A DNA stretch of 64,000 nt from contig QPMI01000099.1 of NCBI GenBank assembly GCA_004431415.1, positions 124,001 to 188,000 of the forward strand. The letters run 5' to 3'. This DNA comes from Cyanophora paradoxa CCMP329 (lineage: Eukaryota > Plantae > Glaucophyta). The notes beneath the pieces were generated by a model that was given only the letters and a program-made list of their open reading frames with translations, had not been told where the DNA came from and searched no databases. A program made the translations under genes and the position numbers. Shown here in pieces: positions 1 through 64,000 of the stretch (its first letter is position 1; each line of letters opens with the position of its first letter).

Positions 1-1456
1 CACCCCAGCTCAAGCAACTGTAATTAAAGATTAGATCATTGCAGCCAGCCGCCGATCGCAAAGTGGGGACGCCAGGAGCTCCGACGATTAATATTGCAAT
101 TGCATGTGCTTTACACGCAGGGTCGGCCGAAGCACGCATTTCTGAACCCGAGCCACAAGAGTTAAGAATCCGATCCGCGCAGCCGACCGCCGATCGCAAC
201 ATGGGGACAGCAGACACCCCAACGACTTATATTGCAATTGCATGTGCTCTAAATGCAAGGCCGGCTGAAGCTCTCATTCTCGAACCCGAGCCACTATTAT
301 TTATAATCCGATCCGCGCAGCCAACCGTCGATCGCGACGTCGATGCTGGCACAGCTGACGCTCCGACGATTGATTAAATCATTGCAAGTACACTCAATGC
401 CGAAGCGGCTGAAGCTCCCAATTACGAACACGAGCCCCTAGAATTAAGAGATCGATCCACGCAGCCGGCCGTCGATCGCGACGCAGCAACGCCGGGAGCT
501 CCGCCAATAATATTACGATTGCAAGTGCACTAAATGCAGGGTCGGCTGACGCTCTCACTTCCGAACCCAAGCCACTTGAATAAGGAATCCGATCCGTGCA
601 GCCGGCTGCTGATTGCGACACAGGGACGGCCGACGCTCCAACGATTTAAATATATTGCAGCTTGGCAACTGCAGTTGCACAGAATGCAGGGTCGGCTGAA
701 GCTTAAGATCTCCACCCCAGCTCAAGCAACTGTAATTAAAGATTAGATCATTGCAGCCAGCCGCCGATCGCAAAGTGGGGACGCCAGGAGCTCCGACGAT
801 TAATATTGCAATTGCATGTGCTTTAAATGCAGGGTCAGCCGAAGCTCGCATTCCCGAACCCGAGCCACAAGAGTTAAGAATCCGATCCGCGCAGCCGGTC
901 GTCGATCGCGACGCATCAACGCCGGGAGCTCCGCCAATAATATTACGATTGCAAGTGCACTAAATGCAGGGTCGGCTGACGCTCTCACTTCCGAACCCAA
1001 GCCACTTGTATAAGGAATCCGATCCGTGCAGCCGGCTGCTGATTGCGACACAGGGACGGACGACGCTCCAACGATTTAAATATATTGCAGCTTGGCAACT
1101 GCAGTTGCACTGAATGTAGGGTCGGCTGAAGCTTAAGATCTCCACCCCCAACTCAAGCAACTGTAATTAAAGATTAGATCATTGCAGCCAGCCGCCGATC
1201 GCAAAGTGGGGACGCCAGGAGCTCCGACGATTAATATTGCAATTGCATGTGCTTTAAATGCAGGGTCAGCCGAAGCTCGCATTCCCGAACCCGAGCCACT
1301 ATTTTGTAGAATACGATCCGCGCAGCCGGCCGCCGATCGCGACGCAGGGACGGCCGATGCTCGAACGATTTATAATGCAATTGCATGTACATGTGCTCTT
1401 AATGCAAGGTCGGCTGAAGCTCTCATTCCCGAACCCGAGCCACTATTATTAAGAAT
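1..1456. repeat. Satellite array, block A (continues beyond the left edge)
   Basis: Tandem ~138-bp monomers (ATTGCAATTGCATGTGC...CAGGGTCGGC...CGATCCGCGCAGCCGG...). The anchor TTGCAGCC(A/G)GCCGCCGATCGCAAAG recurs at 39, 751 and 1182 (spacings 712 and 431). Confidence 0.97.
1440..1456. repeat. Left target-site duplication of the retrotransposon (partner at 9910-9926)
   Basis: Identical 17-mer CCACTATTATTAAGAAT on both sides of the insert. Confidence 0.93.
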
Positions 1457-4400
1457 GGGAGACGGGGTGTACCCCGAAAAAAAGGGGCCTTCTGAAAACG
1501 TCTTTCCTGATCGTGCAAAAGCGCGGCGGGACCAGCGGCTAGCGTAGAAGCATTCGGTAGCCCCTGGCGCGCCCGGCGGTATCGACATCAACGGAATTCC
1601 GGAGATGAAGGTATGCCGGCCGTCCTCTCGCGTTTCGCTCTAAATTCGGACCTTTCGCCACCAAATCCATGGAATAGAAGTTGTTCTCAGTCAGGGGAAG
1701 CCCTCTGTCGCGCGCCATGTTCCCGAAATTTGAATAGCTCCCGTGCCCCCGCTGCCTGCGCAAGCTCCCTCGCGGCGGTGTGCACATGCCCAGATCCTCT
1801 AAAACATAGACTTAGATCCCCCTCCGCCGCCGCGCACGTCCGTTCGGCCCGCCGGGAATTCGCTTGTTGCTCGCTGGCCCGCCGGGCGCCCACGGAATTT
1901 GATCTCCGACTTTCGAGTCGTGATTCGGAATGTCTCTTCGCCGATCGAGCTTTTCCCGGCCCCGGGTCAAGCTCCGGCGACTCAGTCGTGCCCGCAGTGC
2001 AAACGGTCCATGCCAGTTCCTGCCGGCGACCACGCCGCGCCCCGGATGTCGCCTTAGACTCTGAAAGAAGTGCTGCCGACGAATCCCTGCTGCCCTCGAG
2101 ATTGCACGTTGACGTTCACGTCTTCGGTGCGCAGAGCAGCCCAGCTGTGCATGCGTCGCTATCAGCCCACAGCCAGTACGACTGCCTGCAAGGCGAAGAC
2201 TTGTCCAAGGAAGCCCTTTCGACCTCGTCGCTGGCCCCGCGATCCGCCCGGCTGCGCATGCGCATGCGCGTGCCCCCAGCCAGCGGCCGTTGCCGCAGCG
2301 CTAGCCGGCGTCTAGATATCGATTTGATCATGAGCATCGCTAGCCACTGCCCTCGAGCTCTGTGCTCCCTCTGTGCTCCTCCCCGCTCAGGCTCTGTCAA
2401 CCGCACCATCGATATCTGCCCCGCTGGCCGTAGCTTTCCCGTGCACACCCGCGAGGGCACTGGGATGCAAAAAGTCCACGCATCTAATGTTACTAAATGA
2501 AAAAGAAAACTAAAGCTGCGGCCGCGGCCCCTGCCGCGGCAAAAGCAGCCCCAGCTACAAAGGCGCCCGGCAGCAAGCCGACGGGCCAAAAGAAACAAAA
2601 TGCGACTAAGCTGCAGCTGAACAAGAAGGCGGGGGGCGCGGGACCCGCGGCGGCTGCGACGCTCCGTCTGGCGAATGTCTTTCCCCCCAGACTGTTCCCC
2701 GAAGGCGGCGACTTCATAGGGGACGAGCCGGCTATCAGGAAGCAGAAACCGGACGGGGTGATGAGGGCCATGACCTTCAACACAAGAGGGTCCAGCGCCT
2801 ACAAGCTGCAGCAGCTAGAAGAGTTTTGCTGCCGCTGGGACGTCGATGTAGCGGGCGTGCAGGAGCTGTCGATGACAAGGCCCCAGATGGCCGCCGCCTT
2901 GAGGTCGAGAGGGGAGGACCCGCTCCAGCCGGAAGGCGCGATAACGCACGGAAAACTCCTGTACACGCTAAAATCAGGAGACGGAACGCGAGGGAGCGGC
3001 GCCGCTCTCTGGGTCGCGCCGCAATGGGTCAAGCACCTCACGACGAAGTACGAGGTCCAGGGCCGGCTGATCGGATTCGAGCTCCGCTTCAAAGGGAACC
3101 TCCAGCTCTTCGTGGCGAGCGTGTACATGCCCGCGTCCGAGAGCAAAGCTGCGCATCGCCAGGATCAGGAGAAGGTCATCGAAGAACTGACGAAGATGTA
3201 CGACGACTTCTACGAGCGTGAAAACGCGCACCTGCTGCTCCTGGGAGACTGGAACTCGGTCCCGGTCCCGTCGAGCTCGCGCATCCGAAACGGCGCCCTG
3301 GCCCAGAGCCACAAAGCCGAACGGAAGTGGTGGCACACGATGATCGACTCGTGGGACCTGCGCGACGCCGGGATGTCACACGCGGCGAAACATGATGACG
3401 GAACTCTCTGCGGAGCACGCGAGATCACGCACCGCACCCCGCACGGAAGCAAGGGCCAAGGGGCGTCGGTCGGGGCGGCGGCGGCACCTGTGCCGTCTGA
3501 CGACGTAGACGAGTCAGAGGGCGCGGAACGCGAAGCAGAGGAGGAAACGCCGGCGGACCTACCAAAAGATGCGCTCTGGCACGCGGCGCGCATCGATGCG
3601 GTGCTGGTCTCGGAATCACTGGATCACGCGCTCCTCAGCGCGCACACGTGCCCCGCGTGGGTCGATGCGCCGCACGACTCGGACCACTATCCAGCGTTCG
3701 CGGACTTCGACCTGAAGGAGGCGGGCATGACAGCGCCGGTGGGACCGAAGCCAGAACCGAAACCCGGGCCACCGGTGTTTGACCCGGACGGCCTGAAGCG
3801 CACGCAAAACGAGAAGGATGAGCTGAAACGAGAGCTAAACAGGCAGCTCGGCGAAGCCGTCGGGGCGGACCTTGACGCCGTCGGCGAGGGCACGCCGGAA
3901 GAGCGCCTCGAGCGGCTGAGCCGCATCCACGCTGCGAGCGCGAGCCTTGTTCAGGAGGTGGCAAAGGAACATCTATGCATGAGGGCCGAGGGGGAAACCG
4001 ACCAAGCCGCGCAACCTGCCGTGGCAGGCGAAGGCCGACGCCAGAGTTGCCCGCATTCTCGCTGCTTGGAGGAAGGAACCAGGCGGAATCCCGTCGGAGC
4101 TAACGGTCCAGGCGATCGAGAAGCTGCTGCACTACGTGACCGCCAGGGAAGGCCTCCGGCCCTTCCCGCTCCGTCCGGCTGAACGGCGCCAAGCGAGGGC
4201 TGAGCAAGGCTCACCGCCGCCCGGATCCCGGCACTCGAGCTCGCACAGCTCACAAGGCTCGAACAGCGGTAGCCCCGCGCCGGCCCCAGCCGTACCCCCC
4301 GGCTGATCATGAAGAGGACTGGGCCGAGGCGCATCGGCGGCAGCTCAAAGAGGACTGGGCGACCTTCTTCCGGGGGCTGAAAGTATGGCGAAACCGGACG

Positions 4401-7400
4401 CGGCACGACCTGCAGAAATTCCGCCGGGCGCTCCAGGCGGAGGACGTTGAGAGGGCATTAAAAGAGAGGCTAGACAAGTTCATGGACGGCCGCCAGCTCG
4501 GATCCTATATAGCCGCGGTGCTAGAAAAGCCGCGAAACCGCCCGATCATGCACATCACGCGTGTATCCAAGGACGGAAAAACGTATGAAATCTACACGGA
4601 GCCTGAGGAAGTGAAACGACTCTTAAAAGAGCACTGGCGGAAATGGTGCCGACGCCGACGCCCACGCGTGGGCTGCACCCCAGAGACAATACCGGAAAGC
4701 GCGCTGAAGGATAGCATGGGGAAAGAACTCCTCGATTTCTGGAGGCTGGAATACGAGCCAAAAGAATACGCGGACCCTGAACTATTCCGAAACGACATGA
4801 CGGTGCCGAGCGAAGGCGAGCTTGGCGACTACATTAAAACGCTAAGAAACACGGCAGCCGGGCCGTCTAACTTCTCGTATGCTATGGTAAAGTTCCTATG
4901 GCGCCGGTGCCCAAGCCGAAGCCCAAAGACGGTAAGGGCGACGAGGCCGGGGGCCCAGCGCCGGAGGGCCCGAGCCCAGCCGACGAGAGCGCCGAGGAGA
5001 CCGCGGAAGAGGAGCCCGTACACTGGGGCCGGAAGCTGCTGCTCTCGCTGGTGGCTGAAGCGATCCGCCTCCGGACCTACCGGATGCCGTGTGTCAGGGC
5101 AACATCCTCGGCATCACCAAGAGCCGGGAGTGGGACGGGGATATCGAAAATAACCTGCGACCAATCACCCTGCAGGAGGTGGCCCTGAAGCTGACCACTG
5201 GCCTCCTAAACGCGCGCCTGTCCCGGACAATCCATCAGAACGGGCTCCTGAAAGGGGCCAACTACGGCTTCAGACCTGGTTGCTCGACGGACGACGCCCT
5301 CCACGTCTTTAACGCAGTCCTCGAGGACGCGAAGGAGTTCAAGAAGCCCCTGTACATCCTGCTGCAGGATATCAGGCGAGCGTACGACTCCGTCTCGTGG
5401 GAGAGCATGGAGCTCTCGATGCGGAGGCTGAACGTACCCGAGGGGTACATCGAGCTCCACAGGAACATATTCCGGCGCCGCAGGGCGCGGGCAATCTCCG
5501 GTCACGGCCTCTCCGACGAGTTCGAGCTCGAGTGCGGGCTGCCGCAGGGCGGCGTCGAGTCGCCGCTGCACTGGCTGATCTTCTACGATGCCCTCCTCTG
5601 CGCGCAAGAGCGCCTGGATCAGCACGAGCGCCAGCACGGAAAGAAGACGGCAAAGACGATAGAGCACTATGCCCACCCCGAGAGCTGGGAGGAGCCGGCA
5701 CGGCGTACGTGATGGGAACCCGAGGGAGACCGATGCTGCGGAACGCGAGGGCCGGGCCCGCGTCAGCGGCGTGGCGTACGCCGACGACACGAAGTGGATG
5801 AGCGGAAGCATGCGGGGGCTGCAGGCCCAGGCCGACGTGGCCGGGGAGTTCTTCCGCCTGCACGATATCGAGGTCAACGCGCAGAAGACGATCTTCACGT
5901 GGAACAACGCACGTCGCGAGGTTGAGAGCAAACCTGGGGCCCACCCCGCCGCGAAGAAGAAGGAGAAGGAGCCCTCCCCGCCGAAGATCAACGGTACCCC
6001 CGTCGGACTTGTCCGCCAGCCCCACGAGCACTTCAAGCTCCTCGGGGTATACATGAGCGCAAACCTGAACTGGGATCGTCAGTGGCAGTACATCTGCGAT
6101 CAGGCGCGGGGCGCAGTCGCGCTGATAGAACGCAAGAAGCTCACCGCGAATGAGGCCTGCTACCTTGTCGAGGCCGTAGTACAGGCCCGCATCTCGTACG
6201 GCCTGAAGCTCATGACCCTGAGCGAGAGTCAGTGCCAGGAACTCGATCGCATTTGGATGCGGGTCGTCAAGCACCACGGGAACCTCGCCGCCTCGACGAC
6301 GAATTACGCGATCTGGAGCCACGGGGGGTACAGCCTCAAACGAACAGCCCACCTGCAAGCGGAGGCGCAAATCACAGAGGCTCAGATCCGGCTCTGCGCG
6401 CCCGAGGGCTCGCTGCTGGCCCGGGTTGTACGGCACCGGGTGCGCGCGCTGCAGGAGAAGCTTGGGGTGCCTCTGCTCCCGACCGAGTTCCTAAACGCGC
6501 CCGTTGCCAGCGACCTCGCCCGCGGGAACTCCCTGGCGGCGATCATGCCGCAAATGCAGCGCCGTAAGTACCGGCTGATGTCGAATCACGCGCGCTATGC
6601 GGCGTTCCGCACCTTGCCCGGGGCGGAGCCTTGGCCTGACCCGGAGCGCCTCGACCGGCGCTACGTCGTGGCAATGCACATCCCAAGATCCGTCTTCAGC
6701 GTCGCGGCCCCTGCCCTGTACGGGGCGGGCGTGACGACCATGGACGCGGTGACAGCAGCGGACGGCGAGACCCTGCGAACCTGGCAGGACCTGTACATGG
6801 GCGCGCCCAAGGGGACGCTGCAGAAGAGCGAGCCTGCGTGGTGGCGTGAGGTGGCGAACGCGCTCACGGTTGACGGGAAGAAGCTGCGGCACCCGATGCG
6901 GCGGGCGGGAGAGCGCGCGTCCGCCATGTCCTCGCTCCCCGGCGGGGCCCGGAAGGTGAAGTGGACGAAGGGCGCGTTCGTAGCCGTGTTTGAGGCGGAG
7001 CAGCTGCACGATGAATCTGCCGAGCCCCACGTGGGGCGAGTCGTTACGTTCAAGTCCGCGACGGGCAGCATACTAGCGTCGGAGTACCTGCTGGAGCACT
7101 GGGTGCCGGTGCCGAAGGGCGCGGACCCCGACGCGGAGAAAGAGGGACTCTACTGCCGGTGCGACGGTCACTGCCGGCACCCCGAAATAGAGGGGCGGAC
7201 AAGCACGTACACGGCGGTGCAGGGGACCGGGAAGCAGTACTGGCACCATGACGAACGGTGCACGCGCAATGCCCCGTCGCGCTGCCCCGAAATGAGTCAG
7301 TGCGACGGCTCGTGGGCGCACGGGAAGGGCTGGTGGGAGGAGGAGGATACCCTCCTCGCCTTGGAAGGCGAACCGACGGAGGAGACGCCGGCGGTAGCGG

Positions 7401-9909
7401 CGGGACAGGAGACGATGTCGAAGCGCGGGCGCAAGCAGGTCGCCCTGCGACCGACCTTGGAGTACTACGACCCGGGCCTGCGCACGCAAGACGACGAGAA
7501 GCGCAGGGCGCTGCTTCTCCAGGCCCGCGTGAAAGCCGTCCAAGATGGTGACGAGCGCTTCCTCCGTGAGCAGCTGAGCCCGGAGGCCGAGGCCGCGCTG
7601 CAGGCCGCGCTGGAAGTAGCTGCGGCGGCGGTGCCGGGCGCCGAGCCGCGGGACGAGGCACAACCTGTGTCCGACTCAGCAGAGCAAAGCGAGCTCTACT
7701 ACGCGGGCGGAGCGCCGCGCCACTGGACTCCCGGGCGGCGCAGGAAGGGGTCACCCTCACCGTTTACTGGCAGCACATGCTGGCAAATTGGGAGCAGATC
7801 GAAGAGGCGGAACTCGCGAAGCTCGGCCGTCGCCCGGGGAAACTCGAGCAGTGGATATGGACGGACGGGAGCCTGAAGAAGGGTCAGACGGAAGGGGCGC
7901 ACGCGGGCTTCGGCGTCGTGAGCCCGGCTGAGTTCCCGGACGGGACCGTGGCGAACCACCCGGAATGGGCAGGCACGTACGTTGGCAGGCTGCGCGGGCT
8001 TCTAGAGAACAACAAGGCTGAGCTCCAGGCTGCGATCGTCGCCGACGTGCTCGCGGCGCAGGGGGTGCGCCTGCACACGGACAGTCAGAACGTCTGCACG
8101 TGGTTCGATAAGTTCGTGCTGAATGCGCACGATATGCACATGCGAGACTACATCCGGAACACGTGCAGCGCGGAGCTGTATGCGTGGTCCAAGTTCCGCG
8201 CCCTGGTGATGGGACGGGATCGGCAGCGGCCGGCTGCGGTTATCAAGGTCAAGGCGCACAGCGACGAGGATATGCACGAGCTAAACGACGCCGCCGACAG
8301 AGCGGCCGATCAAGGCGCGCACCTGGAACAGGAGGAACTGGACGAGAACATCTTCCTGCCGCCCGAGTTCAGCATGCCGGCAGTGCTGACGATCGAGGGA
8401 CCGACCGGGATAGTCAGGCGAGTCGAAGGCGACCCCCGGCGGCACGCCGCTGTCCTTCACGCGCACCACACGCACTTCGCGTGGACGAACCAGCTCAAGG
8501 CCGGGGAGTGGCTACGGCTGCCAGTGGACCATGGGGCCGTGTACGATCAGATGGCTATGGGGCCCCGCCGAGTCGGGGTGAGCCGGGAGAGCAACTGCTT
8601 CCGGGGTACGCACATGAAACTCGTGTTGGGTACGGTGGCGACGGCCCTCGTCCGCAAGCGAGACGCGCCCGAGCTCTACAGCGAAGTGAACCCGGCAGGA
8701 CTCTGTGCGCTATGCAGCACGCGGGAAATCGATGGCGAAGGCCGGCCCCGGCTTGTGACTGGGCCCGAGGAGACGCTGGAGCACGTCCTCACCTGCCCCA
8801 GCGCGGTGGCGACGGAGGCGCGCACCGCTGCGGAAGCACGCATCGCAGCGACGGTCAGCGAGGCCCTCGAAGGCGCGCAGAAGCGATCAGTGCCACACGC
8901 GCTCTCCAGATCCCTGAAGGTCACGAGAGTAAACGACCCGACACTCACGGCGGCTGAACGGCAGGCGCAGATGTGCGTGCTGCGGGGGCTGCCCCCGGCG
9001 GGCCTCACCGACATGGTCCGCGAGACGGTCACGGACGACAAGAAAGCTGCCCAGGTCGTGCGCAAGCTGGCGACGGCCATAGGCGAGCAGGCCCATAAGA
9101 CGTGGGCCGCCAGATGCCAGGCGTACGCGGAGTGGGAGAAGGCGTGCGGGATCACGAAGGTCATGAAAGAACGTCGCGCCAAGGCGAAGCGCACTGGGGC
9201 GCGCGACCGCGAGGCTGATGCGCCGCCGGACGATACGGCTGGCAACGCTCGCAGGAAGCACGCGGATCCGGAGCCCCGGCAGCGGGAACGCTGCAGGGAG
9301 TGCGGTGCCCTCGAGTCCCGCCACCAGGGCGGGGAAACCCTAGCCCTCTCACACCTGAGCTGCCCGCCAGACGACTACGGCTGGGTCCGGGCTTCGGCGG
9401 CCATGCAAGTGTACGACCATACGAACAGGTATGCTTGGGGCGTGGGCACAAAGAGGGCGCGCCCGCGCTAGAGGGAGACACGGGGGTTTGCTGTCTGGGG
9501 CGGGGCCGGAGGACGCAACACCAACAACTGGAGGCGGCGGAGGCGACGGCAGGAGGCGGCCAGTAGCCCAATCTACTAGGGCTGGCGAGGAGCCTGGCAC
9601 ACGGCGCGGCGAGGCCCTTGGGCAGCGCTGGCGGCGGACGTACCATGATCGGGAGTCTTTTGTAGAGATAGGACCTCGTAGCCAGCAGTTTAGGTTAGTT
9701 TAGAAATCGATACAGCTAGCTTACACATCATTAGTATTAGGTGGAAACCTCTTTAGCTAGATATCCAGACACGAAACCTTCAAACCTTTCGTTCATTTTG
9801 TACTTCTAAAGCACAGCATACGACGGTCCTCGATAGTATCTAGTCGGAGAGATTTATTGGGCGATGTGAAACTCATTGTAGTTGTGTTGTGTGCTAATGC
9901 AAGAGTCGC
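1457..9909 (+). mobile_element. Non-LTR (LINE-type) retrotransposon with APE endonuclease, RT, RNase H and zinc knuckle, inserted in the satellite
   Basis: Flanked by the 17-bp direct repeat CCACTATTATTAAGAAT (1440-1456 and 9910-9926). The satellite resumes in register. It has a ~1-kb 5' leader, one long polyprotein region and a ~440-bp 3' UTR without poly(A). Confidence 0.95.
2497..9471 (+). pseudogene. Retrotransposon polyprotein (APE-RT-RNase H-CCHC), broken by several frameshifts in this assembly
   Basis: APE motifs: MTFNTRG, GVQE, LLGDWN, RIDAVL, SDHYP (2497-~3990). RT motifs: LRPITL, YGFRPG, QDIRRAYDSV, GLPQGGVESP, YADD, FKLLGV (5089-~6060). RNase H motifs: WTDGS, NNKAEL, HTDSQ, KVKAH, NDAAD. 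Zinc knuckle: CALC..ETLEHVLTC (7777-9471). The coding frame changes at roughly 3985, 4300, 4895, 5090, 5700 and 7750. Confidence 0.93.
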
Positions 9910-12480
9910 CCACTATTATTAAGAATCCGATCCACGCAGCCGGCCGTCGATCGCGACGTCGATGCTGGCACAGCCGACGCTCCGACGATTGATAAAATCA
10001 TTGCAAGTACACTCAATGCCGAATCAGCTTAAGCTCTCAATTTCGATCACGAGCCCCTAGAATTAAGAGATCGATCCGCGCAGCCGGCCGTCGATCGCGA
10101 CGCAGCTGCAGCAACGCCGGGAGCTCCGCCAATAATATTACGATTGCAAGTGCACTAAATGCAGGGTCGGCTGACGCTCTCACTTCCGAACCCAAGCCAC
10201 TTGAATTAAGAATCCGATCCGTGCAGCCGGCTGCTGATTGCGACACAGGGACGGCCGACGCTCCAACGATTTAAATATATTGCAGCTTGGCAACTGAAGT
10301 TGCACAGAATGCAGGGTCGGCTGAAGCTTAAGATCTCCACCCCCAACTCAAGCAACTGTAATTAAAGATTAGATCATTGCAGCCGGCCGCCGATCGCAAA
10401 GTGGGGACGCCAGGAGCTCCGACGATTAATATTGCAATTGCATGTGCTTTAAATGCAGGGTCGGCCGAAGCTCGCATTCCCAAACCCGAGCCACAAGAGT
10501 TAAGAATCCGATCCGCGCAGCCGGCCGCCGATCGTTACATGGGGACAGCAGACGACCCAACGACTTATATTGCAATTGCATGTGCTCTAAATGCAAGGCC
10601 GGCTGAAGCTCTCATTCCCGAACCCGAGCCACTATTATTTATAATCCGATCCGCGCAGCCAACCGTCGATCGCGACGTAGATGCTGGCACAGCTGACGCT
10701 CCGACGATTGATTAAATCATTGCAAGTACACTCAATGCCGAAGCAGCTGAAGCTCCCAATTTCGAACACGAGCCCCTAGAATTAAGAGATCGATCCGCGC
10801 AGCCGGCCGTAATCGCGCCGCAGCAACGCCGGGAGCTCCGCCAATAATATTACGATTGCAAGTGCACTAAATGCAGGGTCGGCTGACGCTCTCACTTCCG
10901 AACCCAAGCCACTTGAATTAAGAATCCGATCCGTGCAGCCGGCTGCTGATTGCGACACAGGGACGGCCGACGCTCCAACGATTTGTATTGCAACTTGGCA
11001 ACTGCAGTTGCACTGAATGCAGGGTCGGCTGAAGCTTAAGATCTCCACCCCCAACTCAAGCGACTGTAATTAAAGATTAGATCATTGCAGCCGGCCGCCG
11101 ATCGCAAAGTGGGGACGCCAGAAGCTCCGACAATTAATATTGCAAATGCCGCCGATCGCGACGCAGGGACGGCCGATGCTCGAACGATCTATATTGCAAA
11201 TGCATGCCATGATGTGCTCTAAATGCAAGGTCGGCTGAAGCTCTCATTCCCGAACTCGATCCACTTGAATAAAGAATCCGATCCGTGCAGCCGGATGCTG
11301 ATTGCGACACAGGGACGGCCGACGCTCCGACGATTGATAAAATCATTGCAAGTACACTCAATGCCGAATCAGCTGAAGCTCTAAATTTCGAACACGAGCC
11401 CCTAGAATTAAGAATCCGATCCGCGCAGCCGGTCGTCGATCGCGACGCAGCAACGCCGGGAGCTCCGCCAATAATATTACGATTGCAAGTGCACTAAATG
11501 CAGGGTCGGCTGACGCTCTCACTTCCGAACCCAAGCCACTTGAATAAGGAATGCGATCCGCGCAGCCGGCTGCTGATTGCGACACAGGGACGGCCGACGC
11601 TCCAACGATATAAATATATTGCAGGTTGGCCACTGCAGTTGCACTGAATGCAGGGTCGGCTGAAGCTTAAGATCTCCACCCCCAACTCAAGCGACTGTAA
11701 TTAAAGATTAGATCATTGCAGCCAGCCGCCGATCGCAAAGTGGGGACGCCAGGAGCTCCGACGATTAATATTGCAATTGCATGTGCTTTAAATGCAGGGT
11801 CGGCCGAAGCACTCATTTCTGAACCCGAGCCACAAGAGTTAAGAATCCGATCCGCGCAGCCGGCCGCCGATCGTTACATGGGGACAGCAGACGACCCAAC
11901 GACTTATATTGCAATTGCATGTGCTCTAAATGCAAGGCCGGCTGAAGCTCTCATTCCCGAACCCGAGCCACTATTATTTAGATTTCGATCCGCGCAGCCA
12001 ACCGTAGATCGCGACGTAGATGCTGGCACAGCTGACGCTCCGACGATTGATTAAATCATTGCAAGTATACTCAATGCCGAAGCAGCTGAAGCTCCCAATT
12101 TCGAACACGAGCCCCTAGAATTAAGAGATCGATCCGCGCAGCCGGCCGTAATCGCGCCGCAGCAACGCCGGGAGCTCCGCCAATAATATTACGATTGCAA
12201 GTGCACTAAATGCAGGGTCGGCTGACGCTCTCACTTCCGAACCCAAGCCACTTGAATTAAGAATCCGAACCGTGCAGCCGGCTGCTGATTGCGACACAGG
12301 GACGGCCGACGCTCCAACGATTTAAATATATTGCAACTTGGCAACTGCAGTTGCACTGAATGCAGGGTCGGCTGAAGCTTAAGATCTCCACCCCCAACTC
12401 AAGCGACTGTAATTAAAGATTAGATCATTGCAGCCGGCCGCCGATCGCAAAGTGGGGACGCCAGAAGCTCCGACGATTAA
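9910..12480. repeat. Satellite array, block B
   Basis: Same monomers; anchors at 10377, 11087, 11716 and 12428. Confidence 0.97.
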
Positions 12481-14174
12481 TTGCAAGGGGGGAAAGAAGA
12501 CCGAAGGTCTTCCCCCCCTGGCTTCCCGTTCCCTCGCTTCAGCCAAAAGTTTTCTATGAGGCCGTTTTCGAGGTCCAGTATGCAACACCAGAAACAAATG
12601 ATGCTTTATTCGCGATCCGATTGGCTCGGTGGACCGGTCAGCTTTCGACTTTCGAGCGTCAAAATCGAGGGGAAAAGTGGTTTTCGAGGGAAAACGAACT
12701 TCTCCTCACTCCGGTCTTCGAATTTCTTGCGCGGTTATGCATGGAACCAGTTCTCCCTAGCTGTCTCCTCTAGATTTCGGCTTCCTCGCACTGCGCCGCG
12801 TACGCCGCACGGTACCCGTGCCGCCTGGACTACTTTTGACTGCATACGGTGCCTAGCTGCGCCGCTGATTGCAGCCGAGCACGCCCGGCCGTGCAGATCT
12901 AGACGGTGCTCTCTTGCTGCGCTCAGCACGTCTCCGAAATCGAGCTTATACCGCAGAACCGCGTGCGCCGCGGCCGCTGCCCGCAGCCGAGCACGCCGGC
13001 CGGGCCGGGGGAGAAGCCGGATCCGCTGCTCGGCTTCTCGGTTTCGCCGCCCCAAGCCCCAAGCCAGCAGCTTTATGCCCGGTAGTAGCTTCGAATACGC
13101 CAAATTAAATTACGCGCGTGAGTCTGCTGCTGTGGGACGGCGAGCTGCAGCCGCTTCTGTGCCCGGAGACGTCGTCCCGGGGCGGGACTTCGTGGCGGGT
13201 GGCGCATGCGCGCAGGCTGCACGGTGTCGTCATCATGCAACGGCGGAATTTGCTTACATTGTGCGGACGGAGCCCGTGAACACTTCTGCTGGCGCCAGAA
13301 CTTGTTTCGTCATGTCCGGCAGCACAGTCGCAGCGCTCGAGTTCGTGCAGTTTCGATCGAGTCGCGCGCTGGCAAAAACGCAGCTCCTAACGCACGTATT
13401 CGCCGCCACGCAGGGCACTTCCAATTCAGCAGTGCGTGCCCAGTCTTCAGTTGGCGTTCAGCTTTCTGAAATTATATTGCATACACAGGTCGCCGCAGCT
13501 GAAGACCACAGAAGCCCTCCCACAGGCTTATCGTCACCTCTTCCTCTGGCGGTACCCTGTCGTTAGTCTTCAGGACCGGCGCCGCTGGCTGCCGCTCACC
13601 CCCATGGCCGACTTCCGCCCCGACCCCCTCCAGAAGGCCTGGATCGCATATGTTTACGGCGAGCCCTCTGCAGACAGCACCATCATCTTTTAGCCAGCTG
13701 TTCAGGGTTAGCGGTAGGCCGTGCGAACACAGTTGATGCGCAGCGTTTTCTCGCTCCAGAACAATCTTTCTTATACAGTGCGCTGAATCTGGCCTTCCAT
13801 TGAGCCTTTTCTTTATTCGGTTTGATCGCAGCGTCTGCTTAATGGGCCTTTTCTATTTTTTATAATCATATCAACCTGCCGTAGGTAGGCCGTGCGAACA
13901 CAGTTGATGCGCAGCGTTTTCTCGCTCCAGAACAATCTTTCTTATACAGTGCGCTGAATCTGGCCTTTCATTGAGCCTTTTCTTTATTCGGTTTGATCGC
14001 AGCGTCTGCTTAATGGGCCTTTTCTGTGTCTATCTTTACACTTCAACCTGCCGCGCGCGCCGGGCCGGGGTCGATCTAGATCTGCCCCGTGCATGTGCGT
14101 GCCACTACGACTCTTTCATTAGATCCCGGTTCCCCCCTTGCACCCCGGCGCAAGAATCGCGGCCGGGCCCCTAG
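12481..14174 (+). mobile_element. Non-autonomous Helitron-like (rolling-circle, Helitron2/Helentron-type ends) element
   Basis: Inserted between A and T of satellite ATTAA|TATTGC with no TSD: anchor spacing 2125 minus the 1694-bp insert equals the normal 431-bp unit. Asymmetric 13-bp inverted repeat TGCAAGGGGGGAA (12482-12494) / TTCCCCCCTTGCA (14130-14142). 5' hairpin GAAGACC-GAA-GGTCTTC. 3' GC-rich hairpin followed by terminal CTAG. No Rep/helicase ORF. Confidence 0.8.
13713..14053. repeat. 171-bp tandem duplication inside the Helitron-like element
   Basis: GGTAGGCCGTGCGAACACAG...GGGCCTTTT starts at 13713 and again at 13884, nearly identical. Confidence 0.93.
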
Positions 14175-17100
14175 TATTGCAATTGCATGTGCTTTAAATG
14201 CAGGGTCGGCCGAAGCACTCATTTCTGAACCCGAGCCACAAGAGTTACGAATACGATCCGCGCAGCCGGCCGTCGATCGCGACGCAGCAACGCCGGGAGC
14301 TCCGCCAATAATATTACGATTGCAAGTGCACTAAATGCAGGGTCGGCTGACGCTCTCACTTCCGAACCCAAGCCACTTGAATAAGGAATCCGATCCGTGC
14401 AGCCGGCTGCTGATTGCGACACAGGGACGGCCGACGCTCCAACGATTTAAATATATTGCAACTTGGCAACTGCAGTTGCACTGAATGCAGGGTCGGCTGA
14501 AGCTTAAGATCTCCACCCCCAACTCAAGCGACTGTAATTAAAGATTAGATCATTGCAGCCGGCCGCCGATCGCAAAGTGGGGACGCCAGGAGCTCCGACG
14601 ATTAATATTGCAAATGCCGCCGATCGCGCCGCAGGGACGGCCGATGCTCGAACGATCTTTATTGCAATTGCATGTGCTCTAAATGCAAGGTCGGCTGAAG
14701 CTCGCATTCCCGAACCCGAGCCACTATTTTGTAGAAACCGATCCGCGCAGCCGGCCGTTGATCGCGACGCAGGGACAACCGATGCTCGAATGCAGGGTCG
14801 GCTGACGCTCTCACTTCCGAACCCAAGCCACTTGAATAAGGAATCCGATCCGTGCAGCCGGCTGCTGATTGCGACACAGGGACGGCCGACGCTCCAACGA
14901 TTTAAATATATTGCAGCTTGGCAACTGCAGTTGCACTGAATGCAGGGTCGGCTGAAGCTTAAGATCTCCACCCCCAACTCAAGCAACTGTAATTAAAGAT
15001 TAGATCATTGCAGCCAGCCGCCGATCGCAAAGTGGGGACGCCAGGAGCTCCGACAATTAATATTGCAAATTCCGCCGATCGCGACACAGGGACGGCCGAT
15101 GCTCGAACGATCTATATTGCAAATGCATGCCATGATGTGCTCTAAATGCAAGGTCGGCTGAAGCTCGCATTCCCGAACTCGATCCACTTGAATAAAGAAT
15201 CCGATCCGTGCAGCCGGATGCCGATTGCGACACAGGGACGGCCGACGCTCCGACGATTGATAAAACCATTGCAAGTGCACTCAATGCCGAATCAGCTGAA
15301 GCTCTCAATTTCGAACATGAGCCCCTAGAATTAAGAATCCGATCCGCGCAGCCGGCCGTCAATCGCGACGCAGCAACGACGGGAGCTCCGCCAATAATAT
15401 TACGATTGCAAGTGCACAAAATGCATGCGCAGGGTCGGCTGACGCTCTCACTTCCGAACCCAAGCCACGTGAATAAAGAATCCGATCCGTGCAGCCGGCT
15501 GCTGATTGCGACACAGGGACGGCCGACGCTCCAACGATTTGTATTGCAGCTTGGCAACTGCAGTTGCACTGAATGCTGGGTCGGCTGAAGCTCAAGATCT
15601 CCACCCCAACTCAAGCAACTGTAATTAAAGATTAGATCATTGCAGCCAGCCGCCGATCGCAAAGTGGGGACGCCAGGAGCTCCGACGATTAATATTGCAA
15701 TTGCATGTGCTTTAAATGCAGGGTCGGCCGAAGCACTCATTTCTGAACCCGAGCCACAAGAGTTAAGAATCCGATCCGCGCAGCCGGCCGCCGATCGCGA
15801 CATGGGGACAGCAGACGACCGAACGAGTTATATTGAAATTGCATGTGCTCTAAATGCAAGGCCGGCTGAAGCTCTCATTCCCGAACCCGAGCAACTATTA
15901 TTTAGATTTCGATCCGCGCAGCCAACCGTCGATCGCGACGTCGCCGCTGGCACAGCCGACGCTCCGACGATTAATAAAATCATTGCAAGTACACTCAATG
16001 CCGAAGCAGCTGAAGCTCCCAATTTCGAACACGAGCCCTAGAATTAAGAATCCGATCCGCGCAGACGGTCGTCGATCGCGACGCAGCAACGCCGGGAGCT
16101 CCGCCAATACTATTACGATTGCAAGTGCACTAAATGCAGGGTCGGCTGACGCTCTCACTTCCGAACCCAAGCCACTTGAATTAAGAATCCGATCCGTGCA
16201 GCCGGCTGCTGATTGCGACACAGGGACGGCCGACGCTCCAACGATATAAATATATTGCAACTTGGCAACTGCAGTTGCACTGAATGCAGGGTCGGCTGAA
16301 GCTTAAGATCTCCACCCCCAACTCAAGCGACTGTAATTAAAGATTAGATCATTGCAGCCGGCCGCCGATCGCAAAGTGGGGACGCCAGAAGCTCCGACGA
16401 TTAATATTGCAATTGCATGTGCTTTAAATGCAGGGTCGGCCGAAGCTCGCATTTCTGAACCCGAGCCACAAGAGTTACGAATACGATCCGCGCAGCCGGC
16501 CGTCGATCGCGACGCAGCAACGCCGGGAGCTCCGCCAATACTATTACGATTGCAAGTGCACTAAATGCAGGGTCGGCTGACGCTCGAGCTCTCACTTCCG
16601 AACCCAAGCCACGTGAATAAGGAATCCGATCCGTGCAGCCGGCTGCTGATTGCGACACAGGGACGGCCGACGCTCCAACGATATAAATATATTGCAGCTT
16701 GGCAACTGCAGTTGCACTGAATGCAGGGTCGGCTGAAGCTCAAGATCTCCACCCCCAACTCAAGCAACTGTAATTAAAGATTAGATCATTGCAGCCAGCC
16801 GCCGATCGCAAAGTGGGGACGCCAGGAGCTCCGACGATTAATATTGCAATTGCATGTGCTTAAAATGCAGGGTCAGCCGAAGCTCGCATTCCCGAACTCG
16901 AGCCACAAGAGTTTAGAATACGATCCGCGCAGCCGGCCGCCAAACGCGACGCAGCAACGCCGGGAGCTCCGCCAATAATATTACGATTGCAAGTGCACTA
17001 AATGCAGGGTCGGCTGACGCTCTCACTTCCGAACCCAAGCCACTTGAATAAGGAATCCGATCCGTGCAGCCGGCTGCTGATTGCGACACAGGGACGGCCG

Positions 17101-20100
17101 ACGCTCCAACGATATAAATATATTGCAACTTGGCAACTGCAGTTGCACTGAATGCAGGGTCGGCTGAAGCTTAAGACCTCCACCCCCAACTCAAGCGACT
17201 GAAATTAAAGATTAGATCATTGCAGCCGGCCGCCGATCGCAACGTGGGGACGCCAGAAGCTCCGACGATTAATATTGCAATTGCATGTGCTTTAAATGCA
17301 GGGTCGGCCGAAGCTCTCATTTCTGAACCCGAGCCACAAGAGTTAAGAATACGATCCGCGCAGCCGGCCGTCGATCGCGACGCAGCAACGCCGGGAGCTC
17401 CGCCAATAATATTACGATTGCAAGTGCACTAAATGCAGGGTCGGCTGACGCTCTCACTTCCGAACCCAAGCCACTTGAATAAGGAATCCGATCCGTGCAG
17501 CCGGCTGCTGATTGCGACACAGGGACGGCCGACGCTCAAACGATATAAATATATTGCAGGTTGGCCACTGCAGTAGCACTGAATGCAGGGTCGGCTGAAG
17601 CTTAAGATCTCCACCCCCAACTCAAGCAACTGTAATTAAAGATTAGATCATTGCAGCCAGCCGCCGATCGCAAAGTGGGGACGCCAGGAGCTCCGACGAT
17701 TAATATTGCAATTGCATGTGCTTTAAATGCAGGGTCAGCCGAAGCTCGCATTCCCGAACCCGAGCCACTATTTTGTAGAATACGATCCGCGCAGCCGGCC
17801 GTCGATCGCGACATGGGGACAGCAGACGACCCAACGAGTTATATGACAATTGCTTGTGCTCTAAATGCAAGGCCGGCTGAAGCTCTCATTCCCGAACCCG
17901 AGCCACTATTATTTAGAATCCGATCCGCGCAGCCGGCCGTCGATCGCGACGTCGATACTGGCACAGCCGACGCTCGGACGATTGATAAAATCATTGCAAG
18001 TACACTCAATGCCGAATCAACTTAAGCTCTCAATTTCGATCACGAGCCCCTAGAATTAAGAGATCGATCCGCGCAGCCGGCCGCCAAACGCGACGCAGCA
18101 ACGCCGGGAGCTCCGCCAATAATATTACGATTGCAAGTGCACTAAATGCAGGGTCGGCTGACGCTCTCACTTCCGAACCCAAGCCACTTGAATTAAGAAT
18201 CCGAACCGTGCAGCCGGCTGCTGATTGCGACACAGGGACGGCCGACGCTCCAACGATATACATATATTGCAGCTTGGCAACTGCAGTTGCACTGAATGCA
18301 GGGTCGGCTGAAGCTTAAGCTCTCCACCCCAGCTCAAGCAACTGTAATTAAAGATTAGAGCATTGCAGCCGGTCGCCGATCGCAAAGTGGGGACGCCAGG
18401 AGCTCCGACGATTAATATTGCAAATGCCGCCGATCGCGACGCAGGGACGGCCGATGCTCGAACGATCTATATTGCAATTGCATGTGCTCTAAATGCAAGG
18501 TCGGCTGAAGCTCGCATTCCCGAACCCGAGCCACTATTTTGTAGAAACCGATCCGCGCAGCCGGCCGTTGATCGCGACGCAGGGACAACCGATGCTCGAA
18601 TGCAGGGTCGGCTGACGCTTTCACTTCCGAACCCAAGCCACTTGAATAAGGAATCCGATCCGTGCAGCCGGCTGCTGATTGCGACACAGGGACGGCCGAC
18701 GCTCCAACGATTTAAATATATTGCAGCTTGGCAACTGCAGTTGCACTGAATGCAGGGTCGGCTGAAGCTTAAGATCTCCACCCCCAGCTCAAGCGACTGT
18801 AATTAAAGATTAGATCATTGCAGCCGGCCGCCGATCGCAAAGTGGGGACGCCAGAAGCTCCGACGATTAATATTGCAATTGCATGTGCTTTAAATGCAGG
18901 GTCGGCCGAAGCTCGCATTTCTGAACCCGAGCCACAAGAGTTAAGAATACGATCCGCGCAGCCGGCCGTCGATCGCGACGCAGCAACGCCGGGAGCTCCG
19001 CCAATACTATTACGATTGCAAGTGCACTAAATGCAGGGTCGGCTGACGCTCTCACTTCCGAACCCAAGCCACGTGAATAAGGAATCCGATCCGTGCAGAC
19101 GGCTGCTGATTGCGACACAGGGACGGCCGACGCTCCAACGATATAAATATATTGCAGCTTGGCAACTGCAGTTGCACTGAATGCAGGGTCGGCTGAAGCT
19201 TAAGATCTCCACCCCAACTCAAGCAACTGTAATTAAAGATTAGATCATTGCAGCCAGCCGCCGATCGCAAAGTGGGGACGCCAGGAGCTCCGACGATTAA
19301 TATTGCAATTGCATGTGCTTAAAATGCAGGGTCAGCCGAAGCTCGCATTCCCGAACTCGAGCCACAAGAGTTAAGAATACGATCCGCGCAGCCGGCCGCC
19401 AAACGCGACGCAGCAACGCCGGGAGCTCCGCCAATAATATTACGATTGCAAGTGCACTAAATGCAGGGTCGGCTGACGCTCTCACTTCCGAACCCAAGCC
19501 ACGTGAATTAAGAATCCGAACCGTGCAGCCGGCTGCTGATTGCGACACAGGGACGGCCGACGCTCCAACGATATAAATATATTGCAACTTGGCAACTGCA
19601 GTTGCACTGAATGCAGGGTCGGCTGAAGCTTAAGATCTCCACCCCCAACTCAAGCGACTGAAATTAAAGATTAGATCATTGCAGCCGGCCGCCGATCGCA
19701 ACGTGGGGACGCCAGAAGCTCCGACGATTAATATTGCAATTGCATGTACTTTAAATGCAGGGTCGGCCGAAGCTCTCATTTCTGAACCCGAGCCACAAGA
19801 GTTAAGAATACGATCCGCGCAGCCGGCCGTCGATCGCGACGCAGCAACGCCGGGAGCTCCGCCAATAATATTATAATTACGATTGCAAGTGCACTAAATG
19901 CAGGGTCGGCTGACGCTCTCACTTCCGAACCCAAGCCACTTGAATAAGGAATCCGATCCGTGCAGCCGGCTGCTGATTGCGACACAGGGACGGCCGACGC
20001 TCAAACGATATAAATATATTGCAGCTTGGCCACTGCAGTTGCACTGAATGCAGGGTCGGCTGAAGCTTAAGATCTCCACCCCCAACTCAAGCAACTGTAA

Positions 20101-23100
20101 TTAAAGATTAGATCATTGCAGCCAGCCGCCGATCGCAAAGTGGGGACGCCAGGAGCTCCGACGATTAATATTGCAATTGCATGTGCTTTAAATGCAGGGT
20201 CAGCCGAAGCTCGCATTCCCGAACCCGAGCCACTATTTTGTAGAATTCGATCCGCGCAGCCGGCCGTCGATCGCGACATGGGGACAGCAGACGACCCAAC
20301 GAGTTATATGACAATTGCTTGTGCTCTAAATGCAAGGCCGGCTGAAGCTCTCATTCCCGAACCCGAGCCACTATTATTTAGAATCCGATCCGCGCAGCCG
20401 GCCGTCGATCGCGACGTCGATACTGGCACAGCCGACGCTCGGACGATTGATAAAATCATTGCAAGTACACTCAATGCCGAATCAACTTAAGCTCTCAATT
20501 TCGATCACGAGCCCCTAGAATTAAGAGATCGATCCGCGCAGCCGGCCGTCGATCGCGACGCAGCTGCAGCAAAGCCGGGAGCTCCGCCAATAATATTACG
20601 ATTGCAAGTGCACTAAATGCAGGGTCGGCTGACGCTCTCACTTCCGAACCCAAGCCACTTGAATTAAGAATCCGAACCGTGCAGCCGGCTGCTGATTGCG
20701 ACACAGGGACGGCCGACGCTCCAACGATATAAATATATTGCAACTTGGCAACTGCAGTTGCACTGAATGCAGGGTCGGCTGAAGCTTAAGATCTCCACCC
20801 CCAACTCAAGCGACTGAAATTAAAGATTAGATCATTGCAGCCGGCCGCCGATCGCAAAGTGGGGACGCCAGAAGCTCCGACGATTAATATTGCAATTGCA
20901 TGTGCTTTAAATGCAGGGTCGGCCGAAGCTCTCATTTCTGAACCCGAGCCACAAGAGTTAAGAATACGATCCGCGCAGCCGGCCGTCGATCGCGACGCAG
21001 CAACGCCGGGAGCTCCGCCAATACTATTACGATTGCAAGTGCACTAAATGCAGGGTCGGCTGACGCTCTCACTTCCGAACCCAAGCCACTTGAATAAGGA
21101 ATCCGATCCGTGCAGCCGGCTGCTGATTGCGACACAGGGACGGCCGACGCTCCAACGATATAAATATATTGCAGCTTGGCAACTGCAGTTGCACTGAATG
21201 CAGGGTCGGCTGAAGCTTAAGATCTCCACCCCCAACTCAAGCGACTGAAATTAATGATTAGATCATTGCAGCCGGCCGCCGATCGCAAAGTGGGGACGCC
21301 AGAAGCTCCGACGATTAATATTGCAATTGCATGTGCTTTAAATGCAGGGTCGGCCGAAGCTCTCATTTCTGAACCCGAGCCACAAGAGTTAAGAATACGA
21401 TCCGCGCAGCCGGCCGTCGATCGCGACGCAGCAACGCCGGGAGCTCCGCCAATACTATTACGATTGCAAGTGCACTAAATGCAGGGTCGGCTGACGCTCT
21501 CACTTCCGAACCCAAGCCACTTGAATAAGGAATCCGATCCGTGCAGCCGGCTGCTGATTGCGACACAGGGACGGCCGACGCTCCAACGATATAAATATAT
21601 TGCAGCTTGGCAACTGCAGTTGCACTGAATGCAGGGTCGGCTGAAGCTTAAGATCTCCACCCCAGCTCAAGCAACTGTAACTAAAGATTAGATCATTGCA
21701 GCCGGTCGCCGATCGCAAAGTGGGGACGCCAGGAGCTCCGACGATTAATATTGCAAATGCCGCCGATCGCGACGCAGGGACGGCCGATGCTCGAACGATC
21801 TATATTGCAATTGCATGTGCTCTAAATGCAAGGTCGGCTGAAGCTCGCATTCCCGAACCCGAGCCACTATTTTGTAGAAACCGATCCGCGCAGCCGGCCG
21901 TTGATCGCGACGCAGGGACAACCGATGCTCGAATGCAGGGTCGGCTGACGCTCTCACTTCCGAACCCAAGCCACTTGAATAAGGAATCCGATCCGTGCAG
22001 CCGGCTGCTGATTGCGACACAGGGACGGCCGACGCTCCAACGATTTAAATATATTGCAGCTTGGCAACTGCAGTTGCACTGAATGCAGGGTCGGCTGAAG
22101 CTTAAGATCTCCACCCCCAGCTCAAGCGACTGTAATTAAAGATTAGATCATTGCAGCCGGCCGCCGATCGCAAAGTGGGGACGCCAGAAGCTCCGACGAT
22201 TAATATTGCAATTGCATGTGCTTTAAATGCAGGGTCGGCCGAAGCTCGCATTTCTGAACCCGAGCCACAAGAGTTAAGAATACGATCCGCGCAGCCGGCC
22301 GTCGATCGCGACGCAGCAACGCCGGGAGCTCCGCCAATACTATTACGATTGCAAGTGCACTAAATGCAGGGTCGGCTGACGCTCTCACTTCCGAACCCAA
22401 GCCACGTGAATAAGGAATCCGATCCGTGCAGACGGCTGCTGATTGCGACACAGGGACGGCCGACGCTCCAACGATATAAATATATTGCAGCTTGGCAACT
22501 GCAGTTGCACTGAATGCAGGGTCGGCTGAAGCTTAAGATCTCCACCCCCAACTCAAGCAACTGTAATTAAAGATTAGATCATTGCAGCCAGCCGCCGATC
22601 GCAAAGTGGGGACGCCAGGAGCTCCGACGATTAATATTGCAATTGCATGTGCTTAAAATGCAGGGTCAGCCGAAGCTCGCATTCCCGAACTCGAGCCACA
22701 AGAGTTAAGAATACGATCCGCGCAGCCGGCCGCCAAACGCGACGCAGCAACGCCGGGAGCTCCGCCAATAATATTACGATTGCAAGTGCACTAAATGCAG
22801 GGTCGGCTGACGCTCTCACTTCCGAACCCAAGCCACTTGAATTAAGAATCCGAACCGTGCAGCCGGCTGCTGATTGCGACACAGGGACGGCCGACGCTCC
22901 AACGATATAAATATATTGCAACTTGGCAACTGCAGTTGCACTGAATGCAGGGTCGGCTGAAGCTTAAGATCTCCACCCCCAACTCAAGCGACTGAAATTA
23001 AAGATTAGATCATTGCAGCCGGCCGCCGATCGCAACGTGGGGACGCCAGAAGCTCCGACGATTAATATTGCAATTGCATGTGCTTTAAATGCAGGGTCGG

Positions 23101-25888
23101 CCGAAGCTCTCATTTCTGAACCCGAGCCACAAGAGTTAAGAATACGATCCGCGCAGCCGGCCGCCAAACGCGACGCAGCAACGCCGGGAGCTCCGCCAAT
23201 AATATTACGATTGCAAGTGCACTAAATGCAGGGTCGGCTGACGCTCTCACTTCCGAACCCAAGCCACTTGAATTAAGAATCCGAACCGTGCAGCCGGCTG
23301 CTGATTGCGACACAGGGACGGCCGACGCTCCAACGATATAAATATATTGCAACTTGGCAACTGCAGTTGCACTGAATGCAGGGTCGGCTGAAGCTTAAGA
23401 TCTCCACCCCCAACTCAAGCGACTGAAATTAAAGATTAGATCATTGCAGCCGGCCGCCGATCGCAACGTGGGGACGCCAGAAGCTCCGACGATTAATATT
23501 GCAATTGCATGTGCTTTAAATGCAGGGTCGGCCGAAGCTCTCATTTCTGAACCCGAGCCACAAGAGTTAAGAATACGATCCGCGCAGCCGGCCGTCGATC
23601 GCGACGCAGCAAAGCCGGGAGCTCCGCCAATAATATTATAATTACGATTGCAAGTGCACTAAATGCAGGGTCGGCTGACGCTCTCACTTCCGAACCCAAG
23701 CCACTTGAATAAGGAATCCGATCCGTGCAGCCGGCTGCTGATTGCGACACAGGGAAGGCCGACGCTCAAACGATATAAATATATTGCAGCTTGGCCACTG
23801 CAGTTGCACTGAATGCAGGGTCGGCTGAAGCTTAAGATCTCCACCCCCAACTCAAGCAACTGTAATTAAAGATTAGATCATTGCAGCCGGTCGCCGATCG
23901 CAAAGTGGGGACGCCAGGAGCTCCGACGATTAATATTGCAATTGCATGTGCTTTAAATGCAGGGTCAGCCGAAGCTCGCATTCCCGAACCCGAGCCACTA
24001 TTTTGTAGAATACGATCCGCGCAGCCGGCCGTCGATCGCGACATGGGGACAGCAGACGACCCAACGAGTTATATGACAATTGCTTGTGCTCTAAATGCAA
24101 GGCCGGCTGAAGCTCTCATTCCCGAACCCGAGCCACTATTATTTAGAATCCGATCCGCGCAGCCGGCCGTCGATCGCGACGTCGATACTGGCACAGCCGA
24201 CGCTCGGACGATTGATAAAATCATTGCAAGTACACTCAATGCCGAATCAACTTAAGCTCTCAATTTCGATCACGAGCCCCTAGAATTAAGAGATCGATCC
24301 GCGCAGCCGGCCGTCGATCGCGACGCAGCTGCAGCAAAGCCGGGAGCTCCGCCAATAATATTACGATTGCAAGTGCACTAAATGCAGGGTCGGCTGACGC
24401 TCTCACTTCCGAACACAAGCCACTTGAATTAAGAATCCGAACCGTGCAGCCGGCTGCTGATTGCGACACAGGGACGGCCGACGCTCCAACGATATAAATA
24501 TATTGCAACTTGGCAACTGCAGTTGCACTGAATGCAGGGTCGGCTGAAGCTTAAGATCTCCACCCCAACTCAAGCGACTGAAATTAAAGATTAGATCATT
24601 GCAGCCGGCCGCCGATCGCAAAGTGGGGACGCCAGAAGCTCCGACGATTAATATTGCAATTGCATGTGCTTTAAATGCAGGGTCGGCCGAAGCTCTCATT
24701 TCTGAACCCGAGCCACAAGAGTTAAGAATACGATCCGCGCAGCCGGCCGTCGATCGCGACGCAGCAACGCCGGGAGCTCCGCCAATACTATTACGATTGC
24801 AAGTGCACTAAATGCAGGGTCGGCTGACGCTCTCACTTCCGAACCCAAGCCACTTGAATAAGGAATCCGATCCGTGCAGCCGGCTGCTGATTGCGACACA
24901 GGGACGGCCGACGCTCCAACGATATAAATATATTGCAGCTTGGCAACTGCAGTTGCACTGAATGCAGGGTCGGCTGAAGCTTAAGATCTCCACCCCAGCT
25001 CAAGCAACTGTAATTAAAGATTAGATCATTGCAGCCGGTCGCCGATCGCAAAGTGGGGACGCCAGGAGCTCCGACGATTAATATTGCAAATGCCGCCGAT
25101 CGCGACGCAGGGACGGCCGATGCTCGAACGATCTATATTGCAATTGCATGTGCTCTAAATGCAAGGTCGGCTGAAGCTCGCATTCCCGAACCCGAGCCAC
25201 TATTTTGTAGAAACCGATCCGCGCAGCCGGCCGTTGATCGCGACGCAGGGACAACCGATGCTCGAATGCAGGGTCGGCTGACGCTCTCACTTCCGAACCC
25301 AAGCCACTTGAATAAGGAATCCGATCCGTGCAGCCGGCTGCTGATTGCGACACAGGGACGGCCGACGCTCCAACGATATAAATATATTGCAGCTTGGCAA
25401 CTGCAGTTGCACTGAATGCAGGGTCGGCTGAAGCTTAAGATCTCCACCCCAGCTCAAGCAACTGTAATTAAAGATTAGATCATTGCAGCCGGTCGCCGAT
25501 CGCAAAGTGGGGACGCCAGGAGCTCCGACGATTAATATTGCAAATGCCGCCGATCGCGACGCAGGGACGGCCGATGCTCGAACGATCTATATTGCAATTG
25601 CATGTGCTCTAAATGCAAGGTCGGCTGAAGCTCGCATTCCCGAACCCGAGCCACTATTTTGTAGAAACCGATCCGCGCAGCCGGCCGTTGATCGCGACGC
25701 AGGGACAACCGATGCTCGAATGCAGGGTCGGCTGACGCTCTCACTTCCGAACCCAAGCCACTTGAATAAGGAATCCGATCCGTGCAGCCGGCTGCTGATT
25801 GCGACACAGGGACGGCCGACGCTCCAACGATTTGTATTGCAGCTTGGCAACTGCAGTTGCACTGAATGCAGGGTCGGCTGAAGCTTAA
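14175..25888. repeat. Satellite array, block C, with higher-order structure
   Basis: Anchor spacings of 430/431, 437, 454/455, 712 and 718/719 bp. The 455-bp variant unit starts at 18363, 21696 and 25029 (3333-bp period). Confidence 0.97.
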
Positions 25889-26150
25889 AAAAAATGAGAG
25901 TACCCCCATCGGGGTGGGCCCGCCCTCTTTGCCACCCTCAACCCCCAAACCCACCCCTCACTCACCCACTCCAGCGCCTTCCCAGCCCTCATTCTTTCCC
26001 ACTCTCTCGCTACGTCTACCGCCCTTCTCTCCCTCTGGTCTACCTCCCCTTCCATCCAGCAACCACTAGGTAGTATCTAGTGTCTAGGTCGATCGATATT
26101 GCAAAACGATATAGCAGTGAATTGAGGCGGGCCCCCAAACGCGCCGGTCT
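25889..26150 (+). repeat. Left terminal inverted repeat of the virus
   Basis: AAAAAATGAGAGTACCCCCATCGGGGTGGG...AAACGCGCCGGTCT is the reverse complement of 36855-37114, with an imperfect middle part. Confidence 0.95.
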
Positions 26151-26274
26151 TTGAATCACCAACGGGTCACCGCAATTGAGGTTTCTCTTATTTTGTCATA
26201 AAGAGATCCCTTTCCAATATTGCTATGTGAAGTTGCGTTTGGAACAAGCAAAAAAATTGTGATATATACTTCCA

Positions 26275-29200
26275 ATGGACGTTACCCAGAATAATGCAGC
26301 GACTCGGCGCTTCCGGTTGGCCAGAATCAAAGACCAGATCGAAGCGCTCGCGATATCATTGTATAATCGACGCGTCATACATTGGGCCTTCAAAAATAAA
26401 TTGATTAGAATTTCAGCACAAGGCTCGAGAACACGTTTTGCAACGTTGGAAAAGTACGCTTCACTCTTGAACGAACTTGCAAGACTTCCTAGGTCAGCGC
26501 GTCCTGTGTCAGGTCGTCGACTAGAGCTAGCGATTGCTGAGGGCCAGGCCGACATTGTTCGAGGGTTCTCAGAATTACCTGAGGTTGACGGTGGAGATGA
26601 TGTTCAAATCAATGACAGCAATACGACTACAGCGCTTGACGGGCGATATGCGGAGTGGAAATACCAATTGCCTCGCGGTTCTGGCCGCGTAACCTCGATG
26701 CAAGCCCGATTTGAGAACAACGAACTTTTCAAACAGAACGCAATAGCATTCGTTAGCGCCCAGGTAAATCTTGCAGAGGCGGTAAGAATGGGCATTGCAC
26801 TACAAATCTCTGGATTAGCGGTATACAGAAAGCCAGAGACTGATACAACAATTGCAATCATTATTGAGCATCGCCGTTTCGATCGCATCGAGCCAGGGGC
26901 AAGCATCGAGACTGCTCTGCGCTCACAGCTGGAAGAACTAGACATTCTTGCGACAGAGAAAAGCAGGGATTCCTCAGTTTTCGACACATGGATACATCTG
27001 GTCTTTAAAACTGTGCGATACTTCCGCCGCATGGGTGGCCGTGGACGTAGGTTCACACTCCCGCGGTGGCTTGTGGAGAAGCAGGCACTCATCAATATCG
27101 ATGCTCCGAACAATGAATGCTTCAAGTATGCTGTACTTGCAGCTCAGCACGCGCTACGACCGGGCCAGGATTCACGCAGTGCTTGTCATTATCGACCGTA
27201 TGAGAGCTCTTTGGACTGCACTATGCTCACATTTCCCACCCCGCTAGATTCAAAGGTTTTCAAAAAGTTCGAGCAGGCTAACAACGTAAACCTATGTATT
27301 TATACGACAGCATTAGATGAACAGGACATTGTACCAATCCATATCAGCGCAGCAAAAGACGCAATACCAATCTTGTATGTACCTGCAGGCAGCGACAATG
27401 ATGTAGGGCATTATCTCTGGATCAAGAACATCTCACGTCTGTTTGGAAAACATGATTCTCCCGCCAAACACTATTGTCTTGCGTGTCAAACAGGTTTTAG
27501 CTCAGGTGCTGCGTTTGAAAATCATCTTAAATATGACCGTTGCCTCGATCGAGACGAGCATGCGAGAGATGTTCTGCCGAAAAAAGGAGCCCACATCCAG
27601 AAGTTTATTAACTATGAGTACTCAATCCGGCAACGTCTGGTCGGATATGCTGATTCAGAGACGATTACAATGCCAATTCCCTGCATTAGTGGAAAGACCG
27701 AAAAGAAAGGTGTGCATGTGATTGCTTCAGTCGGCTGTCTGGTTGTATCTTCGAAAGGTGAACAGTTTTGTTTCAAATACATGGGTTCGGAGAGCGAGGA
27801 CTGCGCTGAGAAGTTCGTGCAATGGTTGGACGAAATGGAACCACAATTTCGAGAGCTCTTGCGAGAGACTGCACCAATCCAGATTACTCAGGAAGAGGAG
27901 CAGCGTTTTCAAACGACGACCGAGTGCTACATGTGCAAGAACACGTTCAAGGATGCGAAAGACAAGCACCGTGATCACTGCCACGAATCTGGCCGATATT
28001 TCGGGGCTGCCTGCAGAGCTTGCAATCGACGCCGCGCGAAATCAGCTGCTGTTCCATTATTCTGGCACAACGGTCGAGGATTTGACTTCCACCTGCTCGT
28101 ACGTGCTCTAGCATCTGGCTATAACCGTCGTTTAGCAGCTTGGAAGGAGTTTCAAGCGCATGTCGAAAGCGAGTTTGAAAGCAAGTACGGTGGACGTGAG
28201 ATGACCCCAGAGCAGAAAAAGAAGGCGAAGAAGGGGCTCGAACGCCGACTCCGCCCACAGAGTCTCCTTTCGATAAAATTCGATCAGGTCTTTCAGAATA
28301 GCGAGCGAATTTCGCAGTTCAAGTATGGAATTTACGTTCTACGGGACTCGGCTCAGCACTTGAATGCGAGCTTGGACGACCTTGCAAAGGCTCTGCCCGC
28401 GGAAAAGAAGAAGATCACGCGCTCGCTGTATCTGGACGAGACTCGGTTCAAGCTGATGACTAGCAAAGGGATTTACCCTTATGATTACATGACGAGCTGG
28501 GCTCGCTTTCAGGAGTCTAAACTGCCTGCACGTCGTTATTTCAAAATCAGCTTAAACAGAAGAAATGCACGAAAGATGAGTACGCACATGCGAAGGCTGT
28601 TTGGCGAGAGCTCGGCTGCAGAACGCTATCAGGCTATACAATGGAGTATATGATGACAGATATCGCGTTACTAGCTGACGTGTTTGAAAACTATCGTGAT
28701 ACGTGTATTGAAACGTATGGCCTAGATCCTAGCTATTTTATGTCATCGCCGGGATTTGCTTGGCAGGCAGCACTTAAGCACACTGGAGTGAAGCTCGAGC
28801 TCTTTCACGAGGGGCAGCAGGATATGCACAGATTTATAGAATCCGGGATCAGGGGCGGAATCTCAATGATCTCAAAACGCTACGCACGAGCTGAGAACAA
28901 ATATTTGAGCATAAAGTTCAACAAGTACACCCACGCTGTTGAGCCTACAGTCTCACAGTCTACATGCATGTCTAACTACTACCGAACACACAAGGAATCG
29001 TGGCTCATGTACCTCGATGCAAACAACTTGTACGGCGTCGCAATGAAGCGCAAGCTACCCACAGGAGATTTCCGCTGGGATAAACTAGATCAAGACGTTG
29101 ATGTAATGCAGTACGTTGCAAGCCTTGACGCGGATGGAGCTCGTGGCTATGCTCTCGAAGTCGATATGTACATGCCTGAGCATCTCCATGACGAGTTCTC

Positions 29201-30332
29201 AGACTATCCGCTGGCCCCCGAACGGATGTGTGTGTCCAAGGAACACCTATCAAAGCGACAACAGGATATGATTAACGACGAGAAGCTTACCTCAGTTGAA
29301 CGAACTCCAAAGCTCGTTCCGAATCTGCTTCCAAAAAAGAATTATGTTGTTGATGGACGCTTGCTTCAGCTCTATACGTCACTGGGAATGATAGTAACCA
29401 ACATCCATCGGGTCCTATCGTACGAACAAAGCGCATGGCTAGGGCGTTTCATAGATCTCAATACTCAAAAACGTAAAGAATCGCAGTTCACATACCAGAA
29501 GGACCTTTACAAGTTGATGAACAACAGTGTCTTCGGAAAGACGATGGAGAACGTGAGAAAGCACTGCTTTTCAGAGCTTGTGACTTCGGGAGACCGTCTG
29601 GTGAAGATCAACAGCGAACCAAATCGGTTGAAGCAGGTGGTGATGTACGAAGAGAACCTTGTATTCGTTTCCAAGCGCAAAAGTGAGTACAATCTGAACA
29701 AACCTATCTACTGCGGGTTCGTCATCCTCGAACTTTCCAAGCTGCACATGTACCGCTTTTACTACCAGGTGCTCAAGCCGCTTTGGGGCCAGCGGCTGAC
29801 ACTATTAGGTACGGATACTGACAGTCTCATCATCGAGGTTCGCACCAAAGATATCTATGCTGATTTACGCTCAATCAAGCATGAGCTGGATGTTAGCGAC
29901 TACCCAGAGACACATCGATTCTTCGATGGCATGACAGCCGATGAGGTTCGAGCTCTACGATCGATGGGGAAAACTCCGGGATTATTCAAGGATGAGCTCC
30001 ATGGTCTGCAAATGACAGAGTGGATCGCTAACCGGCCGAAATCTTATTATTATTCGCGTGAAGATTCCACGGACAAGCAGGTATGCAAGGGTATTCAAAA
30101 GACGTACTACAACAGACTCACAAGGGATGTATTCTTCCGGTGCGTCTGTCCTAAAGAGGGAGAAAAGCAATCGTATGACATCAAAGGAATTCTCGGTTTC
30201 CGCTCGAAACTACATGAGATTTATTTACAACGAACCTCGCGTCAGGCTCTTCATCCCCTTGATACCAAACGCTTCCTCGAGACTGACGGGATCAACACCC
30301 GAGCGATTGGACATTATAAAAATCGCGCCTGA
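26275..30332 (+). CDS. polB: Protein-primed family B DNA polymerase (pPolB) polyprotein; one 1-bp frameshift at ~28543-28546
   Basis: Exonuclease motifs: YADSE, HNGRGFDFH, DIALLADVFE. Also KGIYPYDY. Polymerase motifs: YLDANNLYG, KLMNNSVFGK, TDTDS. Endonuclease-VII-like Zn insert CYMC..HRDHCH..GAACRACN. Polinton-type N-terminal segment LPRWL..ALINI..NNECF..GHY. ORFs 26275-28653 and 28641-30332 join if one A is added to TTCAAAAT, giving ..FKNQLKQKKCTKDEYAHAKAVW.. Confidence 0.95.
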
Positions 30333-30341
30333 TTTACAAAG

Positions 30342-31244
30342 ATGTACCAGATTACTGCGCCACCGGGTGTCTGGCAAATTGACGTATTATTTATTGGGAG
30401 ATTTCGCTTGTTTGCAGGAGTCGAGATTGCAACCCGCTTTGCTGTCGTCCGCAAGCTCGAGACCTTTAAGCAGCTTCCAAAAATGATTGCACAGCTGCCT
30501 GGAATCTGGGGTTTTTCTGGAGACAACGGTTTTAACACAGCAGCGATTCGGGCAATGGCTGCAGAGAACTCGTTAAAAATGCACACTGATGTGGCTAAGG
30601 ATGATCACATTTCAAAAGGAAACAAGCTGGGAATTATTGACAGGTTTGCGCGGACATTGCGAGCGTTGATCCAGGCAGACACCGAAGCACGTGGCTCACC
30701 GCATTTTCTGTCACGTTTGCCGGCAATTATTAAGGCGTACAATGAAACAGCCCACAGCTCTTTCGGCGGAGAGCACTCCCCAACATGGATGCGGGAAAAC
30801 TCGCAGGTTGCCGAGCAGTTGCATCAAGTGCGACAGCGACAGAACGATATCGAACGAGAGAATGCTAACTTGCCTAGACCAGGAACCGAAGTGCAAGTCC
30901 TGGAGCCGAAGCCAAGCGTGTTTGCAAAGGGTGTGGCGAAACCAAGCAAAGAGACGTATGTTGTTGCTGGCGCTGATAGAAATCGCATAAGGCTTATCAC
31001 TAAACAAGGCGTGGAGATTTCTAGGCGAGTAAAACCTTCCGAGTTTCGTGCTCCTCGTGAGCTGCCAGATCAGACAAAGATTAATCGCTCATCTGCTAGA
31101 GCAAAGCAAGAACGTCAGCTTATGCGCGAGGGATTGATTGAAACGAAAAAATACAGCGGCCAAAGCCGACAGGATCGTGAGCTAAAGAAGCTCGAGGTTG
31201 CAGGAGAGCCAAAGCTAAGAGCAGGGGCTAAGCAACGTCTCTAG
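30342..31244 (+). CDS. Retroviral-like (rve) integrase
   Basis: WQIDV..VEIATRF, SGDNGF, GIIDRFARTLR, KAYNETAHSS, followed by an SH3-like segment (PGTEVQVL..FAKG..SKETYVV) like that of Polinton integrases. Consistent with the short TSD. Confidence 0.88.
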   Translation: MYQITAPPGVWQIDVLFIGRFRLFAGVEIATRFAVVRKLETFKQLPKMIAQLPGIWGFSGDNGFNTAAIRAMAAENSLKMHTDVAKDDHISKGNKLGIIDRFARTLRALIQADTEARGSPHFLSRLPAIIKAYNETAHSSFGGEHSPTWMRENSQVAEQLHQVRQRQNDIERENANLPRPGTEVQVLEPKPSVFAKGVAKPSKETYVVAGADRNRIRLITKQGVEISRRVKPSEFRAPRELPDQTKINRSSARAKQERQLMREGLIETKKYSGQSRQDRELKKLEVAGEPKLRAGAKQRL

Positions 31245-31545
31245 CAAGGCATCTACGCGCAATTGCAGTCTTGTGGTACTCGCGGATCCGATCAGGATTC
31301 TCAGCTCGATACTTCGCTGTGATGGCAAGCTGTTTCAAGCGGTATGTTTCGTTTGAATGACGAAGCTTTCGATTACGCTCGGCATTCTTCCTTCTGCGCT
31401 CCGCTAGAATCTCTGGGGTGACCTCGATCGGTTTAGGCCCCTTCTTTTTCGGCTGGTATGGCTCCATTGTTAAAAGACGAACCTTAGGAGGTCGCCCACG
31501 TCCACGCTTTACCACAGTACAATCCGCAGTAATTGCAGAAGTCAT
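31228..31545 (-). CDS. Small basic DNA-binding protein with an AT-hook
   Basis: 105 aa with KRGRGRPPK AT-hook and a K/R-rich helical tail; ATG start; fits the compact viral gene packing. Confidence 0.65.
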   Translation of the reverse strand: MTSAITADCTVVKRGRGRPPKVRLLTMEPYQPKKKGPKPIEVTPEILAERRRKNAERNRKLRHSNETYRLKQLAITAKYRAENPDRIREYHKTAIARRCLARDVA

Positions 31546-31721
31546 TGCTCAGTTTGTCTCTCAATAATAAGACACATAAATCCTTTTAAGACAAATTAGC
31601 GCAACTTTTGGACGGCCACGCAAGCGTAGTCGTCAGACAATCAGACTCTCCTGCGGCCTGCGGAGCGCTGACTAAAAGATAATGCAATCTGTAGATGTAA
31701 CGAAAGCCGACTATTTTTTTA

Positions 31722-31934
31722 ATGGAACTTGAATTCGAAACGGTAGAGGAAGAGTTTAATCTCGAAGACTGCTGGCCTGGAAGAACTCACGAATCGCCTG
31801 ATCATCTGATTTCGTTCGGCATTTACAAGGGCACATCGTTCCTGTGGATTGCATCAGCAAAACCAGATTACACTGCTTGGTTGCTTAGGCAGGCTTGGCT
31901 ACCGGCTTTGATCGCGCTGCTTTCTTACGTGTAA
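31722..31934 (+). CDS. Small protein with FGxYKG..DYxxWL motif (DUF3820 / ExoX C-terminal-like)
   Basis: 70 aa; ISFGIYKGTSFLWIASAKPDYTAWLL resembles this short viral/phage domain. Confidence 0.55.
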   Translation: MELEFETVEEEFNLEDCWPGRTHESPDHLISFGIYKGTSFLWIASAKPDYTAWLLRQAWLPALIALLSYV

Positions 31935-32588
31935 AAACTTTGATAGAGCCGAAGTCACTCCAGACGATTTGTCAACAGAATAAACGCGGTCCGCGGTCGC
32001 AGCTTCATATATCAAAACCTGATACGAATGATTCAATTCAACGAAAAGACGCATTAGATCTGCTCGAGTCGCTCCGGCGTTGTATTCGTCGAAAACGCAG
32101 TTGAACTCTTTAACGTTTGAGAGAATTGATGAGAAACAGACGTACTCACAATTCCTTCGAACTGTAGGGCTGATTCCACAAAGACGTTGAGTGGTTACAA
32201 AAAGGCTCATGTTATAATGACGCCCACTAGTAAAAAGCTTTTGCATTAATCGGTCGCTGTGGACGTTCACAAGGTCATTATCGAGCAAATCATCTAGAAC
32301 GATTGCAATCTTGCGCTCATCTTTCTTGCGTCGCCTTTCTTTTTGTTGCTCTAGAAGACTCTCAACCAAAACTGGATCCCATTCTTCGTGAATATTGTTT
32401 GAGCGAGTCGTGTCGTCCCACTGTTCTGTAAATGCTGTGGTACTAAATACGAAGACGTCGTCTAGCTGCGGAGCTACTGCATTTAATACGTGTTTTACGT
32501 AGGTGCTTTTGCCCGAATTGGTGGGGCCGACAAACAAGAACCGTTTAGGCAGTTTTATTTCTGTAGGATCAAACAATTTGATATCCAT
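31899..32588 (-). CDS. A32-like (FtsK/HerA superfamily) genome-packaging ATPase
   Basis: Walker A GPTNSGKST, Walker B IAIVLDD, and the family motif LFTSGRHYNMSLFVTTQ..ISPTVRRN. Confidence 0.93.
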   Translation of the reverse strand: MDIKLFDPTEIKLPKRFLFVGPTNSGKSTYVKHVLNAVAPQLDDVFVFSTTAFTEQWDDTTRSNNIHEEWDPVLVESLLEQQKERRRKKDERKIAIVLDDLLDNDLVNVHSDRLMQKLFTSGRHYNMSLFVTTQRLCGISPTVRRNCEYVCFSSILSNVKEFNCVFDEYNAGATRADLMRLFVELNHSYQVLIYEAATADRVYSVDKSSGVTSALSKFLHVRKQRDQSR

Positions 32589-33818
32589 CTAGAAGTTACT
32601 TACCTTTAGAGTTGACATTTGATACGAGTTAATTACGAGAACATTGTGGCGCAGGACGTGGAAGTCGACAACTGCTGGCGCTGCGTTTGTGCAGCCGGTT
32701 ACAGTTAGCGAGCAGTAGCTGCTGCTGGAATTAAAGAAGTCTGTGTAGCCGAGGACAGCGTTATGCAGTGAGTCTTTGCCAGATTTCGAAAGCACAATCC
32801 CATAGACATTTCCGTCCTCGAAGCCAAGGGCTGAATTGCCAGTGGTTGCACCGCGGTATTGAGTTGGAATGTGATAGCAGCTCGAAACAAACCCTGATAT
32901 TGGCTTATTGCTGATGTCTAGAGTACGATTATTGTGCATGATCTCAAACGAATCGATTTTCAGCGCATTCCCGTTGCCAGCAAATGAATTGTGGTTGCGA
33001 GTGCCCAGGTGATTTGCATTTCGCACGGTCATCAGGATCGCGTGCACAAGGCCGCTGACGTTGGCAAGGGAGATTTCGACTGCATTCCCCGCGTCGTCAG
33101 TCTTTAACTGCCTTGAGCGCTTTGAAATAATCTCAGTGAAAGGAATTCGAATACCACCGCTCTCGTTTGCAGATTTAAGCATAGACTCAGCCTCTTCGCT
33201 AGGGATATTCACGAACTGGCAAACCAGGGCACAATCCGTTAGAGTTGCAACAGCACTAGCGACAGTTCCAACCACGCCAGCCGAACGGAAGTCAATTTCG
33301 ACGGTGGGCATGTCAGCCAGTGCGAGCAGCGGGAAGTACGAATTGTCCCAGAGCTGGGAGGGGATCTTTAGTACGTACTCGCGACTCGCATCGAGAATCT
33401 CAAGAGCCGCGTCCTTTCCAAAGCCGTAGCTGCTAGCAAAAGCCTGGGCGGATGCAACGCTATTATCGATGAGCGCGTTCACAGTAAGCCAGTCTCCGGG
33501 GATCACCATCTTGAAGGATCCATGAACAAAGCGCACGTTTTCAATAAATGCACCTGCGCCATTCGGCAGCACCGAGGCGGCCGCTCCGCCAGCGACGCTG
33601 ACCTTAAAGTATAGCGAGACACCGTTTAAAAGCTGCTTGCGCGGAAGGTCGAAAGCGGCAGTCTGCGCGAAGCCGTACGAGTTGCCTCGCGGACGGATCG
33701 TTTCAAGGAAAGGCTTGAACTTGGGGCTGACACCGACAGTGAGACCTGGGGATAGATAAAGCTCGCTTGAACCTTTGGTAGTGAGGAGCTCCTTTAGAGT
33801 TGTTCCTGCTTGCGCCAT
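32589..33818 (-). CDS. Putative double jelly-roll major capsid protein
   Basis: 409 aa, beta-rich, abutting the ATPase. N-terminal GFAQTAAFDLPRKQLLNGVSLYF, and YFPLLAL..VEIDF, resemble DJR MCP motifs of NCLDV/PLV type. Confidence 0.75.
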   Translation of the reverse strand: MAQAGTTLKELLTTKGSSELYLSPGLTVGVSPKFKPFLETIRPRGNSYGFAQTAAFDLPRKQLLNGVSLYFKVSVAGGAAASVLPNGAGAFIENVRFVHGSFKMVIPGDWLTVNALIDNSVASAQAFASSYGFGKDAALEILDASREYVLKIPSQLWDNSYFPLLALADMPTVEIDFRSAGVVGTVASAVATLTDCALVCQFVNIPSEEAESMLKSANESGGIRIPFTEIISKRSRQLKTDDAGNAVEISLANVSGLVHAILMTVRNANHLGTRNHNSFAGNGNALKIDSFEIMHNNRTLDISNKPISGFVSSCYHIPTQYRGATTGNSALGFEDGNVYGIVLSKSGKDSLHNAVLGYTDFFNSSSSYCSLTVTGCTNAAPAVVDFHVLRHNVLVINSYQMSTLKVSNF

Positions 33819-33862
33819 TTGCTATTATAGACCAGAAAATTTTCATGCATATTGTTGTAAAG

Positions 33863-34740
33863 ATGAAGCTCCGCGTAAATGTCGATTCTAGGGACCGTTT
33901 CGAAGGCACGTCCTCAAATTTCAAGATCAATCTCCCAAGGCCCCTCGTTAATGTGAAGTCGGTGCGAGTCGATTCGCTAGAGCTCTTCCATAACATGTTC
34001 AACCTGTCAACACAAGCCGCAATTATCACCGGCACCCTTGATCCCTCTGGCGTTGAGAAAACGCGTGCTAATGCTTTCAAGCCCGGAGTCTATACGCCAA
34101 CCTCCCTTGCAAACTATCTAAGTACGCTGCTTAAAACTCAGCAGTATAGTTACGGTGGAACTACTTATCAGCGCAAGTTCGTCGTTCAATTTGAAGAGAT
34201 CTCAATGCGGCTTAGGTTCCTGTCCGAAGCGGATTTTATTTTGAGTTTCACATCGGCCGAACTAGCGAACCTGCTCGGGTTTGCGAAGACTCTCAGTGAC
34301 CTTTCCAGTGAGCTTGACACACCTGAGACAATCGATGGCGTGCAATATTCGTACGAGCTGTTCAGCGATATGCCAGTTGATCTACTTTATCACACGTATT
34401 TGTTCCTGTACATTCAGCAGATCAAAGGCTCGATCTTGACACTTAACCCTATACAACGGGCTCGATCGCAAAGATTCACATCGACTCAAAATTCGGGGAG
34501 CTCATCAAGTTCACATCTGAGGATCGTGTTCCCGTCACAGGCTTCGATCGAAACGCTGAGCTGTCTGAACTTGACATATCGCTGCGCTATCATAATGGAA
34601 CAGACGCTGTCACAAACACGGAGTTCTCGTTCGTGCTAGAGTTCGATATCGAGGATGTCTCTTACACGTCTGCTGCTGCTAAATCCGCAATCAAGAATGC
34701 AGCCAGCGAGTACGTCCCCTTCGACAGATCGTTCGCATAA
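33863..34740 (+). CDS. Putative minor capsid (penton, single jelly-roll) protein; 1-bp frameshift at ~34445
   Basis: N-terminus VDSRDR..SNFKINLPRPLVNVKSVRV. After the shift the frame reads IAKIHI..LSELDISLRYHNG..EFSFVLEF to TAA at 34738-34740. Both ends are typical of penton-like proteins. Confidence 0.75.
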
Positions 34741-34765
34741 GTTTTTTCCCACTACTAGTTAAAAG

Positions 34766-35440
34766 ATGTCGACAGACAAGCAGTCTCGGCTGCGCACTCC
34801 GCGAAAGAAGTCGACAGACATGCAGTCTCGGCTGCGCACTCCGCAGCTTGAAGTCGCTTCCAGCCCTACTAAGAAGAATCACATCGAGTTCTTGAGTGGT
34901 GATACTAGTGCTTACCCGCTAGTCCGTCGCGCTGGTGGCGGTGAGGGTGCATCCAACGACTATGCTCTTACCGCCGACGAGAACGCTATTCTTGATAAGA
35001 TCCCGAATTCGCGGACTAAGAAGACCAAGACTAGCAAACTGAAGGATACTGACGATGGGCCGCTGTACATCTCAGAGACGGCTAATCGTAGCAGGTATTT
35101 CATTAAAACTGTGACCGGTCTTAAAACAGTTTCAAAGAAGCGAGCTAGTGATCTTATAGCTGGCATCGCGGCTGAGACTATGATGGAGAACAAGGTTTTA
35201 AATGAACCTATTACTAAGACCAAGATTGATAAGAAGGTCTCTCCTCCTGCAGCTGCTGTTCCTGCTAAGACGATCGTTGCGATCCCCGATGTCGATGAGA
35301 ATGCTAGCGAATTACCCGTAGCTAACGCATCAATCCTGCGCATCGCCTCTAGCAGTGCTGATCCTGTCGGGCCGGCGATCGAGTACAAGCCAATGCTGAG
35401 CGGCTTCACTAAGCTAGGGCTCCGGCATCGCTGGGAGTGA
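34766..35440 (+). CDS. Hypothetical viral protein, basic, with duplicated N-terminal STDxQSRLRTP repeat
   Basis: 224-aa ORF preceded by AAAAGATG, like the other viral starts; a direct repeat with a 42-bp period at its 5' end. Confidence 0.7.
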   Translation: MSTDKQSRLRTPRKKSTDMQSRLRTPQLEVASSPTKKNHIEFLSGDTSAYPLVRRAGGGEGASNDYALTADENAILDKIPNSRTKKTKTSKLKDTDDGPLYISETANRSRYFIKTVTGLKTVSKKRASDLIAGIAAETMMENKVLNEPITKTKIDKKVSPPAAAVPAKTIVAIPDVDENASELPVANASILRIASSSADPVGPAIEYKPMLSGFTKLGLRHRWE

Positions 35441-36031
35441 CCGCTCCATAGCTGACTACATGTAAACGCATACGCAAATACATTTATATTCGATTTATAG
35501 TACTGCTAATAACACTACAGTAGGCGATCTGACAAGGCACAACGTTTTGACCCCGTAAACCGTGGTTTCTCGCGACAGAGATCGGATTGGACTGAGCCGC
35601 TGTGTATGCTATAGTTTCATGATCTATAATTACGAAATCCGCAGCAAGCGCGTTCAGACGCCGCAGCGTTGATGAGATCTTTAATCGTCGGGTTTGACGA
35701 TTAAGATGTATGGCGGCTTGACCTCAGCACAGAAGCGCGCCAGGCGCCGGCCAAAGCGTACGCATGCTAAGTATGATGCGGAAGAACGATAAAGCAAGTC
35801 TCCAGCGCTGGGCACCGCAGCAGTTCCGAGCTTGTGAACGTTTCGCCCTGAGACGTTCACCCTAGCCGGCTCGAGCTTGACGGCTAAATCTCCGGCTTGG
35901 TGTTCGGCTTGAAGCTTGAGGTTAGACTGCGGTTAGACCGTGGTTCGGCTGCGGTTAGAGCGGTGTCGTCGGCGGTTATACGCGTGTGGTTAGACGCCTT
36001 TCGTACGTGTGAGCGCGGTTAGCACGGTTAG

Positions 36032-36535
36032 ATGAACGAAAGGACAAGTTTCTCAGAAGCTTCCTCGACTTCGGCCGACTTGGCAGGAGCCCCAGAAGCT
36101 GCAGCTAGCACGTCCACGGTGGAACGCCAGTACAAGACATCACCCGCGCAGCGCGCAGCTGTAGCCAGGTATCGCGCGACAGAGGCAGGCAAAGTGACGA
36201 GAGAGCGCGAGAAGGAGAGCCGCCGCACTCGAGCGCGGAAAGATAAAGCTATGCCATCCAGCGACAAGCAGCTTGCAACATCGCGCGCAGCCGTACCTGC
36301 AGGCCCGCGCATTCAGAACCAACTCCAGGCGCATCACGTCCAGGCACAGATCATAGCCTTCGAGCAGCTCTTCTCGGAGTGGTTCCCTGCAGCAGCATCG
36401 TACTTCAACGATGTCTTAGCACTCAAGCAATGTCTTTGGAACAAGGGCTGCAAGGTTCGCCCGGCGGCCTCCGCTCGCTTGACGCATGCACATGGACAGT
36501 GGCTGATTGCTTGCAACTTTGCAGAGCATGGATGA
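36032..36535 (+). CDS. Hypothetical viral protein with a basic helical segment
   Basis: 167-aa ATG ORF; YKTSPAQRAAVARYRATEAGKVTREREKESRR looks like a DNA-binding helix. Confidence 0.5.
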   Translation: MNERTSFSEASSTSADLAGAPEAAASTSTVERQYKTSPAQRAAVARYRATEAGKVTREREKESRRTRARKDKAMPSSDKQLATSRAAVPAGPRIQNQLQAHHVQAQIIAFEQLFSEWFPAAASYFNDVLALKQCLWNKGCKVRPAASARLTHAHGQWLIACNFAEHG

Positions 36536-36710
36536 ATACAACATCATGATGGAGCGCCTGGAAAGCACCATGGGCTCGTTCAAGCAAGCGCGCGCGTCTC
36601 TTCTTACCTACCTTCAACAGGCCCAGCTGCAGCAGCAGGCGCAGGTGCAGGCGCAGGTGCAGGCGCAGGTGCAGGCGCAGGTGCAGGCGGAGGCGCATGC
36701 GCAGGCCTAG
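36528..36710 (+). CDS. Small Q/A-rich viral protein (QAQV repeats)
   Basis: ATG at 36528 overlaps the previous stop; contains a 12-bp tandem repeat CAGGCGCAGGTG. Confidence 0.4.
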   Translation: MDEYNIMMERLESTMGSFKQARASLLTYLQQAQLQQQAQVQAQVQAQVQAQVQAEAHAQA

Positions 36711-36854
36711 GCGCAGGCGCAGGCTTAGCTATAGCCGCAGTTAACACCTAGATAGACCTCAAGCTAGAGCTGGATTGCGTTTCGGCAGTTAGCTTCTCTG
36801 TACACATCAATCACGTCTAGCTTATTCCGATAGAGAGCTCTAGGAGGTCTCTGC

Positions 36855-37114
36855 AGACCGGCGCGTTTGGGGGCCCGCCTCAATTCACTGCTATATCTTT
36901 TGCAAGATCGCTTGGTCTAGACGTTAGATATTACCTAGCGGTTGCTGGATGGAGGGGAGGTAGACCAGAGGGAGAGGAGGGCAGTAGACATAGCGGAGGG
37001 GTGGAAGAGAATGAGGGCTGGGAAGGCGCTGGAGTGGGTGAGTGAGGGGTGGGTTTGGGGGTTGAGGGTGGCAAAGAGGGCGGGCCCACCCCGATGGGGG
37101 TACTCTCATTTTTT
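36855..37114 (-). repeat. Right terminal inverted repeat of the virus
   Basis: Reverse complement of 25889-26150. Confidence 0.95.
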
Positions 37115-37214
37115 AGCTTAAGATCTCCACCCCCAACTCAAGCAACTGTAATTAAAGATTAGATCATTGCAGCCAGCCGCCGATCGCAAAGTGGGGACGC
37201 CAGGAGCTCTGACG
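37115..37214. repeat. Satellite array, terminal block D
   Basis: AGCTTAAGATCTCCACCCCC...GCCAGGAGCTCTGACG continues the interrupted unit, then the array ends. Confidence 0.93.
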
Positions 37215-38655
37215 TTAACGTTGCAGCGCCAGAAGCGTTGCGGCCGGAAACTCTTAATTATAAGCGACACTGTGACATGTACAGATCCGGATCCGCGGCG
37301 CTAGCTCATCTGCGGCCAGTTCGATCAGAAGTCGGTGGCAAACAGGGCGCCCTGCCCGCTCGCAGCTCACCAGGCCAGGCAAGCGAGATATGCCAGAAAA
37401 CGCGGCCGGCGAACTCGAGGGTGACAGATCTAGAGCGCTAGCTGAGCTCATCTGCGGGCTATAGCTAGCTAATTATAATCTGCGGCCAGTTCGATCAGAA
37501 TTCGAAGTCGACAACGAACAGGGCGCCCTGCCGGCGCGCGGCTCACCTGGCCAGGCAAGCGAGATCGATATCTTCCGAACGCCACGCGTACGCTGCCCGC
37601 GGCCGAAGGCAGTTAACGTTCGATCGGCAGTTCGATCGGCAGTTCGATCGGCAGTTCGATCGATATCAGAAGTCGGTGGCGAATCGAACAGGCAAAGGCT
37701 AGGCCAAAACAGCGGCCGGCCGCGGCGGAGCGGCTAGTTGTAACAGGTAAGCAGTAGGCTAGAGCAGCGGCCGGCTGGAACGGAGCGCGGCCGGCGGAAC
37801 GGAGAGTGTACATGTTTAGCAGGCCAAAGCAGTGGCCGCGGCCGGCGGCGCGGAGCGTCTTAAGCAGGCCGAATCAAACAAAAGCAGGCTGCGAGGCCAC
37901 CGGCCTATGACATTGGCGCACCTGCGAACTTGCGTCGAGCCGATCGAAAGGATGGTGGAGAGTTGGAAAGGGGTACAGGATCACTGCTAAACGACCGTGG
38001 GCCACGGTCGTTCGGCAGACATGGGTACCGGATGACCAACTCAGTGTGACTTGGCAACGCGTAGGCAGGCTAGTACGTATACGGTTAAATGACAAAGAGT
38101 TAAACTGAGCTCGAGCGTTCAAGCACAACATACCGCAATTACGGTCATGCACGACATGCATATGCGCACGTTCAAGCACGATATCCGCAAGCTCCCGGAG
38201 CTCCGAATCCTCCGATAGCTATATATAGGAGGCCGACTCAGATGGCTGACTAGTACTGGATATCGATCCGACGCGACGGGCGGCTAGACAACTGAGGGGG
38301 TGACGAGCTTGACACTATAGCTAAGGGCGGCGGGTCAGAGCGGTGGAGACCTAAGGGAGGGGTGGGGCGCTAGCTATAGAGAGTGGCGGCGACTGAGGGT
38401 GGCGGGGAGCTCGAGGGCGGCGGGGCGGAGCAATGAGGGCCTGCCAGGCTGAGACGGGGTGACAAAGGGGACTTTCATAACACAGCGAACAGTACTAGTA
38501 CGTATACTAGTAGCGCTAGCAGGGGAGCATATAGAGTACGGGCGGCTAGACTACTGAGGGGGTGACGATCTTACTGGCCATATTGCATGGTGTGGCCAGC
38601 CAGCAGATCGGTGCATGCGATCAGCCCGCGCGCGGGGCCGGGCCGGGAAGCGGCT

Positions 38656-38996
38656 GCCGATGCTCGAACGATTTATATTGCAATTGCAGTGGCACTGAAT
38701 GCAGCTGCAGGGTCGGCTGACGCTCTCACTGAGTCACTTCCGAACCCAAGCCACTTGAATAAAGAATCCGATCCGTGCAGCTGCAGGCGCGCGGCCGGCT
38801 GCTGATTGCGACACAGGGACGGCCGACGCTCCAACGATTTAAATATATTGCAACTTGGCAAATGCATGCAGTTGCACTGAATGCAGGGTCGGCTGAAGCT
38901 TAAGATCTCCACCCCCAACTCAAGCAACTGTAATTAAAGATTAGATCATTGCAGCCGGCCGCCGATCGCAAAGTGGGGACGCCAGGAGCTCTGACG
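38656..38996. repeat. Isolated degenerate satellite copy
   Basis: About 2.5 monomers carrying several short palindromic insertions; ends at the same junction as block D. Confidence 0.9.
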
Positions 38997-40702
38997 TTAA
39001 CGTTGACAGTGACTTGACAGTACTATACCGTGCCACACTAAATTAACAGCCCGTTTATTAACAGGTTATAAAATCCGGCCCTCCCTTATAATTAGGCGAA
39101 ATAACAGACTCTGAGAGTCCCAAATTAACAGACTGTGAAAATTCGGGCTTGTATATGGCCGGGGCGGTAATATTGAGGGGTAGGTTGTATAATATTGAGG
39201 GGTAGGTTGTATATGGGTCGACTGAACGGCGGGAGTCCGGATCCGGGACCGGGCTGGGACCGTCTACTAGCTACTACTAGCTAGTACTATACGGCGGCTA
39301 GCACTAATCTACCCGGTAGCTTGCCGGCTACACGCTGACGAAGGCGCACTATAGCTATATAGCTAGCCGGCTCGTATCTCGTAGCGGGTGATCATGAAAA
39401 GTTATCGCGATCGCGATCGCCGACTACGTACGTATACGTATACGTATATATACCCTTAAGCTTGCACATTAACGTTAATTATAACGGCATTATCGCGCGT
39501 TGACGTCGGGTAATCGATCCGGCAACGTTAACCGTTGAACGTTACGTTAACAAGAAACGATCGATATATTATATATATAATTAGGGGAATATCGATCGAT
39601 CACCGCGTTTGTTAATTTAACGGTGATATATATAATTTTTTTTAATTAACAAGAAACGATCGATATATTAGCTACAGGGGAATATCATGCATGCATGCAC
39701 CGCGTTTGTTAAATTAACGGTGATATATAATTAATATATATCGCGGTGAATATATAATGTTAACTTGAATGAAGAACTCCCTAATTATAATTAATATATA
39801 TCGCGATATATATAGCTATACAAACATACAACAAGGGGTACAGACATACAAGGGGGGGTACACATTACATCAGGTCGCGATCGCCGATCGCGAAAACCTC
39901 CATCCTAGCTCAGGGCCGATGTGGAAGCACGCTCAGCGCACTTGTTAACATCCATAGAAGATATATCCAAGGCCTTACTATCGATTGCGAGCGCCCGGTC
40001 GCGACGGCCAGCACACCGCACACCGGCGCACAGACGCTTGCCCACACGCAAGCACCAAGTCAGCTAAGACCCGGCTAGGACCCAGTTACGGAGCTTTTAC
40101 GAAACCACGTACCCCGGCAGAATCTCGTTTCAATCGTACGTCCTTACGGAGATTTTAACAATCGGTACTGCAGTTACCGGAGCTTTTATCAATCGGGGAT
40201 CACGACAGCTCGAAAGTCCGACAGGTACTTCTTAAACACTATTGGATGGAAGCAGGTACTACTCGATTTACGGGTCACGAGTCGGCAGTATAGCCTCTGG
40301 TCTCTTCTTCCCTTCGGTCAGAATTGAGACCCGAGGCTGATGTATACGCACAAATCACGACCGCGATTCGCGAATCGCGAATCGCGATTCGGCAAGCTTA
40401 AGGTATCCGATGGGACCGATGATCAGTACTACGGTACTAGCATGTACGGTACACTGTCACAGTGTATACAGCTGCAGCCTGCAGCTGCATGCAGCCAGGC
40501 AGCAGCCTGCAGCCTGCAGCCTGCGGGCTGCAGACTTCACTGCGGCAGCTGAACGTGTACGTACTGTAGAACAAGTTAATTTAGTACAGTTCTAAAGTTC
40601 TACAGTATACAGCTGAGTATATACGTAGTACCGTACGGCCCGGACGGTACGGGTCCGTAGGACTCCGTACGGACCGGTACGGTCCGGGTCCGTGCCTACG
40701 AA

Positions 40703-41486
40703 TAAGGCGCGCATATGACTGTTTCAACGGTTTGTGTTCTCATATGCGGTATCAACCGTATCATACGCGCACTGACAGACTCTGAGATCGGCCCGGCGGC
40801 CGGGCAGGCAGCCTGCAGCTCAGGCTGCAGGCTGCAGCCTGCAGACTGCAGACTCTGAGACTGCAGACTCTGAGACTGCAGTATACCGAGTAACACTTGA
40901 TTAATGCGCCAGAAATTAATGCGTTTTTGGACCCCGACCCCTACGATGGATATTAATGCGGTACCGAATTAATGCGTTTTGAAGCCTTTTGGCTGCTGTA
41001 AGGGGGTGCCGCAGTGCATACGGCAGTTTCTTAGCGTTTCGATATTAATGCGGTCCCTAATTAATGCGTTTTGCCAGCGGAAAACGCATTAACTTAGTAA
41101 TTTGGGACCGCATTACTTAAGTGCGCGCATTACTTAAGTGTTACACGGTACTGTATACGGTATACCGTACGGGTCCGTAGCCTAGTAGGACTCCGTACCT
41201 ACGTATAACTTAGTAAGCCTTGAAGGCGCGCATATGACTGTTTGTGTTCTCATATGCGGTATCATACGCGCACTGACAGATCGGCCCGGCGGCCGGGCTG
41301 CCGGGGCAGGCAGCCTAGGCCTGCAGGCTGCAGACTGCAGACTGCAGTATATATAATATATACTGTATACGGTATACCGTACGGGTCCGTAGGACTCCGT
41401 AGTGAGTCCATACCTACGTATAAGCCTTGAAGGCGCGCATATGACTGTTTGTGTTCTCATATGCGGTATCATACGCGCACTGACAT
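40703..41486. repeat. Three copies of a ~60-80-bp motif (AAGGCGCGCATATGACTGTTT...CATACGCGCACTGACA)
   Basis: Copies start near 40704, 41223 and 41429; the first is separated from the others by the MITE. Confidence 0.85.
40886..41148. mobile_element. MITE of Tc1/mariner-pogo type
   Basis: TA-flanked 24-bp TIRs CCGAGTAACACTTGATTAATGCGC / GCGCATTACTTAAGTGTTACACGG (3 mismatches). Six forward TTAATGCG and three reverse CGCATTA internal motifs. Confidence 0.75.
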
Positions 41487-42999
41487 ACGGGACGGGCCAA
41501 TAGAAACTGGACGTCGACCTCGAGGCCCGGAGTCGAGGGCGAGTCGACTCGGCGAGGCTCAGCCCGCGCGCGGCCGGCGGGGCCGGCCGCCGGCGCCGGC
41601 GGGGCATGGCTCATGATCTCCGAGCTCCTCGGATTCTCCTGGGCTAGTACTACGAGCGCCCGGGCCGGCCCGGCGCCGCGGCGCGGCGCACCCGCTCATG
41701 ATCTCGAGCCGCTGAGCTCGCTGGCACTCAAGCTGCCGCAATGCAGCTGGCCATGGGCGCCGGCGCCCGGCGGACTCGGGGAGCCCGAGTGGGCGCGCGC
41801 GCACTTGCGGTTAGGTCAGCTGCAGTCAGCCAACGTTAACATCTGCAACCGTTCCTCCGAGGGCTCAGGCCTCATGATCATGATCAACACGCGCATTCCG
41901 AAGTTCATATGCGCGTGAGCGACTCGGCGAGCGCCGCGGCGCATGCGCAGGAGATCTAGACCTAGCCATAGCAATAGGGCCTAATCAAGATCATGACTCA
42001 TGATTCATGACTCAATTCGATCGCGAAGCCCGGCGCCGGGCCGGCGGTACCTACTACGTATACTGCCGCCCCCGGCGGTCTTTCAGAATTCCCGCCGCCG
42101 ATTTCCCGGAACTTCGGCGAAGGGCCGCGGGCCGGAACGTGAACTTCGGAATCCCGGCCGACCCGGCGGAGACTTCCGGATCCAGGTTCTCGAATTAAAT
42201 ATTCACTCGACGCGCGCGTGCGTCAACGTATATATAAACGTCTACACACATGCAAGCTGAGATCCACTAGTACTACGTATACGCGGCTAGCTATAGCTAT
42301 ACTACCGGTAGAAGTGTGGGTTACATCAACTTACATGTACAAATACAGACTTGCAGCCTTGGTTACAGGCCGCCGGGCCGGGCAAGCCCTTTAAACAGAA
42401 CCCCAAGTAGGGCCCGGGGCATGAACACGCCCACATGCAATAACCAAATCGGCCTTGGGGAAAGGAGAGGCCTATATTTGTCTCCAACCGTATACAGGTA
42501 ACGTACATGCATATGTACGTATACAGCCTTACAGGCCACCAGGCAAGCCCTTTCGACAAAACCCCCAAGTTGGGCCCCAACACCCCACAAGCATCATCCA
42601 AATTTGTCTCCAAGCCAATACTACGTTCGATGTTTTCCATCTCACGACAGCGCTGACCTAACTACAAGCGGATCTAGACAGATGCAGAAGGCACTACTTC
42701 GCTAAATAGCTTAATCCAATTTTCGACATTCCTGCTATATATAGATTTATAGAAAGGAGCTGTTTCGAATTTTAATTGCTTGCGCGGGACACTCGTTCGA
42801 AATCTCCCTTGGCTGCAGCACGCGCCCCGCCCAATACCCCGCCCCCGCCCTCCCGCCCCGACCCGCCCTACCGCGTCACGCGTCCGTACGTCGAGGGACT
42901 TGGGGCTAGCGACGGTAGAGGAGGGGGTACCGTTTAGAGGAGAGAAAGGAAAGCGAAGACGAGGGAAAGCGGGGTGGGGGCTATAACGGGCGGGCCGGC

Positions 43000-45900
43000 C
43001 TAGTACCGAGCCCGCCTCCGCTTCGACTTGCGGCCCTGCGCAACCGAAAGCTGGCCTCAGGCCCGGGGTACGGGAAAGCCGCAAGCGCCAACGGCGTACC
43101 CCGTCGCCCTCGGCGTCGGATCCCTCCCCCTTGACCTCCGATTTGATCTCCGATTTGATCTCAGCCTTGACATCGGGGGGGTACGCGTCCTCCTCGGCCT
43201 TCGACTCTTGCTTTGGAAGGGGCGACTTTCGGTCCTCGTCCTCTGCTTGCTGGGCGTGAGCGGAAGGGGAAAGAGTCCGCGGGGGGTACGCCGCGCACCG
43301 GCGGGGGGACCGGGGGTATACGGCTCGTCCAACGGGAACGGAAGGGCGGAGGGCGGCCGCGCGGGCGCCGCAGGCATCGGTCCCGAAGGGACGCACTTCC
43401 GATGCACGATGGGCCCTTCGGAAGGGGGGTACGGTGTCAGTCCAATGGTCGGATGTGGCGAGGGGGTGGAGGGGGGGGGGGATACCGCGTGGGGCGTTGG
43501 GGGCCGCCGTCGGGTCCAGAGGGCCGGTCCGGTCCACCGACAGGTACAGAGCGGAGGGGTACATCCAAACCTGGCCGGGGGCGCGTCGGACAGGCAGGAG
43601 GGGCGTAGGATTGCCGGGGGGTACGGCGCGCACTTCGTTCGCCTCGTCCCACACAGTCTCGAAGCGCTCCCCGCAGATCGCGCAGGCCTCCTGCAGGGGG
43701 TACAGACGCTCAGGAAAAAAGGAAGAAGAAAGGTGGCCGGGTCCGATTCGAACCTGCGACTCGTCGGCGGGTACGCTGGGCTCGGGCTCCTGAGGGGCCT
43801 CGCCGGCGCCTTCCCCCCCCTTGTCGCCCTCCCCCCCCTCGAAGAAGACAGAGGCCACTGCGGCGCGGGCGGGGTCAGGGGAGGGGTGGTCCGAGTTGGA
43901 CAAGGCCAGGGAGAGGAGGGAGGAATCGCGTACCCTGCTTGTCGCCGCGCCGCGCCTCCCGCCATTCGACCCACTCCGACGCGGGAAGGAAGTACTGACA
44001 AATAATCATCAGCATAGGAGGGGTACAACGCGCGGAGGGGGTAGGGGGTAGCACCTGGCGCGAGAACCGCTTCTCGTCCTTCCGCTGGTGCTCCCGGGTA
44101 CGCATCGCGAAGTGCCAGTCCATATGTTCCTGGGGTACCGGGTCACGGGGGGTACGTGCCGGGGAGGGGAGCGGGGCCGGCGGGGGTACCGTCATCTGGG
44201 CATCCGTGTACATGCGGAAGCCGCACTGGGAGCACTGCCGGGGATACCGCGTCATCGGGGCGCGAAGGGGGGGGGGGGTATGCAGGCGGGGGTACCTGCT
44301 TCGGGATGTCGCGGTACAGCGATGCAACGATCTCCTCCTCGCGGCGCCGCAGCGCGTCGGCTCGGAACTCGACCTAAAAATAGCTCAGCGGGGTACGGGG
44401 GGACTTAGGAAGGAAGGGGTGGCGCACCATGAGAGCGAGCTTGTAGGCGGTGGCGGGGTGTAGGAGGGGCGGGACGCGTCCGGGGCGGGGGCGGGGGCGG
44501 CGGGGGCGGGGGCGGCGGGGGGCGGCGGGGCCATGAGCCCGAGCTGGGCGAGGGACGAGAAAAGGTCGGAGGCGTTCACGTTCGGCCCGAGGCCGGGGCC
44601 GCCGCCGGCGGGGGCGCCGGGGCCCATCGGGGGCATGCCCGGGCTGGGGACGGGGAGGGAGAGCGGGGCAGGCGCGGGGCCTGGGCCGGGCCCGTGGCCT
44701 GGGCCGTGGCCCGGGGCGGGCGCCGGCTGCGTGAGGAGCTCCATCAGAAGCGGCATGGCGTTGCTGGGGTCGAAGTGGCCCGAAAGGAGCGGCCCCGCAA
44801 GGGCCGAGAGGGCCGCCGGGAGCGACGCGCCCGCCCCGGCGCTCTGGAGCGAGGGGAGCAGGTCCGACAGCTGCTGCAACTGCTGCGCCGAGAGGCTGTC
44901 CACCAGCGTCTTTAGTACGCCGAGGGCCTCCCCGGGTACGCCATCCGGGGGCGGCAGCGGGGGCGGGGCGGCCGGCGGGGGCGGCGCGACGGGCAGCGGC
45001 GGCGTCGGAGCCACCGCGGCCATCACGAGCGCCTGCGCCTGCGCCTGCAGCTGCGCCTGTGCCTGAGCCTGCGCCTCCACCAGTGCGATCTGCTGCGCCT
45101 GCAGGAGCTGCGCGGGGGGTACGGGTCGGTTCGAGGCGGGGGGGGGAGGGGGGGGGACGCAGGGGGTACGCGCACCTGGAGCTGCTGGGCCTGCAGCACG
45201 GCCTGCTGCTGCTGCATCTGCATCTGCGCCGCCGCCGCCTTCGGGAGACGAACAAGTCAGAGGACGGGTACGATTCAATCTAAGCTGGAGGGGGGGGGGC
45301 GAACCTGGACGGGGGTAAGGCCGGCCATGAGGCCGGGGCCCAGCGGCCCCGCGGGCCCCGCGGCTCCGAGGGGTCCCGCTGAGAGCGCCCCAGGGCCCAT
45401 GAAACCGGACAGCTGCGGGGCGTGAGCCGGCGGGGGGTACGCGAGCGACGCGGCGAGGAGGGGTACCTGCGCCATGGCGAGCGCGCGGTGCTGTGCGAGC
45501 GCAGCGCCGTCGGAAGCGGAAGAGCCGGCCCCGCGGGAGCGGGGGTGCGCGGGGCTGGAGGGGCCCCTGCGGGAGTGGCCGGAGCGGGGGCCGGAGGACG
45601 CGCCGGGCGGGGGCGGCCCGCGGGAGCGGGAGGAAGAGGAGGAGGCGGAGGAGTGCTGGGCGGAGCGCGGCTGCGCGCGGCAAGAAGGGGCGAGCGAGGA
45701 AAAGGAAAGGAAGTAAGGAACGGGAACGGAGGAAGAAACGCGGAAGTCCGCACCGCTTCGGAGGAGCGGGCCGGGGGAAGATCGGGGGCGCGGCCGTTCG
45801 AGGGCGCCTGCAGGCCCGGACCACCGACCGCGGCTTGCTGCGGCTGCGACGCAGCGACCACCCGAGGGTTCACGTGCACTTCCGAGGCGCCCGGCGGTGG

Positions 45901-46706
45901 GACCCGATTCGGATTGACGATCACAGCGGCCTGCGGCGCACGGCACGCACACGGCAGGCGGATCAACACAGGAAGAGAAGAAGAGCACGCGCGGCCGCAG
46001 CGAGGGGCGGGCGCGCTGACCCCGGTTGTGCCTTTCGCGTCCACCTCGTCGATCTTCTGCTTCGTCTTCTGAAGGATGTCCGAGGAGAAGAGGCGCGGCG
46101 GGAGCTGGCCAGGCTGCGCTGGCTGCGGGTGCTCCCACGTGCCGAGGAGCCTCCGCATCCTGCCGGGCGCGCCGCATCTCACATGAGCCGCGGAGGCGGA
46201 GGGGCGCCGCGGCGGGCGAAGCGCGGCGCATCCGCTCCGGCGGGGAGCGCTTTGAGCGCAACGAGGGGAAGGCGCACTTTTGCCGCGATTCCGCATCAAC
46301 AGACTCGTAGGCTTCCGCGAACAGGTACGGAAGGTGCTTGGAGAACCCGACGACGTAAGGATCGCCGTGGTTCTTGATGATGCAGTCGACAAGGTATAGG
46401 TGGGCGAGCTTCGCGGGCATTGGGCACTGCGGCCGGCGAAGGGGCTCAGGAGCGCGATCCGGGGCGAGCGGGAGGGCGGCGCACGGCTTTCAGGCGCTTC
46501 TCGATGCAATCGACGATGTCACCGTACATGTAAGAGTACTCGTTGGCGAGCAGACTGAGGTTGGTGATGGCGGGACGGCAGTTGTTCTTGAGGCAGTCGG
46601 TGAGCTCATCGAGGTACGCCTGCTTGATGACATCCGCGCGGCCCGTCGCGGCTTCCGCCGCCCGGGCCGGGTTCTGCCACCCGATGCGCGGCTCCGGCTT
46701 CGACAT
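43000..46706 (-). CDS. PCF11: PCF11-like pre-mRNA cleavage/polyadenylation factor, multi-exon
   Basis: N-terminal CID (AYLDELTD..NCRPAITNLSLLA; KLAHLYLVDCIIKN..PYV..F; MRRLLGTW). Pro/Gln-rich middle. C-terminal zinc fingers YPRQCSQCGFR..HMDWHF and CAICGERFE.VWD..WMY..IVHRKC. GT-AG introns. Last exon GRKSKRRRARY*. Confidence 0.92.
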
Positions 46707-46763
46707 TGCACTCGTACCCCCAGCGCGGTCCACCCCCACTTATCCAAAGCAAAGCAGTGCCAG

Positions 46764-47892
46764 ATGGGCGTGCAGAGCGCCGTCGTCGCTGCAGCGACGG
46801 CAGTAGCGACCGCGGCGGTCGCCGCGAAGGTCGCCTGGAGCCTCCACGTGGACCGGACGCGCGCTCGGAGCGTGAAGACCGGCGCGCCGATGCCGGGGCC
46901 GCCTCCAAGCTTCCTTCTGGGGAATGTACCAGAGTGCGTGAGTCTCTTTCTCTCGCCCGTCCAGATCCCGCTCCTGTCAGTCGGAGCCTGGCCATGGATC
47001 TAGATCTCCCGAGCTCCGGTTCGGGGCCGGCAATGCTGGGGGCGGGCTTCCGGGCCGCCGACGCGCTCTATCGCGCCTCTGACGTCCGCTTCAGGCTCCG
47101 TCGCGAGGGCAAGGGCCACCTGTCACAAATCGCGGAGCGCTGGCGGCAGATGTGCGGCCCGCCCGGCCCGCCCCCGAGCGCGCCGCCCGGAGTTCTTCGA
47201 TCAGCGCTGAGTACCGCGCAGGTATGGACCCATCGTACAGGTCTACCTCGCCGGGATCCCCGCCGTTCTCGTCCTGGAGGCGGAGCTCGCTCGTCAGGTC
47301 ATGAATCTCTTCGAGCGGCCGGTGCGCTGGCTCCAAAACCTTCCCGCCACGACAAGCTTCCTCTAGATCTCCTTCTTGACTCTTCGCGCTCTTCGCGCGC
47401 CTCCGCCGCGCAGCGCGTGCTCATCGTCGACTACATCTACAACCAGAAGGGCGTCGCGTTCAGCTCCGGCCAATTCCAGCGCGTGCACCGCAAGGCCGTC
47501 GTGCAGATGATGAACGAAGCGCTATACCGCAGCGTGGCGCGCCCGCCCGCCCGCCCGCCCGCCCGCCCGCTCGCCCGCCTCCCGGATCAAATCTTTCGAA
47601 TTTGATCCGCGCGCCAGGCCGAGAAGGCAGTCTACTCGACGGAGCGGCTCCTCTTCCCCGCCTTTGATGTGCGCACCGGTACCGGGCACCCGCCGCCCCG
47701 CGCCCCGTTCGATCCGGCGGCGGGGGCGGCGGCGGGGCGGGCAGAGGGCGTGCGAGGCCGGGGGGGTCTTCGACGGCCGCGCCGCGATCGTCCAGGTGCG
47801 CCGCTGTCTCCGAGCTACCGCCTGGCCGCTCCCGTCTGGAGCGCCGAAGCGCTCTTTCTTTTGGCCTCGGGCGAGCGCTTCAGCGCCCTCCC

Positions 47893-47931
<39 letters not shown>

Positions 47932-50900
47932 GAGGAGAGCTTCGAGAGGAGGAGAGCCAGCGCTCTAGCGCCCTACCCCCCTCCCTCCACCCTCTTCCCG
48001 ACCGCATTCTTCTGACCGCCGCGCCCCCCCCGCGCGCACAGGCGACGGCCAACGTGCTGATGATGACCTGCATGAGCACGGACCTCACCGGCGAGCTCCA
48101 GTACCCCTCCTTCCCCCTCCCCCCCGCCCGCCCCAGCCAGCCCCGCCTGGGTGGAGATAAATATCTGTCTGCGGCCCGGATCACCGCCTAGAGCTCGCCT
48201 CCCGCTTGCAGCTAGAAACGCGCCCTCTCTTCCAGCCCCGCCCCGGCCCGCCCCACCGGCGCCCTGCTGAAACCGAGCGGGCCGGCCGCGCACGGGCGCA
48301 CAGCGGAGGGCGCGGGGGGTAGCTTCGGGGGCGTGAGCACGGCGCAGTACAGCGACGAGTTCGGCATCGTGCGTACCCCCTTCCCCCCCCCCCCTGTGCC
48401 CCCTCGTCCCCTCTCCGCCTTGGCCCCTCCGGCCGCCCTCCGCCCCCCGCCCCCAACCAACTCCCGCCCTTGCCCTCCGCCACCTCTGCCCTAGCCTTGA
48501 TCCGACTCCACCTTAACCTCGCTCGATCGCACTATGACTCGGTCCTAGTCTCGCTCTGACTCCGGTCCTCCTCCCCCCCGGCTCGTGATCAGATCACGCT
48601 GACGCTGAGCGACTACGTGAAGGCACCCTTCGCCTTCTGGCGCTTCTACAAGCCCCCCGCCGTGCGCCTCCCCCGCCCCGCCCCGCACCGGCCCTTTTCT
48701 TCGAATTCCTTTCGGCCCGGCCCTAGCCTCGCTGCCCCCCCGCCCTCGCCCCCGGGCCCGCGGCCCCCTGGCTCCGTAACCCCCCCTCCCCCTCCCCTAC
48801 CCCCCTTCCTCCCTCCTCTCCCCTCCCCGCCTTCCCCCCCCCAATCCGTCCCCCCGCCCCCCCCCCCCCCTTCTTTGGCCTTTCCGTCTCCTCCCCTCCT
48901 TCCCTTCTCCCTCCCCTCACCTCCGGATCCCTTCCTACGCCCCGTCCCCACCCGCGCGGCCCCCTAGCCCCATCCAGTTACTCATCCCCCCCTCTGGCCG
49001 CCACGCCGGCCATGGCGCCCGCCGCCGCCTCGTACCCCCGCCCCTCCTCTTCTGAAGCCGCCCCCCGACCCACCCCCCAGATCGCGCGGCTGGACGCGGC
49101 GCTGGCGGCGTGCGCGCGCTACGAGGAGGCGGTGATCGCCGCCCGCCTCGCCCGCCGCCGCGAGGAGGGGGGGCGAGGAGGGGGGGGCCCCGGCGACGTC
49201 CTCGATTACCTCCTCGACAACATGGTGCGGCGGGCCCTGCATCGCCTAGATCTAGAACCAGCCAGCCTTTCTAATTATAACAACCAACGCGTTTTTACCG
49301 CGCCCGCGGGCCGTATGCGCCTCCCAAACGAATGCTCTTCCTTCGACCTATGCATATATACGCATGCTCCCCTCCCTCTCACTGCGCGGCTGACGCGGAT
49401 CCGGGCGGCTCCGCCCGCGCGCTGGCCGGGCGCAGGGCGCGATGGGGGCGACGCTGGAGGACGTGCGCGGCGACATCCGCGACATCATCAGCGCCGGGTG
49501 CGCTATGTTTAGCCCCCCCCCCCCGCCCCGCCCCCGCCCCCCCCTCGGACGTGCCCGGGTCCAGTAGATACTGGCCCTAACCCGCGCCGGGGGCCGCCGA
49601 GGGACCCCTAGCTCTCTCCGGTCCCCACCTCCCCAAGCTATATCTAGCCCGCCCGGGACTCTAGCCCGGGGGACGTTCGATGTCGACCAACCGGTACCTT
49701 CGGATCGGACAGGCACGAGACGACCATGAGCGCGCTCACGTTCTGCATGGCGCTCGTCGCCCGGTACCCCGAGGCGAGCGCTGTACCCCCCCCCCCATTC
49801 TGACCGGATCCGATCCGATCTGAGCCGATCCGATCCCCGCAGACCCAGGATCTGATCGTCGGGGAGCTGGACGCTCAGCTGGCGGGCCGCCCCCCCTCCT
49901 TCGACGACCTCAAGGGTACCCGTTTTCAGGCTGGAGGGGGGTACAGAGCTCTCGGACCTACCCGAGGGTACAGGGCTCGTGGTGCTAGAGGCGGCGATGA
50001 AGGAGACGCTGCGCCTGTACCCACCGACGCACCAGTGCGGCCTGTACCCCCCTCCCTCCCGTTCTTCCCCGCTCACTCCCCCGCAGGCTGGCGCGCGAAG
50101 CTCCGCCGGGGGGTGTCACGCTTGGTGAATACTTCATCCCGGGCGGGGTACGCCCTTTTCCAACTCCTTCCCCCTCCCTCCCCCCCCCCCTCCTTTCCCC
50201 TCTTTGTCCGCTCTTGACTTCGGGGCCGCAGCGTTGGGTCTTCCTGGCTCCCTGGCAGCTGCACCGGATGGAGGAGGTATATATCTAAAATTCATGTCAT
50301 AGATCCGGCTCCTTAATTTTAACTCGTTCCTTTTCTCACGGCAGGTGTTCCCGGAGCCGGAGCGGTTCGACCCGCGGCGCTGGCTCGGGGAGGACGAGCG
50401 CCGCGACCGCGCCTGGGCCGCTTTCGGGTGCGCGTCGATTATATAAGTATTATATAAGTACGAGAACCAAAGATGCCCTTGAAAAACCAAGATGCGTTTG
50501 TTGGTTAGATATAGATAATAAGAACCAAGAACCAAGATAGAACCAATATTAAAGAACCTTATAAATATAAGAACCAAGAAGCTCTTGAACCGCGCCTGGG
50601 CCGCCTTCGGGTGCGCGCCCCAGATCTAGATTCCTTGACTGGTTACTTAATTATAAGAACCAAGAACCAAGATAGAACCTTATAAGAACCAAGATAGAAC
50701 CTTTTAGAACCAAGATATATAGGCCTTCCTGTTCGGATTCCAGGCCCGTTCGGGCCTTCCTGTGTGCCCCTTTTAATGACCCCGACGCTTCCCTGACCTG
50801 TAGTACCTCTCCCCCGCGCGTGCACAGGGGCGGCCCGCGGATGTGCGCGGGGCAGCGCTTCGCGATCACCGAGTTCAAGACCATGCTCGCCCTCGTCCTC

Positions 50901-51757
50901 CAGGTGCGATCCGCCACATATTTATAAGGACACGAACAAGAATAAGGATGAGCTTAAGCGAACAAGATTCACAATAAGAATGAAAATGAGCTCCGCTAGC
51001 TAGTTGATTACACAAGCTTAGCTACGGCTTCTGTCCATAAGCTGAGCTATAGCTTTAAGACCCTGCTCGCCTTGGTCCTCCATGCAGGTTCGCCATAAGA
51101 ATACGCTTCGCCAGCTAGTCAATTACATAAGCTTAGCATGCTATAGCTTCGATTCATAAGCTTAACTATAGCGCTAGCTTCAATACCATGGCTATAGCTA
51201 TGCTCGCTCTCGTCCTCCATGTCCGCTAAAAGAACAAGATTTACAATAAGAATAAGAATAAGCTTCGCTGCCTGCTGGCCGCTCGCTTCTCTAAGACCGG
51301 AAGAGAACCATCGCTCGCCTCGAGATTTTGATTCTGAGTATACTCTGTCCCGCCAGAGGTACGAGGTGCAGGCGGCGGCGCCGGGGACGCCCAACCCCGT
51401 ACCCGTCCTAAGGTGAGACGTTCCTTGCGAAGGAGAAACGTTAAAGTGTCTAAAGTCGCCTCCGGGACCGTCGTTAATTAACTAGGGGTCGCTTCGGCCT
51501 TCTAGCTTATCTATCGTTTAGCTCTTGAACGTTCTTATAATTATCGTCGCCTTCGCAACCCGCGCCCGTCGTTAGCTAGGCGTCGCTTCGGCCTTCTAGA
51601 TTCTCTTTTAGCTCTAGTTCTTAAACAGTTTTATCGTCGCGTTTGTAACGCCTTTAACTTTTAACCCGCGCCCGTCCTCAGCGCCGCAATGCGCCCCGGG
51701 GACGACTGCGGCGTGCGCCTCCGCCGGCGCGCCGCAGGAAAGAAGCAGGGGAACTAG
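46764..51757 (+). CDS. Cytochrome P450, multi-exon
   Basis: N-terminal hydrophobic anchor plus PGPPP..LLGN. I-helix AG|HETT (~49495/49712). K-helix ETLR (~50003). PERF (~50357). Heme motif FG|GGPRMCAG (~50425/50830). Final exon ends ..KKQGN* at 51757. Confidence 0.93.
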
Positions 51758-53530
51758 GTCTCTTGCGGTTGTGTCGCATCTCGGATCGAGGCGTGCACGT
51801 GCTTTCGTTCTGGAAGTGGCGACGTCCCCGGGGCCCCGTTCTCGAGGCGCAGAAAGATGCCGGCACCTCGAGAGGGCTGCGGCGTGACCTGTGATCGTGA
51901 CCGGCCGCTGCCTGGCCTGGCCTGGCCGTCTCCCAGCTTACGCTGGTCCTTCTAGTTTATCGAACCCGCGGCCGCCACAAATATCGACTGGGTTCAAGAA
52001 ACTCGGGTTCAAGAATTTCTCCGTGAATTCGAAATTCCACGTTTTCGCTTTGGTTCCCGTCGACGTCCGCAGTCCTTGTCGCTTTATATAGAATCGCGTG
52101 GGCGGCCCGCTGGCGCTGGCGGCCCAGCTACGAATACCCATCCATCGTTGTATTGTTGTGGCTGTAGGTAGTACTAGTATTAATTACATATTACTCGCTA
52201 TGTACCAGGAAGAAGTCGGGAAATCTGAAAACGGCACGATCGCGAACGCAAACTCCACCTCTCGCTTTCCCTCCGAATACGACTGTGCGCCTGCGCTTTC
52301 GCTACCGTTCTGCAAGCAATTAAATATCGCAGCAAGCCTTCGTCCAATAAATTCGAGGGGTTAGACTGATTGATTAAATAGCTCTCGCAGCAATTGATTA
52401 GATTTTCGCGATATATATCAATCGACGTCATACAATTGCAAGCAGAACTTCGAATTCGAAGCCAGCGTAGGCGGCGTCGGTCTGCTGGACAAGGACAGGA
52501 AGCTCTAGATCTAGCTTGGCGACGGCGGCGGCGGCGGCCGGGCCACCGACTGGTCGGGCGCGGGGGCGGGCGTGGGGGCGGGAGCCTCCGGCGCCGGCGC
52601 CAGCTTCTCGGCCTTACTAAGTTACGAGAGTACCACGGTAAAATGAAAGGCGGAGGCCGCGCGCTTGCGGGAGCGGGCGGTGATCTTGCGGGAGGTATAG
52701 GTACGCGGATCATGAGGTGCCGCGTCAGCGGGCGTGGGCGGAGTGGCCGCCGCGCCGGGGTAGAGCGGTTCTCGGCGAGAGAGGGCGGGGGGGGGGATGC
52801 TGCCCAGCACGACACATCGTTAAATTTCAATTGCAAAGCATGGACATGGTGTGAAATTATTCTTAAACTACATGGAAAAATCTCAAGCAAAGACAGCGGC
52901 TAAAGCCACTTCGAGACTTCCTAGGTACCTAGCAAACAGGTCACGATCACAGTGTACATTTATGCGCCGATTGCACGATTGCGATTAGTTTTCGATCGCG
53001 AATCGTAGCACTAGTACCCTAAAACAACTCTTCATCTGCAATCACGCTATATATAATCAATTGCGAAATATATATATACATGTACATATACAGGCTTGCC
53101 ATCATGGCATGGTCAAGAAAAGCAGAGGCAAGATCGAGTACTGACATGTACATCAGTATGCATGGCTTTTTACTCGAGAAAAGAGAAACGTAGTCAACGG
53201 GACTCCTGCTGAATGCTTTATAATTAGCAGTCGTTGCGGGAGGCGTGGACGTGATAAGAAACAGAGCGAGTTTCGCACATTTCGATCTTGCAACTGAAGT
53301 ACGGAGAAGGAAGTCGGCCGCGTCGGTACCGGTGTCGATAGTGCCATAGAGTCGCCTGATATCGATCTGCGTTTCGGCGAATATTAATTGAAGTTGAAGT
53401 TACAGCGACTCGGCAGGTGTGAAAAAGACAAGCGGTTGGAGCCCGGCATCTTGAGACGGACCTCAAGCTTGAGATTGATCGCGGCCGGTCACAAAAACTG
53501 GGGGCCTTGGAGACTGGGGCAGCGGCGCGA

Positions 53531-54412
53531 TCAGCTTTGGGGCGACTCGATCTCGAATGTGTGGCGTCGCGCGGCCGCACCGGAGAGTTTTCTATCGGGT
53601 TCAATCGACCTGAGGAATTCTGAACGTGAACTGACTGTAGGGCCGTCAGCTTCGCACTTGAACGCATGCGCATGCGCTCTGCGAGAAAATTTCAAGATTT
53701 GCGTGTGCGCACCGATTGCAAGGCCTTCACTGCAGTCTCGAATGTCTGAGACCGAGCTCGGGCTGTTGCTTGCGAGGAGCCTCGGGCTTCGCATGCCTTG
53801 GCGAGACTGCGGTCTGGATCCTGAGCTGCCCAACAACAACGCGCCGCCGCGGTTCGTTGGAAACCCATGATCAGCTACGAAGTCTCCTTCGTCGTCAGAT
53901 TCGAATTCGCCATCGATTTCAGCCGCCGGCGACATAAATTCGCAGACGGATAGGCAGCGACAGGCCGATCGCGATCGCGAGCGGCAAGCGGCTGCAGCTG
54001 GCTCCCTCGGAGGCAAGCCGGTGCTCGTGGCTGATGTCCCGCGGCCGGCGACCGGAGAATTGGAGTCCCGATCCGCCAGGGCGGCCATAAGCCCATGCCG
54101 AAAGCCCGCACCGGAGGGGACTTGATCGGCGTCGTGTGGGCTGCAGCTGGCACTGAAGTCGATGCGCATGCCAGCGGAGCCGCTGCGATGCTCGCAATCG
54201 CGGCCAGCGCTAGCTCTGGTGGCCTCGCAATCGGGCGGCACGAGAACTGCAGTGGCTGCGGCCGCGGCGGCCTCCTGAAGGAATGCGGCAAATTCGCGGT
54301 CAATTGCAACTGCAACTGGTCTCAGATTCTCGATCGGTGCCGGGGAGAGCTCGAGGGGGGCGGCGCGGCCGCCGAGGCCGAGGCGTGTTCTCAAAGGTTG
54401 GGACGAAGCCAT
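53531..54412 (-). CDS. Hypothetical protein (possible exon or ORF)
   Basis: 293-aa ATG-initiated ORF with Ala runs and an acidic patch (EIDGEFESDDEGDF); no recognisable domain. Confidence 0.3.
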   Translation of the reverse strand: MASSQPLRTRLGLGGRAAPLELSPAPIENLRPVAVAIDREFAAFLQEAAAAAATAVLVPPDCEATRASAGRDCEHRSGSAGMRIDFSASCSPHDADQVPSGAGFRHGLMAALADRDSNSPVAGRGTSATSTGLPPREPAAAACRSRSRSACRCLSVCEFMSPAAEIDGEFESDDEGDFVADHGFPTNRGGALLLGSSGSRPQSRQGMRSPRLLASNSPSSVSDIRDCSEGLAIGAHTQILKFSRRAHAHAFKCEADGPTVSSRSEFLRSIEPDRKLSGAAARRHTFEIESPQS

Positions 54413-56029
54413 TTATGTGTGTATATATATCATATGATACATCCGAAGCGCCGACAGACTTCGATAAAGCAGGCAGCCAGCAGCCTGCAGCTGGCAGCAG
54501 TATCCGCTGGGCCGGGCTGGGCCGCTGGGGTCTTCGATCGCAAGCCTTGAAGCCAAGTTGAAGGCCAACGTTAACGTTACTAAGCTAACCGTTGAACGTA
54601 AAGACGACACGGCGTCGCAAGCCTTGAAGGCCAACGTTAACGCTACTAAGCTAACGTATACGTAAAGACGACACGGCGACCGGGTCGACCCGGGTCGGCC
54701 CGGCGGCCCGGCCCGGTTCACGATCCTACCGGCGGCGGGAGCCTGGGCCCTGGAGGCGACCGTCGGACGGCCCGACGGGAGGCGTCGGGACTCCGGGACT
54801 CGGCCCACTCGGGAGTCGGGACTGGGGAGCTAGCGCTCGCGTCCGCCGGCCCGGCGCCGGGCCGACTGTCCGACGGTCCGAGGGTCGGACGGTCGTCTCG
54901 CGAGTCGCGACTCGCGAGTCGGGAGTCGCGAGTCGCGACTCTGACTCTACTGTACTATAACTGTAGAACTAGTTAATTTAGTACAGATACTACAGGAAAA
55001 TAATTAGTACTTCGCCAAAAATGCCACTTTAGCAGCTGGTAAAACTTTAGTAGGTCAGTCTTGACTCTTGAGTGTTGACTCTTGACAGGGCCTTTGTATG
55101 GGGGAGACGGGCCGGGACTACCCCTACAAATTCTCGGCTTTAGCAGGCGGGAAATATTTAGTAGATCGCCCAAAAACGTTTAGTACTATAGATATTCAGC
55201 CCACTAAATATTCAAAAAATGATTTCCGGGATCCAGCTCTCCACGTGCACTGAGTCTCCAGTAGTCTCTGTGACTCTCTGAGTCGCGATCGCGAGCCTCG
55301 GAGTCGCGATCGCAAGCTTAAGCTTGATCATGAAGCATGATCATTGATCAGTCACATGACTCACTGTCACTCACATCATCAGTGATCACTGATCATGATC
55401 TGGAAACAAACTTGAAAAAACAATCGCGAGGCCCCAAGGGGGCTTGAACTTCGGAAGGGGCGCGCTGGCGTGCTACTAGTACCCGGTACCGTACCAGAAC
55501 CGTTGAACTTCGGAGCTTGAATCGGAAGACGGTCGGCGATTCGACGGCGAACAGTCCCGCGAACTTCCGAAGTTCGCCGGCCGGCGCGCGCGCGCGCCGG
55601 CGCCGAGTCGGATGATTCGGATCAAACTTCGAATTCGGAACGGCTTGCAGGGTAGTAGACTACTAGTAGTCTGAGGGTACTAGTAGCTGAAGATTCATGA
55701 TTGCTGGGAAATTTCATCAAGCGTTTTTTTGGGCCACTCAAGGCCGGGTGGCCCGGGCCCCGGGGCCGGCCCCGCCGGCGCCGGCTCGGGGCGGGCCTTG
55801 ACTCCGGCCCTTGACTCGGGCCTTGAGTCGGGGCCCGGGGGGCCCTCGCGATCGGCTCGGGGCCTTAAGCTTCAAGTTTAAGGCTTCAAGCCTTCAACTA
55901 GGTAGGCAGCTGACAAGGCTTGACTCCCGGCGGGAGGGGGCCGCCCGCGGCCGGCCCGCCCGGGACTCCGGGACTCGGGCCAGTCTCGGGGCCGCGGCGC
56001 CGGCCGGCCCCGGGAAGTCATGCTACATA

Positions 56030-57830
56030 GTAGATTAACCCATGTTCCCCTTGGAAGAAAATTCCGTTTAGTATACGTACTACGGCAGACTCAAACTGCC
56101 AGCATTGAGAGCGGTGCGAACAGTCAAAGTCACTGACTGGACTGTGCTCCATGGGTGGTCCAGCCTGGGCTGCCAACAGTCGTGCCAGCATGTTTGGTAA
56201 GTGGGGAACTTGTGAATCGCAGGCCAGTGGTTGAGTTGTCGCTCTCATTGGTATACTCAATTCGATATGCACTTGAAGGCTGCCAGTGCTGCCTTGACTC
56301 ACTGTGGTCACTGAGACAGGCTCCACATGAGAAGGAAAAGTCACTGAGTGATGTATGACTCTGTGACTTCTTAAAAAAAGTAGCGGCAGCCGCTGCCCTT
56401 GCCAGTGAGCTTGGAAGTATGAAGTGGGAAGATCTGCCACAGAGTGGAGTTTTGTGGCTGAAATTGGGTATCCGGCAGTTCTGTCAATGGAAAGTCCCTT
56501 TTTTTCCTTTTTTCTTCCTGAAGTGCTGTGGTGCACTTGATTGCTCAGTGCCGATTCAGAACCGGTTCGATTCTTGGCAAACAATAAATAATACATTAAA
56601 CATCTTGGCATGTACAACAAAAAGAAAAGCATATGTTCCACAATGTACAAACAACAAAACAAGACAAAAAACAAAAAAACACAACACTAACACAACGTTC
56701 ACACATTCACAACAAACAAAACAGAAACTTGCCAAATTGAAATTGAAGAGATTGTACTTGCATTGTTTGTTTAACATCTAGATCAGTACTAGTGGCATCT
56801 AGATCTTTACATTGATCATGATGCATGCATTATTCATCATGGCATCATTGCATGCATAAAATATTGTTGCGTGTTACATGCATGAAATGAAATGATCAAT
56901 GATTGACTTGTTCATGATCAATTCTTCTACAACCTTGCCAGGTTGTTTTTGCCAAGTTGTCAATTGAAGTGTTCAATTCTTAAGCTTCTTGCAATTGTTC
57001 ATGATCAGTGCCGCAATGTGTTGCCAGGCTAGATAGCTGGCAAGGTGGTGTATTGGGGGTACAGGCAGACTGAGGTACAGGGGTACAAAGCTACAGGGAC
57101 TTCGACAGTATATCACTGCTGCAATACATGTTAACGTTCAAGCTTCTTGCCCACTTTCCTGCTAAGGATTGCCCTTGCTTTGCCAGCCATGGCCAGTATT
57201 TAACACCAAAACTCGATGTTCGATGACAGATCTAGAACATAAATGATCAAAACTTTGAAATACGTATACATTGCATGTGCTTCTTTTGTATTGTTTTGTG
57301 ATCACTTCATTGTTTCTGGATCTGTTCTGAAATGCTCTCTTCTTCAGTGCTTCAGCTTCATTTTCGTTCTTTGTAATACGATTGATCATGAACCACAAGA
57401 GATTCATGTGTGCAATTTCAAACTTCTTGCAATTGTTCAGTGCTTTAGCTCTTCTTCTCATCTTCCTGGCTAAAGCTATAGCTATAGCTAAGAATATCAA
57501 ATCGCCCTTTAATTTCTTTGCCAGCCAAGAATTAAACACCAATTGCAAAGCACTGTGTTTCATGACAAACCATAAATGATGAAGCCTCGCTTTGGACTAC
57601 ATTGCATCTCGTGCATTGTTTCCAGATTACATGATCAGTGTTTAATTTCTACATCTTCCATGCACTCACATCTGTGTTCTTTATGTTCAGTGCTTCAGCT
57701 TCTTCTGTTCTGTCTTTACAACTTTAGTACTTCATTCTCATTCTTTGTTCAATTAATAAGTAGTAGTAGTAGAAGTAGTACGTAGAAGAAGAAGAATAGA
57801 CCACAAGAAATCAAAGACTCCTAAATAACA
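56030..57830. other. AT-rich, CpG-depleted island (probable decayed repeat or transposon)
   Basis: Abrupt compositional change. I count a single CG in 56761-57000, with abundant TG/CA. Degenerate coiled-coil-like repeats (EAEAL) on the minus strand. Confidence 0.6.
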
Positions 57831-58506
57831 CTGGGGGGTGCGGGGGGCGGAGCCCCCTGCTTGTGATCAAGGGCCTCAACTGGCCCTCAAGCCTCAAGGC
57901 CCGGCGGCCCTCACTGAGTCAAGCTGGGGCCGCAAGTTTGGCCCCGCGGGCCCGCCCCACCCCCTCCCCTTCCCCCCCCCCCCCCCCCCCCCTCCCCCGC
58001 CTCGGGCTCCGGCGCCGGCCGGGCCGCAGGCCCGCAGCCGGCCGCCCCCGGGACGGCCGAGCTCGAGCCCGGCGCCGGCGCCGCCGCGCGGCCCGCGACT
58101 CTGCGAGGCTGCGAGGCGCCGCGCGGGCGGCCGCGGGCCGGGGCAGGCCTAGCTAGGCCTCGATCAGGTGTTACGGCAGGGTGATTCCTAGCCAAATCCG
58201 GCGCCGAGCTACTCTGAGACGTTCCGGCTACGTGACACAGGATGGAGTCCAAGGGCCCCCGGACCCCAGGCCCCCCAGCTGCAGGTGCTAGGAAGGAAGC
58301 CTAGGACCCATGGACAGCGGGTCGCGGCGCCCCCCTCCGGGCCGCGCGCGGGGGCCGTGCCGGCTTCTCCAATCTGCCGCGCTGTCGACGTCCAGCTGCA
58401 GAGGCGCCGCGGCACACCTTAGCTCATAGAGGAGTACGCAGACCGTCCACCCAAGTGCCGTGATCGCTGTATATATCTATCTCAGAGTCTACTATAGCTA
58501 GGCCAT

Positions 58507-60896
58507 CTACAGCGACACGGGCCCCCGCCCCTTCATCCGCCCCGCCTCTAAGTTCGCCATCGCCAGCGCCTTCCGCTTCATCGCGTCGACAACCTCCGCG
58601 TCCAGCTGCTCCTGAGGGGCGGAAAGGGCGGGGCGGGGGGGGGTACAGAGGGTCAGGCAGGGGGTACGGATGGACGGGTGGGGTACAGGTGGCGGGGGTT
58701 TCGGGGTACCGGGATCCGATCGTAGACGGCCAGAATGCGCTCCGGGTCCCCGTGCATGATCTGAAAGGGGGGGGGTAGCGGATATTAGCGGGGGAGGGGG
58801 GGAGGCGGTGGGGGTGCGGGATCCGGCAAGGGGGTACACCTCTCGCGCGAGCTCCTGGATGAGCTTGTCCTGGTCAAAGGCCTTCAGCAGCCGCTTCTGC
58901 TCGTCCCTGCGAACGAAGAGACGCTCGCGGCCGATGCGAACGGAGGGGGGGGAAGGGAGCGGGGGGTACGCACATGTGCGCCTTTTGCTTCTCCAAAGCC
59001 ACTGCGTTCGCAGTGCGGTCGTCCGCCGCCTCTTTCCGCGCACGAAGCGCCGCCTGCGCCGAAAGTTGGCGGGACGGAGCAGCGGAAAGGGGGAGGGAGG
59101 GGGAAGGGGCCTGCCTGACTGAGGGCGGGGCCGGCGGGGCCGGCGGCGGGGCCGCCGCGGGGCGAGGCGCTCCCTTCGACGGATCGCCGGCGGGGCTTTG
59201 CTGCGGGTCCAGACGATACAGAGCGCCGCCGCTGCGCCGAAAGCTGATGAGGGGGTGCGCGTGTGGGGGAGCTGGGTGCGGGGCGCACCGGGGGCGCGGG
59301 CCGGACGGCGGAGGCGGGGGGTAGGCCGTCCTCGCCGGGTTGCATCGCATTCGGATTCGAGTCCACTGTACCCATCTAAAGGCGGCTTGCGATCGGGGAA
59401 AGGAACGGGGTGGAAAGAGGGGGAGGGGGGGGGGAGGGGGCGGAAAGGGCGGAGGGGAGGGCGCACCGCTTTGGGCACAGGGGGTACGTAGCCGCGGCTC
59501 TTTCGCGCTTTCTCGTACGCCTCTGCGCGGGAGGGTACCTGCGGCGCCGCGGCCGTCGCCTCCGCCTCCCGCCGCGAGCTGGTACCCCCCTCAGATCAAA
59601 AATAGATACTCGGCGGAGGGGGGGTACGCGCCTGGTCAGGTTCTGGTTTTGTTTTTCTTCTATGGGCTGCCCCGGCGGCCTCCTGAGGACGACGCGGGGC
59701 GAGACCAGGCCCTCGTTCGTCTGCAGGGGGGCGTCGGGGGGTACAGAGAGGGGGGCCGGGGGGTGGGGTGGGGGGGGGGGTGGGGGTTAGGCGTGCGCGC
59801 ACCCGGACGCCGAGGATCGGGGGCGCGGGGGGGGGCTCCCGCCTCTTGATCAGCTCCGGCTGGCTGTGGGGGGGTACCGGGGCCGGCCTCCGGACTGTGT
59901 TCGCCAGCACTGCGCGACGGCGCGTCGGCTCGTGGCGCGAGACGGGCCGAAGAAGCATCCCTCTAAGAAGAAGCCGCCGCTGCCGTTATCGCCTCTTCTT
60001 CCGTCTAAGATCGCTAAGATACGCACCGGCGGGCCTGACGACGCCGCCCGAGGCCGGGCGCCGCGGGGAGTCGCGAATGCGCTTCCCGTACTCTCGCTCC
60101 AGCGCCAGCGCCTGCGGCGAACCCACGCGTGGTCAAGCAAGGCACGAGTGGCAGGTGCGCGCGCGGCCCGCTCGCTTGCGGCGGCGGAGCGGGGGGCGCG
60201 GGCGGCAAAGGCAGGGCTGGCTGCGTCTCACCTGGCTCGCGGCGTCCATCATAGTGCTGATCGCGCTCGGCAGACGCTGTTCCGCCTCCGGCCTGCTCTT
60301 AGCCATCCACGTGTAGTCCGCCGGCGGCCGCGGCGCGTTCATGCGCTGCGCGGGCGCGGCGCGGTCGGCGGGCGGTGTGCGGTGCAGCGGTGGCGGGGCG
60401 ACGGGGCGCCGCCGCGCGGAACCGCACCTGCAGCGCCTTCAGCTGCTTCTCGTAGAGATCCTTCTCGTATATTTGCGTGTAGGCCATCATCCTCTGTGGG
60501 CGGCGAGTGCAGGTTAGCGACGAGAAGCGGGGACGGGCGCAAGCCGCCCCGCCTGCGGGGCGAAGTCCTCCCATCCCTTAGCTAAGCAAACAAGGCGCTG
60601 CGTCCGCCGGAGACGAGCGCAGGGACTAGCAGCGACGACAGCTGGCGCCTTCGCCTTGAGAGCCGTCGCTGTTGCGCCCCTGACCGCACGCTAACAGCAG
60701 AACTTTCACCGCATGCGCCTTAGACGCTCCGGGCTTCTAGGGAGCAATCCCGGCGAGGCTCGCCGAAACGGCCGCGCGCGAGGCGGGCGGCGCGCCCACG
60801 TCCGCCAGAATCGAAGAGTGTGGCTGCTGGTCGCACCTGCATGTCGGTGAGGCTCATCGCCTCGGGCTGGCCCGGCGCCGGCTTGGGGTCCGCCAT
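58507..60896 (-). CDS. Hypothetical protein, multi-exon
   Basis: In-phase GT-AG exons: MADPKPAPGQPEAMSLTDMQ | RMMAYTQIYEKDLYEKQLKALQ | RMNAPRPPADYTW.. | ALALEREYGKR.. ... RDEQKRLLKAFDQDKLIQELARE | .. | EQLDAEVVDAMKRKALAMANLEAGRMKGRGPVSL*. Confidence 0.7.
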
Positions 60897-60914
60897 TTTG
60901 CTGTACCGGGTGGT

Positions 60915-60949
<35 letters not shown>

Positions 60950-61074
60950 AGAACTCCAGCCAGCGCGCACGTGCACGCGCCGCGTCGCCGCCAGATGAGA
61001 GCGCTATGCGCTAGCCTTCTTGCTCTCTGCGTCTTCTCGATTTCGCAAGTTCAATACAGCCCAGCGCGCTGCTC

Positions 61075-64000
61075 TCATATCTGCCTGGGGGACCCGGATC
61101 GCGGGCGGCCCGTACTAAGCCAAGCAAGGGGGCTCGGGGGAAGAGGAACGGCCAGCTTCCGAGCGCCGCTCTGGGGGCGGCTGACGGGGCGCGAGGGCGG
61201 CCCGCGGGGCGGCGGCCGCGGGGAGGCGGGGGGGTGGGGGGACGGAGGGGGGCGGGGGCCGCGGGGAGGCGAGCCGATCCGGGGTGGCGAGTCCGGGGGG
61301 GAAGCCCCGCGGGGGAGGAGGGATGGAGCCGAAGGGGGCGAGGCGGGGGGTACGGGCCCCGGCAGGGGAGTACCAGAGGCGGCCGCTCCTTTGGTGCTGC
61401 CGCTCAGCGGCGGCGGAAGCGGAGAGGGCTCGCCCGGCCAGTCGGGTCCATCGCCGCGGGACCCGGGCCTGGACCCAGCCGGTTGCAAGGAGGGCTGGAA
61501 GGGAGGGGGAGGCGAGGATGGGGGGGTGCCGGAGGCGCCCGGCTCGGCGCCGCCGCCGCGGAGCCCCAGGGGAGCTGGCTCCCCCGCTCCCGTCGCCTCC
61601 GCTCCGCTGGCGCTGGAGGCGCTGGTGGCGGCGCCGGCGGCGCGCTCGGGCCCGGGCCCCGGATCGCCGGGCGGGCTCCGCGCCCCGCGCTTCCTCCGGT
61701 GGGGAGGGGCGGGGAAGGCGGGGGCGGCCCGCCCGCCTCGCCGCCGCCCCCGCCGCCCCGCCTGCGCGGGACGGGGGCGCCTCCGCCCCCGCCCCGCCCC
61801 CGCCTCCGCCCCGCCCCCGTCGCGCCTGCCGGCCCGGAACTCCACCCTTCACCGCCGCCGCCGCTGCTGCTGCTCGGGCGGTGCTCGGACCCGAGGCCGC
61901 CGGGGGGGTGCGGGGGAAGCGCAGCGGCGCCGCCGCGCCCTCCGATCTCGGGACTGCCGGCCGACTCCGCTCGCTCCGCTCGATCCCCGCTCCCGCCCCC
62001 GCCGGGCCCGACCCCGCCGTCCGACGGCTCGTGTGATGCGCCCGAGCCTCGGCTCGACGCCGAGCCGCGGCCGAGCCGACCTCCGAGCCCGAGCTCGGGT
62101 CCGCCGCCGCGCTCGGGCCTGCCGCCCGACTCGCCTCGGCCGCCGCCGCCGCCGCCCCCGTCTTCGACGCCGCCCTCCTCTGCCTCGTTCGCGCTCCCGC
62201 GGCCGCCGCCGCCGCCGCTTGAGGCGCCCCCGGCCGTCGGCCCGGCCTCGAGCCGGGGCCCGAGCCGCCGCGGCTCGAAGCCGAGCCGGCGCCGCGGCTC
62301 GCGGCTCGGACCGGCTGCCCCTGCTCCTCCCCCACCTCTTCCTCCCCCTGGGGGCGCGGCAGCGGACCGCCCCGCCACGTCGCACGGACCTCGTCCCCCG
62401 ATCCGCGCCCGCCCCGGGGCCGCAGCGCCCGCGGCGGCCGCCTATTCTCCCGCGGCGTCGGCTGGTAGTGCGCCTGGGTATAGAAAAGGCTCAGGAAAGG
62501 AATGAGTTGGTAGGAATGGGTACAGCCGCGCTTCGTCGGAGGGGTACGCGCCTGGGAGAGGGTCGCGTCGTCGACGGGACGGCTGCTAGAGTGGAGAGCC
62601 GGTTCGAATGCGGCCCCCGATTCCAGAGCCTGCGGGGGTAGCGTGAGCGGAGAAGCGGAAGGGGGCTACGGAAAACTCGCCTCGCGCGAGTCCTCGGGGA
62701 TCTGCGGGGCCCAGAGGGGGGACGGCCAGTCCCCGCCCAGACCGCCCAGGGAAGAAGCGCGCCGGCGGGGCGACGAGGAGTACTGGGACGAGGAGGCCGC
62801 CAGGGAAGAGACGGAGGGGATCCGAAGGGCGGGGGGTACCCGGCGGCCGCGGCCGGCTGCGGCGTTCGCGGCGCCCCAGCGGGGCCGGCCGCGGGGCGGG
62901 GGTACGGGGGCGCGTCCGTTCGGGGCACGGGTAGAGGAAATGAAGGGCGCAAAGGGGTCCGCCGAGGCGGCCGGAGGGAAGGCGGCAGCTCGGTCCGGGC
63001 GGGGCGCGTCCCGCACGGGAGGTCCGAGGCCCGGGGGCGGCCTGAGGCGCGGGGGGGAGGCGGCGGCGGTGCCGGTACCCCCCGCGTCATCCTCAGAGAG
63101 ATCGCCGTCGCTCAGCTCGGAGGGGAACACTTTGCGGAGGGGTACAGGAGCGGGCGGGGGGCGGAGGCGGGGGGGGCCGCGGTCGGAGAGGGGGGCGCGG
63201 GAAGCGGGGGGTCCCCGCGGCCGGCCGCGAGGGGGGCGGAAGCCGGGGACGGATTCCGAGAGCTTTTGGGGGGGTACGGCTTGCCGCTGGGCGGCGGGAG
63301 GTGGGGAAGAGGGCTCCTCGCCCCTCCGGGCGGGCTTCTTCTTGGCCTGTGGCTTGCTCTGCGAGAAATCTTAGAGCCGAGGGGCTACGCGTTTCGCAAA
63401 TGCGGGGAGGGGGTACCGGCTTCTCCCACCAGGCCGGGGGCCCGTCGGGATCCGCGGCCGCCAGGGGCTCATCCTCCTGCGCCGAGAACATCAGAAAGAT
63501 AGGAGAAGAAAGGGCCTGGCGGGATTCGAACCGGATCTTCGCGCAGGAGCCCGGCGATGGCCGCGCGGCACGCGTCCAGCACCTGTACCCCGGCTGAGCC
63601 GCGTCCGGCGCTCGGGGGGTTGCGCAAACCTCGAAGGGATCGTCTCCGGCCTTGGGCCGGGGCCAAAAAGGGATGCGCCCGCGGGCGCCGCCCTTGGGGC
63701 CCCCCTCGGGGCCGACGGCGGCGCCGGGCTCGGGCGCGGGGGGCAGGGGCGGCGTGGGCGGGGCGCCCGGCACGTCGGGGATGGGCCCGCGGCCGGCCCG
63801 AGCCGCAGCGACGATGCCGTCCACAAACCTGCGGGCCGCCCCGTCAGCCGGGGGGCCGGCGGGTTGCCGGACTCTCCAGCGGACCTCTGAAGGTTGTCCA
63901 CGTCGGCCTGCGTCGCCTTGGCGCCCGCTGCGCCCCGGGGCAAAGTGAGACAGCGGCCGGCCGAGCCCGCCCCGCCGCTTCGAGCGGACCGAGGTCGCCG
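61075..64000 (-). CDS. 3' part of a Pro/Gly/Ser-rich hypothetical multi-exon gene (5' end beyond the window)
   Basis: Very GC-rich long minus-strand frames with plausible exons (QADVDNLQ|..DGIVAAA..; RCWTR..SPIFLMF; SELSDGDLSEDD). Exon structure and stop are uncertain. Confidence 0.4.

Follow-up and report, generated by a model that had tools for sequence, protein, structure and literature searches.

A compact endogenous Polinton-like virus element in the satellite DNA of Cyanophora paradoxa

Background

Satellite DNA of the glaucophyte alga Cyanophora paradoxa is interrupted by a run of tightly packed, virus-like genes, which raises the question of what kind of element has inserted there and how so small a genome might be copied, packaged and moved. 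A reading made from the sequence only had proposed a compact Polinton-like virus (PLV), possibly of an undescribed lineage, with an unusual set of genes. We examined this proposal in the window, by which we mean the whole 64,000-nucleotide stretch of DNA that was analysed. Our preferred explanation, to which we assign a probability of about 0.72, is a compact endogenous PLV, probably present in some ten copies, that likely copies itself in the nucleus, likely reinserts by means of an rve-type integrase, and would package its 11-kb genome in a double jelly-roll capsid without a protease.

Results and discussion

Boundaries and insertion site

The outer limits of the inverted arms define the element (Table 1). 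The two terminal inverted repeats (TIRs) align with an E value of 4e-105, match perfectly over their outermost 107 bp, and open with AAAAAATGAG, that is, A6-TGAG. The flanking target-site duplication (TSD) can be read either as AGCTTAA (7 bp), leaving six A/T at each end of the element, or as AGCTTA (6 bp), leaving seven A at the left end. Within the window, the satellite contains 26 instances of the unbroken target, GAAGCTTAAGATCT. Arms, TIRs and duplication all verify the bounded element with A6-TGAG ends that the sequence-only reading had described, and its compactness also holds, as the element falls below the range of 14-40 kb found in a survey of PLVs (PMC10120064). That reading had contrasted these ends with AG/AGT repeats. 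AGT/AG terminal repeats with a 6-bp TSD are described for vertebrate Mavericks (PMC8097293), so their lack in an alga is no anomaly. The satellite around the element also contains retroelements, and an Rfam search of positions 25000-40000 gave no match.

Table 1. Features of the element, with positions in the window
Feature	Position	Strand	Remarks
Endogenous Polinton-like virus element	25889-37114		11.2 kb, in satellite DNA of Cyanophora paradoxa
Left target-site duplication	25882..25888	.	AGCTTAA; 7 bp, or 6 bp if last A belongs to element
Left TIR	25889..26150	+	262 bp; 92.4% identical to right TIR
DNA polymerase B, protein-primed (pPolB)	26275..30332	+	Frameshift near 28542; 1352 aa with X at break
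rve-type integrase	30342..31244	+	300 aa; D14-D61-D100; without N-terminal domain
Basic protein with RGRGRPPK motif	31228..31545	-	105 aa; sequence only
ORF with FGxYKG motif	31722..31934	+	70 aa; ExoX-like_C E 0.18, below cut-off
A32-like genome-packaging ATPase	31899..32588	-	229 aa; Pox_A32 E 2.5e-11
Double jelly-roll major capsid protein (MCP)	32589..33818	-	409 aa; fold match
Penton (minor capsid protein)	33863..34740	+	Frameshift near 34446; 292 aa if break is read as X
K/S/T-rich ORF, no known family	34766..35440	+	224 aa; no matches
Spliced gene	36032..36711	+	70-nt GT-AG intron 36455-36524; 202-aa basic protein, Q/A-rich tail
Right TIR	36855..37114	-	Inverted-arm comparison
Right target-site duplication	37115..37121	.	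AGCTTAA; then ~100 bp further satellite

Polymerase and integrase

The core genes are closely spaced, with gaps of 0-44 bp. The polymerase gene is split over two frames of the forward strand (26275-28653 and 28521-30332), and across the frameshift its product aligns to single ORFs of relatives. It consists of a predicted terminal-protein region, a cysteine-protease domain that is likely a vOTU, an exonuclease carrying an endonuclease VII insert (Endonuclease_7, Pfam E 2e-7), and the palm; the roles of these domains are taken from 10.1101/2024.03.18.585575. Ten catalytic positions, including Cys282 and His379 of vOTU, match in all 45 of 45 full-length relatives. One relative (L001) has a polymerase that matches DNA_pol_B_2, and the palm is 36-41% identical to those of three relatives with classical Polinton MCPs (L004-L006). 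A polymerase phylogeny, as the sequence-only reading had proposed, places the element on a long branch without a trustworthy sister (FastTree, 79 rows, excluding duplicates and loci with fewer than 430 palm residues). Scanning viral contigs with the C-terminal half of the polymerase, and searching PDB sequences with the polymerase, returned nothing. This gene is frameshifted, as is the penton gene; the sequence-only reading had mentioned neither the break in the polymerase nor its vOTU domain. At the polymerase break, deep contigs of three of three DNA runs differ from the assembly by a one-base indel.

The integrase is related to that of L001 (tblastn E 8e-16), which itself matches Pfam rve, and it matches HIV integrase weakly (E 0.057). 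Only 13 residues precede its first catalytic Asp, compared with 32-216 in the 36 measurable relatives, and a profile of the integrase N-terminal domain found nothing over 220 frames. We therefore rejected the idea that this domain is concealed in another frame (best E 4.6). The third catalytic residue is Asp, whereas 39 relatives have Glu (34), Asn (4) or Asp (1). Without an N-terminal domain, and with Asp in place of the Glu seen in most relatives, the enzyme may be weak or dead. The pairing of pPolB with rve, which had been counted within an unusual gene set, proves to be the usual one.

Capsid proteins and packaging ATPase

The structural model of the MCP is of moderate confidence (pLDDT 63, pTM 0.71, with 129 of 409 residues below pLDDT 50) and predicts the double jelly-roll fold that the sequence-only reading had suspected. 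Its best chain is that of PBCV-1 (8h2i_bC; Z 30.6, rmsd 2.8, 341 residues aligned), followed by faustovirus (Z 28.3), Sputnik (17.5) and mavirus (16.8), and Foldseek gives E 2e-17. Most Atlas neighbours at 0.98 belong to Nucleocytoviricota, and 12-18% of members carry Capsid_N. However, identity to the MCPs of nucleocytoplasmic large DNA viruses (NCLDV) in these fold matches is only 7-16%, and a search with NCLDV capsid Pfam models gave no match. The description of the capsid as NCLDV-style is thus right as to the top fold matches, but the trait is not distinctive, since MCPs of Polintons and PLVs also resemble those of NCLDV. Polinton PY was identified via VP54 of PBCV-1 (PMC4028283), and PMC10120064 reports a closer resemblance to NCLDV capsids for the MCPs of Polintons and of most PLVs. 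For the same reason we rejected the fold matches as a sign of NCLDV membership.

The penton gene diverges from the MCP gene over a 44-bp AT-rich gap. Its first frame piece carries the motif VDSRDR..LP..NV and its second FSFVLEF, and a profile built from pentons of relatives matches with E 3.4e-9, scoring 35.8 bits when the break is read through against 28.4 for the first piece alone, which substantiates the earlier candidate. The break corresponds to a one-base indel in three of three DNA runs. A model of the penton piece alone reached a pLDDT of only 36. For the ATPase, a word-based search found homologues among none of 207 candidates, and a viral-contig scan returned nothing.

Genes looked for and not found

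The sequence-only reading had recognised no adenain-like protease, tyrosine recombinase or helicase, and this was borne out. Protease profiles able to retrieve 23 protease ORFs in relatives gave nothing better than E 2.0 and 3.2 on the 220 frames that reach 30 aa, and no Pfam protease was found among 64 frames, a search by which Pfam alone caught two of five control proteases. The sole Walker A motif in the six frames is that of the ATPase, so a helicase reading was rejected. A simple motif pattern for tyrosine recombinases found nothing, no HUH or VLTF Pfam match occurs among the 64 frames, and no transcription enzyme could be recognised in the element. The missing protease is, however, less surprising than had been supposed: most PLV groups have none, a core protease being confined, among the major PLV groups, to Gossevirus, and 74% of Polintons have an identifiable one.

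Small genes and a likely spliced gene

Beyond the five core genes lie four small ones, likewise passed over in the sequence-only reading, and one of these is likely spliced. The 105-aa basic protein has no Pfam or PHROG match; it is likely DNA-binding, given its RGRGRPPK motif, which we take to be AT-hook-like. The end of the 70-aa ORF overlaps that of the ATPase gene, and an indel near 31906 was seen in three of three DNA runs. The 224-aa ORF is possibly a virion core protein, although this is a guess. The fourth gene adjoins the right TIR and lies in a stretch common to few of the copies. Removal of its intron opens a frame through to the stop at 36711, and one contig (depth 102, four mismatches to this copy) of the probable RNA run X21 skips this intron. 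In the DNA runs X1, X2 and X14, by contrast, contigs cross the region without a gap. This one contig of one probable RNA run makes it likely that the gene is spliced. The same run spans seven of 30 bins and no core genes, which is not evidence of silence.

Copies in sequencing runs and in the published record

Neither frameshift occurs in the deep contigs of any of three DNA runs, and assemblies of this sort often contain false frameshifts (PMC10120064). Core contigs have a median depth 8.3-9.2 times as high as low-depth contigs that are nearly identical to this copy, which suggests about ten similar copies, on the assumption of a single-copy baseline and with the proviso that depth is not copy number. 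Between 63 and 70% of the words of the element are present in 20 of 24 listed runs, all from one organism; no RNA run was listed among the carriers. Read depth drops over the integrase and over 35525-36727, and we infer that the copies differ at these places.

The capsid protein is already in print. Residues 27-396 of the MCP (370 residues) are identical by eye to an MCP of C. paradoxa contig QPMI01000594.1 in Table S2 of PMC10120064 (Bellas et al. 2023), which differs from ours at the N-terminus; there it has an HHpred match to an ascovirus MCP of 96.9% and a second close MCP beside it. P0002, 27% identical, is in the same table. That survey counted 366 MCP copies in C. paradoxa, in one cluster of 272 copies and another of 94 (by column count in the tables, numbers 21 and 29), both marked 'new' without a group name (PMC10120064, Tables S2 and S4), and its main text does not mention Cyanophora. 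Our search over 1.84 billion representatives gave four matches to the MCP, the only named one being from C. paradoxa. The suggestion of an undescribed lineage must therefore be given up as regards the MCP itself, although this protein does fall outside every named group tested. Other searches for relatives returned nothing: a word-based search with the MCP (none of 7996 candidates), a viral-contig scan with P0001, a PDB sequence search with the MCP profile, a phage collection and a first metagenome scan. An alignment search with the MCP returned only P0004 itself, and among 113 loci fetched via pPolB motifs there is no close MCP, L025 coming nearest (E 0.002).

How the element may propagate

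Beside the observed ends, TSD, five core genes, capsid fold, near-identical copies in the reads and single splice joint, our best reading is that the element has been recently mobile and is transcribed in the nucleus. Counting against it, two core genes are broken as assembled, the atypical integrase may be inactive or weak, and beyond their outermost 107 bp the TIRs agree at just 92%. Host RNA polymerase II and the spliceosome would express its genes, a proposal based on the one GT-AG intron and the lack of a recognisable transcription enzyme. Once released, the linear genome would be primed at its A6 ends by the predicted terminal-protein domain of the polymerase, which the vOTU domain would free by cleavage, and the intact exonuclease and palm domains would carry out replication without a helicase. 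The integrase would link the ends, at a stagger of 6-7 bp, to host DNA, which in this case is satellite, and MCP, penton and A32 ATPase would build and fill the particle. Control of the latent copy may fall to the basic, Q/A-rich product of the spliced gene.

Compatible with this explanation, and a possible though doubtful addition to it, is a helper-dependent, virophage-like PLV that stays silent until a giant virus arrives to aid its replication, and that may protect the host population. The lack of transcription enzymes points this way, as does the dependence of the protease-less Gezel and Tetraselmis PLVs on giant viruses (10.64898/2026.06.19.733378). A TCTA in AT-rich DNA nine nucleotides before the MCP start corresponds to the late motif of mavirus and CroV (PMC8547959); however, a 4-mer is weak evidence, and TCTA is not close to the starts of six other genes inspected. 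Moreover, the MCP is not of the virophage type, and the spliceosomal intron points to nuclear transcription of at least one gene.

It is unlikely that a larger Cyanophora PLV gave rise to the element by loss of genes and of the integrase N-terminus, leaving a reduced, decaying or non-autonomous remnant mobilised, if at all, by the enzymes of fuller relatives. Its small size, trimmed D-D-D integrase and two frameshifts would fit such an origin, as would the variation among copies where depth falls, and the 366 MCP copies of the host could provide helpers. Against this, the core genes are tightly spaced, every catalytic residue of the polymerase is kept, deep contigs are free of the frameshifts, and the MCP of another copy is identical over 370 residues. 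Less likely still is a capsid module from small Nucleocytoviricota-related viruses (Zora, Zephyr, Mriya-like) joined to an acquired Polinton polymerase-integrase pair, since the fold matches, the Atlas neighbours and the frequent presence of rve in Zora and VC218 that speak for it are offset by the low identity, the equal preference of ordinary Polinton and PLV MCPs for NCLDV folds, the lack of HUH and VLTF matches, the 15-45 kb genomes of those groups, and a faint lean of the capsid profile towards PLVs with pPolB and rve instead.

Going beyond the preferred explanation, we consider it improbable that the element represents a near-minimal, glaucophyte-centred lineage of class rank, made up of double jelly-roll viruses that replicate themselves and integrate, with genomes of about 11 kb, five core genes, an integrase reduced to its D-D-D core without the N-terminal domain, a preference for host satellite as a safe harbour, a regulator of latency made from a spliced gene in an exchangeable cassette next to the right TIR, and particles that can be induced in a culturable alga.

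Significance

Elements of this basic kind, the host and the capsid have all been published before and the gene set has precedent, so that the gain is a better-defined model and no new category. What is unusual is its size, an MCP in no named group tested, an integrase with a D-D-D core and no N-terminal domain, and a GT-AG-spliced gene. Virions of integrated elements with pPolB and rve have not been observed (10.64898/2026.06.19.733378). A small, multi-copy and apparently intact family in a culturable alga would be a simple system in which to ask whether such elements exit as particles, whether a capsid matures without a protease, and whether a giant virus is required; two oddities, the shortened integrase and the gene with an intron, lend themselves to concrete tests.

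Comparison with known groups

Maverick-Polintons (Polintoviricetes, including adintoviruses) share with the element the type of pPolB, an rve integrase, A32, MCP, penton, TIRs and TSD. In contrast to them, the element is without adenain, measures 11.2 kb rather than 15-20 kb, has A6 ends rather than AGT/AG repeats, and carries a trimmed, D-D-D integrase; it also has an intron, whereas vertebrate Mavericks have none. Nor is its MCP that of the clade. Neither it nor its four relatives match PF21738, for which classical MCPs score E 1e-41 or better, and the hhalign probability against four classical MCPs is 0.28%, compared with 98% for the controls L010 and L101 (shallow profiles).

Gosseviruses (GKS1) and EMALEs, endogenous virophages resembling mavirus (5.5-21.5 kb, TSDs of 1-9 bp), are likewise integrated in protists, bounded by TIRs, and often equipped with pPolB and rve. 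Unlike the element, they have a core protease, which in Gosseviruses is a cysteine protease, and different MCPs. hhalign gives 0.13% against the Gosse-like reference, three MCPs labelled by their resemblance to the GKS1 sequence, and 0.78% against the virophage type. The MCP does not match Sputnik_MCP, for which the control L002 scores E 4e-41, and the element thus has neither the MCP nor the protease of Virophaviricetes. The mavirus pPolB is missing most of its exonuclease and needs a helicase, whereas the polymerase described here keeps the exonuclease. These sequence comparisons support a lineage for the capsid that is separate from the tested MCPs of classical Polintons, Gossevirus-like elements and virophages.

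Like the element, the protease-less PLVs (Aquintoviricetes and unplaced groups) have a morphogenetic set reduced to MCP, penton and ATPase. The definition of Aquintoviricetes includes such a reduced module without protease (PMC12220804), which the element possesses. In the fetched stretches of seven metagenomic pPolB loci (L009, L021, L025, L030, L040, L044 and L065) no protease match was found, which is only suggestive because the loci are not shown to be complete; integrase-like ORFs are present in six of the seven, with none in the stretch of L025, and no TIR was found in the five tested. Against the capsids of these loci hhalign gives 3.6-21%, which is not significant, with a faint lean to L025 (21%) and the L040 type (8%). 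In the broad sense of Polisuviricotina, the element is a Polinton-like virus with a predicted double jelly-roll MCP, an A32 ATPase and a penton, integrated between TIRs and TSDs.

The element and its surroundings

The element is a real and well-defined Polinton-like virus (PLV) of a known kind, whose host and capsid cluster are already catalogued. It is 11,226 bp long, and its inverted-repeat arms (262 bp, 92.4% identical, the outermost 107 bp perfect) begin with AAAAAATGAG. The target duplication is 7 bp long (AGCTTAA); counting seven A in the left end shortens it to 6 bp (AGCTTA). The element splits a satellite, and the unbroken form of the target site occurs 26 times in the window. Overlapping palindromic 6-mers lie at this site in every higher-order satellite unit. 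GC content is 44–52% in the element core; the satellite is at about 53%, and the far right flank reaches as much as 80%.

The satellite array is a collector of insertions. It also holds a non-LTR retrotransposon with endonuclease (E 5e-8), reverse transcriptase (E 6e-16) and RNase H (E 1e-9) domains, and a third insertion with no other match within the window. Satellite depth in reads is very high, and the array possibly has a centromeric role. Of the two sets of host-like exons, one matches cytochrome P450 (E 1.7e-4); the other, which we take to be a possible Pcf11/CID-domain gene, gave no Pfam match for the piece tested.

Features of the element and its surroundings (window positions)
Feature	Position	Strand	Remark
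Element	25889–37114		TIR-bounded
pPolB	26275–30332	+	frameshifted near 28542
MCP ORF	32589–33818	-	409 aa
Penton	33863–34740	+	frameshifted near 34446
Satellite	41–25888 and about 38650–39000		138-bp unit; 430–454-bp higher-order units
Non-LTR retrotransposon	1457–about 10050		GC-rich, several frames; inside satellite
Third insertion	about 12490–14170		171-bp tandem duplication, 99% identical; inside satellite
Host-like exons	45278–46739	-	possible Pcf11/CID-domain gene
Host-like exons	49856–50924	+	cytochrome P450

Polymerase and integrase

Because Pfam gives the protein-primed polymerase (pPolB) no family name, relatives were fetched through polymerase motifs, yielding 113 loci, the metagenomic part being 80 kept of at least 546. 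Both pPolB halves align to single ORFs of 1217–1320 aa in these relatives, and joining them with an unknown residue (X) at the break gives a stop-free protein of 1352 aa. Ten catalytic positions (the Cys and His of the vOTU domain plus three motifs each of exonuclease and polymerase) agree with 45 of 45 full-length relatives, which bears out the polymerase named in the sequence-only reading. The vOTU label rests on where the motifs lie and on what the available part of 10.1101/2024.03.18.585575 describes; the element thus likely carries a cysteine-protease domain, not of the capsid-maturation kind. No fetched relative is more than 45% identical to the polymerase, and no supported sister appears in a 79-row tree.

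The proposed rve integrase is likewise upheld by a match (E 8e-16) to a protein of a fetched locus that itself matches Pfam rve. Only 13 residues precede the first catalytic Asp, versus 32–216 in relatives (36 measurable of 39), and the missing N-terminal domain is encoded in no frame of the element. The third catalytic residue is Asp; the 39 relatives have Glu (34), Asn (4) or Asp (1). Judged by its residues, the integrase is atypical, trimmed and of D-D-D type. Its ORF shares the pPolB frame, with one TGA plus 9 bases between the two (30330–30342); read-through would fuse them, and the shared frame is perhaps chance.

Capsid and packaging proteins

Among 1.84 billion representatives the major capsid protein (MCP) has four relatives at E 0.001 or better, 26–30% identical, one of them a named Cyanophora paradoxa protein. 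The MCP was modelled together with these four (pLDDT 63, pTM 0.71). The model aligns with the PBCV-1 chain at Z 30.6 (rmsd 2.8, 341 aligned), followed by faustovirus (28.3), PRD1 (18.8), Sputnik (17.5) and mavirus (16.8); Foldseek gives E 2e-17 to iridovirus and PBCV-1 and 5e-21 in BFVD. The predicted fold matches double jelly-roll capsids, and the MCP candidate stands. The ATPase matches Pox_A32 (E 2.5e-11). The MCP stop adjoins the ATPase start (32589–32605, minus strand), and the element's only perfect AG-GTAAGT match, a predicted splice donor, lies within the last MCP codons; the compared reads show no use of it. A penton profile grown from relatives confirmed the penton candidate as its sole match among 220 frames (E 3.4e-9); bridging the break with X raises the score to 35.8 bits, from 28.4 for the first piece.

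In a Pfam scan of all 64 frames of at least 60 aa, no protease, helicase or recombinase exceeded the cut-off. Since Pfam recognised just two of five control proteases, custom protease profiles are the stronger test; these reached E 2.0 and 3.2 at best on the element and recovered 23 ORFs in the fetched loci. The reported absence of an adenain-like protease, tyrosine recombinase and helicase holds in these searches.

Copies, frameshifts and splicing

Of the element's words, 63–70% are present in 20 of 24 listed runs, all from one organism and spanning 18 studies; read contigs of four runs were compared with the window along the element. At the breaks near 28542 and 34446, and also near 31906, the contigs of all three DNA runs compared show a one-base difference from the window, and do so at full depth; the breaks are thus a property of this copy or its assembly. 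Compared with low-depth contigs that almost equal the window copy in sequence, core contigs have 8.3–9.2 times the depth (median); this ratio, from hand-selected contig rows and in itself no copy number, suggests about ten copies. The segment 35709–36664 has an exact contig match at low depth, so few copies contain it. Depth falls over the integrase (30312–31113) and a right-hand segment (35525–36727), and one deep contig at the low-depth modules differs at 47 of 579 bases. The copies are mosaic in these modules.

Inside 35709–36664, a 70-nt stretch with GT-AG borders is missing from a single contig of one probable RNA run (X21), while DNA contigs span it without a gap. Removing this likely intron brings together a basic and a Q/A-rich exon, giving a product of 202 aa. 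In the literature searched, we found no PLV gene described as spliced.

Proposed life cycle and relation to known elements

The element is most likely a nucleus-transcribed, self-copying provirus (probability roughly 0.7). Replication would be protein-primed, starting at the A6 ends; the trimmed integrase would carry out reinsertion; and the A32 ATPase could optionally package the genome into an MCP–penton shell. Dependence on a giant-virus helper, compatible with the provirus reading, is doubtful, its sole support being one TCTA motif. That the element is a shrunken derivative is unlikely. A capsid from an NCLDV-related lineage is less probable still.

The available parts of the literature run against earlier suggestions. 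The lineage was called possibly undescribed, but Table S2 of Bellas 2023 lists a C. paradoxa MCP with another N-terminus that is the same, judged by eye, as residues 27–396, and in Table S4 366 MCPs fall into two clusters, both labelled 'new' and neither given a group name (PMC10120064). This makes C. paradoxa very likely the host. Nor is an NCLDV-style capsid unusual, MCPs of Polintons and non-Gossevirus PLVs resembling those of NCLDVs (PMC10120064). C. paradoxa has adintovirus-like PolB and integrase relatives (PMC8502044), Cyanophora PLVs are included in the PMC12220804 set, and one QPMI01 element is discussed in 10.64898/2026.10.13.758929, where pPolB correlates with DDE integrases. The consulted part of 10.64898/2026.06.19.733378 does not mention Cyanophora or glaucophytes. 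We found no gene map of the family, which bioRxiv supplements or the Bellas 2023 EVE annotations may contain. Further sources are PMC8097293, PMC8547959, PMC12721341, 10.1101/2023.10.06.561300 and 10.64898/2026.07.28.741278 (all in part).

The MCP has no match to the classical Polinton family PF21738, and in hhalign reaches 0.28% against classical Polinton MCPs (controls 98%), 0.78% against a virophage set and 0.13% against a Gosse-like set, all with shallow profiles; by sequence it falls outside these three sets. Equally shallow profiles give 21% to locus L025, 8% to the L040 group and 3.6% to the L009 group, hinting faintly at capsids of pPolB loci where no protease was found. Two short metagenomic contigs (L040:1-12890 and L044:1-11833) carry pPolB, an integrase-like ORF, ATPase and MCP, with no protease match or TIRs found. 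An ORF of a Polinton-like locus (L032:6201-7595) has phospholipase A2-like and ADP-ribosyltransferase Pfam matches.

As far as the available text goes, 74% of Polintons have the protease, and their MCP was identified via PBCV-1 VP54 (PMC4028283); among major PLV groups only Gossevirus has it as core (10.64898/2026.06.19.733378). Tlr has rve and lacks the protease (PMC4028283), and in cryptophyte PLV clusters rve is common and the protease rare (PMC12220804). Elements of this kind are given as 14–40 kb in PMC10120064, and Polintons as 15–20 kb in PMC4028283. Small size, a trimmed D-D-D integrase and a likely spliced gene set the element apart as a variant. It is like Polintons in replication and integration and like protease-less PLVs in assembly, and the tests applied place it in neither named class.
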